DNA of 64,000 nt from an uncultured virus (IMG/VR IMGVR_UViG_3300028591_000111) (IMGVR_UViG_3300028591_000111); one strand, 5' to 3'; shown: positions 1 through 64,000, counted from the first letter of the stretch. Made by a program: numbers and translations. Notes: generated by a model from the sequence alone, not told the origin.

Positions 1-247
1 ACCAAACTTTCTATCTAAACAAATAGTGTCTTATATCATCATTTACCGCTGACAACAGCAACCAAACTTTCTATCTAAACAAATAGTGTCTTATATCATC
101 ATTTACCGCTGACAACAGCAACCAAACTTTCTATCTAAACAAATAGTGTCTTATATCATCATTTACCGCTGACAACAGCAACCAAACTTTCTATCTAAAC
201 AAATAGTGTCTTATATCATCATTTACCGCTGACAACAGCAACCAAAC
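1..247 (+). repeat. Perfect 60-bp tandem repeat (4 full copies + 7 bp; may extend left of the window); each unit contains TTTCTATCTA
   Basis: Lines 1, 61, 121 and 181 are identical; the array ends 15 bp before the ATG at 263. Confidence 0.97.
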
Positions 248-262
248 AATAAGGGATATACC

Positions 263-1306
263 ATGATTAGATTCAAAAAAGATAGTAGATTTAATAGACA
301 TTCAAACATTCTTGAACGCTCAAACAAAAAAGAATTTCTCGGATTCGGAAAAAAGAAAGCAAAAGACACCACACTTGATTGGAGCAAAGCTTCAAAAATT
401 ATTGAAGCTGAATTGCAGAATTATATAAAAAGATATTCTGACATTGATTGGTATCCTAAAAAACCTAAAGTCAGAGAAGACTACCTTACTATATCATCTA
501 TGACAGGCACAACTCTTCAAATAGTTAAAAGTGGTGGTGTCATTGTTTATTCACACGATCTGCCAAACAAAAATTTTGACTGGTCAATCGAAGATGGCAA
601 AGTAAAAGGTCTTGCAAAGGCTTTTGATGTTTTCAGGGCTATGGATAAAAAACAAGGCGAGATTAACGCAGAAAAAAATAAAAAATATCACAAAGAATCA
701 CTGTCAAGAAAACGCCATTTTGAAAGCAGAAAGCGTCGTATGTTTAAAGAAGGCGCTGGCGCTGGTGTACTAATTCAAGTCCCACATATTGAAGGTGAAA
801 TAGTTTCAGTAGAAAAAGACACGAAGAATGATGGTTGCATTCTTGTAACACTCAAAAATGCTAAAATGGAAGATTGTACATTAAGCACATATTATAATTC
901 AAGCGAATGGGAACGTGACTTTACAAACGGAAACGTTGTTCTATATATAGCGTTAGATGAAGTTTATGAAAATGGTGAAGAAATAACTACTGATGAAATT
1001 ATTAATGATATTGAATTATATAACTGGAAACATGACGACATTACAATAAGTCACGGTGGTGGATACGTTCACAATTCATTAGAAGGTGAATGTCATGGTG
1101 ATGTGTTTGACGGCATTGTTTATGAATGGAGATATAATCACCGTCCAGAAGTTGTTCTTAAATCAAAAGGTACATATTACTATTATGGAACTTTAGAAGA
1201 AATTGATTTCGATTTTGATAGCCAAATCGAAGAATATTACGAAGAATCCGAATCTGATTGGATGAATGATGAAAATGACGATCTTGTTGATGATGATGAA
1301 ATTTAA
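263..1306 (+). CDS. Hypothetical protein, MIRR-leader family (putative virion internal protein), with acidic C-terminus
   Basis: ORF 347 aa; starts MIRFKKDSRF; internal RKRHFESRKRRMFKE; AAGGGA RBS. Confidence 0.75.
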   Translation: MIRFKKDSRFNRHSNILERSNKKEFLGFGKKKAKDTTLDWSKASKIIEAELQNYIKRYSDIDWYPKKPKVREDYLTISSMTGTTLQIVKSGGVIVYSHDLPNKNFDWSIEDGKVKGLAKAFDVFRAMDKKQGEINAEKNKKYHKESLSRKRHFESRKRRMFKEGAGAGVLIQVPHIEGEIVSVEKDTKNDGCILVTLKNAKMEDCTLSTYYNSSEWERDFTNGNVVLYIALDEVYENGEEITTDEIINDIELYNWKHDDITISHGGGYVHNSLEGECHGDVFDGIVYEWRYNHRPEVVLKSKGTYYYYGTLEEIDFDFDSQIEEYYEESESDWMNDENDDLVDDDEI

Positions 1307-1329
1307 TCTTTTTCGTCATTAAACACATT

Positions 1330-1359
1330 AAGGCATGGATTAATCCATGCCTTTTTTTT
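1330..1359 (+). terminator. Intrinsic terminator
   Basis: aggcatggat-ta-atccatgcct followed by a T-tract. Confidence 0.85.
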
Positions 1360-1380
1360 GCTTTCTGAAATTTCAAATAA

Positions 1381-1989
1381 ATGCTATCATCACATGCTTT
1401 TGTCGAACAACATCCACATAAAACAACGGAAATCAATATGCGAAACAAAATGCAATGCACGCTCGACAGACAAACAGACACATTCACTGCATCCCAAAGC
1501 ATTGAACAAACGACGGCGACATCCAGACATTACACACAAACAAAGTCATCACCAAACAATTACAGACTTTGTGGTGACGAGTGCGTAATATGTCATCACA
1601 TCGGTAAAAACCAAAGATACGCAGTCATCGAATCATTCCACGCTCATGCACTCAAACAAATAGGCAACGACCTCTTTGCTGTCACTTTCAGTCATAATCT
1701 TAGCAAAAAGCATGTCGTCGTCGTCGATGTCAGAACAAACAAACAAGTCTGGCTATGCTCATTCGCCGCAGCACTGTACTACATGTCAACAAAGACAGAC
1801 AAAAAATTCCTGCGAATCCATTGCAAAAAATACGCATACCAACTCTGCGACATCACCGATAAAAAATGTCAATTTTTTATTGACATCACTTTCCCATTGT
1901 GCTACACAGGTTTTCAGATACACACAATGTCGTGTGTGTCTCTCGGAAAACAAACATGCAATCAATGGAGAATGCACCATGACAACTAG
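1381..1989 (+). CDS. Hypothetical protein (start uncertain; 3' part overlaps a promoter)
   Basis: ORF 202 aa, no recognised motif. Confidence 0.35.
   Translation: MLSSHAFVEQHPHKTTEINMRNKMQCTLDRQTDTFTASQSIEQTTATSRHYTQTKSSPNNYRLCGDECVICHHIGKNQRYAVIESFHAHALKQIGNDLFAVTFSHNLSKKHVVVVDVRTNKQVWLCSFAAALYYMSTKTDKKFLRIHCKKYAYQLCDITDKKCQFFIDITFPLCYTGFQIHTMSCVSLGKQTCNQWRMHHDN
1867..1937 (+). promoter_or_regulatory. Sigma70-like early promoter with TGTCAA/TTGACA palindrome and leader hairpin (one of about 6 copies)
   Basis: TGTCAA-N7-TTGACA, then TGCTACAC (extended -10), then ACACAC-AATGTC-GTGTGT. Confidence 0.75.
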
Positions 1990-2440
1990 CAAAGAGATCA
2001 AAATCAGTCGCATCGTTAGACACAACACATCTTGCGGTCAAAGCGTTGAAGCCGCAACGAAATATGCAGAAGATCTGCTCAAGAAATACGACAAAGACAC
2101 TGCATCCCTCATCATAAGATTCCGTGATGATTTCGGAAAAGAAGACATTTTCCTTCTCGAAAACTTTTCTTGCGCCGTTGAATTTTATGGATGGAATAAA
2201 AAAGAAAGTGAGCAATTCGTCACAGATTTCGTCGAAAAAGCTTACCAGCAGGGACGTATTGACGTTGACAATTACTTTGGCGATGTTGAATACGCAAAAA
2301 GACTAACCCGTTCCAAAGTGCAATACGTCCTGCTCGACAGCACAGATCCATTCTATAACTCGATTTGGGGGCAAATTCCAACCGATGTCGCCGAGAAGTG
2401 CTGCGACAAAGTTAAGGCTCGTATTGCAATCGGCATGTAA
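1979..2440 (+). CDS. Hypothetical early protein
   Basis: GGAG RBS before the ATG at 1979 (MTTSKEI), inside ORF 1676..2440. Confidence 0.75.
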   Translation: MTTSKEIKISRIVRHNTSCGQSVEAATKYAEDLLKKYDKDTASLIIRFRDDFGKEDIFLLENFSCAVEFYGWNKKESEQFVTDFVEKAYQQGRIDVDNYFGDVEYAKRLTRSKVQYVLLDSTDPFYNSIWGQIPTDVAEKCCDKVKARIAIGM

Positions 2441-2483
2441 TCACAGAAACACAAACACACAGCAACTATAAGGAGAACAAACA

Positions 2484-2771
2484 ATGATGCAGACAACGAC
2501 TATTAAATGCTTTGGATGGAATCAGCACTTCGATGGCAAATACACTCGCATTGACGACGATTTTGTTACTGAAATCGAGTTTAAACACAAATATGGCATG
2601 GATGACGAACACCTCGCCAAAAAAGCATGGCAGTTCGCCTACAATGAAATAACTGAATGGGACGACGAAAACTGGATTGACACCAAGGTTTTGTCTCGCA
2701 TCTCTCTTTGTGGAGAACATGGTGAATTTGAAGTGGACTCAATTCACCAATATCCAAGCTATGTTGACTAA
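2484..2771 (+). CDS. Hypothetical early protein
   Basis: AAGGAG RBS, 95 aa. Confidence 0.75.
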   Translation: MMQTTTIKCFGWNQHFDGKYTRIDDDFVTEIEFKHKYGMDDEHLAKKAWQFAYNEITEWDDENWIDTKVLSRISLCGEHGEFEVDSIHQYPSYVD

Positions 2772-2792
2772 TTGGTATTCGGAGGTAGCATC

Positions 2793-3215
2793 ATGGAGAT
2801 AAAATTTTCAAGTGAAGATAAGTTCATAAAAGAAGATGCAGCGACAAGACGCAAGAAGCATTATGTCAATGTGAATGCTTTTATCGGAGATAAAAATGTC
2901 GCTCATGCTACGTTTGAGTATTTCACAGAAACAGATAATGGTGAAGACACAATCATCTGTGAAGACGGTTTGTGTGAAGCCTATATGAGTATCCTTTATG
3001 TTGAAAAGGAATATCGTGGACAAGGCATAGGAACGGTTTTATTGCATCATTGCATTAAGATGTGTGATGACTTATGTCTTAGAAGTTGTGTTGTGTTAGC
3101 ACCTGATAATATTAGGGCAAAAACATGGTATAAATCCATCGGTAATGAAATATCGGATGACATCAATTGGTCACATGTTGATCAGGGATATGGTGTATTT
3201 CGAGTATTTTTATGA
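2793..3215 (+). CDS. GNAT-family acetyltransferase
   Basis: LYVEKEYRGQGIGTVLL acetyl-CoA motif A and N..A..WY motif; GGAGG RBS. Confidence 0.85.
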   Translation: MEIKFSSEDKFIKEDAATRRKKHYVNVNAFIGDKNVAHATFEYFTETDNGEDTIICEDGLCEAYMSILYVEKEYRGQGIGTVLLHHCIKMCDDLCLRSCVVLAPDNIRAKTWYKSIGNEISDDINWSHVDQGYGVFRVFL

Positions 3216-3298
3216 CACAGAGCTTGAACGGTGATAGCTAGGTTGCTATCGCATTAACAAAATCTTGCACGACGCATGATTAACCTAGGAGAATGTAA

Positions 3299-3383
3299 CA
3301 AGGTTTTGTCTCGCATCTCTTTTTGTGGCGAACATGGCAAATTCGAGGTGGATTCAATTCTCCAATATCCAAGCTATGTTGAC
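3299..3383 (+). repeat. Imperfect 85-bp direct repeat of 2684-2768, flanking the GNAT gene
   Basis: caaggttttgtctcgcatctc...ccaatatccaagctatgttgac present twice. Confidence 0.9.
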
Positions 3384-3390
3384 CAATTTG

Positions 3391-3469
3391 TGTCAAAATT
3401 TATTGACATGTAATGATCAACATGCTATAACCGAAGCATAATCCTGACTGCAATGTCGCCGTCAGGATT
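3391..3469 (+). promoter_or_regulatory. Early promoter + AAUGUC leader hairpin
   Basis: TGTCAA-N6-TTGACA...TGCTATAA; aatcctgactgc-aatgtc-gccgtcaggatt. Confidence 0.75.
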
Positions 3470-3500
3470 CTTAAACTCTCAATCGCAATGAGGTATCGCG

Positions 3501-3953
3501 ATGAAAAAAAATCAGAAAATGTCAGTCATTCGTTTCGCCACAATCCAGCTCGCAAATGGTGACAAAATCCGAGCTTTCCACCAAAGCAACGAGATGTGCG
3601 AAATGCACTCTTTCCAGACTTGTGACCAACTCGTTTACAACGATAAGTGGATCATCGGATACTCACACAAGACAACAAAAGAACAGCTCTCAGACGAATC
3701 AGCAGAAGAAATCGCAAATGATATCGCCTACTACTATCGCAAAGACACCAATGAAAAAGTTTCCTGCATCATCATCAACGACGACTACATGGCAATCAAA
3801 CGCAACGGAGATTTTGATGAGGATAACACACTGTCTCGATTCTTTTACTTTCACGTCGGCGATGATGGCTATGTCCAGTCTTACACAAAGAGCGAGACAG
3901 ACAAATGCCGTTATCTTGCACCTATCCAGCACAGCTTAGTACTTGGAATTTAG
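3501..3953 (+). CDS. Hypothetical early protein
   Basis: GAGG RBS, 150 aa, followed by a terminator (about 3976-4003). Confidence 0.75.
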   Translation: MKKNQKMSVIRFATIQLANGDKIRAFHQSNEMCEMHSFQTCDQLVYNDKWIIGYSHKTTKEQLSDESAEEIANDIAYYYRKDTNEKVSCIIINDDYMAIKRNGDFDEDNTLSRFFYFHVGDDGYVQSYTKSETDKCRYLAPIQHSLVLGI

Positions 3954-4099
3954 CCAACAAATATCAGAACGATCTGCCTACCGAATCAGGTAGGCTTTTT
4001 TTTGTCTTCAAAAACCTCAAAAATTTGACACGTTTTCCACCCGTGATAAAAGCACAGTCACACCGCAATCATGCGGCATCTATCACAGGAGATTTCACA

Positions 4100-4369
4100 A
4101 TGAACGGAACAAACGGTTACTCACTCTTTAACGAATCATCCAGAATGCAGGCAGCAAACAACGACTGGCAGAGCAAATATCTCATCACAGTCAACGCTGT
4201 CGGCGAACACGGCAATGTCACTCTATCCTTCAATCACGACAAATTCACGGATGCACTTGCTCATCTCTATCAGCTAAGACAAGTCAATCGGTCTGACAAT
4301 CCATTTCACATCGCAATTTACCAGCGTTCAAATGGCGCGATCATTAAGAACTGTCAGTGTTTCCAGTAG
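4100..4369 (+). CDS. Hypothetical early protein
   Basis: AGGAG RBS before the ATG at 4100. Confidence 0.7.
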   Translation: MNGTNGYSLFNESSRMQAANNDWQSKYLITVNAVGEHGNVTLSFNHDKFTDALAHLYQLRQVNRSDNPFHIAIYQRSNGAIIKNCQCFQ

Positions 4370-4390
4370 CTCACAAAAAAAAAGCACAAA

Positions 4391-4467
4391 TGTCAATTTT
4401 TTGTTTGACACTAATTCAGACATGTGCTAAGTAACACTCATAAAGCGGTTGCAACGTCGTAACCGCT
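4391..4467 (+). promoter_or_regulatory. Early promoter + AACGUC leader hairpin
   Basis: TGTCAA-N8-TTGACA...TGCTAAG; agcggttgc-aacgtc-gtaaccgct. Confidence 0.75.
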
Positions 4468-4489
4468 ACCGTTTAGGGAGGATCAGAAC

Positions 4490-4921
4490 ATGGCAGCAAT
4501 GACGTTTGAACAGTTCAAGAAAATCATTAAACTCGCAGAAGCTCTCACTGACATACAGTATTATGTCACCACAAAAAGCGACATCCTTGACTATTGCAAA
4601 GAGTTTTTCGACGAAACAGTCATCTATACAGAAGATGATCATTTCTACGCCATTCTTGCCAATGGCAAACACGCCGACAAAGAATGCGACACCTGCAAAT
4701 TTAGCGATCTGCGCAGTGCTTACAAAATCACATACACAAGCGACTTTGGAACTGTCTGGTATTTCTCACCAGCCGCAAAAAGAGACAGCCAGCTTCTCGA
4801 CGATGAAATTTCAGCAGAAATCATGTGGTCACTTGACAATTACATTGACATCGAAAAAGAAAGAGACTACTCGGCAGAAGAACTCATTCCAATGCTCGAA
4901 GCCGCACTCAAAGAAAAATAA
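4490..4921 (+). CDS. Hypothetical early protein
   Basis: GGAGG RBS, 143 aa. Confidence 0.75.
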   Translation: MAAMTFEQFKKIIKLAEALTDIQYYVTTKSDILDYCKEFFDETVIYTEDDHFYAILANGKHADKECDTCKFSDLRSAYKITYTSDFGTVWYFSPAAKRDSQLLDDEISAEIMWSLDNYIDIEKERDYSAEELIPMLEAALKEK

Positions 4922-4926
4922 AAGAA

Positions 4927-5002
4927 TGTCAATTTTTATTTGACATATTAAAAGTCTTGTGTTACACAATACGCATAAAGCACCTGCAATGTCGCAGGTG
5001 CT
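4927..5002 (+). promoter_or_regulatory. Early promoter + AAUGUC leader hairpin
   Basis: TGTCAA-N7-TTGACA...TGTTACAC; agcacctgc-aatgtc-gcaggtgct. Confidence 0.75.
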
Positions 5003-5020
5003 TGCAGAGGAGATAAAACA

Positions 5021-5344
5021 ATGAAACACTTTTTTAGCAAAATCAGCGAATCCGAAGCCACCGTCACCGCCACCCTCAATTCCTGCGACTTTGCTGCTCA
5101 ACCTTTTTCAAACGGAAAAAGCGGCAAACACATGCTCGAAGTCATGGGCTATCATGTCTGCTCGCTCAAAGGTGAAGAACTGTCTGGACGAGGTATTAAA
5201 GTCGCCCTCATGGAACGAAATCCGCTCACGAATGAATATGTCAGGGGTTACAGCCTCACACCTTCCGCTTACAAAAAGCTCTGTGAAACTCGCAATGTTG
5301 CCGAGAATAAAGATGCTCACTGGGACGGCATGATCGTTCGCTAA
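5021..5344 (+). CDS. Hypothetical early protein
   Basis: AGGAG RBS, 107 aa. Confidence 0.75.
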   Translation: MKHFFSKISESEATVTATLNSCDFAAQPFSNGKSGKHMLEVMGYHVCSLKGEELSGRGIKVALMERNPLTNEYVRGYSLTPSAYKKLCETRNVAENKDAHWDGMIVR

Positions 5345-5358
5345 AAAATCGACACAGA

Positions 5359-5435
5359 TGTCAATTTTTTATTTGACACACCCAAAACCATATGCTACAC
5401 CATACTCATAAAGCGACCACAACGTCGTGGCCGCT
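5359..5435 (+). promoter_or_regulatory. Early promoter + AACGUC leader hairpin
   Basis: TGTCAA-N8-TTGACA...TGCTACAC; agcgaccac-aacgtc-gtggccgct. Confidence 0.75.
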
Positions 5436-5454
5436 AACTAAAGGAGATAACACT

Positions 5455-5691
5455 ATGAAACGACCACGCGACCTAAGAGAATATGCTAATCGCAAATACA
5501 AGCAATATGCCATCACAGAAGCAAAGCGCGGAGATGCAAAACGTATTAGCCATGATAAAATCAATCATGACATGCTCTTTAATGGATTCGATCTTATCGA
5601 AGGTAAACCCTTTGTCCGTTATAGACTTTATGAGAAAGATTATATCGTGGAAATCACTGCAAATGATTGGACGATGGTCAAAGATTTCTAA
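5455..5691 (+). CDS. Hypothetical early protein
   Basis: AAGGAG RBS before the ATG at 5455. Confidence 0.7.
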   Translation: MKRPRDLREYANRKYKQYAITEAKRGDAKRISHDKINHDMLFNGFDLIEGKPFVRYRLYEKDYIVEITANDWTMVKDF

Positions 5692-5745
5692 TGTGTATGC
5701 AAGCGGTCACAACGTCGTGACCGCTAACTAAAGGAGATAAAGGTT

Positions 5746-7110
5746 ATGGCAACTTACACATTTCTCACAAGCTCAGTCAAGGAAGTCACCCGCAAGATCA
5801 ATCGCATCATCAACAAATGCAAAAAGCAGGGCATCCCTTATACGTTCAATGTCAGTGATGCTTACGACAAGATCATTGAGGATAAAGAGAATAAAAACCA
5901 TTTCTCAGTCAATGTCACGGACATCGAAATTGACGTGCATTTTAAATTCAATGGCTGGACTTCGCTCGGCGCTGTCACTCGCAAAGACGGTATCGTTCAG
6001 TGCTTTTTTAAAGACGCTAATCTCATTAAGCAGTATAAAGACACCGATTTTCACTGCGACCATTGCAAGCGTCATGCACACAGAAATTCAGTTGTCATTC
6101 TTGAGCATGAGAATGGCGAACGCAAAATCGTTGGCACTTCATGCGTAAACGAATTCACACACGGACTCGACGGAAACCTCATCGCACTCTTTAACGATCT
6201 TGACACTTTCCTTGCTAAGAAAGATGCTGAACTCGGAATCCTGCTCCAAGGTGAATCTCTCGACGACATGCCAATCAGCGTTTTCTGCGAACACAACGGC
6301 ATCCCCATGTACGACGTAGAAGAAGTCGTTGCTTGCGCTTCTCGCTTAATCCGCATCAACGGATACGAAAATTCAAGCAGCGATGAAGCTACATGGAAAT
6401 TCATTAGCTCAATCTACAACGAGAAATCCGTTGCCGAAGATAAAGATGCACATGAAGAAGCCAAACGTGCAATTGCATGGATCTCCAACATGACCGAAGA
6501 AGAATACACATCTTCAAGCTACCTCTTCAATCTGCATCAAATAATCGACGCTGGGCAATGCTCAATGCGTCATTTCGGCATCCTCGTATCAATTATCCCC
6601 TCTTATCAAAAAAGCGAATACAAGCGAATTATGGCCGAAAAACCAGTCAGCAATTTCTACGGAAACGTCGGCGATAAATTCTCACTCAATCTTGTTTACA
6701 TGAAATCAATTTCTTATGATTCACAATTTGGCACTGGCTATTTTCATTTCTTTACTGACGACAACGGTAACATCTTTAAATGGTCAACAGACAGAGGCAT
6801 CGCGTATGAAGTTAGATACACAACGTCTGATGGCATTGAACACAACAGAGGGATAAGACAAGCTGACCAAGGATCAATCGTTAAGATTTCTGGCCGCATT
6901 AAAGACCATAACGAATATCACGGAGAAAAACAAACTGTCATCACGCGCTGCAAATATGAAGTGATTAAATCACGAAAAATGGACTTAGACATCTTCACCG
7001 AAAAATCTGAATATGAAAGTTGGCTAAAAAGAAAAGATGAACAGCATCCAGTCGATAAGGCTTTAGATTGCATGGAAATGTGGGCACAATACAGAGAAAA
7101 ATATTGCTAG
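5746..7110 (+). CDS. Phage protein with Zn-binding CxHC motif and probable C-terminal OB-fold
   Basis: CDHC...VGTSC; C-terminal GNVGDK...FKWST...GRIKDHNEYHGEKQTVITR pattern; leader hairpin at 5702-5725. Confidence 0.7.
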   Translation: MATYTFLTSSVKEVTRKINRIINKCKKQGIPYTFNVSDAYDKIIEDKENKNHFSVNVTDIEIDVHFKFNGWTSLGAVTRKDGIVQCFFKDANLIKQYKDTDFHCDHCKRHAHRNSVVILEHENGERKIVGTSCVNEFTHGLDGNLIALFNDLDTFLAKKDAELGILLQGESLDDMPISVFCEHNGIPMYDVEEVVACASRLIRINGYENSSSDEATWKFISSIYNEKSVAEDKDAHEEAKRAIAWISNMTEEEYTSSSYLFNLHQIIDAGQCSMRHFGILVSIIPSYQKSEYKRIMAEKPVSNFYGNVGDKFSLNLVYMKSISYDSQFGTGYFHFFTDDNGNIFKWSTDRGIAYEVRYTTSDGIEHNRGIRQADQGSIVKISGRIKDHNEYHGEKQTVITRCKYEVIKSRKMDLDIFTEKSEYESWLKRKDEQHPVDKALDCMEMWAQYREKYC

Positions 7111-7178
7111 GCAACTCGACATCATGCCACGGGGGAATCATCCCCCGTTGGTTAAACACGCAGCACAACGGATTAATC

Positions 7179-7487
7179 ATGACAAAGATAAAAGCAACAA
7201 ACAACGAAGCCAGAAAGCAATCACAATATTCATTCAGCTTTCCAGAAATCGACGAAATGCTGAAAGAAATCGGTTGCCCATACTCAGTATCAAAACACTT
7301 GCTCGGTGGATGGAATAACGTCATAGGCATCGCAATGACTGGACATCCAATTGTCGATATGATAGCATTATCTGAATGGATCGAAGCTGTTCACCCAGAA
7401 GCAAAAGAGATGTCACTAAACGAATGGCTACAACAGAACAGCAAGCACCCAATCGACAAATGGAAATTTTATCTAGGCGTTGAATAA
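7179..7487 (+). CDS. Hypothetical protein
   Basis: ORF 7068..7487; probable start MTKIK. Confidence 0.6.
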   Translation: MTKIKATNNEARKQSQYSFSFPEIDEMLKEIGCPYSVSKHLLGGWNNVIGIAMTGHPIVDMIALSEWIEAVHPEAKEMSLNEWLQQNSKHPIDKWKFYLGVE

Positions 7488-7581
7488 CCACAAAAATCAT
7501 AAACAATAAATTATTCGGTTCGCTAAGTCGCGAGCCTGCATACATAACGGTTTGGCAGGTAGTCAAACAACGGAGATCATC

Positions 7582-8199
7582 ATGCACAACGAAGCACTTG
7601 AAAAAGCTGGTCATTCTTTCTTTTTTATCACTGAATTTTCGGAATTTCTCAACGCAGCAGAAATGACAATGCAAGACTTGTGTGATTTCACGACACACAT
7701 TTTCGCTTTCGCAGCGTCAACTTACAACGGCGTTGACTACTACCGTAACAATTACAGATTGAACGATGTTATGCAAATCACTTGCTATTATCACGTCTCT
7801 GACTGCATCCAGCACTCAATCAAAAGCTGCCTCGAATGTGTCGAACGAATGAACGATGAATTTGCAGAAACCAAAAATAAAAAGAAAAAATTTAGCCAGC
7901 CTGTTTTCACTTTCACACCACCAGACAAAGAGATCGATGAAAACGACTGCGTTTACGACATCCTTAAACACGTCTCAGAAGATTATTATTATGAGAAATA
8001 CAAGGGCATCTACGATGAGAATGACGACGACACATCAGGCGGCGAAAATGCCGAAGAAAACAAACCACTCGAAAATATCAACGACATAAACATCTCATAC
8101 GAAGAACAAATGGATTATGTCAGACTGCTTGCAGATTTGCTGTCTCAGGCACTCTACGCGCTACGACTGCTCGACGAGTGCTACGAAATACCATTCTAA
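7582..8199 (+). CDS. Hypothetical protein
   Basis: GGAG RBS before MHNEA. Confidence 0.7.
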   Translation: MHNEALEKAGHSFFFITEFSEFLNAAEMTMQDLCDFTTHIFAFAASTYNGVDYYRNNYRLNDVMQITCYYHVSDCIQHSIKSCLECVERMNDEFAETKNKKKKFSQPVFTFTPPDKEIDENDCVYDILKHVSEDYYYEKYKGIYDENDDDTSGGENAEENKPLENINDINISYEEQMDYVRLLADLLSQALYALRLLDECYEIPF

Positions 8200-8240
8200 A
8201 TATTCAACTCAAAACCACTTCACACGCAGGAGAACACACC

Positions 8241-8537
8241 ATGTATTTTAAGCAGAATTATGAAATCCACGACTTATTAAATCTTCTTTGGTCTGGGGCT
8301 AAAGATCGCTGGGACGACGCAACAGACGAACAACGGCAACAAGTCTGGGAACGCATAGAAGAATTTTTTTATGACAGCGAAAATAATCCGCCGACGACGA
8401 CAGAAATAAATGATATTATCTGGTTTGAGTGCGACGATATCTTTTTTCCAAACGAAAACGATGACGACGACGATGATGATTATGATGATGAAGAACTCGA
8501 CGACGAAGATGACGACAACGACGAAACAGATGAATAG
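8241..8537 (+). CDS. Small acidic protein with D/E-rich tail
   Basis: AGGAG RBS; WSGA...PT..EIND..WF; poly-D tail. Confidence 0.7.
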   Translation: MYFKQNYEIHDLLNLLWSGAKDRWDDATDEQRQQVWERIEEFFYDSENNPPTTTEINDIIWFECDDIFFPNENDDDDDDDYDDEELDDEDDDNDETDE

Positions 8538-8555
8538 ACAAACAAAGGAAAGCCC

Positions 8556-9758
8556 ATGAAGACTGTAAACGGAAAATATTGTTCTGCGATAATCTACACA
8601 AATATTGTTGATGACAGCAGCATCGAACAAGTTAAATTACTATGCGACCAGCCTTTCACAGAAGGATCAATCATCCGAATGATGCCTGACATCCATGCTG
8701 GCGCTGGTTGCACTATCGGAACGACAATGACTCTTACTGACAAGATCGTTCCAAATCTCGTTGGAGTCGATATATCCTGCGGAATTTTAGCCGTCCAACT
8801 CGAACAAACACAAATCGACTACCAACAGCTTGACAGCATCATACATACTCATATTCCGCACGGAATGAATGTAAGAGAATCACCACACGAATTCGTCAAT
8901 GAAATTCCGATTGAAGAATTAAAATGTTTTCGTGAAGTCAATGATAAACGTGCAACTTTATCTGTTGGAACGCTCGGCGGCGGAAATCATTTCATCGAAA
9001 TAGACAGAGATGAATCAAATAAACTATGGCTGGTCATCCATTCTGGCAGCAGAAACCTAGGGCTTCAAGTCGCAAAGTATTATCAGAATCTCGCCATAAA
9101 CAACCTCAAACACCCTCAGATTCCAGACATTAAAAGCATCATTGAAAAAATGAAAGCAAATGGAGAACAACAAAAGATCCAACAAACATTAGAAAAATTA
9201 AAAAAAGAATTTGCAACTGACATCCCGAATGATCTTGCTTATCTGCAAGGTGAAAACTATAACGACTATTTGCATGATATGAAAATCATGCAGATATATG
9301 CAGATAAAAACAGACATGCGATGGCAGATGTAATCATAAAGCAAATGAACTTAAACGTCGCAAACGCGTTTACGACAACTCATAATTATATCGACATAGA
9401 ACACAAAATTCTTCGCAAGGGCGCTGTCTCCGCACGATTAAACGAAACGCTCATTATACCTATCAACATGCGAGATGGCAGCCTTATTTGCAAGGGCAAA
9501 GGAAATGACAACTGGAATCAATCTGCACCGCATGGCGCTGGCCGTCTCTTTTCTCGCTCACAAGCTAAACGACTTTTCTCTCTAAACGAGTTCGCAACTG
9601 AAATGCAAGGCATTTATACAACGTCTGTAAACGAAGATACGCTTGACGAATGCCCAATGGCATATAAGAGCATCTCAGATATTGTTGACAATATATCGCC
9701 GACAGTTGATGTACTTCAAATTATTAAGCCTGAATACAATTTCAAAGCATCTGAATAA
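8556..9758 (+). CDS. rtcB: RtcB-family RNA ligase
   Basis: MPDIHAGAGCTIG, VGVDISCG, GTLGGGNHFIE, HSGSR, HNYID, RKGA, SAPHGAGR, DECPMAYK motifs. Confidence 0.95.
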   Translation: MKTVNGKYCSAIIYTNIVDDSSIEQVKLLCDQPFTEGSIIRMMPDIHAGAGCTIGTTMTLTDKIVPNLVGVDISCGILAVQLEQTQIDYQQLDSIIHTHIPHGMNVRESPHEFVNEIPIEELKCFREVNDKRATLSVGTLGGGNHFIEIDRDESNKLWLVIHSGSRNLGLQVAKYYQNLAINNLKHPQIPDIKSIIEKMKANGEQQKIQQTLEKLKKEFATDIPNDLAYLQGENYNDYLHDMKIMQIYADKNRHAMADVIIKQMNLNVANAFTTTHNYIDIEHKILRKGAVSARLNETLIIPINMRDGSLICKGKGNDNWNQSAPHGAGRLFSRSQAKRLFSLNEFATEMQGIYTTSVNEDTLDECPMAYKSISDIVDNISPTVDVLQIIKPEYNFKASE

Positions 9759-9772
9759 GCAAGGAAAAACTC

Positions 9773-10705
9773 ATGGAAATCCAATCTCTATCCGTCGTTG
9801 TCCCCACAAACGGCTGCATTAACAATTGCCCATTCTGTGTCAGCAGAATGCACGCAAATGATTATAAAAATCTCATCACAGCGCCAGCAAACAAATCTGA
9901 AAAATCTGAATCGTGGAAAGAACGCGAAACTGCCAAACGAAACTACACAAACAGACTGGCTTTCGCCCGTGACAACGGATGCAACACCGCAATGCTTACT
10001 GGCTGCGGCGAACCACAACAGAATATGAATTTCATACGGCTGTTTGCTGAAATGAATAAACAGCTCGATAAACCATTCAGAAATATAGAAATACAAACCA
10101 CTGGCGCAAAGATAACAGAAGACACTATCGACGAACTGGCTAACTGCATCGGTATCACAACTGTCAGCTTGTCAGTCTCATGCCTATGCAGCGAAAAAAG
10201 AAATGCGTTCGTTATAAACGGCGAACAGTTTCCGATTTCCTTATTCGCTTTATGCAAACAAATAAAAAAATATGGAATGAATCTAAGGCTATCACTAAAT
10301 GTCACAAAAGACCTATTTCACTTATTGACCGACAACGATAATTATAATAACAATTACGAATTAGTTTTCATGCAATGCAAAACATTCTTTGCAGACCAAA
10401 TTACTTTCAGAAGAATGTTTGCTTCTGACACTGAATCTCCACAAAACGACTGGATTAAATCACACAGGATTGACAACGAAGACGAATGGTTCGCTGGCTT
10501 AAACAATTATGTCAAAACAAACGGAAGATTTCTAAACAACTTAGAATACGGAAATTCAAGATATTCCGTTGAAGGCATGTCTGTTGTTATCGACGAGGAT
10601 TGCATGGCAAAGAATAAAGATAAAACTTCTCTTAAATATCTCATTCTGAGACAAAACTGCAAACTATATACACAATGGGATGATGAAGGAAGCCTGCTAT
10701 TCTGA
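9773..10705 (+). CDS. Radical SAM protein
   Basis: CINNCPFC (CxxxCxxC) and TGCGEP motifs. Confidence 0.88.
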   Translation: MEIQSLSVVVPTNGCINNCPFCVSRMHANDYKNLITAPANKSEKSESWKERETAKRNYTNRLAFARDNGCNTAMLTGCGEPQQNMNFIRLFAEMNKQLDKPFRNIEIQTTGAKITEDTIDELANCIGITTVSLSVSCLCSEKRNAFVINGEQFPISLFALCKQIKKYGMNLRLSLNVTKDLFHLLTDNDNYNNNYELVFMQCKTFFADQITFRRMFASDTESPQNDWIKSHRIDNEDEWFAGLNNYVKTNGRFLNNLEYGNSRYSVEGMSVVIDEDCMAKNKDKTSLKYLILRQNCKLYTQWDDEGSLLF

Positions 10706-10757
10706 TAATAAGATAATCAACAACAAACAACCAACCAACAATCAATAAGGAAAACTC

Positions 10758-11159
10758 ATGGCAAAAGAATTAACAGATTCTCTAATCCGAGACTTCGACA
10801 TCGATATGGCAAGATTGCAAACTTCTGGAATCAACCCAACACCACAAATCTTTTTTTATAAAATAAAGAAAACTATAAATTTTGCCAGAGAACCTAAATA
10901 TGATTATTGCAGCGCTGCTCATTATCAACCAAATGGAAAATACCATATAAAATTCGGATTCATTCCGACTAAAAAAATAGAAAATAATAATAGTGATAAT
11001 GATAAAATAATGATCGATGACCTCACTAAAGATAATGTCTTTGACGAAAACATATTAACTAATTATAAAAAACATGATTGTTTTTTATTGCTAACAGGTA
11101 GCAACAAAAAATTCCCATGCAAAGTTTGTTCGCTAAATCCACTCGACATCACTCTATAA
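10758..11159 (+). CDS. Hypothetical protein
   Basis: AAGGA RBS, 133 aa. Confidence 0.65.
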   Translation: MAKELTDSLIRDFDIDMARLQTSGINPTPQIFFYKIKKTINFAREPKYDYCSAAHYQPNGKYHIKFGFIPTKKIENNNSDNDKIMIDDLTKDNVFDENILTNYKKHDCFLLLTGSNKKFPCKVCSLNPLDITL

Positions 11160-11208
11160 TTTCATCTCAGTTATAAGCCAACCGCCTTTAGAAGATCGGT
11201 AGTTGACC

Positions 11209-11517
11209 ATGCCACAAGACATTATAAAACATCTCAAAACATATATGCGAGAAAACAGAATATCACAAAAACAACTCGCAGATTCGCTAGGTATATCAGA
11301 AGCAGCAGTGTCTCGCTATCTCGCATATCAACGCATACCAAGCAAAAACATACAAAACAAACTCAAAATATTTCTCGGCATCTCAATTATCTCAATTTCT
11401 GATAAAGACATCACATCAACCAAAAATCAAATCGAACGGCTAGTCAAAGAAAACATTAAGCATTATTCACCACAAGAACGACTGCATCTCATCCACATCA
11501 TTGCGTCATATAATTAA
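11209..11517 (+). CDS. XRE-family helix-turn-helix regulator
   Basis: ISQKQLADSLGISEAAVSRYL..RIPS. Confidence 0.85.
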   Translation: MPQDIIKHLKTYMRENRISQKQLADSLGISEAAVSRYLAYQRIPSKNIQNKLKIFLGISIISISDKDITSTKNQIERLVKENIKHYSPQERLHLIHIIASYN

Positions 11518-11534
11518 CAAACTCAAACACACAG

Positions 11535-11783
11535 ATGATTATGGATAACCAACAAATCACCGTATATATCTTTAACGGATTCAACGACTATAAAAAAATC
11601 GGCGGAACTTACGAATATATTTTTGAAGCAATGTCTTATGCAAAAGAATATGCAAAGCAATTCGGCACAACAAAAACATTCATCATCTGCACAGACAACA
11701 TCACAACGCACTTCGTTAAATCAAACGGCATTTATCTCGAACTAAGTGAACTGCCTGCAAACACACAAACAAAACCAAACTAA
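11535..11783 (+). CDS. Hypothetical protein; paralogous pattern to 55153..55407
   Basis: AMSYAKEYA...TDNITTH versus AIQYAEKYC...TDGLITH. Confidence 0.6.
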   Translation: MIMDNQQITVYIFNGFNDYKKIGGTYEYIFEAMSYAKEYAKQFGTTKTFIICTDNITTHFVKSNGIYLELSELPANTQTKPN

Positions 11784-11833
11784 ATGGTAATTTTTTTGTT
11801 GATAAACAAATAATATAATGATATTTAACAGCA

Positions 11834-11949
11834 TTAACGCGGGCGCTTTTCTCCTTTGCTACCGCGTTATCAGCTCGATTTCCTCTGTGAGCTGTTACCA
11901 TGCAAAAAGGCTGGCGGACTTAACATTTTCCACGCCAGCCTTTTTTTTT
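11834..11949 (+). ncRNA. Candidate three-hairpin sRNA with CU-rich loops
   Basis: Upstream TTGATA-N17-TATTTA; three consecutive stems, the last followed by a T-tract. Confidence 0.5.
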
Positions 11950-12094
11950 ATTTATACAAATTAACAAACCACTGGCTAAAGCTACGTGAGTTTGTGGATC
12001 GCTTTCTATCAAAGATTTTTCACAAAAAATCCCACATATATTCATTCCATATGTGGGATTCCTCTAATCTATAAAAGAAACAAAAGTGTTCTAA

Positions 12095-13639
12095 CTAAAC
12101 ATCTTCGTCATTCAATTCCAACAAAGATTGAAATACTGAATTGTTTATAACATAGGCTGTGACCTCTTGGTTGAAAAGTATAACAGAGTGGCTTTCATCA
12201 TCCCATACACCACATTTTATTTGATTACTATTAAAATCCTCTATATATGACGATTTAGGATATCCATCAAACTTGAACCCTAATATACATTTATTTGATT
12301 CAGACGTATCAAGACTATACACATTAGTGCCTATCATTGCTCCAAATCCCATATTGTCTGGGCGTTCTTTATAAGAAGAAGTATAAGGCATAAAACCATT
12401 GCTACCATCAAACAGATAACAAGGACAATTATCAATTGTATTAGTACTAACAAATCTATCAAATCCAAAAACTATTGGATGAATATTAATTGAATCAAAT
12501 TTTCCAAAAATACCAAGTTTCATTTCTCCTGATACAGTCTCTATACCAAGACTTTCTGAATCCAATCTGGCTAACACTCTGCCTGTATAAACATTCTCAT
12601 CAAAATAATCACTTATAACTTCAATTCCATAATTTTGTTCCAATTTTGAAAAACTAAACTCATTATTTGGATCTTCTGAATCTCTAATAAATCCATTTGA
12701 ATTTATTACATATGAATCTTTTGGCAATCTTATAAAAATTGGCTCTCCATCAAACTTTCCATCAAAATCATAATTTGCATTCTCTATGTATATATCTTTA
12801 ACACAATTACTATCAATTTTCATAAGTTCTCTTATTACTGATGCTTCATAAGAGATAAATATATGATCTTGAGATATGTCTCTAAATGATTCAATATGAA
12901 CTTTTTCTGGTAAATCTTTAGGCTTATTTGTTTGCATCAAATCTACATAAAAATATGCGCTGCCTTCTGTGTTAGGGACTAAGCTTTCATCTGTATTTAA
13001 TTCACCATCAACATAGAATTTTAGTGTGACAGGAATAAATATGTAAGATACATTTACTACATGAAAATCAGGATGTGAATCTTCTTCGCCATCTTTGGTC
13101 TGTTCTTTACCTTTTTTTAAATCAGTGTTATTTTTATAGTTAAAATAAGAAATCAGATTTTTAGATTTCTGTCTGTTTATAGTTAAACCTTTAGTTAAAC
13201 CTTTTCCATCATCGCTTCCAATTCCATCATCACTTCCTAATTCGTAATCAGATTTTTCTACAAGGACATATACATCTTTTGTAGTTAATTTTAAATTACA
13301 ATTTGCTATAATTTTTTCAAAAAATTCTTCTCCATATTCTGATATAATATAGTTTCTATAATCTTCGTTTTGCGAAAAATCTTCACTATTTACAAAAAAG
13401 TCGGTCTTATAAACTGTACCAACATCACCATCAAAACCTACTTCAATTGAAGTTTCACCATGAAAACGAAACAGAATTTGTTGAGGTGTTGTATCGGTTA
13501 GTGAGTAATATCCTAGAATAACGCTTCGCTTTAGACTATCAATACAATCTTTTAAATCCTTGTCTAACTCACTATATGTCGGAAACTCCATCTGCATTTT
13601 GCATGGTTTTGTATGATTGTAAACATCTTCTATTGACAT
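12095..13639 (-). CDS. Hypothetical large acidic protein, paralog of 13776..15467 (possibly virion structural)
   Basis: Shared PCxMxxEFPTYxELD N-terminus and LGFKxDGYP C-terminus; GGAG RBS before MSIED. Confidence 0.75.
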   Translation of the reverse strand: MSIEDVYNHTKPCKMQMEFPTYSELDKDLKDCIDSLKRSVILGYYSLTDTTPQQILFRFHGETSIEVGFDGDVGTVYKTDFFVNSEDFSQNEDYRNYIISEYGEEFFEKIIANCNLKLTTKDVYVLVEKSDYELGSDDGIGSDDGKGLTKGLTINRQKSKNLISYFNYKNNTDLKKGKEQTKDGEEDSHPDFHVVNVSYIFIPVTLKFYVDGELNTDESLVPNTEGSAYFYVDLMQTNKPKDLPEKVHIESFRDISQDHIFISYEASVIRELMKIDSNCVKDIYIENANYDFDGKFDGEPIFIRLPKDSYVINSNGFIRDSEDPNNEFSFSKLEQNYGIEVISDYFDENVYTGRVLARLDSESLGIETVSGEMKLGIFGKFDSINIHPIVFGFDRFVSTNTIDNCPCYLFDGSNGFMPYTSSYKERPDNMGFGAMIGTNVYSLDTSESNKCILGFKFDGYPKSSYIEDFNSNQIKCGVWDDESHSVILFNQEVTAYVINNSVFQSLLELNDEDV

Positions 13640-13775
13640 AATAATATCTCCTTTTTTAGATGACAAACACATATAAACAACAATATCTATTGTAGATAGC
13701 TTTTTGCGTATAAAAAAAAAGTGGTAGAAGCAAAAACATCTACCACTAGATTATTATCTTTTACAGATTATCATC

Positions 13776-15467
13776 TTATTTTTGGGGTTCGGGATCTTTA
13801 TCTGGGGGCTGTAATATATATGCTGTCACTACCTGCGGTGTTGGAATAGGTGTTGGAATAATCGCTTCTTCATTTGGATTCCAATAGCCACAAATCAAAT
13901 CATCTGGTGAAACATCTGGATTTCTGCAATATTGTGAGTTTGGATAACCATCCAACTTAAACCCTAACACCAACCTTCCTGATTTTCCATATGTCACACC
14001 ATTGATTACTGCCTCAAAGCCTGACATCTCCGAAGATCCCCAATTCGTAAAGCCATTATTACCAATGCTTACATAAGGAAATATTCCCATACGATTATTA
14101 TACACATCCGTTGGCATAAAATACATATTAGACATATCTTTTTGGCCATTGCACCACATCGGACTGATATACAACTGATCTAAATACTGTATCGCTTTCG
14201 TTCCACCTTTTTTACCATCTTCATTCTCATCGCCACTATTCCCTGCATCGCTATTATCACCTGCATCACCATTATCAACATCAACTTCAATCCCTGACTT
14301 GCCTAAATGGATGCCCTTTTCCCACGATGTCTTTACTATCATTTCACCTGTGACTTCTTCTATCCCTAATTTCTCTTTGTTTACTACTGCATACACCTCG
14401 CCTGTATATGTCTCATCCTTCTTATCAAAATAATAAGGACTTATTTCTATATCATATTCTTCATATAATCTGCCGAAATCAAATGGCAAGCTCGGATCGT
14501 CTGCATCGTGAATCATGCATTGATTATCTATCACATATAACGATTTTGGCAACTTCACATAATAATAATTATCCTCATTAGAACCATCAACATTTATATC
14601 TTCATAATTCGCTATATAGATTTCTTCTATCGCTGTCGAATCTATCGACCTTAATAACTCTATCAATTCAGCATCATAAAAAACTATACAGTGATGCTTG
14701 CTTAATTCCCTAAATGTATCTAAATGACATTTGTCTGGCAAATAACTCGCATCTTTAGATGGCATCACATCTATAAACTTAGGTCTTAATCCACCTTTAT
14801 CATCTATCGGCAACACTGGCATTATAGTTTCATCTGTATTTAAAACACCATTCACCTTAAACTTTACTTTAATTGGAATAAGATCATAACCCTCATCTAC
14901 AGGAAAAATCTTACCACGCAAATTATCATTGCTACCTTTTCTTAATAGCCCATCATCATTGTTATCTTTATCATTATTCTCTTTGTCTTTTTTGAATAAA
15001 TCAAATGTTTTAAATCCACTTGTTTTATTGACATTAACACCTTGCGTTGCGACACTCTTTTCACCTTCATTTACTTCGCTCCAATGAACAAGCAGGTATG
15101 TATTTATTGTCGTAAATTTAACGCCAAAACATGTCGAATATTTCTGTGCAAATTCTTGCCCCATTTCTGATACCACATGATCATAATATTCTTGTGGCAG
15201 CTCAAAACTATATAAATTTATAAGACCATCATAATATTTTATATGAGATGAATCACCAAGATATTTCATATAAGATATACTGTCTGATAAAAATTTATAA
15301 TACATCTCAGAGATTTCCTCGCCACCTACTTCTTCAGAATCAAGCACAAATGACGTTTTGCTCACTGAATCTACCAAATGCTTATAGTCTGCATCTAATT
15401 CTTCATATGTAGGAAACTCTATACTCATTGTACACGGCAATTTTTGATCATAACGCATAACTTTCAT
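13776..15467 (-). CDS. Hypothetical large acidic protein, paralog of 12095..13639
   Basis: ORF 563 aa, AGGAG RBS, colinear motifs with its neighbour. Confidence 0.75.
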   Translation of the reverse strand: MKVMRYDQKLPCTMSIEFPTYEELDADYKHLVDSVSKTSFVLDSEEVGGEEISEMYYKFLSDSISYMKYLGDSSHIKYYDGLINLYSFELPQEYYDHVVSEMGQEFAQKYSTCFGVKFTTINTYLLVHWSEVNEGEKSVATQGVNVNKTSGFKTFDLFKKDKENNDKDNNDDGLLRKGSNDNLRGKIFPVDEGYDLIPIKVKFKVNGVLNTDETIMPVLPIDDKGGLRPKFIDVMPSKDASYLPDKCHLDTFRELSKHHCIVFYDAELIELLRSIDSTAIEEIYIANYEDINVDGSNEDNYYYVKLPKSLYVIDNQCMIHDADDPSLPFDFGRLYEEYDIEISPYYFDKKDETYTGEVYAVVNKEKLGIEEVTGEMIVKTSWEKGIHLGKSGIEVDVDNGDAGDNSDAGNSGDENEDGKKGGTKAIQYLDQLYISPMWCNGQKDMSNMYFMPTDVYNNRMGIFPYVSIGNNGFTNWGSSEMSGFEAVINGVTYGKSGRLVLGFKLDGYPNSQYCRNPDVSPDDLICGYWNPNEEAIIPTPIPTPQVVTAYILQPPDKDPEPQK

Positions 15468-15649
15468 TCTCCTATATTATCCAATGCCTATAAAACTCTT
15501 ATAAACACTCGTTGTTATTCCTTAATACCTATTGCAATCACTTGCAATCAAACAAAACAAAAACACAATGCTGTTTTATTATAGATAATTTTTATCTCTA
15601 TTTTATTAAAAAATTCATCACTATTTTATTCAATAGCAATAACAATAAA

Positions 15650-17015
15650 AAAAAACAAAACAGTTCTGGCTATCTGCATTCACTCACAATCAACAAAGCT
15701 CTTAATGGAGACGACGGCGACACTGCCATTCGAGTGCATGGTCTTAGGTGACTGCCATCAAACACAAATTCACATCAATCACTCCATCTCAATATAAGCT
15801 CATACATAACAGCCTTTCACTGCATAGGTATCTCGGCGACGAAAGAATCACATGCCGCATCACATCTAATACCATTAAACTAATGCTACCCATCTGCAAT
15901 CCTTTAAGCCTATCTGCTTTCAACTACCTGCTGAATCACAGAACCAAACCAGAACCTATTGTTTCTGCTTTCTCGCTATCAATTCACAGGTCAAGAAATT
16001 AATCACAATATGAAATGTTATCAATGATAAACAATGATAATTTCAAAAACAGCTCATTCACAATCAATCTACTTTTTTTTTACCTTGAACTGCGTAAACT
16101 AATAACACGACACACATCATACACTTTTCACCCATAACCATGATTAGGGTAAACTAATAACGTGCGCCTTAAAAAGCACTTAAAACTCAGATAAAATCTA
16201 AGTCCAAATTAAACGATACATACCAAAAATCAAAAAAGATTATTCAGCAGCACCTATCAATAAAGAACAGCAAAAAGATAATTTCGATCATCCAGTCACG
16301 CTTGCCAGCTTTCCAGAACTCAAAACATAATGCCTCATAACTACACAATATATTCATAGCTTACCTTCTCTCTACGTCAATATTAAACAACATCATGCAG
16401 CAAGACATTCAGCAAATAGTCTTCTAGGCGGAAAGACATTGAGTTATCCATCAGTGAAATTATTAGTGACAAAACACTAATCATCACTGCTTCGTACACC
16501 CAAATCTAACGGCTTCGTTCACTTCTAAATATACCACGCAGAAACGACAGCATCATACCATCATTCCTTCAAGCCAGTTCTTCATATAACAAACCTTAAC
16601 AATCAATCATAAATAAACACCAGAAAGCACAAGCGTAACACATACCAGACCTTGCACAAATTCTGACATCCATATAACAACCAATCTTTACAACAAACCA
16701 ATATCATTGTCCGTCGGGGCTTGCTCTCATTTATCCGCTTTATAGTGAACTTAATCACGACCCTATTTTAGAAAGCACATTCCCAAATCGTATAACAGCT
16801 ATAACTCACTGCAATGCCAGAATTTTAAGTGGTAGGTGGCTCACTCTTAGGGGTACAACCACTTTGCCGATGACACTCTAGCTTCTGACAACAATTCAAT
16901 CAATTTATTGCCATAATAGTTTGTTATATTCAGAATGACATAACTAAACTCTCTATTATTAACTTTTCAACATGTCAGACAATCCCAGCTTGCACCGAAA
17001 CCTTCCGACAATATC
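15650..17015 (-). ncRNA. Candidate giant structured ncRNA, copy A (about 1.37 kb)
   Basis: No credible ORF; colinear conserved blocks shared with 26590-28435; TTTCTATCTA motif at 17020-17029 (-); U-tract at 3' end. Confidence 0.65.
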
Positions 17016-17086
17016 TATATAGATAGAAACTCTATTTTTTGCAATTATAATCAAAATCATTCTTTTGCTTAAAAGGAGGTGCTATC

Positions 17087-18208
17087 ATGCAAAGCAATAA
17101 TAATAAAGAAATAAAAGTTATTAAAGTCGTTGAATCAAATATCAATAATAATAACATATCACAGGAAACTACTTGCTACTCTTGCAACAATAATAACAAT
17201 TGTTCCAAATGTGACAACAACGACTGCACTAACAATAATAATGTTAATTGCACATCAACAGATAATAACAACAACCAAAACACCACTTCAAAAAATCCAT
17301 TCAAACGCATCCTAAACAATTTAATCAATATGTTCGGCGTCAGTGCAATCAAAACAAACAAAACTGCTAACACAAACAATAACACTAATAACAATACAAA
17401 TACAACAAATAGCTCATGCAATAACAATAATTGCACTGAAAATAAAAATGCTAATAACTCCAACACAAATAAAAAACAAACAACGCAGGAATCTACCGAA
17501 AAACCTGTCGAAAAGCAAAAGTTCATAATTGATTTCAAAGAAATAAAAAATGCTAAATATAAAAATGGTGGCAAATTCAAAGCTACACCTAAATGGATCG
17601 TCGTTCACTATACTGCCGTCATTGGCGCTGGTGCTAAATCATGCGCAACTTCTTATGCTAAAACTACACGCGCCGTCTCTACTCACTTCTTCTGCGATAG
17701 CACTGACATCTATCGCTGCGTCGATGAAAAGCACATTGCATGGCACGTTGGAAACGGAACTGTTCAACAGCCATACAAAGACAAAAAACTCTCACTGCAA
17801 GAACTCGTCGAATATGGCGATAAGCCTAATTGGAGATTCAAACTCGCAGCAGAAAATCATTTGAAATGGATTGACAACGGCGAAGACTTCAAAGGAAACA
17901 GCACTGCTTTCGGCGTCGATCTTTGCACCCTAAAGAAAAATAAAAACAGCAATTCTGCCACCGATGAAGACTGGTATTTCAACGATGGCGCAATTAAAAA
18001 CGCACAAAAATGTGTCGCTTATCTCTGCCATAAATACAATATCGGAATCGACCATGTTATCAGACATGCAGACTCAACAGGGAAGCCATGCCCGCGACCT
18101 CTTGCTTCTCTAAGTGGTGATAAAGATAAAACAAAAAACGATAATCTATGGTTCGACTTCAAACGTAATGTACAATATATTCTCGATAATTATGACTTCG
18201 ATAAATAA
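17087..18208 (+). CDS. N-acetylmuramoyl-L-alanine amidase (Amidase_2) endolysin with Asn/Cys-rich N-terminus
   Basis: IVVHYT, STHF, AWHVG, VIRHAD..GKPCP zinc-amidase motifs; AGGAGG RBS. Confidence 0.88.
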   Translation: MQSNNNKEIKVIKVVESNINNNNISQETTCYSCNNNNNCSKCDNNDCTNNNNVNCTSTDNNNNQNTTSKNPFKRILNNLINMFGVSAIKTNKTANTNNNTNNNTNTTNSSCNNNNCTENKNANNSNTNKKQTTQESTEKPVEKQKFIIDFKEIKNAKYKNGGKFKATPKWIVVHYTAVIGAGAKSCATSYAKTTRAVSTHFFCDSTDIYRCVDEKHIAWHVGNGTVQQPYKDKKLSLQELVEYGDKPNWRFKLAAENHLKWIDNGEDFKGNSTAFGVDLCTLKKNKNSNSATDEDWYFNDGAIKNAQKCVAYLCHKYNIGIDHVIRHADSTGKPCPRPLASLSGDKDKTKNDNLWFDFKRNVQYILDNYDFDK

Positions 18209-18312
18209 AATCGAAATCAATTTATCACATAACATAAATAAAGCATCTTACATAACAACAGCAACAAACATCTTATATATTATAACCATCTAACAACATA
18301 AAGGAATCACAC

Positions 18313-19767
18313 ATGGCTGCTAAACAAATTAAATTAAAATTCACACTCACTCATTTAAACAACTATGCTGGCGGCGCGGAAAAATTCTTAAATGATTTAA
18401 AGACCGCTTACGCATCCATAATGCGCATTGCAGATAAACAAACAGGAAGCGATGTCTTTAGTTTTGGATTGGCTTTCTTTCCACAAGATGACCCAAACCA
18501 CTTCTATTCTGGTGAAACCGATGACTGTCAAAAGTTAAATCAGATAAATTCATTAACTATTTATCGCGTCGAAAGCAATCTAATTCCTGACACACCAGTC
18601 GCTCCTAAATCAATAAAACAAACAAAAAATGATAAAGACACAGAAAACATCATTATCAATGATAATAAGGAAATCGCCATACTAAAACTCGAATTCCTTA
18701 ATCTAGACAACACAGTCTATAACATGCCTGATAATGCCACTATCAACGGCAATGAACTCGAAATCTCTTTCCTTGAAGCAGCATCTCACACTATAACTTT
18801 CACAAATACAACACATGGTGAATTTGATATTGATCTGCCACTGCCTATTAATGTTCCCGATGGCGAAAATATCCTTCTGCCATCCGTCTCTGGCCAGTTT
18901 GAAGATGAAGATTATATTTACACTCCATCACAATGGGATATAGGTGAATTCGGTGAATCAATTTATCCAATTCAAGATATGACCGCCGACCTCATGTGGA
19001 ATAGAGAAGAAATTCCAGAAACTTTGCCTACCGTTAGTTTACATGGTGATTTCGGATCTGACAATTGGTTATATACGGACTCGTCACAAAGCTCCTCAGT
19101 TAGTGTTGTGTCAAATTCTCAAATAGGATTATTACTGGATCGTTCTTACCAGACTTATGATGATTCTAAATCTTATGCCGTACAACAATGGTATGTAAAT
19201 TCTTCTACTGTAGGAACGACAGGCGACTTTATCATTACAAAACAGGGACTAACGCAAATCGCAGCAAAGAATGTTAGCAGTTCCACAAAGTACATTCTGA
19301 AAGCAAGAGTAGCAATCTGTTCATCGAATCAGGCAGAGATCGTCATTGTTTACAACATGTCAAATGAATCCTTTAATGCATTTAAATACACATTAGGTGG
19401 AACTGATTATTATTACGTTTTGGATGGCGCTCAGACCGATTGGACGGATGATTTAAGTAGTATTGGATATAGTCTTGATCCTCCTGCACCTTTGGGATTG
19501 ACGGCGTATTTTACAACTCAAGGTTCTGCTGGTACATCTGATACATATGTTCGTACAATTGATTACCCATATTTATATGATGCAAATGGGCTTCTGATTT
19601 CTTATGATTCAAGTAAAACATACACTGTAGTTGAGGTGAGACAGTATGATGGAACTGTTTTAAGTTTAAGTTCTTATGTAACAGGTTATTCTGATGGCTT
19701 CGCATTATATTTTCATCAGGACTCAGGGAATTATAATATGTATTTAGTGATATATACAGAATCATAA
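18313..19767 (+). CDS. Putative virion surface/tail-associated protein
   Basis: 484 aa, S/T/Y-rich beta-type C-terminus; function inferred only. Confidence 0.55.
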   Translation: MAAKQIKLKFTLTHLNNYAGGAEKFLNDLKTAYASIMRIADKQTGSDVFSFGLAFFPQDDPNHFYSGETDDCQKLNQINSLTIYRVESNLIPDTPVAPKSIKQTKNDKDTENIIINDNKEIAILKLEFLNLDNTVYNMPDNATINGNELEISFLEAASHTITFTNTTHGEFDIDLPLPINVPDGENILLPSVSGQFEDEDYIYTPSQWDIGEFGESIYPIQDMTADLMWNREEIPETLPTVSLHGDFGSDNWLYTDSSQSSSVSVVSNSQIGLLLDRSYQTYDDSKSYAVQQWYVNSSTVGTTGDFIITKQGLTQIAAKNVSSSTKYILKARVAICSSNQAEIVIVYNMSNESFNAFKYTLGGTDYYYVLDGAQTDWTDDLSSIGYSLDPPAPLGLTAYFTTQGSAGTSDTYVRTIDYPYLYDANGLLISYDSSKTYTVVEVRQYDGTVLSLSSYVTGYSDGFALYFHQDSGNYNMYLVIYTES

Positions 19768-19777
19768 AGGAGATTAA

Positions 19778-20083
19778 ATGATATTTGAATGGATATAAAA
19801 TTTAACATCTTCTTCTCCAGCAAATCTCATGGATAGTGTAGGAAATCCTATACCATATGAAAATGGTGTAACATATAAAGTTGTAGCCGCATTCAACAGA
19901 ACTTTCCAAGTCAATTTTGATTATTATAGTAAATTTACTGGAAATTCATCAGTAGAAATGCTCTGGTATTTAGATCTTATATCTATTGTCAATAATAACG
20001 GTGTCGCACAAGCTACAATAAGTAGTGAGTCTGTCGAAGCAACATATCTTTTGATCAAAAAAACACCTACGGCAACCAATTAA
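19778..20083 (+). pseudogene. Small gene with in-frame TAA at codon 7; resembles the C-terminal domain of the upstream protein
   Basis: AAGGAG RBS + ATG at 19778 in frame with ORF 19829..20083; TAA at 19796-19798. Confidence 0.5.
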
Positions 20084-20099
20084 ATAAAGGAGTTCCGTT

Positions 20100-20492
20100 A
20101 TGAAAGAAACAAAAACAACAAAAGAAATCAGAACATCACAGAGGCGTTATAGCCCTATTAAACACGTCAGGGAATCCGTCGAAGGAAGCACCACCGAAAA
20201 CCTCATCACTGACATTCACGAAAGCGCCAACGCCATCAACGACAGACTGTGTACTGTCATGCGAATTGATGATGAAGATTTAGTTATCACACTAACACGC
20301 TTCGGACTATGGATTGAATGGAAAAAAAATCCTGAATATGGCGTGTCTGTCGAAGCATGGGGACGCTCTATTGCTGTTAGCGGATGGATGGGCAATAACA
20401 TAATCAGCAAGGATTATTGTGATGCAGACGCAAGCAGAAAAGAACTTGCAAGCGTTATTGACAGAGTTGTTATGCGTGATGGAAAAGTATAA
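20100..20492 (+). CDS. Hypothetical protein with basic leader ending VRES
   Basis: AAGGAG RBS, 130 aa. Confidence 0.7.
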   Translation: MKETKTTKEIRTSQRRYSPIKHVRESVEGSTTENLITDIHESANAINDRLCTVMRIDDEDLVITLTRFGLWIEWKKNPEYGVSVEAWGRSIAVSGWMGNNIISKDYCDADASRKELASVIDRVVMRDGKV

Positions 20493-20511
20493 ACAAATAT
20501 AAAAAAATAAT

Positions 20512-20883
20512 ATGGAGAATATTATGATTAGAAGAAAACGACATTTTTATGAAGAAAGATCTGAATCAAGAACTGAAAAGAATTTAAAAACAATTATATC
20601 TTTATTGCTTGAAAATAAAGATTTTAAAGCGTTAGCGCAATGTCCAGTAATAGGATGCTTCAAGCTTGCATCTTATATGATTGGACGCATCAAAGATGAT
20701 TTAAACGATGTATCTGATCAAGGATTATCATCAGACACTTATTTGGATATACAAAGTCTTAGGGCTGATTTAAAAAATTGTTTGGATTTTATGACTTCTG
20801 TCAATAGAAGGCATTTTACTATGTCAAATTATAGACAACTTGTAGATGATTTGAAAGATTCTATTTCCCTTTTAGAATCATAA
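20512..20883 (+). CDS. MIRR-leader family protein (probable start 20524)
   Basis: MIRRKRHFYEE; GGAG before 20524. Confidence 0.7.
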   Translation: MENIMIRRKRHFYEERSESRTEKNLKTIISLLLENKDFKALAQCPVIGCFKLASYMIGRIKDDLNDVSDQGLSSDTYLDIQSLRADLKNCLDFMTSVNRRHFTMSNYRQLVDDLKDSISLLES

Positions 20884-20916
20884 ATAATCAATAAATATAA
20901 CAAATTACAAATACTA

Positions 20917-20953
20917 AAAAAGCCTACTGCGTTATTACAGTAGGCTTTTTTTT
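20917..20953. terminator. Bidirectional intrinsic terminator between convergent genes
   Basis: aaaaagcctactg...cagtaggcttttt. Confidence 0.85.
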
Positions 20954-20969
20954 GCGGTTAAAAAAGTTT

Positions 20970-21416
20970 TTATCTTCTTTTATAATTACTACGAATATTA
21001 CGACGTTTTACACTTTCATCATAATCGTCTGACTCGCGACGACCAATAGCTTCTTCAACATCTACTGGATCAAATGCGTTCCAAACATCAGCACCATAAC
21101 CGAAATCTAAATCACCATAAAATCTACCAACTTGTTTCGTTTCGCCATTCAGATTGTTACGGACATAAACATAGCCTCGTTCTTTTTCTACATCATGCAC
21201 AAGAACGACCCTGCCTGCTAACACACGTTCATAATCTCCCCATAAGAAAATGTCACCTGTCCCATTAGCGTGCCATTCAACATCGCAAGAAATTCCATCC
21301 TCTTCAAACGCATCTATAATCTCATTGCAGAAATCTTTTAATTCCTGCACTCCTAAAATATCATTATCGGTAAATGTAGATTCGTTTAACCTTTTGTTTC
21401 TAATTCTTCTAATCAT
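20970..21416 (-). CDS. MIRR-leader family protein
   Basis: MIRRIRNKRLNES; C-terminal ESVKRRNIRSNYKRR. Confidence 0.75.
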   Translation of the reverse strand: MIRRIRNKRLNESTFTDNDILGVQELKDFCNEIIDAFEEDGISCDVEWHANGTGDIFLWGDYERVLAGRVVLVHDVEKERGYVYVRNNLNGETKQVGRFYGDLDFGYGADVWNAFDPVDVEEAIGRRESDDYDESVKRRNIRSNYKRR

Positions 21417-21454
21417 TGTCTTTACCCTCTTTGTTGTTATTGGTTATATAGGAT

Positions 21455-21536
21455 GCGCTCAGTTATAAACACAAAGAGCGCTCAGTTATAAACACAAAGA
21501 GCGCTCAGTTATAAACACAAAGAGCGCTCAGTTATA
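21455..21536 (-). repeat. Perfect 23-bp tandem repeat x3.6 (gcgctcagttataaacacaaaga)
   Basis: Directly visible; lies between TTCTATCTA (21539-21547, -) and the RBS. Confidence 0.95.
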
Positions 21537-21580
21537 TTTAGATAGAATGTCGGTTTTAGTTAATATGATTTATTTAATTA

Positions 21581-22393
21581 TTAAAATGGCATTTCTTCAT
21601 AAGAGTTAATCTTGTCAAGATATTCTCGTAATTCTTTTTGAGCTACTGATTTTTTGAAACCAACGACAGAACCGTCTGATGTTATATCTAAGAAAATATA
21701 ATCACCCCAACCTCTGTCACCAACAGCTAATGCTTCTGGTACATATTCTCCAATTGCCTCATAATAATAATTAGCAGTATATATTTTATATATGCCTTTA
21801 TCTACCATCTTATAGTAACATCCAAAGTCACCATAATGCCAATCTAATATTTTACCAGTTTTTAAATCCAATGTAAGTGAATCTGGTAACTTACGAGCTA
21901 TATCTTGCTGATCACCAAGATAGCTATCTTCATCTAGCGAAAATTCTATTTTTGTAAATATTTCTTTTGGTGTTTTAAAATCTACTCTTTTAATAGATTC
22001 AGAATAACGATGATGTCTTGCTTCTTTTGTAGGTCTTCTAATCATAGTACACTCCTTTTTGTTTTCATTAGCATCTGAAATCAAAACACGATCTAAAACA
22101 TCTCTGCTTGAGAATGAAGCTTTGTTGTTGTCTGCAAACTCGACTGCATTTTTGAAATCATCAATGACTGCTTCCCAGTCTTTATCATCCAATCGAGATG
22201 AAATATTTGAAATTGTATTATCAATTGCATCTAATAATAATTCATTGCCCTCAAGTCTATCATAAAGACGATCTACTTTACGGCTAAACTCATCATCTTT
22301 TTCCGCTGCCTTAATATCTCTTTTTATTTCCTTAATCTCGGCGCTCACTTCTTTGCGTAATGACTGTAATTCTCTTTTGTTTAAACGTTTCAT
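21581..22393 (-). CDS. Hypothetical protein; contains an internal MIRR start at 22045
   Basis: AAGGAG RBS before the internal MIRRPTKEARHHRYSES. Confidence 0.7.
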   Translation of the reverse strand: MKRLNKRELQSLRKEVSAEIKEIKRDIKAAEKDDEFSRKVDRLYDRLEGNELLLDAIDNTISNISSRLDDKDWEAVIDDFKNAVEFADNNKASFSSRDVLDRVLISDANENKKECTMIRRPTKEARHHRYSESIKRVDFKTPKEIFTKIEFSLDEDSYLGDQQDIARKLPDSLTLDLKTGKILDWHYGDFGCYYKMVDKGIYKIYTANYYYEAIGEYVPEALAVGDRGWGDYIFLDITSDGSVVGFKKSVAQKELREYLDKINSYEEMPF

Positions 22394-22527
22394 AAAAACT
22401 CCATTATCATATATTCAGTTATAGGATGCGCTGTCTTACAAAAAAAAACAGCATGAATAAAACATGCTGTTTTTAGTAGATATGAAATAGAATGTCTATA
22501 ATTGTTTAATTATAACAAAAGACAAAA

Positions 22528-22830
22528 CTATAAATATGCTTCTGAATAATCATCTAACCATTCTTTATACTCATTGACATTATGGATAGTCCATTCACTT
22601 GGTCTACTATAAAATGTTGTATGAATAATATGTACATATTTAGGATTAGCAGCTACCTTAAACATACCATCTAAATCATCTTGAAGAAATATTGCTTTTT
22701 TAGATGCTTCTGTTGTTAGTTCCTCATATCTACCTGATTTCCTAAAATGGTCACATAAATCATTATAAATATCTTTTGTTTCAGAATTTAATTCTGATTC
22801 AAATTTTCTGTTTCTAATTCTTCTAATCAT
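22528..22830 (-). CDS. MIRR-leader family protein
   Basis: MIRRIRNRKFES. Confidence 0.75.
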   Translation of the reverse strand: MIRRIRNRKFESELNSETKDIYNDLCDHFRKSGRYEELTTEASKKAIFLQDDLDGMFKVAANPKYVHIIHTTFYSRPSEWTIHNVNEYKEWLDDYSEAYL

Positions 22831-22863
22831 GACACAATCCTTTATGCTAAGTATCTTATAGGA

Positions 22864-22917
22864 TGCGCACGATTATACAAAAAGTGCGCACGATTATACA
22901 AAAAGTGCGCACGATTA
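22864..22917 (-). repeat. Perfect 21-bp tandem repeat x2.6 (tgcgcacgattatacaaaaag)
   Basis: Directly visible upstream of a MIRR gene. Confidence 0.92.
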
Positions 22918-22939
22918 CTAATAGATATATTAGTCGAAA

Positions 22940-23269
22940 TTACAGTAAATAATATAAAGAATTACGACGTAAACGCTTTGCAAATTTTACAAATTCATCG
23001 CTGTCTTTCAGTAAATTGCCTAAAGCATGTAGTGCATAACCTGTATCACCATTTGTTCCATCATAAGCTTCATCGTTCTTGTGTTCTTCTAATTCGTTGG
23101 CTGCTTTCATTATAAGACCAACTATCGTATTAAGCATTTCCATTTCCATTTCAGTAAGCGCGCCATCGACCAAATCAGCCAATACTGGATATTTAGAAAT
23201 CCAATTATAATCGCTTGCTGGTCTTCTGTTTCGTGCTTCAAAACGTCTGCTTCTAATTCTTCTAATCAT
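22940..23269 (-). CDS. MIRR-leader family protein
   Basis: MIRRIRSRRFEA; upstream ggacgcgcca x2 (23303, 23327) and TTTCTATCTA at 23346-23355. Confidence 0.75.
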   Translation of the reverse strand: MIRRIRSRRFEARNRRPASDYNWISKYPVLADLVDGALTEMEMEMLNTIVGLIMKAANELEEHKNDEAYDGTNGDTGYALHALGNLLKDSDEFVKFAKRLRRNSLYYLL

Positions 23270-23360
23270 GACACACTCCTTAAAAGTTTTGGTTATTTAT
23301 TAGGACGCGCCACAAATACGAAACAGGGACGCGCCATAATTGTTATAGATAGAAACCTTC

Positions 23361-23978
23361 CTAAAACAGTGAACGCTCTATATGCGGATTATTATTGTCA
23401 CTCGGTCTATCATTATTCTTGTAATATTTAACCAAGTTCTGAAATACACATCCATCACTTAATCTTTTTTTGAATTCATCGACAACAGCTATATAATAAC
23501 AATTCTTTGGATATTTCGTATCCTCAATTCTCTTTGGCATAATATCCATCTCTTTAGAGATTTTCGTCAATATCTTGCCACACTGCGAATAAAAATTATT
23601 GTCACGTCTTTTTATAAAAAATTCGTCATACCAATCAATCGCCGTCACTTGTTTCCAATTGCTGCCAAATCCAATCTCATCTTTCAGTTTGTCGTTTTCT
23701 GTGACAAGCTCCGTATTTGTATCTGTGAGTGTCTTATTCTCAGCAGTCAGACGTTTGCACTCTTTTGATTTCTGACTTGCTGTATTCATCGCTGTCGCTT
23801 CACGCTTGCTGCCAATCCATGATTTCGTTACAATCGCATAATCACGTTGTGATATTGCCAACACCTTTTGCTCTGCCTCGAATTTAGCCTGCAATTCTGC
23901 GTTACGTTGTGCCTCATACATATCTGCACATGCACGCGCCGCAGCTATTGGATCGTTAAAGTTAGGCATTACTATCAT
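23361..23978 (-). CDS. Phage antirepressor-like C-terminal region (probably N-terminally truncated)
   Basis: PNFNDPIAAARACADMYE and coiled coil typical of Rha/KilA/Bro antirepressor tails. Confidence 0.55.
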   Translation of the reverse strand: MIVMPNFNDPIAAARACADMYEAQRNAELQAKFEAEQKVLAISQRDYAIVTKSWIGSKREATAMNTASQKSKECKRLTAENKTLTDTNTELVTENDKLKDEIGFGSNWKQVTAIDWYDEFFIKRRDNNFYSQCGKILTKISKEMDIMPKRIEDTKYPKNCYYIAVVDEFKKRLSDGCVFQNLVKYYKNNDRPSDNNNPHIERSLF

Positions 23979-24104
23979 GTTGTTTCCAATGTATGGTTTA
24001 ATCTCAGTAGAATTGCTTGTTTTTGTTTATGCTTTAATTAAAACACAGTTAAACGCCTAAGAAAAAGCTATAACCGCTAGAAGTATGGAAAATGTATACA
24101 GTTT

Positions 24105-25127
24105 TCAGTAACAATCTCCAAAAACATCAATATAATCAAAATAAGAATAATATTTATTGTTTATGCTATCCAATTTCAAATCTATAATTTCGTTAAACTC
24201 TAAACATTCATAATTAGCACAATATCTGCTATAATCACTTATACATTCTATGCTTGCAATTTCCATTTTCTGTTTAATCTTATCTTCAATAGATTTGTTT
24301 GTTACTGAATTCTTTTGGTGAATATAACTTCTATAACCATCTTTCTCACAGTATGTGCAAAATCTAATACCGTCAATAAAAGATCTAATTGCGCGAGTGA
24401 ATATATTACCGCATTTTAAACATCTAAGTACAACAAGTGTTCTTCTGCCTTTAACAGATATAGCAGACTCTGTTCCTATAACACTACAATTACCATAAAC
24501 AGAACCAATTCTTATTTTCTGAATAAGCTTATCTCTACTATAAGAAATAAATTGATTTCCGTTTATTATTTCTTGTGTAGTCTTTCCTTTGTTTAATTTT
24601 ATTAAACTACTAACTTTATATCTTTTTTGATATTCGGATAATTTATTAGAAACATAAACATTATTAACAACTTCATCAATAGTAGATGTTTTGACTATTT
24701 GTTTAAAGCACACGTTTCCTGCAACAAATCGAAGACTTCCATCTTTTGTACATATGTGGTATTCAAATCTATCATCCGTCATATCCATATCAGAGGCATC
24801 CATAAATTTCATTATCTTTTTTGCTCTATCACAAACAAAATCCTCATTCCCTTTATAATATAATTTTAGTTTGCTTAATGCCACTGTTAGTTTTTCATAT
24901 TCTTTAGACATTGTTATAAACTTGTTTGTTCCACTATAACATATACAACTATTTAATTTACCATGTCTAAATTGTTTCAGCAGGTGATTGTAATTTTTTT
25001 CAATCACTTCCCCACATTCATTGCATTTTAACTTTATTGTTGCATCATTAATTCTGGATGTAGGTTTGTTTGTTTCAACAACACTATAAACTCCATAAAC
25101 ATCACCAACTTTGATCTTTTCTGACAT
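24105..25127 (-). CDS. Zinc-ribbon repeat protein (homing-endonuclease-like DNA-binding modules)
   Basis: Two K.GxxYG..xV...LxCxxCG modules. Confidence 0.55.
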   Translation of the reverse strand: MSEKIKVGDVYGVYSVVETNKPTSRINDATIKLKCNECGEVIEKNYNHLLKQFRHGKLNSCICYSGTNKFITMSKEYEKLTVALSKLKLYYKGNEDFVCDRAKKIMKFMDASDMDMTDDRFEYHICTKDGSLRFVAGNVCFKQIVKTSTIDEVVNNVYVSNKLSEYQKRYKVSSLIKLNKGKTTQEIINGNQFISYSRDKLIQKIRIGSVYGNCSVIGTESAISVKGRRTLVVLRCLKCGNIFTRAIRSFIDGIRFCTYCEKDGYRSYIHQKNSVTNKSIEDKIKQKMEIASIECISDYSRYCANYECLEFNEIIDLKLDSINNKYYSYFDYIDVFGDCY

Positions 25128-25140
25128 AATTGCTACCTAC

Positions 25141-25420
25141 AAAAAAAACAGTGTAATGTATAAAAGTATATATGATAATATACAACTTAATATACATTAC
25201 ACTGTCGTCCAACCACCCAACTGCGCAAGCTATTTCGCTTTGTTCGCAACGCCTAGCACAATCCTTTGCATCACCAGTTTTGACCTTCATCTGAAGGTTA
25301 GTGTGATTAATTAATCACACTTGAGATTTATTGAATATTGACTGTATTCTCAATCTCGATGTTAAAAGAATTTGCTAGTGCATGAACGATAGGTTCTTAT
25401 GTCACTATCTTCATGCACAA
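25141..25420 (-). ncRNA. Candidate structured sRNA or leader
   Basis: TTGACA (-) at about 25446-25451, several long hairpins, terminator stem cagtgtaatgtata...tatacattacactg + U-tract. Confidence 0.4.
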
Positions 25421-25595
25421 CATATATATTTCTAAATTAAAATCTTGTCAATTAGTTTGTTAAAAACAAATGAATAGGAATTCTCAGACATTAATATCTT
25501 TGGTGTTGATTTTAGCTAACAATTATAGTAGCTTTTTTTTGCATGTGTTCTAATTTTGAATGCAACATGACTTTGAATAAGAAGGATTCAAAAAA

Positions 25596-26579
25596 ATGCA
25601 AACATCCAAAAAAACGAAAAAGAAACAATCTGCGTCAGACAGATATTGGGAGCTGTTCGCCTGTTTTTGCTTTGCCGAAAATCAATCTGGAACATACACC
25701 GAGCTTATTGATAGAGTAAACTTTTACAATCAAACGCAGATGTTTGTAAAAAAAATCCCGATATCTGCAACGCCTGATAATGCTTGTTTGTTACGTTACG
25801 CAAGAAATCTGTTTTTTGGTATCCCTAAAGAAATTCCTTCAACACAATACGATTATCTCTATTTTCTTGTATGCAGACTTTCTTTGTTTGAAAACTGGCT
25901 TCAAGACAACTTTAAATTTTATCATTTGGATTCAAACATTGATTACATTGTATCTATTATGAAACCTTTTATACCATCGAGATTTAAGGAATTAAATCCT
26001 GAAATGAATGTGATTGAAGAACAAGGCATGTTAGCTTTGGGTATCGCAGGGTTTAAAGGTGATCTTTATCAAGAAGCTATTGATAAGATTGATTCATGGA
26101 GAAAGTCGAATCCAAGCAACGAAGAGATAATTTGTAAACTTCATTGTTTTCTTGACGCAGATTTTACACCAATATTTAAGACTGATGATATAAAGGATAA
26201 ATCAACAGAATCTTTAATACAGGCTGTGTACAAATTAAAAGAACAAGGAAACTATGATTTCACATGGCAGGGTAAAGATATTTCAAAAATGCGTGTTGAT
26301 ATACCTGAAAGTGGAACTTTGATCCCAGATAAAGAAGATTCAAAAGATTGGGATACAACAAAAAACCTGTATATTGAAGGTGACAATTTAAGAGCATTAA
26401 AATTACTTATGCCCGCGTATAAAGGAAAAATAAAAATGATCTACATCGACCCACCATATAACACTGGACACAAATTTTGCTATAAGGATGATTTTAAGCA
26501 AGAAACGGAAATCTTTGATAGATTCTTGTTTAATCAAATACCAATAGCTCCAATTGATAGTCAATTGAAACGAATATAA
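25596..26579 (+). CDS. Unknown N-terminal domain fused to a truncated type III R-M Mod (methyltransferase) fragment
   Basis: NLYIEGDNLRALKLL...KIKMIYIDPPYNTG; ends before the SAM-binding FxGxG motif. Confidence 0.7.
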   Translation: MQTSKKTKKKQSASDRYWELFACFCFAENQSGTYTELIDRVNFYNQTQMFVKKIPISATPDNACLLRYARNLFFGIPKEIPSTQYDYLYFLVCRLSLFENWLQDNFKFYHLDSNIDYIVSIMKPFIPSRFKELNPEMNVIEEQGMLALGIAGFKGDLYQEAIDKIDSWRKSNPSNEEIICKLHCFLDADFTPIFKTDDIKDKSTESLIQAVYKLKEQGNYDFTWQGKDISKMRVDIPESGTLIPDKEDSKDWDTTKNLYIEGDNLRALKLLMPAYKGKIKMIYIDPPYNTGHKFCYKDDFKQETEIFDRFLFNQIPIAPIDSQLKRI

Positions 26580-26589
26580 TCAATCCATT

Positions 26590-28435
26590 GCTGGCTATCA
26601 TTTGATGGCGCGCTCGAACAAAAATCAACTGCAATTGCATTCACACTTCAAAGCGGCGACGAACGACATAAAGCACTCTGTCACAGCCGAATAAAACAAA
26701 CACACAGCAGGAACAAACACGGACGCAATGCAGTCACTCTATTATCACAGCGCCGCAATCATAACCAAGTCATCCGTCATCGGCTATCATCTAGCATCAT
26801 CCCGATAAACGAAACTTGTCCATTAAAACTTGCTACACCACGATAAACAGAACTTTATAATTGAATGTCAAAGTAAAATTGACATTTGCATAACTTGGAA
26901 ATTGACCAACACTAAACCAATGTCAAAATCCAATTGACAACTTATGCAAAACGGAAACAAACAACTAAATCCAATTTACAAGTTTCGCTTTTCGCAGACA
27001 CAGCTATTGCAACCACCAACTAACAACTTCTGCTTTTTGACCTGCAAAAAGGTAAACGCGTCGCTAGGGTGCTGCTCAAACATTCTGAGCTTCGCGAAGA
27101 TAAACTTATTAGGTATGCTTCGCCAGCACTCAAAATACCTAGGTTTTATCTAGGTTTTATTCAAGCGACAATCACCAGAAATTGTGAAATTTTTGGCAAT
27201 CATCTATGTGAATGTGCAACGTTATCTGCCAGACTGTCCAGCAAGCTTTTCAATCCGACAAGCCAACAGCATCAGCTATCAGCAATAACGAAAACAAACA
27301 ATAACAAGATAGCAACAACAAAGACTTTCCATAACATGTGCATCTCCGTACAAGCGGCGCGCCATAAATCAAACAACTTTATCTTACCTGCAATGCCATT
27401 CAGACCAGCGATCTTCTAGGCGGACAATCTCAAGTTATCCATCATCACTACAATCAACGCAGCGAATCATCAAACGATAATAACGTTTCGTAGTGACGCT
27501 TCGTACACTCAAGTTCGTCGGCTTCGTACATCGTCAAGCTGCATCATCATAACACATACGCAAATACCTCAATACAAATATTACTGCCAGTCAAATCAAA
27601 AGAATCAATGACCATCATTCAAACATCATTGTCCAAGACAGCCCGTTTCCTATTATCTTCTTTATAGTCAACTACCCACCGCCTAAAGGCTGGTGGGCTT
27701 GTAACTGATCAGTAGTGTATGCGAATGTTTAATTCTTCTACCTTTTATCGCTCTGCGGCTTTGCTGCGAGGCGTACCGTTACATCGTGGGGTGATTGACT
27801 GCACCCCGTAGGCTTAAAATATATTTAAGACCCACTTAAACAGAGTTCTTGGTGTTTAAGTTCAGAGAGTGCCTTCAGTCCAAGTACCTAACGGTTTTCT
27901 CTCAAAACTTCAAATACCAAATATCACTTTACAAAGCAAGCAAGATTTTTAGTTGGCTCGCTTACCAACGGGCTAAAGCCCGTGGGCTTCCGCTCGCCTT
28001 ATAATGAACTTAATCATAACCGAAAACTAAAAGCTCAATAGAACTTCTCTACTTTAAGATTTAATCTAAAAGCGTTATCGGTACGGCTAACACTAAATAA
28101 AAGTGTTAGCCAAATATTCTCAATTTATATTGAGAACCCCAATTACGAATGAGGTTAAAACGATTAATTTATCACAACCCTATTCAGGAATCGCATTCGT
28201 CTTGCATAACTCTGCATAACACAAAGCATAGTGTTTATTTTGTGGGGTAGCAGGCTCACTCATGGGGTACAACCTGATTGCCGATAGTCCACTAGCTAAA
28301 CACAACAATTCAATCCAAACGAAAGCATTAACGCTTTTAATCGTCATGGCTGAATCTGCCATCACTCTCTCATATTAACTTGTCAACGTTTGAGAATTAC
28401 ACCGACCTTGCGGGCAGCGTAACCACTCATGTTAT
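26590..28435 (-). ncRNA. Candidate giant structured ncRNA, copy B (about 1.5 kb without the inserted element)
   Basis: Colinear blocks shared with copy A; TTTCTATCTA at 28441-28450 (-). Confidence 0.62.
27667..28003 (-). mobile_element. Non-autonomous IS200/IS605-derived element (about 337 bp, no ORF)
   Basis: Subterminal hairpins AAGCCCAC..GCTTTAG..GTGGG at both ends; right end GTAGTTGAC; left end resembles 30109-30160. Confidence 0.8.
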
Positions 28436-28628
28436 CTTTATAGATAGAAAGTCGATTTTTATGTTTATGAACTTAATCATAAGCAAAACAATCTCTTATG
28501 CTATTATATATATAACAACTAATTTTATGCAATCTTTTCATTTGATTTTTATCATTATTGATAGTAATTTTTTTTATGAGTTGTTATAACTCTAACACTA
28601 ACAAACAGATTATTAAGGAGCTTCTTAA

Positions 28629-29219
28629 ATGAACATTAAACCAATCGAAACAATATACAAAGGTTACAGATTTCGTTCAAGACTTGAAGCAAGATGGGCT
28701 GTTCTATTAGATGCTATCAACGCACAGTGGGAATATGAACCTGAAGGATTTGACCTCGGCAACGGTATAAAATATCTTCCTGATTTCCGTGTCAACAATG
28801 TATATATAAAATATCCAGAAGGAAATCCTATAACTCTATATATTGAAGTAAAAGGCATTTTAACAGAAGAAGATGAAATAAAAATTAACAAATTCGCTTC
28901 ATGTTTTCAAAATGATGCGTTTTGCTGTTATACCCCTGAAAATCCAATTTTAATTGTAGGTGAAATTCCTAAAGGTGATGATACTTATGCTCTCATTTGT
29001 GATTCAAGATGTAAATATCCAATGGAAAAATTAAACTCTATGTTTTTCAATTTCGATCTAGTCGATGGAAATTCATATAGTGCTATGTTGGGTATTAGCA
29101 AGACAGGTGATACTATCGTTTATGGATCAGACCAAACAGAATATGTTGATGATGAAAAAACAATAAAAGCCTATAACAAAGCAAGACAAGCAAGGTTTGA
29201 ACATGGTGAAAAACCATAA
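28629..29219 (+). CDS. Phage PD-(D/E)XK-type nuclease-like protein
   Basis: FRSRLEARWA...WEYEPEGF...YLPDF...IEVKG. Confidence 0.75.
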   Translation: MNIKPIETIYKGYRFRSRLEARWAVLLDAINAQWEYEPEGFDLGNGIKYLPDFRVNNVYIKYPEGNPITLYIEVKGILTEEDEIKINKFASCFQNDAFCCYTPENPILIVGEIPKGDDTYALICDSRCKYPMEKLNSMFFNFDLVDGNSYSAMLGISKTGDTIVYGSDQTEYVDDEKTIKAYNKARQARFEHGEKP

Positions 29220-29505
29220 TAAAAAGGTTACACCGAGTATGTACGTTGGGAAACAGTGAATAAATACCTGTCAGATTTATCTTTCCCAACTAGCTGGGAA
29301 AATCAAAATCCGCATGATTGCTATATTCCAGAAAACATATGATTAACTCGGTGGCTTTCGTTTTATGCTGCAAATAAAAATCCGAAATGCAGAACTTCTT
29401 AATTGGATGTCAAAACAAAATTGACAATAAACAGAACTTCATAATTGAAACTAACAACCAAACAATAAAACACCATTATTAAAACAACACACTGCCAGCA
29501 AAAAA

Positions 29506-29895
29506 TCATCGTACTAAACTGACAACAACGACATCCATATAACACATTTTCTCAACCACTGAATCAACAACCTTGATCGTCGTCTCGCACGCGCCTATCA
29601 CAGATACATTGCATTCAACGCGATCTTTCGCCGACAACAGCCTGCCAGAAAACACTTCAAGATCTTTGCGCTCAACACACTTCACACTCATGCAAACATC
29701 GTCGTCCAGACCAAAATAATCCACAACAAATTTGTACGCATCCAGCTTGCCTACACGCTCCATTCTGCATCTAATGCCACTTATATCCACGCCGCTATCC
29801 AGTATCATGTTTCGATAATAATCATCGAAACCATAACACAGATCAAAAAAGATGTATGGCTTTTTGTAATGATCTATATTCATAATAATCAACAC
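29506..29895 (-). CDS. Hypothetical protein
   Basis: ORF 129 aa. Confidence 0.45.
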   Translation of the reverse strand: MLIIMNIDHYKKPYIFFDLCYGFDDYYRNMILDSGVDISGIRCRMERVGKLDAYKFVVDYFGLDDDVCMSVKCVERKDLEVFSGRLLSAKDRVECNVSVIGACETTIKVVDSVVEKMCYMDVVVVSLVR

Positions 29896-30108
29896 ACAAA
29901 TATATATTTTTATTTATAGCAAAATTATAATCTATACAACAATTAGATAATATAATTGCATTACTCACACCAATGAAATATAATAGCGCCATAGCTGCAT
30001 GGCAGCTACACACTATCATAAACATTAACGATAACGGTAACGATAATAACAACCAATATATATCATTATAAAAAAAATGAAAAAGCTATTAAAGAAAATA
30101 GATTTGAC

Positions 30109-31516
30109 CAAAGTGCGAGCCGCAAGCCCATCTGCCTTTAGGCGGTGGGTTAGGCGAGCAAATAAACATATTTTCTTTCTTGCATAATAAATAACTCTAT
30201 GCTATCTATATGATAGTGTGGCTAGTGATTGCAACACGAAAAGACGTACAGCCTAACGTCCGCCACACTCTCTTTTTAGAGACATTTAGGCAAGTATTCA
30301 AGGCTAAATACCATGTTTAAGGCATTTAAGTACAGATTATACCCCACTGCACCACAGGCAGAGAAAATCAACCAAAACATTGGTTGTGCCAGATTCGTGT
30401 ATAATCAATTACTGGATGACCGTATTAAAGTCTATAATGAGACTAAGCAGAAGTCCAAAAAGACTTACTCTGCTCTGAAAGAAGATCATGATTTTTTGAA
30501 ACATGCAGACAGCCGTGCTTTGAAAAATGCTCAGGCTAACTTGGATGAAGCATATAACAAGTTTTTTAAAGAACCAAACACTGGTTTTCCAAAGTTTAAG
30601 TCTAAGCACAAATGTCGTTGGAGTTACACCACAGACAATAACAATAATGCCATACACTTCAAAGGAAACAAACTTCAACTTCCAAAAGTGGGGGCAATAA
30701 GAGTTGTTCAACATAGAGACATTGAAGGTAGGATACTCAGTGCCACAATTAGCCTTGAACGTAGTGGCGAATACTATGCTTCTATCTTGTGTGAGATTGA
30801 ACAACCAGAACTATTACCAGTCACTGAAAAGAAGATTGGTATAGACCTTGGATTACATGCTTTAGTTGTCTGTTCTGATGGAGAACAAGTTGAAGCACCA
30901 AAGTGTTTCAGGGAAACAGAACAAAAATTAGTCAAAGCACAACGAAAATTTGCACGAACACAAAAGGGTAGTAATGGACATGAAAAGCTCCGAATAAAAG
31001 TTACCCGTTGTTATCAGAAAATAAAAAACCAACGTAATGATTTTTTGCAGAAATTATCGGCCAAACTTATTAACGAAAACCAAGTGATTTGTTTGGAAGA
31101 TTTATCTGTAAAAGGAATGCAGAAAAACCACAAACTTGCTAAATCTGTTAGTGATGCTAGTTTTGCTAAGTTTGTTTCTATGCTTGAATACAAAGCAGAG
31201 TGGTATGGACGAACTCTTGTTAAAATAGATAGATTCTATCCAAGTACACAAATTTGTAGTAGTTGTGGTTTCCAGAATACTTCTTTAAGAGGATTGAAAA
31301 ATTTGAACAAACGAGAATGGATTTGTCCAGAATGTGGAGAAGTTCATGATCGAGACTTGAATGCCTCAAGGAATATACTCAAAGAAGGATTAAGAATATT
31401 GAATCCACGGAACGTGGAGGATAGCGAGCTTACTGCATGTCACACTAATAGTTTTTCTATTAGTGGAGGTGTGCTTGCACTCGAAGCCCACGGGCTTTAG
31501 CCCGTGGGTAGTTCAC
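30109..31516 (+). mobile_element. IS200/IS605-family TnpB-only element inserted 3' of TTGAC
   Basis: Left hairpin 30114-30160; right end GAAGCCCACGGGCTTTAGCCCGTGGGTAGTTCAC; exact in-frame rejoining of flanks. Confidence 0.9.
30313..31500 (+). CDS. tnpB: RNA-guided endonuclease TnpB
   Basis: [12 protein letters not shown]; RuvC IGIDLG / EDL / DRDLNA; CSSCG...CPECG zinc finger. Confidence 0.95.
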
Positions 31517-31779
31517 AGGACAACGATTCGGAAATCTTACTGTCATCGAAATCGCATACGAAACAAAGTCTGACACCAAATGGCTATGCCAGTGCGACTG
31601 CGGTCTAAAGATCGATGTCGAAGCAAGAAAGCTACTTAACGGAACAACAACAACATGCGACAGCAAAACGTGCGCCTTTAACAGAAACAAACGAAATCAA
31701 AAGCTGCCATCACTCAAAGCATCAATCCAGCGATACAGATTTGTTATTGCTAAATCAAAGCTAAAAAATAGATGGTAGT

Positions 31780-32170
31780 TTTAATAATATTCTATAAAAA
31801 ACCGCTTTTGCAGAATATTCTTAAAATTAAAGAGACATCTGTACGGTGATTTTTTGGTAAAATAAAAAAATTGACATAAAAACGTCTAATAAAATTCTGT
31901 TTTTATATAAAAATTCCAAAAAACAAAACAAATATTGAATTTTACACACACGTTTTTAACAAACTCCGACTGTACACAAGTCTGTTTTTATAAATATGTC
32001 AATTTTTTAGAATATTATTCGTAATACAGTTATCCACAAACCTATCAACAACTGTGAATAACAAAACATCTTATCCCAATTAAGAACTTCTGCATATCGA
32101 AACAATACGGCAACTTCCAATTATGAAGTTCTGCATTTCACCACTTAACAGCAACCACCCAATTCACAAC
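31780..32170. other. Candidate replication origin
   Basis: TTATCCACA at 32030-32038, CTATCAACA at 32042-32050, TGTGAATAA at 32053-32061; adjacent AT-rich inverted repeats; strand-skew switch. Confidence 0.55.
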
Positions 32171-32174
32171 TTCT

Positions 32175-32360
32175 GCAAAAAGAAAAATGGCGGCAACCAG
32201 TTTCCCAGTCACCGCCATTCACCACATCCATCTACTTGAATATGAATACTCATAACTCAATCGCGTTTTCTCTATACAACCAACTGAACACATCTATCTG
32301 ATAAATCGTGTGATTCGGAGGTTCGCGAGCGCCTATGCGAACGCAGCACGCTTGCACTTA
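32175..32360 (-). ncRNA. Candidate sRNA of about 185 nt
   Basis: TTTCTATCTA at 32366-32375 (-), no ORF, GC-rich terminator atggcgg...ccgccat + U-tract. Confidence 0.45.
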
Positions 32361-32384
32361 TATTATAGATAGAAAGGTAATTAT

Positions 32385-34019
32385 TTGCGTTCTCTAACCC
32401 CCCGATCTTTAGTCTGGTGGCAGAACACGAATTTATTGATTTAAAATATCAAATTAAAACTTGCAAACAAAAAAAAGATTTCTATCTATAATAAAAAAGT
32501 GTGGCTAGATCGGCCAATCGAAAAGTGAGAGTTGTTCACTCACCTGCCACACTTTCATAACGAACAAGTATGAGAACAGATACCATGAAAATAACACGTT
32601 GTTTTAAAGTCAGAATATACCCAACACCTGAACAAGTTAAGCTATTTAGCAAAACATTCGGGTGCAGGAGATTTGTATATAATAAATATGTTGAACAACG
32701 AGAAATTTTCTATAACGAAAATATTAAAAACAAAAATCTTTCTGATAAAGAAAAGAAAGCTATATATAAGCTGTTTACATATAAAACAGAGAAGCGGTTA
32801 AAAGAGGAATATCCATTTTTAAAAGAAGTTCCATCGACGGCATTGCAACAAGCTCGTGGTGATGCTGAAGAAGCATATAGTCAATTCTTTAAAGGCAATA
32901 AAGGTAAACCGCATTTTCAGAAAAAGAATGGTTTGCAGTCATTCAGACTAACTATGCTCACAGCAAAACCATTATGCGAACACAAACGAACCATAACGCT
33001 TCCTGTAATAAAAGAAGTCACATTCAGGAATGGGATTATACCTAAATGGTTTAAGCAGAAAGGAGTTGAATATAAAAATATAACTGTTTCTAAAACACCG
33101 TCTAATAAATACTTTGCATCTATTTGTTGCGTTTATGACAGTGCTGAGAAAAAGAAATATTACTCTGGTAGTGATAGCCAAGCTATTGGATTAGATTTTT
33201 CACCTCTGAATTGTTATATAGACTCAAACAACAATAAAGCACCGAACTACGTCCCAGTGAAACAAAGACTACGAAGAAAAATAGCACATCTGCATAGAGA
33301 GTTGGCTAGACGTGGCTTGAAACGAGACGACAATAACAAACCAATCCATGATAAAAATGGAAAGTTGATTGTTGCTGGTTCTAAAAACAGAGAGAAAACA
33401 AGAATCAAATTAGCTCGCTTAGAAGAACACGGTGCTAACAAACGACGAGACTACATAGAAAAAGAGACTTTGCGTTTAGTTCACAATTATCAGATTGTTG
33501 GTTTGGAAACATTAAATATAAAAGGTTTGATGAAGAAAACTAACAAAAACGGTAAACGTATTAAACACAGAAATGCTAAAAACTATGTTGATGTATCGTG
33601 GTCTAAATTTGACACAACACTGATATGGAAAAGTCGATTCCATAACTGTTTTGTAGTGAACGCTGATAGATGGTTCGCATCATCTCAGTTGTGTAACGGT
33701 TGTGGTTTTAAGTTTAGTGGGACAAAGAATTTAAGCTGTCGTGAGTGGATATGTCCTGAGTGTGGCGAAGTGCATAACAGAGATTGTAATGCTGCATTGA
33801 ACTTGCGAAACAATGCCATTCAGTGTTATAGTGAATTTAAAAATGGTATCGTAGGAACTACGAGAACCGACAGGGATAAAGTTGTTATCCCTGTCTATGC
33901 CTGCGGAGGGGTTGGATGTCGTAAGACGGAGGCTTTGATGAAGCAGGAAGAAATTAACGTGAGTTGTTTCATAGAATCCGACTGCCTTTAATGCGCACGC
34001 GAGACAGTTGGTAGTTCAA
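32385..34019 (+). mobile_element. IS200/IS605-family TnpB-only element inserted at the portal gene stop codon (3' of TTAT)
   Basis: Terminal hairpins; right end GGTAGTTCAA; removing it restores the portal end CAG TAT GGT CTA TAA. Confidence 0.8.
32570..33991 (+). CDS. tnpB: RNA-guided endonuclease TnpB
   Basis: FKVRIYPT HTH; IGLDFS / ETL / NRDCNAA RuvC; CNGCG...CPECG. Confidence 0.92.
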   Translation: MRTDTMKITRCFKVRIYPTPEQVKLFSKTFGCRRFVYNKYVEQREIFYNENIKNKNLSDKEKKAIYKLFTYKTEKRLKEEYPFLKEVPSTALQQARGDAEEAYSQFFKGNKGKPHFQKKNGLQSFRLTMLTAKPLCEHKRTITLPVIKEVTFRNGIIPKWFKQKGVEYKNITVSKTPSNKYFASICCVYDSAEKKKYYSGSDSQAIGLDFSPLNCYIDSNNNKAPNYVPVKQRLRRKIAHLHRELARRGLKRDDNNKPIHDKNGKLIVAGSKNREKTRIKLARLEEHGANKRRDYIEKETLRLVHNYQIVGLETLNIKGLMKKTNKNGKRIKHRNAKNYVDVSWSKFDTTLIWKSRFHNCFVVNADRWFASSQLCNGCGFKFSGTKNLSCREWICPECGEVHNRDCNAALNLRNNAIQCYSEFKNGIVGTTRTDRDKVVIPVYACGGVGCRKTEALMKQEEINVSCFIESDCL

Positions 34020-35821
34020 AGACCATACTGAAAATAATCATCATTTTTTTTGTCAATTTCAGATTTTTTTTGACGCTCTATTGCTTGCTTTAATGATGAT
34101 GTATTTTTATTTTTTTTGACATCTGAATCTAATTCTATTCTGTCTTTGCTGTTGTGTTTATTGTATCGATTTCTGTCAAACTCTTGTATTTCTGGATTTT
34201 GACCTTTAGAAAACTTTTTTGTGTTTCTATCTATATTAATATTGTGATGCGGAGTTTCATGTAAACTTTCATCTTCTTTGAAATTGTGGTTTAGGGAATC
34301 ATTGAACTGGTTGTTTTCAACATTCTTAATTGAATCTGGATAAGCGAGCTGGATATTATTTTTAATCATATTGGCGAGTGGTTCTGGCAGAGCTAAGTTA
34401 TCTACTAAGAATGGAATGATTTGGTATTTGTCGATTTTATTATCTTCATCAATTGTAGTGAGTATATCAATGAGTTGAGTGATTCTGTTATTCTGTTGTT
34501 CTAAGTATTCGGCGCGTTCGATAGCTTCTGCGGAAGAAACCTGACGGAAACAGACTTGGAAATTTGGGATATTATTTTGAGTATAAACATTCTCGAAGTT
34601 ATCTAAATTAAATTTCCATAGTAGAAGTTTTCTGATACCGATTCCGAGATATTTTTGGATACGTTGGATAGTACGAGCGTAACGGATATCGAGTCGAGTG
34701 AGTGAAGATTCCCCTAATCCCGATGGTAGGTCTTCTGATTGTCCGAGAAATTGTTTTGGCACTTTGAGTGCGGCATAATATTGGTTATCGAAGAAATCAA
34801 GGTCTGCCATTTCGCTGACATTGAAGTCTCCTCCGATAGTGTCAACTGATACGGCGTTTCGGCCATTTCTTGATGTCAAATAAATATTGCCACCAGTTGA
34901 CATAGGTGAAGACAGTGTATTGATACCGACTTTAGGTTGAATAGTTTGAGAATTAGAGACGACATCCCGAATTTCTTTAATGATACGAGTAGTTTCTCTG
35001 TCGTCAGCGTTTCCGACATCAATATTAAAGATTCGATAGAATTGCGAGCGAGTGAGTCTAGCGAGCATCATGAGGTCTTTGTATAGGTCTAAAGTTTTGT
35101 ATAGAGTTCTAGCGGCTTCAAGGAAAGAGTTACCGTATTTAACGGTATAGTTTTGAGTAGTAGTGTTTGTGGAATTATCGTCTTGAATTTGAATAGAGAC
35201 GCGAGCGTAATTGAGTCCGTTATCAGCGGAGAAGTGAATGAAATCTTTTTCGTCGAGAATGATTTGTTCTTCGTATTGTGAGCGAGCGGCGTTTTCGTTT
35301 CTGTTAGCGATGAATCCAGATGGTTTACCGTAGTGGAAGATGTGAGTGATGAATTCAGCGGTTTCGATTTCAAAGTAGTCCCCGACGCGGTTTCCAGCGA
35401 GTTTATAAGCGTCATCGGAATAGAAAGTAGAGACGTAAGCGTCACCGAAAACGATGAGGTTAAAAGCGATGGCGTATAGATTTATTTCTGAATTGAAGTT
35501 TACATGAATGAAGTCATTCATTTCTTTTTCGAGTTGAGGGAATTCAGGGCAAGAGATCCAGACAGAATAACCTGTATCTGGGTCAGGCTGAGTAGCGTCT
35601 TCTGCCATGAGTTCGACGGCGGATAGTGTTGTAGCGTCAGCGAGCATGGAGCGGTATTCAGCGAGACGGTTTTTACGGTCTTGTGCGACGGTTTTAATAT
35701 CTTGAATGAGTTGGTATAGGTCTTTGACGTTTAGGTCGCCGTAAGAGGGTAGTACGTTAGAGTTGACGACGACGTTACCTTTTTTGAAGAAAGCTTCGTA
35801 TAATCGTTTAAAGATTCCCAT
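34016..35821 (-). CDS. Portal protein (T4 gp20-like)
   Basis: RIFNIDVGN, DLDFF...ALKVPK.FLG, TRLDIRYARTIQRIQ match gp20-family motifs. Confidence 0.85.
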   Translation of the reverse strand: MGIFKRLYEAFFKKGNVVVNSNVLPSYGDLNVKDLYQLIQDIKTVAQDRKNRLAEYRSMLADATTLSAVELMAEDATQPDPDTGYSVWISCPEFPQLEKEMNDFIHVNFNSEINLYAIAFNLIVFGDAYVSTFYSDDAYKLAGNRVGDYFEIETAEFITHIFHYGKPSGFIANRNENAARSQYEEQIILDEKDFIHFSADNGLNYARVSIQIQDDNSTNTTTQNYTVKYGNSFLEAARTLYKTLDLYKDLMMLARLTRSQFYRIFNIDVGNADDRETTRIIKEIRDVVSNSQTIQPKVGINTLSSPMSTGGNIYLTSRNGRNAVSVDTIGGDFNVSEMADLDFFDNQYYAALKVPKQFLGQSEDLPSGLGESSLTRLDIRYARTIQRIQKYLGIGIRKLLLWKFNLDNFENVYTQNNIPNFQVCFRQVSSAEAIERAEYLEQQNNRITQLIDILTTIDEDNKIDKYQIIPFLVDNLALPEPLANMIKNNIQLAYPDSIKNVENNQFNDSLNHNFKEDESLHETPHHNINIDRNTKKFSKGQNPEIQEFDRNRYNKHNSKDRIELDSDVKKNKNTSSLKQAIERQKKSEIDKKNDDYFQYGL

Positions 35822-36392
35822 GGTGAAATATTCCTTTGTCAGCGAGTATGGTCAATGGTTATGGTTATGGTTACAGATTATGTTAAATAGTTGGTTACTG
35901 ATTATGCAAAATGTTTAATGTTAAGAATGCTATGTATATGTTATATTATGTTATCACTACTATGTATATAGCAAGTTGTTTAAATAGTTAGTTATGTTAT
36001 GATGTATGGTATTGTGTTATTGATTGACACGATGATAATATGTTATTTGTAATAGGATAATAGATAGTGTTATTTGGTTTTAGCTTAGATTATGTTATGT
36101 CATGCTTATGTTGCAATGATTTATTCTATGTGTTTTTATGAGTGTTTTTACGATTTATGTTGTGTGTTTGTGTTTGTGTTTGTGTATATGATGTTAAAAG
36201 TTATGTTGTTTAGTTATCAGAAGTTATGGTATTGATAACGTCTGATCTAAGAGAGACAGTTATATGTTATAGTGTGTAGTTGGTCAAGTTGAAAAAAAAT
36301 CCTGTTATATGATATATGTTTTGTATCAAATAACAGGACATGATTGTGATTAAGTGATTGTTGATAGCTTATTGCTTATGTTAATTAGTTAG

Positions 36393-36962
36393 TTATTTAT
36401 ATTCAACCATCATAACGCCGAATTCGCCATCAGCTTGTAAACATAAGAAAAACATGTGTTGATATGGAACGAAGAAAGTTTGAATATTTTTTGGTGTATT
36501 GACAAATAGAGATTTGAGTGTTTTTAGATCTTTAGTATCTCCTGTCAGTGTTTCACCATCATTGTCAGTGACATCGAATTTGTTTCCATTGATAGTGATA
36601 TCTAATTTATTTAATCGTATTGGGTTACTTCTTCCGTCGGATGTGTAACGGAACATATTATCGGCAGCATCTTTCGGAAGTTTTGCTGTATAGATTGTTT
36701 GTAAACCAGTATCTGCAATAAAATCGAATATATCTTCTTTAGTTGCGTAAAAGTATTTACCGTTTGAGATAGCGGTTTGATAATCAGGATGCATGATGCT
36801 TCCAAGCATGATTCTGTCATTTAGGTCTTTTCTTCTGAATGAGCGTTTTTCTGGTACTAAGATGTTTTCTAGTTTGTAGCTTTTTTGTTTTTTGTTTTCT
36901 GATTTACGATAATGGAATTCTTTATCATCTTCATAAAATCTTTTTGTGTATTTTCTAATCAT
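36393..36962 (-). CDS. MIRR-leader family protein
   Basis: MIRKYTKRFYED at 36962 after AGGA; TTTCTATCTA at 37028-37037 (-). Confidence 0.7.
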   Translation of the reverse strand: MIRKYTKRFYEDDKEFHYRKSENKKQKSYKLENILVPEKRSFRRKDLNDRIMLGSIMHPDYQTAISNGKYFYATKEDIFDFIADTGLQTIYTAKLPKDAADNMFRYTSDGRSNPIRLNKLDITINGNKFDVTDNDGETLTGDTKDLKTLKSLFVNTPKNIQTFFVPYQHMFFLCLQADGEFGVMMVEYK

Positions 36963-37141
36963 GGCGTATCCTAAAAACGTTGTTGATATAAAAATGGTTA
37001 CAAGGCTGAGACATTTCAATGGTTACATAGATAGAAAGAATTATTTGTTGTTTTGTTAAGTGTTTTGTGATAAAGATTGATCGTTATTATTTATTATTAT
37101 AATAATAATAACTTATTCGATATTATCATGGATGTTGTGAC

Positions 37142-37924
37142 ATGGCAATAGAAAAAGAGTTAATTAGTGATAGTGCTAGATTATATTGTGCAGACTGCAT
37201 AGATGTTTTTGACAGTGGTGTTATAGATTGTATGGTTGATGCTATTGTTGTTGATTTGCCTTATTATGGGATTGTTAAGGATGAGTTTGACAATCAGTGG
37301 CGTGATGTTGATGATTATATTATGTGGGTTATGGATGGTGTTAAGCGTGGTTGTGGTGTGCTAAAAGACGGTGGTGCATTTGTGCTTTTCTGTTCGCGTC
37401 AAAATGTTCACAAGATCGCGATAGCTTGTAGTGAGATAGGTCTTGTTGAGCAAAGAATGATTGTGTGGTGTCGCAAGCGATGTTTTAACAATACGAGGGG
37501 AAAAGCGTTGGCTAGTGGATATGAGCCAATATTATACATGACAAAAGGTTGTGACGGTATTACGTTTAATAATTTGAAAGTGAAAGTTGAGAGTGACAGA
37601 AAAGAATATAGCGAGGGTGTATTGAGGGATGGAGTAAGTCTGTCTGATTGTTGGACAGATATTGCAGCGTTGCCGCACAATTCAAGGGAGCGCGTTTCAC
37701 ATCCTACACAGAAGCCAGTTAAGTTGATGCATCGCATTATTGAGATGGTGAGCAATGCTGGTGACTGTGTGTTAGATTATTGCATGGGGAGTGGTTCTAC
37801 TGGTGTTGCGTGTTTAGAGAGTGGCAGGCATTTTATCGGCATTGAGAAAGATTGTCGGTACTATGATCTTGCAGTTGAAAGAATCAGTTGTTGTGGCGCG
37901 TGCAAGCAGATGAGCTTGTTTTAA
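37142..37924 (+). CDS. DNA methyltransferase (N4C/N6A, beta class)
   Basis: DLPY, HPTQKP, LDYCMGSGSTG. Confidence 0.9.
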   Translation: MAIEKELISDSARLYCADCIDVFDSGVIDCMVDAIVVDLPYYGIVKDEFDNQWRDVDDYIMWVMDGVKRGCGVLKDGGAFVLFCSRQNVHKIAIACSEIGLVEQRMIVWCRKRCFNNTRGKALASGYEPILYMTKGCDGITFNNLKVKVESDRKEYSEGVLRDGVSLSDCWTDIAALPHNSRERVSHPTQKPVKLMHRIIEMVSNAGDCVLDYCMGSGSTGVACLESGRHFIGIEKDCRYYDLAVERISCCGACKQMSLF

Positions 37925-38707
37925 AGTTTAATTTAGATTGGTTGGTTTATTATGAATTATGGATTACCTTATAAGGGAAGAAAGTCTGGCATCTGCAAGT
38001 GGCTAATGGAATATATTCCTGTGTGTGATATATTTGTGGATGTGTTTTGTGGCGGCTGTGCGGTTACACATGCGATGATGTTGGAAAATAAAGCGAATCG
38101 CTATATTTTAAATGATTTGAATGTTGGTGTTGCTGAATTATTTATTGATGCGTTGTCTGGAAAGTTAGATGATAAATATGATATAAACAAATTTGTTAGC
38201 AAGGATGAATTTTTTGAGAAGAAAGAAAATGAATTTTTTATAAAGTGTATTTATACCTTTGGTAATGATAATAATAACGGATCATTTCTTTATTCAAAAG
38301 ACAGTGAGATATATAGGCGTGCTTGTCACAATGTTATTATTGACGATGACTGGTCTTTGTTTGAGAAGGTATGTCCAGAGATATATAGAGATGTTTTTGC
38401 GAGGATGGGTGGTAAAGTTTATGATGATAGGAAAGATAAAAGAATTGAGCTTGGAAAGTGTATAGCAAGTTCGTTGAAGGAATTGATTATTAAGGATATT
38501 CCTTTATTGAATTATGCTATTAACAAAAATCATTTATATAAGCAATACATACCTTATTTGAAAGGTAATAAAATTGGGATGCATATATCACCAACACCTC
38601 ATTTAGAAAGAATTGAACGATTAGAAAAAATTAAAAATAAAGATCATTTTTTATTTGATATAAGTCATTGTGATTATAAAGAATTAGAGATCGCGGATGG
38701 ATCGTGT

Positions 38708-40245
38708 ATGAACTACCCACGGTCATAAAGACCGATGGGTTTCATGCTTCACCGAGACAAACTTGCTGTCGCCGCATAAACAGCATGGTTCGGCTATGAT
38801 GTTGCCACCATAGCTTTTGACAGAAGAGGTTTGTTTCTCCACATCACCGCGTCCCGCAGTGTTTGATTTCTTTTTCTTAGATTTTTTGTTGACATTCTCA
38901 TAGCCGTTATCAGCCATCCAGACCATGCACAGTGCCGCATGGACATCCCTATCCATATTCACGCCACAATCGCATTCAAACACTCTATCCCAAAGCATGA
39001 TCTCTTTATGGATTTCTCCACAGTTAAAACATAGCTTTGTTGTCGGTGCAAAGCGTGATAAAACATGGACATTAGCTTGCTGTTTAAGCATGTTTTTGAC
39101 TCTGCCTAAGACAGATTGTTGCACAGCTTTTCCATGTGAGCTTTTGTGCCATGCTTTAAGATTTTCGTCTTGAATTACGACTTTGTTATAGTGCTTTAGC
39201 TTATTGACGAATTTGTAAGAGAAATCGTCTTTTTTGCGTCCTAACTTGTCGTATGCTTTTCTTAGCAGTTCGCATGACTTATTATATTGCTTAGAATCCT
39301 TTTTCTGTCTAGCCATCTTTTTATGCAGTTTACGCATGGATTCAGTTTCTTGCAATTTGAAGTCAATCTTGCGCCCGTCAGAAAGAGTGAATGATGTAGA
39401 ACATCCGAAGTCAATGCCTATTGTTTCATTGTTTTTCTCCGCTGAAATAATATGTTTCTTGTCGATATAGACAGTCCAATGTATGTAATAGTCACCATTT
39501 TTACGAATTAGTTGAGCAGTAGTAATTTCAGCATTAGGATTCGTGTAGAACTGTTCCAAGCCATGAACGTAAAGAGTGCCAGATGTTTTCTGAATAGACA
39601 CTCTATGTAATGATTCTATGTTATGAGTTTTTGTGTATTGCTTTAAAATTATGCAATTTATTTCTTTTTTGAATTTTAGTTTTCCAACCTTATGCCCATT
39701 CAATTTAAGTTCGTGCAAAGCAGACAACGAATCACTGATTTTAGCCTTAATGCTTTGTTTCATCGCAGCAGACAAAACAGTTAATTCATGTTCGACAGGT
39801 TGTTTATTTTTATCATATGCAGTGACCGTTTTTGTTTTAGTGTCAAGCTCAGACAGTTTATGCGTTTCCATGAAGTTGATTGCATAGTTATAGAACCACT
39901 TTGCTTCAACAAACAATCTTTCAAGCTGTTCTTTCTGAACAGTGTTCAGTTTATGCTTGTTTATCTTTGTTTTAAAGACAAAGCATTTCTGAGATTCGCG
40001 TCTTATTCGAGTCTCAGCTAGTGTCTGCTTTATCTTAATGTTTTTGCTGTTCATGGTGCTGACCTGTGACACGACCTTTTTGTTTTTAAGGCGGCAGGTG
40101 AGAAGGTCAAAACTCACTTTTCGGCTGTACATACCTAGCCGCTTATAATATAATAGATAGAAACATAAAAAATTCAAATTGAAAATGTTTTAATGTCATG
40201 CTAAATTATTCCCACCTGCTGAAGCAAGTGGGCTATTTTATTTTT
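38708..40245 (-). mobile_element. IS200/IS605-family TnpB-only element
   Basis: Right end ACCCATCGGTCTTTATGACCGTGGGTAGTTCAT; left hairpin cccac..gc..gtggg at about 40211-40232. Confidence 0.85.
38723..40054 (-). CDS. tnpB: RNA-guided endonuclease TnpB (probable start MNSKN)
   Basis: IGIDFG / DENL / DRDVHAA RuvC; CFNCG...CDCG. Confidence 0.88.
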   Translation of the reverse strand: MNSKNIKIKQTLAETRIRRESQKCFVFKTKINKHKLNTVQKEQLERLFVEAKWFYNYAINFMETHKLSELDTKTKTVTAYDKNKQPVEHELTVLSAAMKQSIKAKISDSLSALHELKLNGHKVGKLKFKKEINCIILKQYTKTHNIESLHRVSIQKTSGTLYVHGLEQFYTNPNAEITTAQLIRKNGDYYIHWTVYIDKKHIISAEKNNETIGIDFGCSTSFTLSDGRKIDFKLQETESMRKLHKKMARQKKDSKQYNKSCELLRKAYDKLGRKKDDFSYKFVNKLKHYNKVVIQDENLKAWHKSSHGKAVQQSVLGRVKNMLKQQANVHVLSRFAPTTKLCFNCGEIHKEIMLWDRVFECDCGVNMDRDVHAALCMVWMADNGYENVNKKSKKKKSNTAGRGDVEKQTSSVKSYGGNIIAEPCCLCGDSKFVSVKHETHRSL

Positions 40246-41036
40246 ATTGTATATTGTGATCCTCCATATAGAGGGACTACTGGCTATGAAGAACAAATTA
40301 ACTATGAGGAATTTTATGATTGGTGTTATTATTTGAAATATAATAAAGATTGCAATGTGTTTATTTCTGAATATGAAATAAATGATGACAGATTTTTATG
40401 TATAGCAGAAAAAGAAAAGCGTGTCAGTGTTAATGACAAGAAAACGACAGTGCGAACAGAAAGGCTTTATCGTGTGAGGTGATGAAGTTGTTATGCGTTA
40501 TGGCAGAAGTAAAGTGTTTAAGTAGAAATGATGGTAATAGTTATAGTGCAACAGAAAAGCTATTTAAATCGCAAATTGTCAGGCGATTGTGATTATGGCT
40601 GAATTGGCTTTGGGGGTTGGCTGCTGTTGGTCAGAACTTGTGAAATGAAAGCGAGCTGTTCAGACTGAGACAGGTTATGGAACAAATCTATCAGCGTATT
40701 AACGCTTATAGGGGGGGATGCGCAAAACATGATTTTAACTCCGATAGTCAGTGTCGTTACTGGCTTAGTCCATACACATGATGGACGTTAATTGGAGTTT
40801 AGCTAAGAATGTGCTGAAGTCAAGCTGAATTGTGTTGAAAAGTGACGGTTTTGTCTGGTAAAATAAGCGAAGAATGTAGGAAAATTTCCTACATAATTAT
40901 TTACATTTAACAATGAATAAGGTATACATATGGAAAAGAATGGAAAGGAAAGGCTAATTATTGATTTTATTGCTGTCAAGCAAATAATCTATCTATCCTT
41001 CAACATTTTTCACTTTTGTTTGAGTTGGAGGTAAAT

Positions 41037-43628
41037 ATGGTTAAAAATAATAAAAAATCTCAATCTGTTGAACCAGAGATAACTGACCTTGCAACAAGTT
41101 GGCTAAAATCATATAAACTCGACTACAAATTACAACAAGCATCACTAAACGATTCAATCGACAAAGCATTGAATTATTATTTTTCAAAGCAGGGTGGTAA
41201 TGGTGGAAATCGTCCTGATGCTAAACTTTTGCTTCAGGACAAAAACTTACAGTGGTATCCAATTCTAATTGAGTTTAAAGGATACAAAGAATGTCTTGAA
41301 AAATTAAATGATTTTGGGCAGATCTCAAATAAGACAGTTAAAAATGAAATTGACTTTAAAAGTATCAATGAATATGCCGTGAATGGGGCAGTACATTATG
41401 CTAATGCTATTTTGCAATATACAGATTATACGGACATTATTTCCATAGGCATGACTGGATGGAAAGATGAAAGAGGAATACTTAATCACAGGATTGGTGT
41501 TTACTATGTATCCAAAAGCAACTTTGGTGTCGGGCAAAAAGTAGATGATTATTCAGATTTGTCTTTTCTCAAAAAAGATAACTTTGATGAATTCATTCTG
41601 AAAGTAAAATCTTTACATCTATCTCAGGAAGAAACAGAACGAATCAAAGAAAAGCGAGAGCAGGAAATCAGTGCAAGCCTTGTCAAATTAAATAATGATA
41701 TATACAAAAATGAAAGAGGTCTTGGTGAAAATGATCGTGTCTATCTCGTAGCAGCGTCAATTATAGCCACATTAGGCATACCTGGAAAAGTCTCAGTTTT
41801 AGAAAAATCTGATCTTAAATCCTCACAGGAAGAAGGCAATAGAGACGGAGATATTCTCTTGCGAAAGATTAAGGCATTTTTATCTGAAAAGAAGCTGCCT
41901 AAAGAAAAGATGGATTTAATTATACGAACATTGCAGAATACACTTACTACAGACAACATCAACAAAAGTGAGAATGGAGAAAGTCAACTCAAAAGAGTAT
42001 TCTCAAAAATCGTGGATGACCTTGGTATTTATTATAGGATAGGTCTAACAACCGATTTTACTGGAAAGCTATTTAATGAAATGTATAACTGGCTTGGCTT
42101 TACGCAGGATAGACTAAATGATGTTGTATTGACACCAAGTTATGTCGCTAGTTTTTTGGCAAAATTAGCTCGGGTAAATATGGATACATACGTCTGGGAC
42201 TTTGCCACTGGATCAGCAGGACTTTTAGTTGCGGCAATGAATATTATGATTGATGATGCGAAAGCAAAGCTCAAAAGTCCTGAAAAACTAAAACAAAAAT
42301 TAGCACATATTAAGGCTGAGCAATTATTAGGTATAGAGATACTTCCTCAAATTTATATGCTCGCTATTCTGAATATGATTTTAATGGGAGATGGTTCGAG
42401 TAACATTCTGAACAAAGATTCACTGACAGATTTTGAAGGCAATTACGGTTTTGTTCGCTCTCAAGAAAAATTTCCAGCAGATGCTTTTATTCTAAATCCG
42501 CCCTATTCAGCCAGTGGAAACGGAATGATCTTTGTGGAAAAAGCACTTTCAATGATGAATAAGGGCTATGCTGCAATCATCGTACAGAATAGTACAGGGA
42601 GTGGAAAAGCTGTTGAATATAATAGAAATATATTAAAACATTCCACGTTGTTAGCAAGCATAAAGATGCCTACAGATTTGTTTGTAGGAAAATCGAGTGT
42701 ACAAACTAATGTCTATGTATTTAAAATTGGTGAAGCTCATCAAAAGGATGATGTAGTTAAGTTTATTGATTTTTCTAATGATGGTTATACGCGAACAGCT
42801 AGAAAAAAGGCTAGTGTAAATCTTAAAGATACAGATATGGCTAAAGAACGATATAATGAGGTTGTAAATTTAGTTCGCTATGGAAAGAGTAAATTAAGTA
42901 TATTTTCTGAAAAAGAATACTATGAAGGAACTATAAATCCTAATAATGGTGCTGATTGGAATCAGAGTGCCCCTATTGATATAAATCCTACTTTTGAAGA
43001 TTTCAAAAAGAATGTCTCTGATTACCTTGTATGGGAAATTAGCACTATTTTGAAAAATCAAACTAATGTGGATAATTGCCTGTTAAAATGTCCACTTAAT
43101 GCAGAATTGAATAGTGTTAGGTGGGGAGAATTTAAAGTGTCTGAGTTGTTTGAGGTTCAAAGAATTCAAAAGATGCTTTCAAAAACAGATACAACTGATT
43201 ATGGTGATTATCCTGTGTATTCTTCTGAATCATCAAATAATGGAATTATAGGATATACTAGTAATCCAGAATTTATCTGTAATGAACAACATCCTATATA
43301 TATTACTTTCGGCGACCATACAAGAATGTTTAATATAGCAAATAAGAGTTTTTCGGTTATTGACAATGTTAAAGTCTTATTACCTACTCCAATTTGCACA
43401 AGCAGTATTAAATCTCTCTTATATATTACCTCTGTTTGGAAAAAACAGATTCCATCATTGGGGTATTCGAGACACTGGAAGATAGCAAAAAATTGTATAC
43501 TGCGTCTTCCAGTTAAGTTAGACGGAAAGATTGATTTCTCAATGATTGAAACCTTTATTACAGCCATTCAAAAGCTATTGACAACGGGTATTTTAAGGTA
43601 TGTTAATGAGAATTTAGAACAACAATGA
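41037..43628 (+). CDS. Type IIG/BcgI-like restriction-modification fusion (nuclease + N6-MTase + TRD)
   Basis: PD...IEFK nuclease; WDFATGSAG and NPPY MTase; C-terminal WGEFKVSELF HsdS-like TRD; GGAGG RBS. Confidence 0.85.
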   Translation: MVKNNKKSQSVEPEITDLATSWLKSYKLDYKLQQASLNDSIDKALNYYFSKQGGNGGNRPDAKLLLQDKNLQWYPILIEFKGYKECLEKLNDFGQISNKTVKNEIDFKSINEYAVNGAVHYANAILQYTDYTDIISIGMTGWKDERGILNHRIGVYYVSKSNFGVGQKVDDYSDLSFLKKDNFDEFILKVKSLHLSQEETERIKEKREQEISASLVKLNNDIYKNERGLGENDRVYLVAASIIATLGIPGKVSVLEKSDLKSSQEEGNRDGDILLRKIKAFLSEKKLPKEKMDLIIRTLQNTLTTDNINKSENGESQLKRVFSKIVDDLGIYYRIGLTTDFTGKLFNEMYNWLGFTQDRLNDVVLTPSYVASFLAKLARVNMDTYVWDFATGSAGLLVAAMNIMIDDAKAKLKSPEKLKQKLAHIKAEQLLGIEILPQIYMLAILNMILMGDGSSNILNKDSLTDFEGNYGFVRSQEKFPADAFILNPPYSASGNGMIFVEKALSMMNKGYAAIIVQNSTGSGKAVEYNRNILKHSTLLASIKMPTDLFVGKSSVQTNVYVFKIGEAHQKDDVVKFIDFSNDGYTRTARKKASVNLKDTDMAKERYNEVVNLVRYGKSKLSIFSEKEYYEGTINPNNGADWNQSAPIDINPTFEDFKKNVSDYLVWEISTILKNQTNVDNCLLKCPLNAELNSVRWGEFKVSELFEVQRIQKMLSKTDTTDYGDYPVYSSESSNNGIIGYTSNPEFICNEQHPIYITFGDHTRMFNIANKSFSVIDNVKVLLPTPICTSSIKSLLYITSVWKKQIPSLGYSRHWKIAKNCILRLPVKLDGKIDFSMIETFITAIQKLLTTGILRYVNENLEQQ

Positions 43629-43756
43629 GAACATTAATCCAGAATCTATCTAACCCATAGTAGGCGTTACACCCGCCTACTTTTCCCTTGACTGGCATTC
43701 ATACTCTGCTAAAATCTCCATGCAGGGGTTATCCTGCCTGTCATGCGAGGTGAGTT

Positions 43757-44296
43757 ATGGTTTTTGAAGATTTTATTGAACAGTTATTTACATCTATTAA
43801 ATCATCTAACGGCGCACTGACCTGCTTCGTTTATGTGGACGGTGAAGAACTGTTAAATACAACATGTTTATTCAAAGATGTGCTGTCTGATGCTGTCTCA
43901 TGTGCAGATAGACTTTCTTTAGCTATTGATCCTGTTGTTGGTCAGGCTGTCAGAGAAAACAAATCAGTCGCTTTAATGGCTGTTGTTTCTTTTGGCGATA
44001 ATGATGAAGTTTATCGGTTTAAGTATTCTGATGGCGAGATGGTAAGCTATCAATCACTCAATGAATCTAAAATATATAATGAGTTTGTCTCTCAAGCTGG
44101 TCATATTCCGACATTCGATGAAATGGTTACTCCCTCAAAAGAACAATTAGAACTTATGAGACATAATGGAGTCGAAGAAACAAAAGAAAGATATGATAAA
44201 AGAGTCAGTATAATGAAAAAAGTGTTTGGTGATAAAGATATTGAGATAAATGAACTGTTTGATTTGTACGATAAATACACAGAAACTTTTTTCTGA
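43757..44296 (+). CDS. Hypothetical protein
   Basis: GAGG RBS; TCTATCTA upstream at about 43645. Confidence 0.65.
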   Translation: MVFEDFIEQLFTSIKSSNGALTCFVYVDGEELLNTTCLFKDVLSDAVSCADRLSLAIDPVVGQAVRENKSVALMAVVSFGDNDEVYRFKYSDGEMVSYQSLNESKIYNEFVSQAGHIPTFDEMVTPSKEQLELMRHNGVEETKERYDKRVSIMKKVFGDKDIEINELFDLYDKYTETFF

Positions 44297-44302
44297 TTAG
44301 GG

Positions 44303-44812
44303 GTGTATTCCATGCCAGTTAAATATAATGGTAAGATATATAGATTTTATATTAAAAAAGATGTTCGTTTAAAGATTAACGAAATCATCATGAACAATAT
44401 TAATTATGGTTTATGGGTCGGTGATGTGAATAAAGCCAAATCAAGAAACAAAAACTTAAAAGATAATATTGAAAATGCGAGGAATGGAGCAATTGGTAAA
44501 CATTATGCAACACTTCCTGACGGTTCTTTGGTTTTTAGAAGAGAGATTGATTCTGTTCCTGTTGGTGATAAGAGAGAACCAAGAAGACTATCTCCGAATT
44601 TGAGATATTTTCTATTCATTATTTTTAACGGAAGAAGTTTTCGAGCAGAAAAGATGTTCGGATCTATGGAAAACTGGAAAGATGGTTATTTAAAGGATGA
44701 GCTGAAAGCAACGATAAATGAGTCACTTTGCAGATTTAATAGACATGTTTTTTTATCTCATTATCTTGAGCGTGGTAGACGTGCGATAAAGCGTAGTTTG
44801 TATAGTTGGTAA
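44303..44812 (+). CDS. Hypothetical basic protein
   Basis: 169 aa ORF; C-terminal INES + Arg-rich tail. Confidence 0.6.
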   Translation: MYSMPVKYNGKIYRFYIKKDVRLKINEIIMNNINYGLWVGDVNKAKSRNKNLKDNIENARNGAIGKHYATLPDGSLVFRREIDSVPVGDKREPRRLSPNLRYFLFIIFNGRSFRAEKMFGSMENWKDGYLKDELKATINESLCRFNRHVFLSHYLERGRRAIKRSLYSW

Positions 44813-44961
44813 CTAGCGTCCGATATACGAATGCATTAACACGCCAATTTTTCCGCCATATCCACGATCGTTAAACAGAGCCAAAAAGTTTATAATGATG
44901 ATACAATTATTATTGCAACGTAAGCTATAATAGATAGCTTATTTGAAAAATCTATGATGCT

Positions 44962-45639
44962 TTGAATAAACAAACAGTGATGCAGTCAGTAATGCAATTA
45001 GAAATAGAAAAATATGCGAATATGACGCCTAGCTTTGGCATTGAATATGGCAGCGCAATAGACTCATTGAAAGCTGACAGTCTTGTTTTCTTTGATGTGC
45101 ATGACATGTTTATTGAAGATTTTGCTCGTCTGCCATCATTTGCAAAATGCTTCTATGAAATTGTTACGGATAACAAAATCATCCCGAAGCAAGCTGAGTT
45201 CTGTTGTGAATATATCGACAAGAATATCAGGAATATAATGTATGACAATTCGATTAGCTATGGCAACAAAGATAGTTTGTGCAGTGGTCTTACGGCTCGT
45301 CTGCATCGAACATATCCATCGTTAGTTCGTGATTTAATGTTCAATCTTTATGTATGGAATGAATGCCGTGACGTTTATGCAATGTATAATATTGAATTGG
45401 ATTATAAGCACGGCATTGACTGTCTTGTTGAAAAAGATGGATTGTTATTCGGATTGTGTTTGTTTACTGACACAGCGCGTTCTGTTTATTATCGTGGTGC
45501 AAAGAAAACAGTCAGGCACACAGAATTTGATAATGTCATTATGATCGAAGCGCCACTGAATTTAGATGATGCTTTTGTGTGTGGTGATTTCAAACTTTAT
45601 GATGAAAAATATATTGATCGTGTCATCTGTGATTTATGA
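44962..45639 (+). CDS. Putative PD-(D/E)XK restriction-endonuclease-like protein
   Basis: RTYPSLVRD...ELDYKHGIDCLV pattern; family assignment tentative. Confidence 0.5.
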   Translation: MNKQTVMQSVMQLEIEKYANMTPSFGIEYGSAIDSLKADSLVFFDVHDMFIEDFARLPSFAKCFYEIVTDNKIIPKQAEFCCEYIDKNIRNIMYDNSISYGNKDSLCSGLTARLHRTYPSLVRDLMFNLYVWNECRDVYAMYNIELDYKHGIDCLVEKDGLLFGLCLFTDTARSVYYRGAKKTVRHTEFDNVIMIEAPLNLDDAFVCGDFKLYDEKYIDRVICDL

Positions 45640-45683
45640 CAAAAAAAAAGAGCATGTTTTATTTCCATGCTCTTTTTCTAAAA

Positions 45684-46337
45684 TCATCTATTTCTAATAT
45701 TTTTTATTCTTCTAAATCTGGATTCCATTTTTGAATCCAGATAATCTTTAACACCTTCTGCAATATCATTTAATTCAGATTCTTCAAGAGATGTAGTTAA
45801 AATATCCTCATCACCATCCATTAATTCTGGTTCTAAACAATAATAATCATCAAAAGAATAAAACTCTACTGGAAACGCATACTCTAAGGTCATCTCATTG
45901 AGAGGATGTACCATATCTTGAAAACGTAACCACATCGTCAGAACTAAATTTTCTAAATCTTCTTCATCATCTTCAGAATAATCTTTCATAAATTCTATAT
46001 GATCTTCAATAGCATTGCTCCAACCTTTTTCCACACTTGAGAGGTCTATATCATTTAAAGAATTAAATTTAGAAAGTTCTAAACAGCTAATATTCCATCT
46101 AAATAGTGGTTCTGCCGTGGTAAAACCAGAACCTTCGATTCCAAATCCGTGTTGAAATCCTATATAATCAGCAACTTTTTCTCCATATTTTTCAACAATT
46201 TCCTTTGACAAGGAAATAATAGAATCTAAAATTTCTTCTAACATAGAAGAATCATATAAACTCTCTGCTGTTTTGCTTTCAAATTTTCTTCTTAAAGATC
46301 TTTTTTCAAATTTTCTGTTTTTAAATCTTCTAATCAT
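45684..46337 (-). CDS. MIRR-leader family protein
   Basis: MIRRFKNRKFEKRSLRRKFES; C-terminal MESRFRRIKNIRNR. Confidence 0.75.
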   Translation of the reverse strand: MIRRFKNRKFEKRSLRRKFESKTAESLYDSSMLEEILDSIISLSKEIVEKYGEKVADYIGFQHGFGIEGSGFTTAEPLFRWNISCLELSKFNSLNDIDLSSVEKGWSNAIEDHIEFMKDYSEDDEEDLENLVLTMWLRFQDMVHPLNEMTLEYAFPVEFYSFDDYYCLEPELMDGDEDILTTSLEESELNDIAEGVKDYLDSKMESRFRRIKNIRNR

Positions 46338-46367
46338 AACGCGCCTCAAAATTGAAAAGTTATATAG

Positions 46368-46480
46368 GAAAGACGCGCCATTATTACAATGAAAGACGCG
46401 CCATTATTACAATGAAAGACGCGCCATTATTACAATGAAAGACGCGCCATTATTACAATGAAAGACGCGCCATTATTACA
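46368..46480 (-). repeat. Perfect 23-bp tandem repeat x4.9 (gaaagacgcgccattattacaat)
   Basis: Directly visible; abuts TTTCTATCTA at 46481-46490 (-). Confidence 0.96.
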
Positions 46481-46500
46481 TAGATAGAAACCCAATTTTT

Positions 46501-46815
46501 CTATTCGACAATATCCTCAACAGAACGAATAGTGTCATCGACAAAACGCTGCACATCACGTTTTGTTTCAACGTGCATATTACGCAGATTAACGACCAAA
46601 TAAGATTCGCAATATGTGCCAGACGTTTTGACATGCAATTCTGCATCTGCATTATCAAGGTACATTATGACTTCATTACCATGTGTAGAGACTGTATCAA
46701 ACATGTCGCCATGCTTGCTTTTAATTTCTTTGACAACAGCTTCGACAGATGCGACATCGAGTGTGTCAGATTGTCTGTCATCCATCCATGATTCTCTTTT
46801 ACATCGTCTAATCAT
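46501..46815 (-). CDS. MIRR-leader family protein
   Basis: MIRRCKRES after GGGAG RBS. Confidence 0.7.
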   Translation of the reverse strand: MIRRCKRESWMDDRQSDTLDVASVEAVVKEIKSKHGDMFDTVSTHGNEVIMYLDNADAELHVKTSGTYCESYLVVNLRNMHVETKRDVQRFVDDTIRSVEDIVE

Positions 46816-47108
46816 AGCTTTAACTCCCTGCATTTCTCTAAAAATGTTTCCTCGCATGTATCACCTGACACATACCAATCATACGCGTGCAAAGCACCTG
46901 CTAATTTCTTAGATAGCTTTACGATTTTTTTTAGATATTTAATTGTTTCTTTTGAATGCTGAAAACCGTAGTCTTCTGAATAACCGTTTAATTCTGTGTT
47001 TTCGTTTGCCTGTTCCCAAGTGACATCGTTATATTTAATATCATGTTTAATTATTTCTGCAAAGTCATAAATGCGAGAATCTTGGTAATCGAAGTGGCCG
47101 CCGCTCAT
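46812..47108 (-). CDS. Hypothetical phage protein
   Basis: MSGGHFDY...DWYVSGD pattern. Confidence 0.7.
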   Translation of the reverse strand: MSGGHFDYQDSRIYDFAEIIKHDIKYNDVTWEQANENTELNGYSEDYGFQHSKETIKYLKKIVKLSKKLAGALHAYDWYVSGDTCEETFLEKCRELKL

Positions 47109-47325
47109 TGTTTATCTCCAAAGTAGGTGTTAATTAAATTGATCATATTAGGAATATCATCCTTTATTTTCTGAATTTTAGTTTCCTCTCGCTCTAAGAA
47201 TTGTCTAATATTATTCTTAGCTTCCTTTATACCTAACTGTGCGCCAATTAAATCAGGAAAATAAATAGAGTCTTTATCATTTTTATCTGTTGATATATTG
47301 AACGAAATCATATTGATCATAACAA

Positions 47326-47988
47326 TCACCAGTCAGCATTGAGAACAATCTGTTCGTTGCTCCAGTCAGTCTCATTTAAAATATTTGAGAACTGGCAATA
47401 CATCTCACATACTTTGCAGAATAAATAAGCGTCTTCGCTGTCGAAAATATCAGAACATATTTCGTTGGCTTCATCTTCTAACTCGCCTGACAGAATACCA
47501 TTTTTGAAAGTTAGATATTCGGGTTTTACACCGCCCCATCGTTGCGTATCCCCATTGTATTCTAATGGTGAATGTTCTATCTTATATCCTTTATCTGTGA
47601 AATGTTTTATCACCATCTTAATTGTTTTCTCAGCAAGATTTTTTGCTTCTTCTAATTGCTCTTTTGTAACTGCTTTATCATTGGCATAATCAGAATCAGC
47701 ATATCCAAAGAAATGTAATACCCACCAGAATTTACGGAAATAGGCAACCTCACAATTACTGTCATCATAGTAATCGGATTCTCGTTCTACAAACTGATTT
47801 ATAGCTTTTGTTAAGCATTCGTTAAGTCGTTCTTCTGACAATAGTGTATATTCTTTTAGGCGCTTTAATGCTTGCAACAATTCTGTGTCAGATGAAAGTT
47901 CTGACACTTCTTTTAACACATCGACGCCATCCACTTTATGTTCTGGTTTTATTTTTTTTCTGTTATAGAAATGTACGTCAAGTCCCAT
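47326..47988 (-). CDS. Hypothetical phage protein
   Basis: MGLD...EVAYFRK...ADW pattern; GGAG RBS. Confidence 0.7.
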   Translation of the reverse strand: MGLDVHFYNRKKIKPEHKVDGVDVLKEVSELSSDTELLQALKRLKEYTLLSEERLNECLTKAINQFVERESDYYDDSNCEVAYFRKFWWVLHFFGYADSDYANDKAVTKEQLEEAKNLAEKTIKMVIKHFTDKGYKIEHSPLEYNGDTQRWGGVKPEYLTFKNGILSGELEDEANEICSDIFDSEDAYLFCKVCEMYCQFSNILNETDWSNEQIVLNADW

Positions 47989-48000
47989 TGTTTAATCTCC

Positions 48001-49116
48001 TTATTCCTTTTGCCATATCCAAATCGGCTCAACAAAAATACCTTCTTTGTTTGCAAAGCTGTTAGGACGCTTCGCCATTCTCATACCTAGCAGTCCGCAA
48101 TATTTCAATCCTTTTTCTTTTATATACATATTCATTGGATCGCATATATTGTTTATTTGATGGTTTGAATATACATCCGATATATTGATAATCAAATAAC
48201 CTTTAGGCTTCAAACATTTAACAGACAAATCTATTGATTTGTAAAGAAATTTATTTAACCAATCATCCAGCTTTCTATATCTTTTGTAAGATTGTGTTTC
48301 TTCGCTCGAATAGCGTTCGATGTTAAAATAAGGCGGCGACGTAAATACTGTATCTACAATGTTTTCTTCTAACTCAACTTCTTCTGCTGGCAGATTTATA
48401 AAACTTGTTTCTTTTGCTTCTGTGAGTGTGCTATAAAAGTTTGACTGCAAAGAATATTTTTCAAACACTCTGGTGTTTGGATCAATCCCTATATAAGAAC
48501 GCGTGTTCTGGCAAGCATAAAAGCCGCAAAGCCTATCCCCCCATCCAGCACTAAAATCCAATACATCAACTGAATTGAATTTTTCATAAATAGATTTTGC
48601 AACTGCTGGCTTAAACTGAGAAGCTATATATTTTCTTAATGATAAACATGTTCTAAAAATATGTGAATTTAATTCTTTTACTTTTAACGTCCATAAAGAC
48701 TTCAAAAGACTATTCAGGAATTTGTCACTATTCCATGTTCTATATGGAGATGGACTATTTATGCAATCACAAAGGAATCTGCTCTCTTGTTGAAAATAAT
48801 CCGATGCTAAACTTCCAATATTTGTTTCATCTATAAAAGAACCATCGCCAACAGAATCAAATGAATATGGATATCTTGTAACTAAAGTTCCTTGTTTTAT
48901 TTCCTTACATTTATATGATACAAGTTCTAAAAAACTACTTTTTGCTTCTTGTTCTGTAATCTTTTTTAATGGCAGATTGATGTCGCCTGATAATATCAAC
49001 TGCTTTAAAGATGCTGTTATATCATCACAGCTATAAGTGCTTTTCAGTTGTTCCCAACTCTGTCTATCAATGTTTATTTCGCCGTCTGTTATGTAAGATG
49101 ATAGATCTGTAATCAT
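48001..49116 (-). CDS. DNA methyltransferase
   Basis: LDFSAGWGDRL (motif I), TSPPYF (motif IV); probable start MITDL. Confidence 0.85.
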   Translation of the reverse strand: MITDLSSYITDGEINIDRQSWEQLKSTYSCDDITASLKQLILSGDINLPLKKITEQEAKSSFLELVSYKCKEIKQGTLVTRYPYSFDSVGDGSFIDETNIGSLASDYFQQESRFLCDCINSPSPYRTWNSDKFLNSLLKSLWTLKVKELNSHIFRTCLSLRKYIASQFKPAVAKSIYEKFNSVDVLDFSAGWGDRLCGFYACQNTRSYIGIDPNTRVFEKYSLQSNFYSTLTEAKETSFINLPAEEVELEENIVDTVFTSPPYFNIERYSSEETQSYKRYRKLDDWLNKFLYKSIDLSVKCLKPKGYLIINISDVYSNHQINNICDPMNMYIKEKGLKYCGLLGMRMAKRPNSFANKEGIFVEPIWIWQKE

Positions 49117-49129
49117 TTTATAGATGACC

Positions 49130-49900
49130 TTAAAAAAGATTCTTTTGCGGAACGTGTGTTTCGATGCGTTGCTTTGCGACATTGAAATAATTGTCATCCA
49201 GTTCAATGCCTATGAATTTACGATTAGTGTTTAAACAAGCAACACCTGTACTACCAGAACCCATGCAGTTATCTAACACAACATCGTTTTCATTGCTATA
49301 TGTTTTTATCAGATACTCACATAAGGCAACAGGTTTTTGTGTCGGATGCAAACCAACCTCTGTATTAAATTTCTGAATAGATGATGGATAACGCTTTTTC
49401 GGTAAATCTACAAACATTTGTTTCTTAAATCCATCGCCATAAATATGTGTTTTTGTGTTATATTGTAGTTTATAATTTGTTCTTTCCAATCCTGCTTTGC
49501 TTCTTTCCTCCATAATTGGATTATATTCTGGCTTGCCATAAGAAAACACAAAAACAGATTCATGTTCACGCATTGGTTGGTATTTCACACAAGCGAAGTT
49601 ACTGCCACGGTTTTTCTGCCATATCCAATCATGTTTATATGCTTTCAAATTACTTGAAACTAACATAGCAGAAAATGGCATAGAACCAAACAAAACTATA
49701 GCCGCATCTTTTTTGCAAACACGTTTATAGTTTTCCCATAAACGATCAAAAGGAATTAAAACATCCCATTTACAACCTGTCATTTGATAAGGCAAATCAC
49801 AAAGAACCATATCAATACTGTTGTCTGGTAGTGACTGCATTACCTCTAAACAGTCACCATGATATAATTCATATTTATCTGTAATAACAGAAGCCATCAC
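49130..49900 (-). CDS. DNA methyltransferase (N4C/N6A, beta class)
   Basis: GDCLE, DLPY, HPTQKP, LDNCMGSGSTG. Confidence 0.9.
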   Translation of the reverse strand: MMASVITDKYELYHGDCLEVMQSLPDNSIDMVLCDLPYQMTGCKWDVLIPFDRLWENYKRVCKKDAAIVLFGSMPFSAMLVSSNLKAYKHDWIWQKNRGSNFACVKYQPMREHESVFVFSYGKPEYNPIMEERSKAGLERTNYKLQYNTKTHIYGDGFKKQMFVDLPKKRYPSSIQKFNTEVGLHPTQKPVALCEYLIKTYSNENDVVLDNCMGSGSTGVACLNTNRKFIGIELDDNYFNVAKQRIETHVPQKNLF

Positions 49901-50297
49901 TCATTCTCCTGAAAGAGTCTGTTTCGTAAGATATTCAGTTACATTATTAAGTTCTTTAAGAGCTTCCATGATAGAAACCTTGCAATTACACTCTTCTTTA
50001 TCACTCATTTTAAGATCATCTGAAAACCTATATAGTTCATCAGAGATATCTATGATATGTTTATGTAGAAGTTTTAGTTGTTTAATTTTTAATGATTTGC
50101 TTAGTGATGACAGCATTTCATAATCAATTACTTTTCTGTCATCTTCTTCATACTCAGCATCAAATATAGTACAGCCATACATAGGGCTATATGTTACCTT
50201 ATTATCTGACATCTCTTATGTCTCCTTTTATACAGCAAAAACTGAATACAGTAGGTATATTTTTTAAAGAATATACCTACTGTATCTCTTGGACTAA

Positions 50298-52202
50298 TCA
50301 CAAAACTTCTACATCATAAGAAAACTCAAAATTGTCTTCTGCTCCAAATTTTCTCATACTTTCAGTAACAGATTCTAGCAATTTTGTATCCATCTGATAT
50401 TTTTGTTGACTATCCGAAATAATGATTTCATCTACGACTCTATCTTTCATTAAGAAGTAAACGTTCAATAACGTACTCATAAGTAATGTATTTCTATGAT
50501 TAAGTTTATCCTGTTTTCCAAAATACATTGTTAGTCTAATGTGATCTTCTATTTCCAAATTTAATTCTTTTCTTTTTATCTGAATGTCCTTTTTTATATC
50601 ATTATAAATGGAACCATATACACAAAATAAGGTATCTGGTGAAATATCATAAAGAGTTTTATTTGGATTTTTTAATAGACAATCTCTATGCTTATTCTTC
50701 ATAACATTTATATGTTGTAAAAATGAAGATTTAATATTATCTTTAATTATTGTTGATGTGAGATAATTCTTATCATCATCTTTATCAAAGAATGTGTCGG
50801 AAACACCAATATATTTACCAATTTCCTTACCATGCTCTGGGTTATTCATAGTTGTCATAATAAGACAAGGATTACTCTTTATATTTTTCAACTTTTCTTC
50901 CAGACTCTTTTCCAACTTATTTGCATGGTCATAAAGATACGTTACAGATGGAACAAGCTGATAGAATGGATCTTCAGTCTTAAATAATACTTCTGAACTT
51001 CCATCCAAAAATATCACTGTTGTTTCAACATCAACTTTTGCAGAAGATAACCAAGAGTAGTTCTTTGAGTTGTATAGAATAGATCCAGTGCTAATTCTAT
51101 CTGTAATAGTAACTAATTCATCTTTACTTTTAGTAGAAACATTAAAAGCGAGAATTACTTTACTTGTTTCATTGACATAATACCTATTATTTTCTTTATC
51201 AATGCAGATTGCATTTTTCATATTATCAGAGGATCTAATAAACAATACATGACCATCTGATATGTCTTCAGTAATATATATAGAACACATACCCCACATT
51301 AAGCTCCATTCAGGGAAAAGCCTGTCTGGAAATATATTTTCAAATGTCGTTTCATTAAGAATAAGTGTGTCTGGAAATGAATAACACTGAATATCTTCTC
51401 CAAAGATATTTGCTCTTCCATTTTCTAAATCCTTTAGTGTATATTCTTTATATTGTTCTTTTAATCTTTCTTTCACAAAAGAATAAACAGCATCAAAGCA
51501 ATTTCTGTTTTCTAGCTTTCCAGCAACAGGAACAGCATCTACACGTACTGTTATATTGCTATTTGACACACCATCAGAAGTTTCAGATATACTTCCATAT
51601 TTATACAATACTCTTAACACGCATCTAAAATTATCTGTTAAGCCATATATTGGATTACTAAAAAACTCTGTTCCAATAATTTTATTAAAACATGAATGAA
51701 TGTTATTCAAAAAACATTCATACTTGTTATATGAATAGTTAAAATGCAATACAAATTGTGTATCTATTTCTTTTGCGTATAAAGAATCTATTGTAAGTTT
51801 TGAGTATGAAGCATACAAATGATCCAGTAGAGTTTTTAATTCAGCATAATGCAAGAATATAAACTCTGCTACACGCTGTCTATAATCATCTTTGAATGCT
51901 GTGATTGTATATTCTTTACTTCTTTCTTCTCCATCTATAACCAAGGAATAAGGGTTTAGATCAAGGAGCAAAAATAGATTGTCGTTTTTCTTCTTTAATT
52001 CTAGTTCGCCTATTATGGGGAAATTAATGCACTTAAATTTAAGTACTTTATTGTTTTCTTCAAATACATCAAACTCCAAAGTATCAACAATATTTTGCAA
52101 TAATTTATTCATTACAAAATATAATGTAGGTTGATCTTTTCTGTTTGGATGTGTTTCATTCCATTCAGATACGACTTTAGACAGTTCCTCTCTTTTCTTC
52201 AT
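50298..52202 (-). CDS. Hypothetical protein (634 aa)
   Basis: Long ORF with GGGAG RBS; no motif recognised. Confidence 0.75.
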   Translation of the reverse strand: MKKREELSKVVSEWNETHPNRKDQPTLYFVMNKLLQNIVDTLEFDVFEENNKVLKFKCINFPIIGELELKKKNDNLFLLLDLNPYSLVIDGEERSKEYTITAFKDDYRQRVAEFIFLHYAELKTLLDHLYASYSKLTIDSLYAKEIDTQFVLHFNYSYNKYECFLNNIHSCFNKIIGTEFFSNPIYGLTDNFRCVLRVLYKYGSISETSDGVSNSNITVRVDAVPVAGKLENRNCFDAVYSFVKERLKEQYKEYTLKDLENGRANIFGEDIQCYSFPDTLILNETTFENIFPDRLFPEWSLMWGMCSIYITEDISDGHVLFIRSSDNMKNAICIDKENNRYYVNETSKVILAFNVSTKSKDELVTITDRISTGSILYNSKNYSWLSSAKVDVETTVIFLDGSSEVLFKTEDPFYQLVPSVTYLYDHANKLEKSLEEKLKNIKSNPCLIMTTMNNPEHGKEIGKYIGVSDTFFDKDDDKNYLTSTIIKDNIKSSFLQHINVMKNKHRDCLLKNPNKTLYDISPDTLFCVYGSIYNDIKKDIQIKRKELNLEIEDHIRLTMYFGKQDKLNHRNTLLMSTLLNVYFLMKDRVVDEIIISDSQQKYQMDTKLLESVTESMRKFGAEDNFEFSYDVEVL

Positions 52203-52465
52203 AGTAATCTCTCCCTAGTTTAATCAGCATTATTACTGATTAGTTAGTTTCAAACGATGATTGTGTTTCTCACAGAGAACGTCAACCATCACTCTCTTAC
52301 TCATAAATACCAAGAATGATGTAATTTGTCAAAATTTTTTAGTACATCTCATTTATTTCCTTTTGATTAAAATACACAGCAAACAGCCTATTATTCTTGT
52401 TTTGTACTCTGAATATAACTTCAATGGTATCAAAGTTTGTGTACTGCATGTTCACAATAGAGAAA

Positions 52466-55400
52466 TTAATAAAAGCACTCACGTGATTCTCTATTAGTTT
52501 TCTTACTGTCTTCTCTGATGGTAGTTCTCTCATATCTTGTTATCCTTGACTCACAACGAACAATACCATATAACCAAGCTAAAAATCCTGCCTTAATAGA
52601 TTCTTTTGTGTCCACTACTTTAGCTGTTAGATACGAGTCAAATGCTTTATATGTCTGCCATTTATCACACTTACCTTTGACTTGTATAACATAAGATTTG
52701 CTTTCTTTTTCAAGATATTCTTCTGAAATATAAAACAGCATAGTTTTATTCTGCTCTATGGAATAGAGAATATTGACGGCATATCGAGAAGCAAACAATT
52801 CTAAAATATCGTTTATATCTCTAATCGTTTCTTCAGTAGGTTCATAGTTATCTGTACCGTCCTCACTATTATACTCTGGATTGTTATTTAGTGTCCATTT
52901 ACCAACAAAATGTGCTGACAAAAACACTACTGCCTGATTTAAACAATTAGTATCTACATCGAGGTATAAGTTGTAGGAATGATTACGTTTGCCTGCAACA
53001 ATTTTATCTTTTAAGTACTTTTTTAATTCTGATAAAGTGTTTATTTCTTCTGTTAGAGATAGTTTTCTACATTCCATAATGCTACTTCATCCTATAAGGG
53101 AACATATTTAGGTGCTAATATCTGCTTATATTCTTCAGCAGTACATTTATAAAGACAATCCTCAAAATCCATTTCCTCACTAAATAGCTGCACTACTCCA
53201 CTCACTCCAACAAACCCATCTTCACATTTGTATACATTCGTTGACACTTCATACCACCTATGATAATCAATAGGTTTAACACAAGTATCTATGACTTCAA
53301 GATTAAATTCCTCCTCAAACTCATAAAGTGACCAGTATTCGTTTATACTTACTTTCTCAATCACTTCTGCTACTTTCATATCTAGCCCCAAATAATTTCT
53401 ACAAACTTTGTAGTGTCGTTTAATGATTCACCTTCAACAGCACTTGAATATCCAGCATCTTTATTACATGAAGTAACTGCATCTATTACTCTGAACTTAT
53501 TAAGAAAGTCATCGTCGTACTGTGTTTGCCATATAGATACATTCACTTCCATGTCTGAATCCATAGAGCTGAGCTTTTTAATTAGTTCTGCTACTTTCAT
53601 ACTAATCTTCCTCTTCTATATAATCTTTTGGACGAACATTCACATGTTTAATTTCTTTATTTGGTTCTAAATTATCTGGTAAGAATAAAGCACCCCATGA
53701 GTAGCTACAATATTCACTATCGTGATCAAGATACATTATAAAGTTCTTACCATACATTTGAATATCGCCAATGATTAGATTGTCGTTATTGTCTGTGTCC
53801 CATAGGATATCTTTCACAGATTCTTTGAAGCATTCCCAAGTTACCATGTCACTTCCTACTTCAACAGAAATAATATCATTCTCTGTTAATTGCTTACCTT
53901 TTATTTTCCAACTGTTTATATAATCAATAGTATAGTCAAGAAAGTTTGAAACATATCCGCTCATAATTACTCCATACCATATGCAATGTGTGCAACATAT
54001 ATCTGCACCTTTAATCTTCAAGAATGATTCGTTCTTCTGTTTTGAGTGTCTTACATATAATCAGCTCACACTTTTTATATGTATCAGGATGGTTCTCTCG
54101 AATCCGCTCATTCTTTAATTTATGTAAATGAGCTATCGCCTCCTTTTTGCATTGTTAATTCTCAAACGTTAAGCAAAGCACAACATCCATATTGTTGTAA
54201 TATGGATCAAACTTCAATTCTGTATTCTTTAATACCATTTTCCCATCAAACACAACAAATTCTTTATTATCATTCTTTTCTGTCGGCGGTTGATACAACT
54301 TCAAATGAAATTCATCACCGATGTGAATACGCTCATAAAGGCTCTTAACTGGTTCTGACAGCAACCATTCAGCTTTAATTGCATTTCGTCCAGCGCTAAT
54401 GCTATAAGACACATTGCCAGTGTTAAAAGCCAATTCTGGGCAATCTTCAATCTCCAACAAATAATCCTTTATGCTGTTTATCGTCTTGTGCGTCTGGCTT
54501 AATAATTCTATCTTATCGGAATATTTTACGGCTTGGTCAGAATGATACAAGAAAGAATTTATGCAAATAGATCGTCCATCCCTATGCTCAATTACTCTAA
54601 CTTGGTGATGCAGATTTTCTCTGGCATATTCGTTGGCAAGTTCAAGAGCGTGTTCTTCTGATATAAAAGACTTGTCCAAATAGACGATAGCGCGATCATC
54701 TTTGATTGAATAAGATGTTTTTGGAAATGCTTTAATCACAAAATCATAATCCTCTGTAATTGCATATTCCTCGGCAACATCTATTATGCGATTGTATGTG
54801 TCAGCTTCAACAAACTCAGAATAGCATAATAAAGGTGTATGTCTTTCTTCGCTAAACCTAAAATCACAAATAAAACAAGTATTGCTATCAAAAAGCAAAT
54901 CACAATGTTCGCCATCTTTCAATGATAAATCTCTTATCTGCTTATAGAATATTTGATTATCACCTATTTCATTGTCAAAGAGTTCACGGCAACGCTGCAT
55001 GAGTGCAAAAGAATTATAACGCAGTTGTGCTGTCAGACACATATTCATTGTGTTTTCGAGAAAATCCTCAATGCAATTGTCATAGTCATCGTTGGTTAAA
55101 TAAATATCGCAGATATTATCATTATAGACAACGATGACTGCTTCGTATGTTGTTAATGGCATGTTTGTCTCTCCAATGGAAATTGTTCGTTCTCTGGCAA
55201 TTCTTTTATGCTTATATTCGTACCATCATATTCTATGATGTGCGTTATTAGACCGTCTGTGCTTAGTGCTAGTATTTGGTCATCCTCATCCTCTTTGCAA
55301 TATTTCTCGGCATATTGAATAGCTTTCTTGTATGAGTAGAAGTATTGAATAATTAAGCTATACAAGTTTTCGTTATGTTTATCAAATAAGGAATAACGAT

Positions 55401-56610
55401 GCCTCATAAAGCCTCACTTTTCGGAAACACCTTTAAACACAACCATAATTGGTAATGTCTCATTCACTTGAAATTGGCTGTCGATTACAGCTTTTTCTAA
55501 TTTGTAACTATCTTTTATTTCAAATCTTTTTTCACAATCAGATGAATATACCATATATGATATTTTATATGTTTTGTTATAATCTAAATCATTAAACCAA
55601 TTCAACGAATACTGCGTTGCAATAAGTTGTAATTTTAATGTGTTTATTGATTTAATTAAATCATCATTGTTATTTTGTTTTTCAAAAGTGCATTTTGAAA
55701 CGCAAAGACTTAATTGTTCATCGCCATCAATATCAACTTCAAAATGCTGTCTCATAAACGGTTTGGAATCTAAATGTTTAAAGTTTGTATGTGATGTATT
55801 ATCGCATTTCATATACATGTTATTAATCAAATCATCTTTTGATGGTTTGATTGTTTTCCTTAGTAATTCTTTTCGTTTATCTTCGGCTTCAATGCGTTCA
55901 ATTTCTTCTGGATGCTGCAAAGCAGTAATTAGTTTATCAACACAACACATTGTTTGTTCTCCTTAATCCCACAAATCCAAATAATATTCAGCCATCAATG
56001 CAAATGCTTCTTTGCGAATTTGCTTGTGTGATTCTAACACAGCTTTATGTTCTTTAATAATTCGTTGCTTTTCATCATCTGACATCTCAGGTGTTATTGC
56101 CACGTCATTGTTGAAGTCTTCAATCGAAACCTCAAATGCGTGTTTTATTGTCTCTAAAATCGTTTTCCACGCATCCTCATCGACTCCGCATGGATGACTA
56201 TAACCTTCTTTGATCCATTTGTCTAATGCTTTTACAGACGTTTTAGCAAGCGTGTCTCCATACTCCCAGCACCATAATGGTTCTGGCTTGCCGTCTAATG
56301 TGTTATTCAGTTCATCCAATAAGATGTACGCATCCAAGTTATCTGATTCAAAGTCGAATAAATAGTTATCCTCGTCGCCAAACCATGCGTCTAAGTCACA
56401 ATCATACCATAACTTGTCGATTTGGTTATACAGCAAATCGGCGTCATCGACGTAATGAACTTTTAAATAGTCTTTATTCCATTTACACAAACAGGCTACA
56501 CGCTTTGGGCACTCTGTTTCGTTTTCCTCATCTATAGGATGTTTAATATATGGACGTTTATTCCAATACTGTTCGCCATCATACTCATCTTTTATTTTTA
56601 TCCACTGCAT
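52466..56610 (-). other. Tightly packed run of about 9 small or medium hypothetical phage genes
   Basis: Abutting minus-strand ORFs (52466..53077, 53092..53391, 53382..53600, 53602..54021, 54155..55162, 55153..55407, 55414..55950, 55963..56610). Confidence 0.7.
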
Positions 56611-56628
56611 TTCTGTAATTCCATTATA

Positions 56629-57210
56629 TTATATCCAGTCTAAAGTTGTACAACCTTTATAACCTTTTTGCCATACAAACCAAGCATAAGCCTGAACTGG
56701 TGATTTGCATGTAGAAAAATCACCGTTTTTTGCGACACCAATTCTTTTTGAAAAGACATAAACTGATTTAGGCGGAAATTCTATAAATAGATTTTTCCGA
56801 GAAGCACCCTCAAGGAATGTTAATTTCAAAAACATATAAACATTATAGCCATCATCTACCAAACTTAGTGCTTGTCTTACAAATGCTTCTGCTGTCTTAA
56901 AAGGCGGATTCGTTAATATATCACAGTTATGTGCTTTTTCTGTACATTCTAAAAAATCTAAAATTTCTACATCACTTCTTCTTTGTACAATATCTGATTT
57001 TTTGACAACAAATCCTTTATCTGTTAAGGCATCTGCCAAATGACATTGACCAGCGGCACATTCCCAAACATTTTTATGTGGTGTTTCTTTTGTTAAAAGC
57101 AAATCAATTGCTTTTGGATCTGTTGCATAGAAATCCATTTCACCCCTATCATGCTCAACATGATTAGATGCACCCAAAAGCCTAAAACTTGTTATATGAT
57201 TATCAGACAT
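56629..57210 (-). CDS. Small adenine methyltransferase-like protein
   Basis: DFYATDP, WECAAGQ, TNPPF, FLKLTFLEG. Confidence 0.8.
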   Translation of the reverse strand: MSDNHITSFRLLGASNHVEHDRGEMDFYATDPKAIDLLLTKETPHKNVWECAAGQCHLADALTDKGFVVKKSDIVQRRSDVEILDFLECTEKAHNCDILTNPPFKTAEAFVRQALSLVDDGYNVYMFLKLTFLEGASRKNLFIEFPPKSVYVFSKRIGVAKNGDFSTCKSPVQAYAWFVWQKGYKGCTTLDWI

Positions 57211-57211
57211 A

Positions 57212-60200
57212 CTACAACCCTTTATCAGACATAGCCTCTTTATAGAATTTCTCTGAACGCTTGGTAGATTTCAAAACATTATAAGCCGTGTACACATACT
57301 TGTCAGACTCAATCAGGTAAATGTAAGACATGAAATTAACTCTATGACCTATTACACCATGACGGTTAATCCACTCTAATGCAGATTTAAAAGAACTGAA
57401 TGTGGCTATATCACCCTCGCCGAAATCAGGTTCTTCATAACCCAATCCCCAATATTCAAAGGAATAGGAAACTAGGTAGCCTTCTTTTCGCGTATTACGG
57501 TTGACTATATAATCATCGCCATCTAAAAAATCTGTATAGCCACGGAAATAGACGGTCTGCACTTCCTCAAAGGCAAAGTTCAATCTCGGATTTTTTGGTA
57601 CAAAGATTTTATATTTACTATCAGCTTTCATGTCTCTAACAGCCTTTTAACTTTGTCTGGATTATGCTTGCAATAACAATCGTAGTCACAATACCAGTCG
57701 TTATCACAAATCGTTGGTCGCTTATCTTTATTCTTACCGTCTATTTTTTCTCCACAACCTTTACACGTCCTCGTCGGTAAAGTCTGCATCGTAATAGGCT
57801 TGGTTAAATCTATCACAACATCATAGACTTCTGCATTACGAATGTTTAAGCTATTCTTGTAATGAGACAGGTCTTCTTCAATCTCTGCCTCGGATGCAAA
57901 TAGATGATACTCACGAAACCAAACATCATCTGTTTTCCATGCTAGACGCTCATACGTAAGCACTTTAGTTTTAAATATTGGGTTGGTGAAGATGTAGCCA
58001 GACATAATTATTCCCTTATGTTATTATTCATGTTCATGGTTAAGATCATAACAATAATTGCTTAACGTAGTAGAAAAACCCTTCAAGTCATAACGGATAT
58101 ATCCAAACTCTGATAACTCATTTTCAATATCATTATAAACTTCTTTTTCTTCTTCAATCATAGACAGTAACGCAGTAATCATTGTATTTAATGAATTAGC
58201 CGCCACTATTTTTTCAATTTGCTTTTCAGTGACATTCATGGTGATCCCCTTATTCTACACAATTACTCATTTTACAAAGCATTACATTTTGTTCTTGTAC
58301 CACTGTATCACCATTATGCAAACGAACTAAATATGGAATATTCCAAATTGCAAAAACTTTCTCTGGCACAAGCGTCCAATAAATAGAATCTGCGGTTTCG
58401 CAAATTCCATTTAAATTATAATTCATATATTGAACAGATTTGTCTGATAATACTTTTAATGTCGTCTGCATGATTATTATTCTCCTTCTGGTGTTTTTAT
58501 GTCAGAAAACCTGCACCAAGCTATAATATCTTTGTACTTATATGTTGCGTTCCAACGATACTGCATCCACACGCCATCCTTAAATTCCGCTTCGGCAATA
58601 TTCCTTGATGTGTTTAGAATAAGAAAACTGCCAGTGGATGGATTCGGAATCTCGTTGCCGTCATGCCATGTTAATGTGCATGGCACTTCTTTAGTTTTTC
58701 TCATTTTTGTTTTCCTGCCTATCATACGTCTCAACGACTTCCTGCTGAAACATTGTTACTGTTGTCTCTTTTATAGCAATCACGCGAGTTTGTAAATTAT
58801 ATTTGTTGCGATTGTGCCTTGCTTTTTTGAGTGCTGATTTATAATCATAGCACTTATCCGTTATCACAAGCCACTTGCAGCCATCGTTAATTTCGACACG
58901 ATAATAACCTGTTTCTTTCTGAAAAGCCTCAAGCGGTCGAGATACAGGGCAATAATAATGCAACTCATCCATGACGCAACCTTGCTAAATAATGCAGAAT
59001 CCGCTCGTAGATGATCTCGGATTGCCTTTATCATCCCATGAAAACTGAAATAGCAATATCTCCGCATTGCAATTGACATACTGCAATTCATGAATCCAAT
59101 ATTGATTTCCACCTTCGTTGCGCACAAACTCTACAACTGATTTGTCTTTTTCTGGCATCAACATTTTCGACTCAATAAAATCAAATATTGTTTCATTATG
59201 ACAAAAACATACAAAATGATCTATTATATATTGTCTAAGCTTCTTAAATCGTTCTTCACATTCAAATGCTGGGAATTTCAAAAGATTTAATCCTGCAATA
59301 ATATTCGGGAAAGCATAAATTAGATTTGAAAAATTCAATGGATCAAATTCTTTATTTTGAAATTTATCCATAACTATTTTTCCAAGACTATGCATCTCAT
59401 CATAGAAATCGTTGTCAGAAAATGTAATCAAACAATATTCTGTACGCATTGCTACACCCCCATAAGCTCAAAAAGATGTAAACTTTTATTTGCCAGAAAA
59501 TAAAAAATATTATTTATTTTTTCTGGGTTCTGATAGCCATATTCCAAAACGAAATTCATTGCATGTTTTATGTTTATTATTTGAAGTCCATAATCATCAC
59601 ACACGCCATCTTTTTCGCATTGATCAAAATAAAAAGTCTCTGTACGGCATGATTCCAATATTTCAGATATTTCGTTATATGAGACGGATTCCTTATTAAG
59701 TTGACTCAATCCATCTTTAATATAAGAAATAACCTGATTCAAATGATGACTTGTTATCGCTGCGTTAATTTCTTCTTTTGTCAGCGGTCGCGTTTCTATG
59801 TGGTTTATTTCTTTGCCGCGCTTCGTTATCTCTTTACGCACTGTTGTTCTTTCATACAAAGTGTCATTTTTTAACTTTGTCAAAATATCACCAAGTTTGT
59901 TAAGAACTTTAATGGTTGCTGGGAATAATATATCCGCAAGCATACGATTATTCAAAGCAACAACTTCTGTGTCGATCATAGTAGCACCCCTGTTTGTTTG
60001 TTGTGATAGCCTTTAGCCATCATGTTCGCAGTTTGTTCGTGTCTGCAAAAACACAGCAGACAAAGCACACAATATCATGTGACAGATTGCATGTCAATAA
60101 AAATTTGACTCAAAATGGAACAATGATTTCTTTAAGGTTAATTCCACTTTGTTCTTCGATTTCAAGCATTGCAACTTTGTATGCCATGTCAATAGCCGTT

Positions 60201-61909
60201 TCAACATCGACGCACGCAGCATTCTTTTTATGGCATAATTCTGATGGACTTAATGATTCTGAATATCTGTTGTTGTCTAATACTATCTGTTTGAGATAGC
60301 ACTCAAAGTCTTTTAGATTGTCTAACATTTGCGATTTTGCGCAACTAAATGGCGTTGTGAAATATCCATGAACAATATCATATACTGTTTCATAGATGCC
60401 TCGAAAGAGATTTGTTTTGTCGTGATATTTTTCAACAAACTTTCTGCTTAACTTCGGATAAGGCTTGCTTTGAGTAACGACACCATAGACTCCATATCTT
60501 TTTAGTTTGTTTTCCTGCATGGAATCTTGCAATTCTTGGACGCAATCATTACACAAAAGCCTGCCGCCAACAATGCACATATCTGTCCAGTAATCCTCTT
60601 TACCGCATTTCTGGCACTGCCGTTTCAGGTCTGTAATGTCGATTGTTTCAATGTCTGTGTCAATCATTGTGAACTCCGTACCACTTTATTCTATATCCAT
60701 ATTCACGCAACGCAGCATCGACTGTCATGTTTTCTGCACCTTTTTGAGATTTCAAAAAATCGTAGACACAGACAGAACAATATAGCTTATCATCTTTCTG
60801 ATAGTAACAAATATTGTTTGCATCACGTCCGCATTTAGAACAAATATGATTCTCTTTAAACGGTTTTCCTTCTATTTCAGAAATCGAAATCCAATATTCA
60901 GAATAATTGCTTCCATAAGTTTCTGCTTCACCATTTAACTCTGTCCACGGTTCAGAAGATTCTTCACCCAGATTTGAGTATTCACATAACATATATCTTG
61001 GTTCTGACTCGCCAAAATTCTGTCTATCATAATAATGTTTTATTAAACAGATCTCTAATGTTTCTGGTTTTTCGTCTGCATATTTATGCCACTTCATATA
61101 CAACCTCCACAACAACCCTGTTCAACGTGAGCATTTACACAATCTATAATCTCTTTCTTTAAAGAGTCACTACAAATAAATGGGACATCATTTTCATATT
61201 TACATTCACTTAAATCTACACTCCAATCCCCATACTCTATAAACTCATCACAGTCATCATCCACACCCGCACACCCGCCTGATTCCATAGAATAACCATA
61301 CACCTTAATTACCTCTGGATCAGAATAAAGTTTATTCCTGTTTATCCTCGCCTCTCTAGTACAAAGACCATCATAATCTTTATACTGAATAAAACAGTGT
61401 GTGATACCGTTAATCTTCACCACCAATACACCCGAACAAAGATTGGGGTATTCCCCGTCGTATGAAACAAATTCTACCATAACTTTCTCTCCTTACAGAT
61501 CTATATCTTCTTCCTCATCACCTTCATCTTCAAATATTTCATCTTCGTCGTTGTCGTCTAAAGAATCATAATACTCATCTTCTTCATCCATATCACATTC
61601 ATCAAGATCATCTAAACAGTTTAGACCATAATATGATGCTATACATTTCAAAGAGCAAAACTGCATGTCATCTTGCATGTAAATAAGCTCTGGATTTATG
61701 TATTCCTTACACCATTCACATCTTCCAAGTTCAAAAGCCTTAACACCTAAAGCATTTTCAAGACAATCATCACAGATAAAAACTGGTTCGTCTTTGTTTT
61801 CTTTGAGATTCTGAATACGGTCATCATAATTACGCACACCGTCCATATCATAAAAAGATACATTGCTTGTTCCACACTTGCAGCATTTTAATTCTGGCTT
61901 GTGATACAT
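57212..61909 (-). other. Run of about 12 small hypothetical phage genes, several with CxxC zinc motifs; promoter palindrome at 60067-60110
   Basis: Abutting minus-strand ORFs with RBSs. Confidence 0.7.
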
Positions 61910-61922
61910 TGGTATTCTCCTG

Positions 61923-62690
61923 TTAAGTGTTTAGAATTGTTGATTGCGGCGTAATGCCATAGTTATAATAAGCACAAATGCCTATTGCTTTTCTAATTTT
62001 AGTCCCAGTTTCCATACTAGGATCTATGCTATCTGCCATCATAATAGCACCATAAGCAGTTTCACAGGCACTACCTATAACGATTATATTTCCTAATACA
62101 GTATCACTGCTTGCTTCGTATATAGAATAATCCGATTGCACACGATAAAGACGATCTTTAATAGCTAGGATTAAATCAAAATCCTCATTATCACGCTTCA
62201 ACGATTCTGCATGAACTTTTAATTTTGGAATGAATGTTTGGATTAAGTCTATAATTAGCTTATCGTCTGCCTTGTATTCATCCTCTGGCAAACCATCAAA
62301 CAAAGTGTCGTCTGACATTAAAAGATTCGCCATACGAACAGACCCAGCGCATCCAATCACAATATCTTTCCTGTCACACGGATTGAAAACTTTTGGTGTG
62401 TCTGTCGCAGAATGATGTGAATCATAAGATACGCCACAATCCGCGCCGATATAACAGCACCGATATTGCTTATCAATTACACCAATACAAACAGTCATTT
62501 CAAATTCTCCATTCAAATTCTCCATGTCCCACTCTTTTTTAAACTCTTTTTCCCATGCTTCATGTTCTTTCATCATCCTACACCATTTCATTATTTGGTA
62601 CACAGCGACAACTGTGCTAACAACAATTACAACAACACCTAAGAGAAGCACAAGATAACCCAAAATCTCTTTACTGTTTTCTGTAAACAT
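61923..62690 (-). CDS. HslV/proteasome-beta (Ntn hydrolase)-like protein with N-terminal TM extension; internal start at 62498
   Basis: MTVCIG...IGAD...IGCAGS.R...IGSA...AYGA; hydrophobic LVLLLGVVVIVVSTVVAVY upstream in frame. Confidence 0.65.
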   Translation of the reverse strand: MFTENSKEILGYLVLLLGVVVIVVSTVVAVYQIMKWCRMMKEHEAWEKEFKKEWDMENLNGEFEMTVCIGVIDKQYRCCYIGADCGVSYDSHHSATDTPKVFNPCDRKDIVIGCAGSVRMANLLMSDDTLFDGLPEDEYKADDKLIIDLIQTFIPKLKVHAESLKRDNEDFDLILAIKDRLYRVQSDYSIYEASSDTVLGNIIVIGSACETAYGAIMMADSIDPSMETGTKIRKAIGICAYYNYGITPQSTILNT

Positions 62691-62698
62691 TGTATATC

Positions 62699-63864
62699 CT
62701 ATACATTTGATGTAAACATCCAGCCAGACTTTGTAGGCAAAGTGAATGGATATTTCTCTATCTCATAGCACCCTAAAAGAATTGGAATATCAAATTCGTC
62801 AAGCATTTTAAATAAAGACACAGTTACCGTCAATTCTTCTTCATTATATATTTGTTGACTTAGTTGATTCTCGTATCGTTCAACTGCTAATTTAAGACGA
62901 AATATAGCTTCATCTTCGTCCAAATTTCTTAATTCTGGTTTAAGATGATAAGTGCAGCAGTTCTCTGTATAAGTTATAGATGTTTGTATTTGGTAACTAG
63001 GCATGGTTGTTTTCCTATATTAGTTCATGGTAATGTCTATTTCAACAGCCTTGTTATCTTCTATTCTAGCATTAACAATCGGGTGTATGTATTTTTTAAA
63101 GCCTACCATATAAGTAATTTGCACCTCTTTGTCGGGGTTAAATTGCTTTAATACCTCGATTAACTCACTAACAGTCAGTGGCTTATACTCATCATTTACC
63201 ATTGTTTATTCTCCATGTTCACTTTCACAGTCTGAAAAATTTCCAGTTTCGTAACAATGATATTCTGGATTGTTCTTTGTTATCCACTTCAAACCATAGC
63301 CAGACATGACAGATTCAAGTGTGATACAAGGGGATTCTACTCCACCAAAGAAATCATTTTTGGCGCACAGCGGATCACAATATACATCCCCAGTATATGG
63401 ATCTACTACAATCGGTTCGCCAGATCTTATTTCTTTATTACATAGACGGCACTTCATGATTTTTACTATATCTCGTTTATGTCCCAAAATTTTCCGAAAG
63501 CACTAACATGCTTCCATTGCCATTTTGCAGTAGAAATGAACGACGGCCATGTAGTTGCCATTTTCTCTTTAGCCATCTCACATAACCACGTTCTCTTTTT
63601 GGAATCCGTTAATTCTAACGCATCACAAACTTTCTTTTCCTCATCCCAACCAAACTGAAATATATCTGCCATTACTTGTTTATAACCTTCACAAGACAAG
63701 TTCGCTATATGTGGATCATTATAAGGATGTGTACGCAGACGATCTTGCTCTTTGTAAACTAAAATAAGAGTGTCCACAGCAATATCCACCTTTGCCCTAT
63801 AATCAGATTCATTCTTTATTTTCTCTAATTGCTCATTTATAGAATAATAAGATGGCATAAGCAC
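62699..63864 (-). other. Four small hypothetical genes
   Basis: ORFs 62699..63004, 63020..63202, 63206..63487, 63466..63864. Confidence 0.65.
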
Positions 63865-64000
63865 TCCTTTAGTCCGCTAGGGTCTTTTCTAATTCCTCAA
63901 TATACACCCAACGTATTACGTCTATCAGTTCATAATAGAACTCATTATCAGGCGTATTAAGACACCACCTACTATATGTTTTGTTCGATTCCCAACACAA

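Follow-up and report, generated by a model that had tools for sequence, protein, structure and literature searches.

Two long loci in an uncultured T4-like phage of the ruminant gut raise the question of whether they encode a structured RNA and, if so, how large this RNA is. A sequence-only reading of the window, i.e. the whole 64-kb stretch of DNA that we analysed, had proposed that the two loci (henceforth A and B) lack ORFs and specify two diverged copies of a giant RNA of 1.4-1.8 kb on the minus strand. The motifs on which this proposal was built do lie where they had been placed, at 9 of 9 plus-strand coordinate pairs in both loci, and most of them occur only twice within the window. The loci are indeed without ORF under every stop-codon reading: the longest standard-code frame has 84 codons in A and 131 codons in B, and an alternative genetic code is rejected, since neither locus acquires a frame along its whole length when one or two stop codons are reassigned. 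No small ORF of at least 15 codons in A or B is preceded by a good Shine-Dalgarno sequence, and 0 of 10 small ORFs reached threshold against Pfam, the sole row being DUF896 (E 0.28, 11.5 bits vs a cut-off of 24.2). Comparison of A with B by tblastx, which had been put forward as a way to expose two decayed copies of one protein gene, returned nucleotide-level mirror matches alone, in all frames and of at most 52 codons. On these tblastx and Pfam results, we rejected a decayed protein gene.

Each locus lies downstream of a promoter-like motif on the minus strand, TTTCTATCTATATAGATA (17012..17029) upstream of A, which holds a -10-like TATATA, and TTTCTATCTATAAAGATA (28433..28450) upstream of B. 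That both loci share the same upstream motif had been claimed before and is confirmed by the sequence TTTCTATCTATA[A/T]AGATA ahead of both, which has seven matches at no more than two mismatches vs 0.03 expected, while the TTTCTATCTAT motif recurs upstream of many phage genes in the window. Transcription would start near 17009 for A and near 28430 for B. Among other motifs, the operator-like TGTCAA-N8-TTGACA has three matches, none of them inside A or B. Repeats of the protein-binding type (GGA, C/D-box-like UGAUGA) are without strong enrichment, and CGAAGC alone stands out among repeated motifs (6 vs 0.4 expected).

How far does the homology between A and B extend? The segment 17060-16751 of A aligns with 28480-28168 of B at 66% identity over 322 columns (E 8e-27), and two further segments of A, 16751-16627 and 16453-16382, align with 27673-27541 and 27444-27368 of B, respectively. 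Global alignment of the 5' parts scored 101, compared to 6.5 +/- 2.4 for shuffled sequences (z = 39). By contrast, the 3' halves (A 16380-15645, B 27368-26545) resemble each other no more than shuffled sequences do, either globally (score 8 vs 9.3 +/- 4.1, z about 0) or locally (21 vs 20.2 +/- 3.0), and the likeness of the two 3' islands CTGGCTATC and CGGCGACGAA is likewise at chance level. Of the colinear homology proposed for the loci at full length, the 5' part therefore stands, but the 3' islands and 3' halves do not. Judged from these alignments, A/B homology takes in no more than the 5'-most ~570-635 nt of each locus, read on the minus strand (the module), which leaves a non-homologous 3' part of ~740-820 nt per locus. 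The giant size is not upheld, as the homologous and covarying unit is the ~570-635-nt module, the 3' parts match at chance and 509 nt of B are mobile (see below). A search of the whole window with model R1, filters off, detected no third copy: it matched the domain 1 core of A (245 bits), B at 28096-28314 (123.5 bits) and a duplicated hairpin at 27995-28020, inside the insertion in B.

The module is predicted to fold into a 5' hairpin followed by two domains. RNA A would begin with a hairpin (16970..17009, minus strand) capped by a GCAA (GNRA) tetraloop (-17.5 kcal/mol, z -4.0, 0/200 shuffles as stable). RNA B carries a hairpin of different sequence at the same place (28429-28391; -17.8 kcal/mol, z -3.5), also GNRA-capped, which, together with domain 1 as far as the insertion point (its 5' two-thirds), occupies 28178..28430 on the minus strand. 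In the strain copy L001 the loop of A changes from GCAA to GUAA, still a GNRA tetraloop, and this is the sole domain-1 substitution of L001. The domain 1 core of RNA A (16703..16901, minus strand) has the closing helix AUUGUU/GACAAU, and inside it lie a long hairpin of three parts, with GGUUGUAC-CCCUAAGA-GUGAGCC at its end, a second, small hairpin, and a long-range helix that carries an apical GAUUAAGUUCAC hairpin; in RNA B the 3' strand of domain 1 (the GGACAAUGAU closing helix) and the linker lie at 27536..27667 on the minus strand. Domain 1 has 51 pairs with 97.1% of cells paired, and between A and B 16 pairs are changed on both sides, whereas slid controls give 0-4 and 500 shuffles 8.1 +/- 2.0 double-changed pairs, none of the 500 reaching 16. 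When the MFE structure of A alone was laid on the alignment, 11 pairs were double-changed vs 1-4 in slid controls. The distal hairpin GGUUGUAC...GUGAGCC and its flanking GG/CC pairs are present in the separate MFE folds of A and B. The two basal consensus helices appear in the MFE fold of B, the fold of A using another register that B does not keep, and the domain-1 stretches have weak MFE z-scores (-1.7 and -1.3). In domain 1, 17 of 102 cells are G-U, which would become A-C on the opposite strand; the conserved G-U pairs thus assign the fold to the minus strand.

Domain 2 of RNA A (16418..16526, minus strand) is built on a helix, UUGGGU/ACUCAA, that encloses a variable hairpin as well as an internal loop that is conserved (GUACGAAGC / AUGGAUA), and is followed by the conserved CCGCCUAGAAGA; the variable hairpin is longer in domain 2 of RNA B (27410..27535, minus strand). 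The 27 pairs of domain 2 have 99.1% of cells paired, eight being changed on both sides (slid controls 0-2), a count of double-changed pairs that 73 of 500 shuffles reach. Taken together, 24 of the 78 pairs in both domains keep pairing despite two-sided changes (slid controls 0-4), with covariation read from one paralogue pair and two near-identical strain copies against a consensus built from these very sequences. The hairpin whose stem differs in sequence between the two copies, as had been pointed out, is real and covaries between A and B. Moreover, the domain-2 hairpin of B shows seven differences between the window and L003, including two compensatory changes (C-G>U-A and A-U>G-C) and two one-sided changes that keep the pair, between strains that are 97-99% identical. 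The module has one supported multi-helix junction, the three branches of domain 1, plus domain 2. As a guess based on invariant sequence, the ACCC loop might contact AAUAGGGU.

Three metatranscriptome libraries, from two studies, have contigs on the module in A as well as in B: those of X19 at 16715-17001 and 28177-28319, those of X20 at 16754-16969 and 28177-28401, and those of X5 at 16297-17066, 15902-16324, 28102-28477 and 27704-28105, all of this being contig evidence that carries no strand, ends or level and in which DNA is possibly present. The X5 contigs extend past the motif on its upstream side, by 37 nt (to 17066) and 27 nt (to 28477), and so disagree with starts at 17009 and 28430, unless overlapping transcripts are involved. 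The pieces listed for X19 and X20 that share more than 18 nt with the analysed stretch fall on domain 1 of A, domain 1 of B and a leader at 25.2-25.4 kb. Protein genes are without cover among these listed pieces, while the DNA run X2 from the same sample fills 30/30 bins, a pattern that we do not use as support because missing cover in contig data proves nothing. The compensatory changes along with the contig cover support the proposal of a promoter-proximal, non-coding minus-strand RNA kept in two diverged copies.

The extra length of B is not an expansion segment but a strain-specific insertion of 509 nt (27668..28177, minus strand), which interrupts the apical hairpin of domain 1. Contig L003, DNA run X2 and the RNA contigs of X19 and X20 lack it, and the runs provide evidence of the empty site in the form of the joint 27667>28177 and loose ends. 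The insertion consists of a part of about 170 nt (28177-28006), whose end repeats part of the target hairpin, and a non-autonomous element of 338 nt (28005-27668) that, by its sequence features, is of the IS200/IS605 type: it has subterminal hairpins, sits 3' of a fixed pentanucleotide without target duplication and is polymorphic for presence and absence. Its end hairpins match both ends of a TnpB element at 30109-31511 over 28 nt (93-96%). The TnpB element lies 3' of TTGAC and ends in GTTCAC, the element in B lies 3' of TTCAT and ends in GTTGAC, and both the TnpB element and the 509-nt insertion are absent from relatives; a gene cassette beside the promoter of B is swapped. Such a region rich in mobile DNA, and the denser strain differences in B (43 in about 1,400 nt vs 6 in about 1,780 nt of flanking genes), would fit decayed genes or mobile-element remnants without present function, whose likeness is simply left from duplication. 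We regard this as very unlikely, because no frame gives a protein-level signal, pairing persists at 97-99% although the two copies have only 66% identity, with 24 double changes, the strain differences in the hairpin are compensatory and the module is found in RNA libraries.

An RNA made from the module could instead act in cis. HK022 put and EAR are cis-acting processive antiterminator RNAs of about 70-120 nt and, like them, the module is a structured RNA that opens a transcription unit, with hairpins resembling stops between it and the genes. As a leader it would modify the polymerase for processive antitermination, or stabilise the message, such that transcription passes weak stops into the genes for the 563-aa and 525-aa proteins (A) or into the gene for the 340-aa protein and those beyond (B). 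Both modules head runs of minus-strand genes, from which they are separated by hairpin or U-tract features at 16293-16273, near 15650 and at 26571-26547, and by a strong hairpin with U8 at 25206-25140. X5 contigs also cover the 3' stretch of A (15902-16324), and X5 depth in bins 14536-15803 lies over the start of the 563-aa gene, although co-transcription is not demonstrable from contigs. Set against this, behind B lies a convergent methyltransferase gene on the plus strand (25596-26579), which a leader transcript would have to cross in antisense for 1 kb, the genes downstream possess the promoter motif or a variant of it themselves (near 15590-15575 by eye), and the module, at about 600 nt and with two domains, far exceeds the size of the known antiterminator RNAs. 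A leader role is thus an unlikely one, and we favour a trans-acting scaffold or decoy over it.

The 3' stretches are where the two loci part. That of A (15645..16417, minus strand) ends in a U-tract (about 15660-15640), and scans and folds for a terminator at this end gave nothing convincing, the end hairpin being no better than shuffles; its fold reaches z -3.7 on the minus strand and z -0.2 on the plus strand. That of B (26545..27409, minus strand) ends at the hairpin 26571-26547, which it has in common with the convergent methyltransferase gene, no convincing terminator being present at this end either, and its fold has z -5.1 (minus) and -3.3 (plus). An X5 contig lies at 26719-26944, and the stretch also holds an iteron-like array (26848-27032) with four copies of CAGAASTTNNNAATTG spaced by 41-42 nt, with sister arrays at 29390-29447 and 32077-32175, and CAGAASTTNNNAATTG has 11 matches overall vs 0.57 expected. 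ColE1 RNA II and the T4 oriF/oriG transcripts are origin transcripts, those of T4 acting via an R-loop, and the loci resemble them in being promoter-driven, G-rich, structured and non-coding, with iteron-like repeats in and near B. The loci might accordingly be a replication origin or DNA-level control region in which promoter transcripts prime or activate the origin and proteins bind the repeated sites, as would suit the cumulative GC skew minimum of the window at 32-33 kb and the G-rich, C-poor transcripts of A and B (C = 12-16%). Yet A is without CAGAASTTNNNAATTG repeats, strong skew also occurs in neighbouring minus-strand genes, and what A and B have in common is a folded RNA module whose compensatory changes and G-U pairs indicate selection on RNA rather than on duplex DNA. 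We consider an origin quite improbable.

Could each locus nonetheless make one RNA of ~1.4 kb, with a conserved ~600-nt scaffold and a fast-evolving, copy-specific domain of ~750 nt? This is conceivable because the lengths without the insertion are nearly equal (A ~1,366 nt, B ~1,392 nt), the 3' stretches fold on the minus strand with the z-scores given above and a 3' 10-mer, UUCGUCGCCG, is common to A and B; by its sequence, UUCGUCGCCG might base-pair with ACGAA, which is conserved in domain 2. We hold such a long RNA to be doubtful. If real, it would be the largest non-ribosomal, non-intron structured phage RNA known, and its variable 3' domains would give the two paralogues different targets.

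Is the module a member of a known family? ROOL, first found in cow rumen and averaging 581 nt, and GOLLD often occur near tRNAs in prophages or phages; according to PMC5737381, ROOL is surpassed in size and complexity by rRNAs, GOLLD and group II introns alone, and neither ROOL nor GOLLD has a known function. A and B share with these RNAs a large size, several structured domains, the lack of an ORF and a link to phages, and in length (570-635 nt for the module) and habitat they come close to ROOL as described there, as the runs with phage sequence are gut and sheep-gut metagenomes. The window has the phage context, including portal and endolysin genes. The sequence-only reading had suggested an expanded relative of ROOL or GOLLD and named the Rfam families to be compared. 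Searches of A (15400-17200) and B (26500-28700) against Rfam 15 with lax filters at E <= 10 matched no family apart from chance rows, four per locus (E 0.35-9.3), of snoRNA type or far below gathering. The ROOL model (RF03087) had no match at gathering score or E <= 10 and GOLLD (RF01998) none at E <= 10 in either locus, and the models for group I and group II introns, RNase P, tmRNA, OLE and HEARO were unmatched, a single HEARO row (17.3 bits vs a gathering score of 83, E = 1) falling within the insertion, on the plus strand, and a row for plastid group II reaching 16.2 bits vs a gathering score of 140. Nor did cow-rumen-2 match. Unlike ROOL and GOLLD, A and B have no tRNA genes around them (0 in the 64-kb window), and they form a pair of diverged paralogues, each served by a phage promoter. 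The int-alpA RNA (RF02996) was also rejected, with no match at E <= 10 and GAGUGAG on the opposite side of the helix; the window contains two int-alpA copies, and the short strings CUAG, AUCGGC and AAGAGUGAG are common to A, B and int-alpA.

Homologues were sought more widely. By blastn, A and B are unmatched among GenBank phages. Motif scans of IMG/VR gave 0, 20, 26 and 0 loci, none of the 46 fetched being related by blastn (L032, with E 0.009 over 68 nt, was taken as chance), and two GTDB genome scans gave 0 loci each. A metagenome scan returned three loci, of which L002 was rejected as a chance match within a coding region, while L001 and L003 are near-identical strain copies and the only homologues that the proposed collection brought in. 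Searches of IMG/VR with the 563-aa protein and the portal, singly and as a 13-sequence profile, were without a match; contigs of 150-260 kb carry relatives of the portal with 81-86% identity. No homologue outside this phage lineage was thus found in the GenBank phage, IMG/VR, metagenome and GTDB searches, and neither abstracts nor the consulted parts of PMC5737381 describe an equivalent. A new class, as had been proposed, stays the best reading.

We conclude that A and B are probably real structured-RNA genes. That they are paralogous genes of a new large structured non-coding RNA family acting in trans is, in our judgement, slightly favoured by the evidence as a whole; action of the module RNA in trans, taken by itself, is a tentative proposal to which we give somewhat less than even weight. 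In the model that we prefer, the minus strand would be read from the phage-specific promoter TTTCTATCTAT, with its embedded TATAAT-like hexamer, to give in order the GNRA-capped hairpin, the multi-helix domain 1 of about 200 nt closed by AUUGUU/GACAAU, and domain 2 around the invariant loop GUACGAAGC / AUGGAUA. During infection this RNA may serve as a stable trans-acting scaffold or decoy whose invariant loops and tetraloop recognise a protein or a second RNA; the 3' stretches, which lack homology, would be read-through tails or copy-specific extensions. Large, intricately folded RNAs of bacteria and phages are rare, and a family of about 600 nt, with two diverged members in one phage genome that both appear in rumen RNA libraries, would be a fresh case. 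The paralogue pair offers a built-in comparison in which invariant loops, as candidate sites of binding or tertiary contact, can be told from covarying stems, and the mobile insertion in the apical hairpin of one copy marks a part of the fold where disruption is tolerated.

Loci A (15645-17029) and B (26545-28450), both on the minus strand, had been described as ORF-free, and checks of frames, stop reassignment, ribosome-binding sites and Pfam bore this out. The longest standard-code frame is 84 codons in A and 131 in B, none of the stop reassignments tried opens either locus, no credible ribosome-binding site was found for their small ORFs, and none of ten such ORFs reached the Pfam threshold. 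The possibility of a decayed protein gene was probed by tblastx of A against B, which gave only short matches mirrored across all frames; because of this mirroring, the likeness is at the nucleotide level, without protein similarity. By blastn, the loci share three colinear blocks: 17060-16751 of A matches 28480-28168 of B (66%, E 8e-27), 16751-16627 matches 27673-27541, and 16453-16382 matches 27444-27368. Aligned to each other, the 5' parts reach a score of 101 (shuffles, 6.5 +/- 2.4), whereas global and local scores of the 3' halves are both at the mean of the shuffles. Thus, the colinear islands of the sequence-only reading, whose nine coordinate pairs for shared motifs were all exact, hold for the 5' part, while its two 3' islands are at chance level. 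Homology is confined to a unit estimated at some 635 nt for A and 570 nt for uninterrupted B, so the "giant" size was not upheld. A search with R1, a model of domain 1 (see below), found no third copy in the window.

Searches of both loci against Rfam 15 returned no family, whether at gathering scores or with the cut-off relaxed to E <= 10, and ROOL, GOLLD, OLE, HEARO, introns, RNase P and tmRNA are ruled out as families; the proposed kinship with ROOL or GOLLD therefore lacks support. According to PMC5737381, ROOL and GOLLD often neighbour tRNA genes, whereas the window has none. Kinship with int-alpA RNA (RF02996) was also rejected, as the short strings that A and B have in common with the window's two int-alpA RNAs are structurally not homologous. 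These two RNAs lie at 32498-32569 on the plus strand and 40075-40145 on the minus strand, scoring 44.6 and 31.9 bits; the first value exceeds the gathering score of 35.8 and the second falls short of it. Each RNA is flanked immediately by a TTTCTATCTAT motif on one side and by a TnpB-like/transposase gene on the other (32570-33991 and 38723-40066). GenBank phages, IMG/VR and GTDB genomes yielded no copy of A or B, and two near-identical strain copies on metagenome contigs (L001 and L003) were the sole relatives in a metagenome scan; these scans used exact motifs, which diverged relatives would escape. No published description of such an RNA was found among titles and abstracts. The window, which belongs to an uncultured phage, encodes a T4-type portal (34016-35821; PF07230, E 8e-41) with at most 29% identity to those of GenBank phages, its nearest relatives (81-98% identity) being on metagenome contigs of 150-260 kb. 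Also encoded are an amidase endolysin, RtcB and three TnpB-like genes, and the four sequencing runs examined that carry window sequence are labelled gut or sheep-gut metagenomes.

The shared 5' part, or module, comprises a 5' hairpin and domains 1 and 2. RNAalifold of A, L001 and uninterrupted B predicted 79 pairs, of which 18 show double changes (both sides altered, pairing kept). Within the domain-1 core of about 200 nt (alignment A6), 51 pairs are formed in 97.1% of cells and include 16 double changes, compared with 0-4 in slid controls; none of 500 shuffles reached 16. Since this consensus was derived from the same sequences on which pairing was scored, A's own MFE structure served as a second structure, and it showed 11 double changes against 1-4 slid. 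In separate MFE folds, the distal hairpin is common to A and B; the two basal consensus helices are present in B, while A's fold sets them in a different register, one not retained in B. Of the 27 pairs of domain 2, 8 are double-changed (0-2 in slid controls), and pairing holds in 99.1% of cells; one of the five measures for this domain falls within the shuffle range (73 of 500 reach it). Its internal loop is invariant (GUACGAAGC / AUGGAUA), and its variable hairpin differs between the window and L003 at seven positions, which include two double-changed pairs (C-G to U-A and A-U to G-C) and two more changes that maintain or better pairing. The 5' hairpins share position, not sequence (z -4.0 in A and -3.5 in B), and a GCAA cap; the sole domain-1 difference of L001, GCAA to GUAA, retains GNRA. 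The fold is assigned to the minus-strand transcript because 17 of the 102 domain-1 cells are G-U. Against the fold count the weak MFE z-scores of the domain-1 stretches (-1.7 and -1.3) and the number of independent sequences, just two (A and B). In view of the double changes, the reading of both loci as dead remnants appears highly improbable.

The motif TTTCTATCTAT encloses a TATAAT-like hexamer, precedes many window genes and is probably a phage promoter. Read in this way, it would place the RNA starts near 17009 and 28430, 3-5 bases ahead of the 5' hairpins. Exact matches to the promoter-like motif TTTCTATCTA number 13, at 1-247 and 11 other sites; a 60-nt perfect tandem array at 1-247, upstream of gene 263-1306, holds four motif copies. 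Three RNA libraries, drawn from two studies, gave contigs over the modules of both loci: X19 (16715-17001 and 28177-28319), X20 (16754-16969 and 28177-28401) and X5 (16297-17066, 15902-16324, 28102-28477, 27704-28105 and 26719-26944). These contigs carry no strand, end or level information and come from libraries that may contain DNA. Those of X5 extend upstream of the motif, to 17066 and 28477, ends that a start at 17009 or 28430 alone does not explain. Elsewhere, a non-coding leader or small RNA at 25140-25400 (minus strand), just before a 340-aa gene, ends in a hairpin of at least 16 bp followed by U8 (z -4.7) and lies under contigs of X20 (25207-25392) and X5 (25214-25667). A putative small RNA, roughly 180 nt in length (32175-32357, minus strand), starts after the TTTCTATCTAT motif at 32366-32375 and, by eye, ends in a GC-rich hairpin and U-run near 32213-32175. 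Perfect (100%) tandem repeats of 21-23-nt units, each unit including a short GC-rich palindrome, occur in 2.6-4.9 copies at 21455-21536, 22864-22917 and 46368-46480; the first and last each stand ahead of a small minus-strand gene, separating its start codon from a promoter motif, and the second is just upstream of the start of a 100-aa gene, with no adjoining motif copy found.

Locus B is interrupted in the window. Positions 27668-28177 are missing from L003 (97-99% identical to B), where 14 other letters stand; DNA run X2 has the same empty-site joint, and the X19 and X20 contigs show the empty form. Within the insertion, the rightmost 338 nt are bounded by hairpins that match the two ends of the TnpB-only IS200/IS605-type element at 30109-31511 with 93-96% identity over 28 nt. 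From these ends we infer a non-autonomous IS200/IS605-type element, joined to about 170 further nt whose end partly duplicates the target hairpin (R1 match 27995-28020). The TnpB element itself (395-aa TnpB at 30313-31500), inserted 3' of TTGAC and terminating in GTTCAC, is missing from L003. In domain 1, the insertion falls within the hairpin at the tip of a long-range helix, where a fold can accommodate added sequence. The adjoining bases are TTCCC in the empty L003 allele, TTCAC in A and TTCAT in occupied B; at a guess, TTCCC is an escape change. Next to B's promoter, a cassette is swapped (window 28469-29339, L003 3217-4468): in place of a 196-aa endonuclease-like gene (phrog_21138), L003 has 1.25 kb with an unrelated 330-aa ORF.

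The minus-strand 3' stretches fold better than shuffles (z -3.7 in A, -5.1 in B); the plus-strand values are -0.2 and -3.3. That of B contains four copies, spaced 41-42 nt, of the iteron-like motif CAGAASTTNNNAATTG, which has 11 matches in the window (0.57 expected), with arrays at 26848-27032, 29390-29447 and 32077-32175. The cumulative GC skew reaches its minimum at 32-33 kb, close to the arrays, which makes their region a candidate for a replication origin or for protein binding of another kind. That the loci themselves are an origin element seems improbable. Terminator scans and folds gave no convincing terminator at the 3' end of A or B, and each locus may yield a single 1.4-kb RNA, or one of about 0.6-0.75 kb with read-through. 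Downstream of A, a 563-aa gene contains 18-nt tandem repeats and a hypervariable part (14861-15376), replaced by 355 other letters in X2 and also different in L001. The reading of the module as a cis-acting leader is unlikely.

We conclude that A and B, whose RNA genes are very probably real, are two paralogues of a large structured phage RNA that constitutes a new family. Over a cis leader, an origin element or dead remnants, we tentatively favour an RNA that would act in trans, as a scaffold or decoy.
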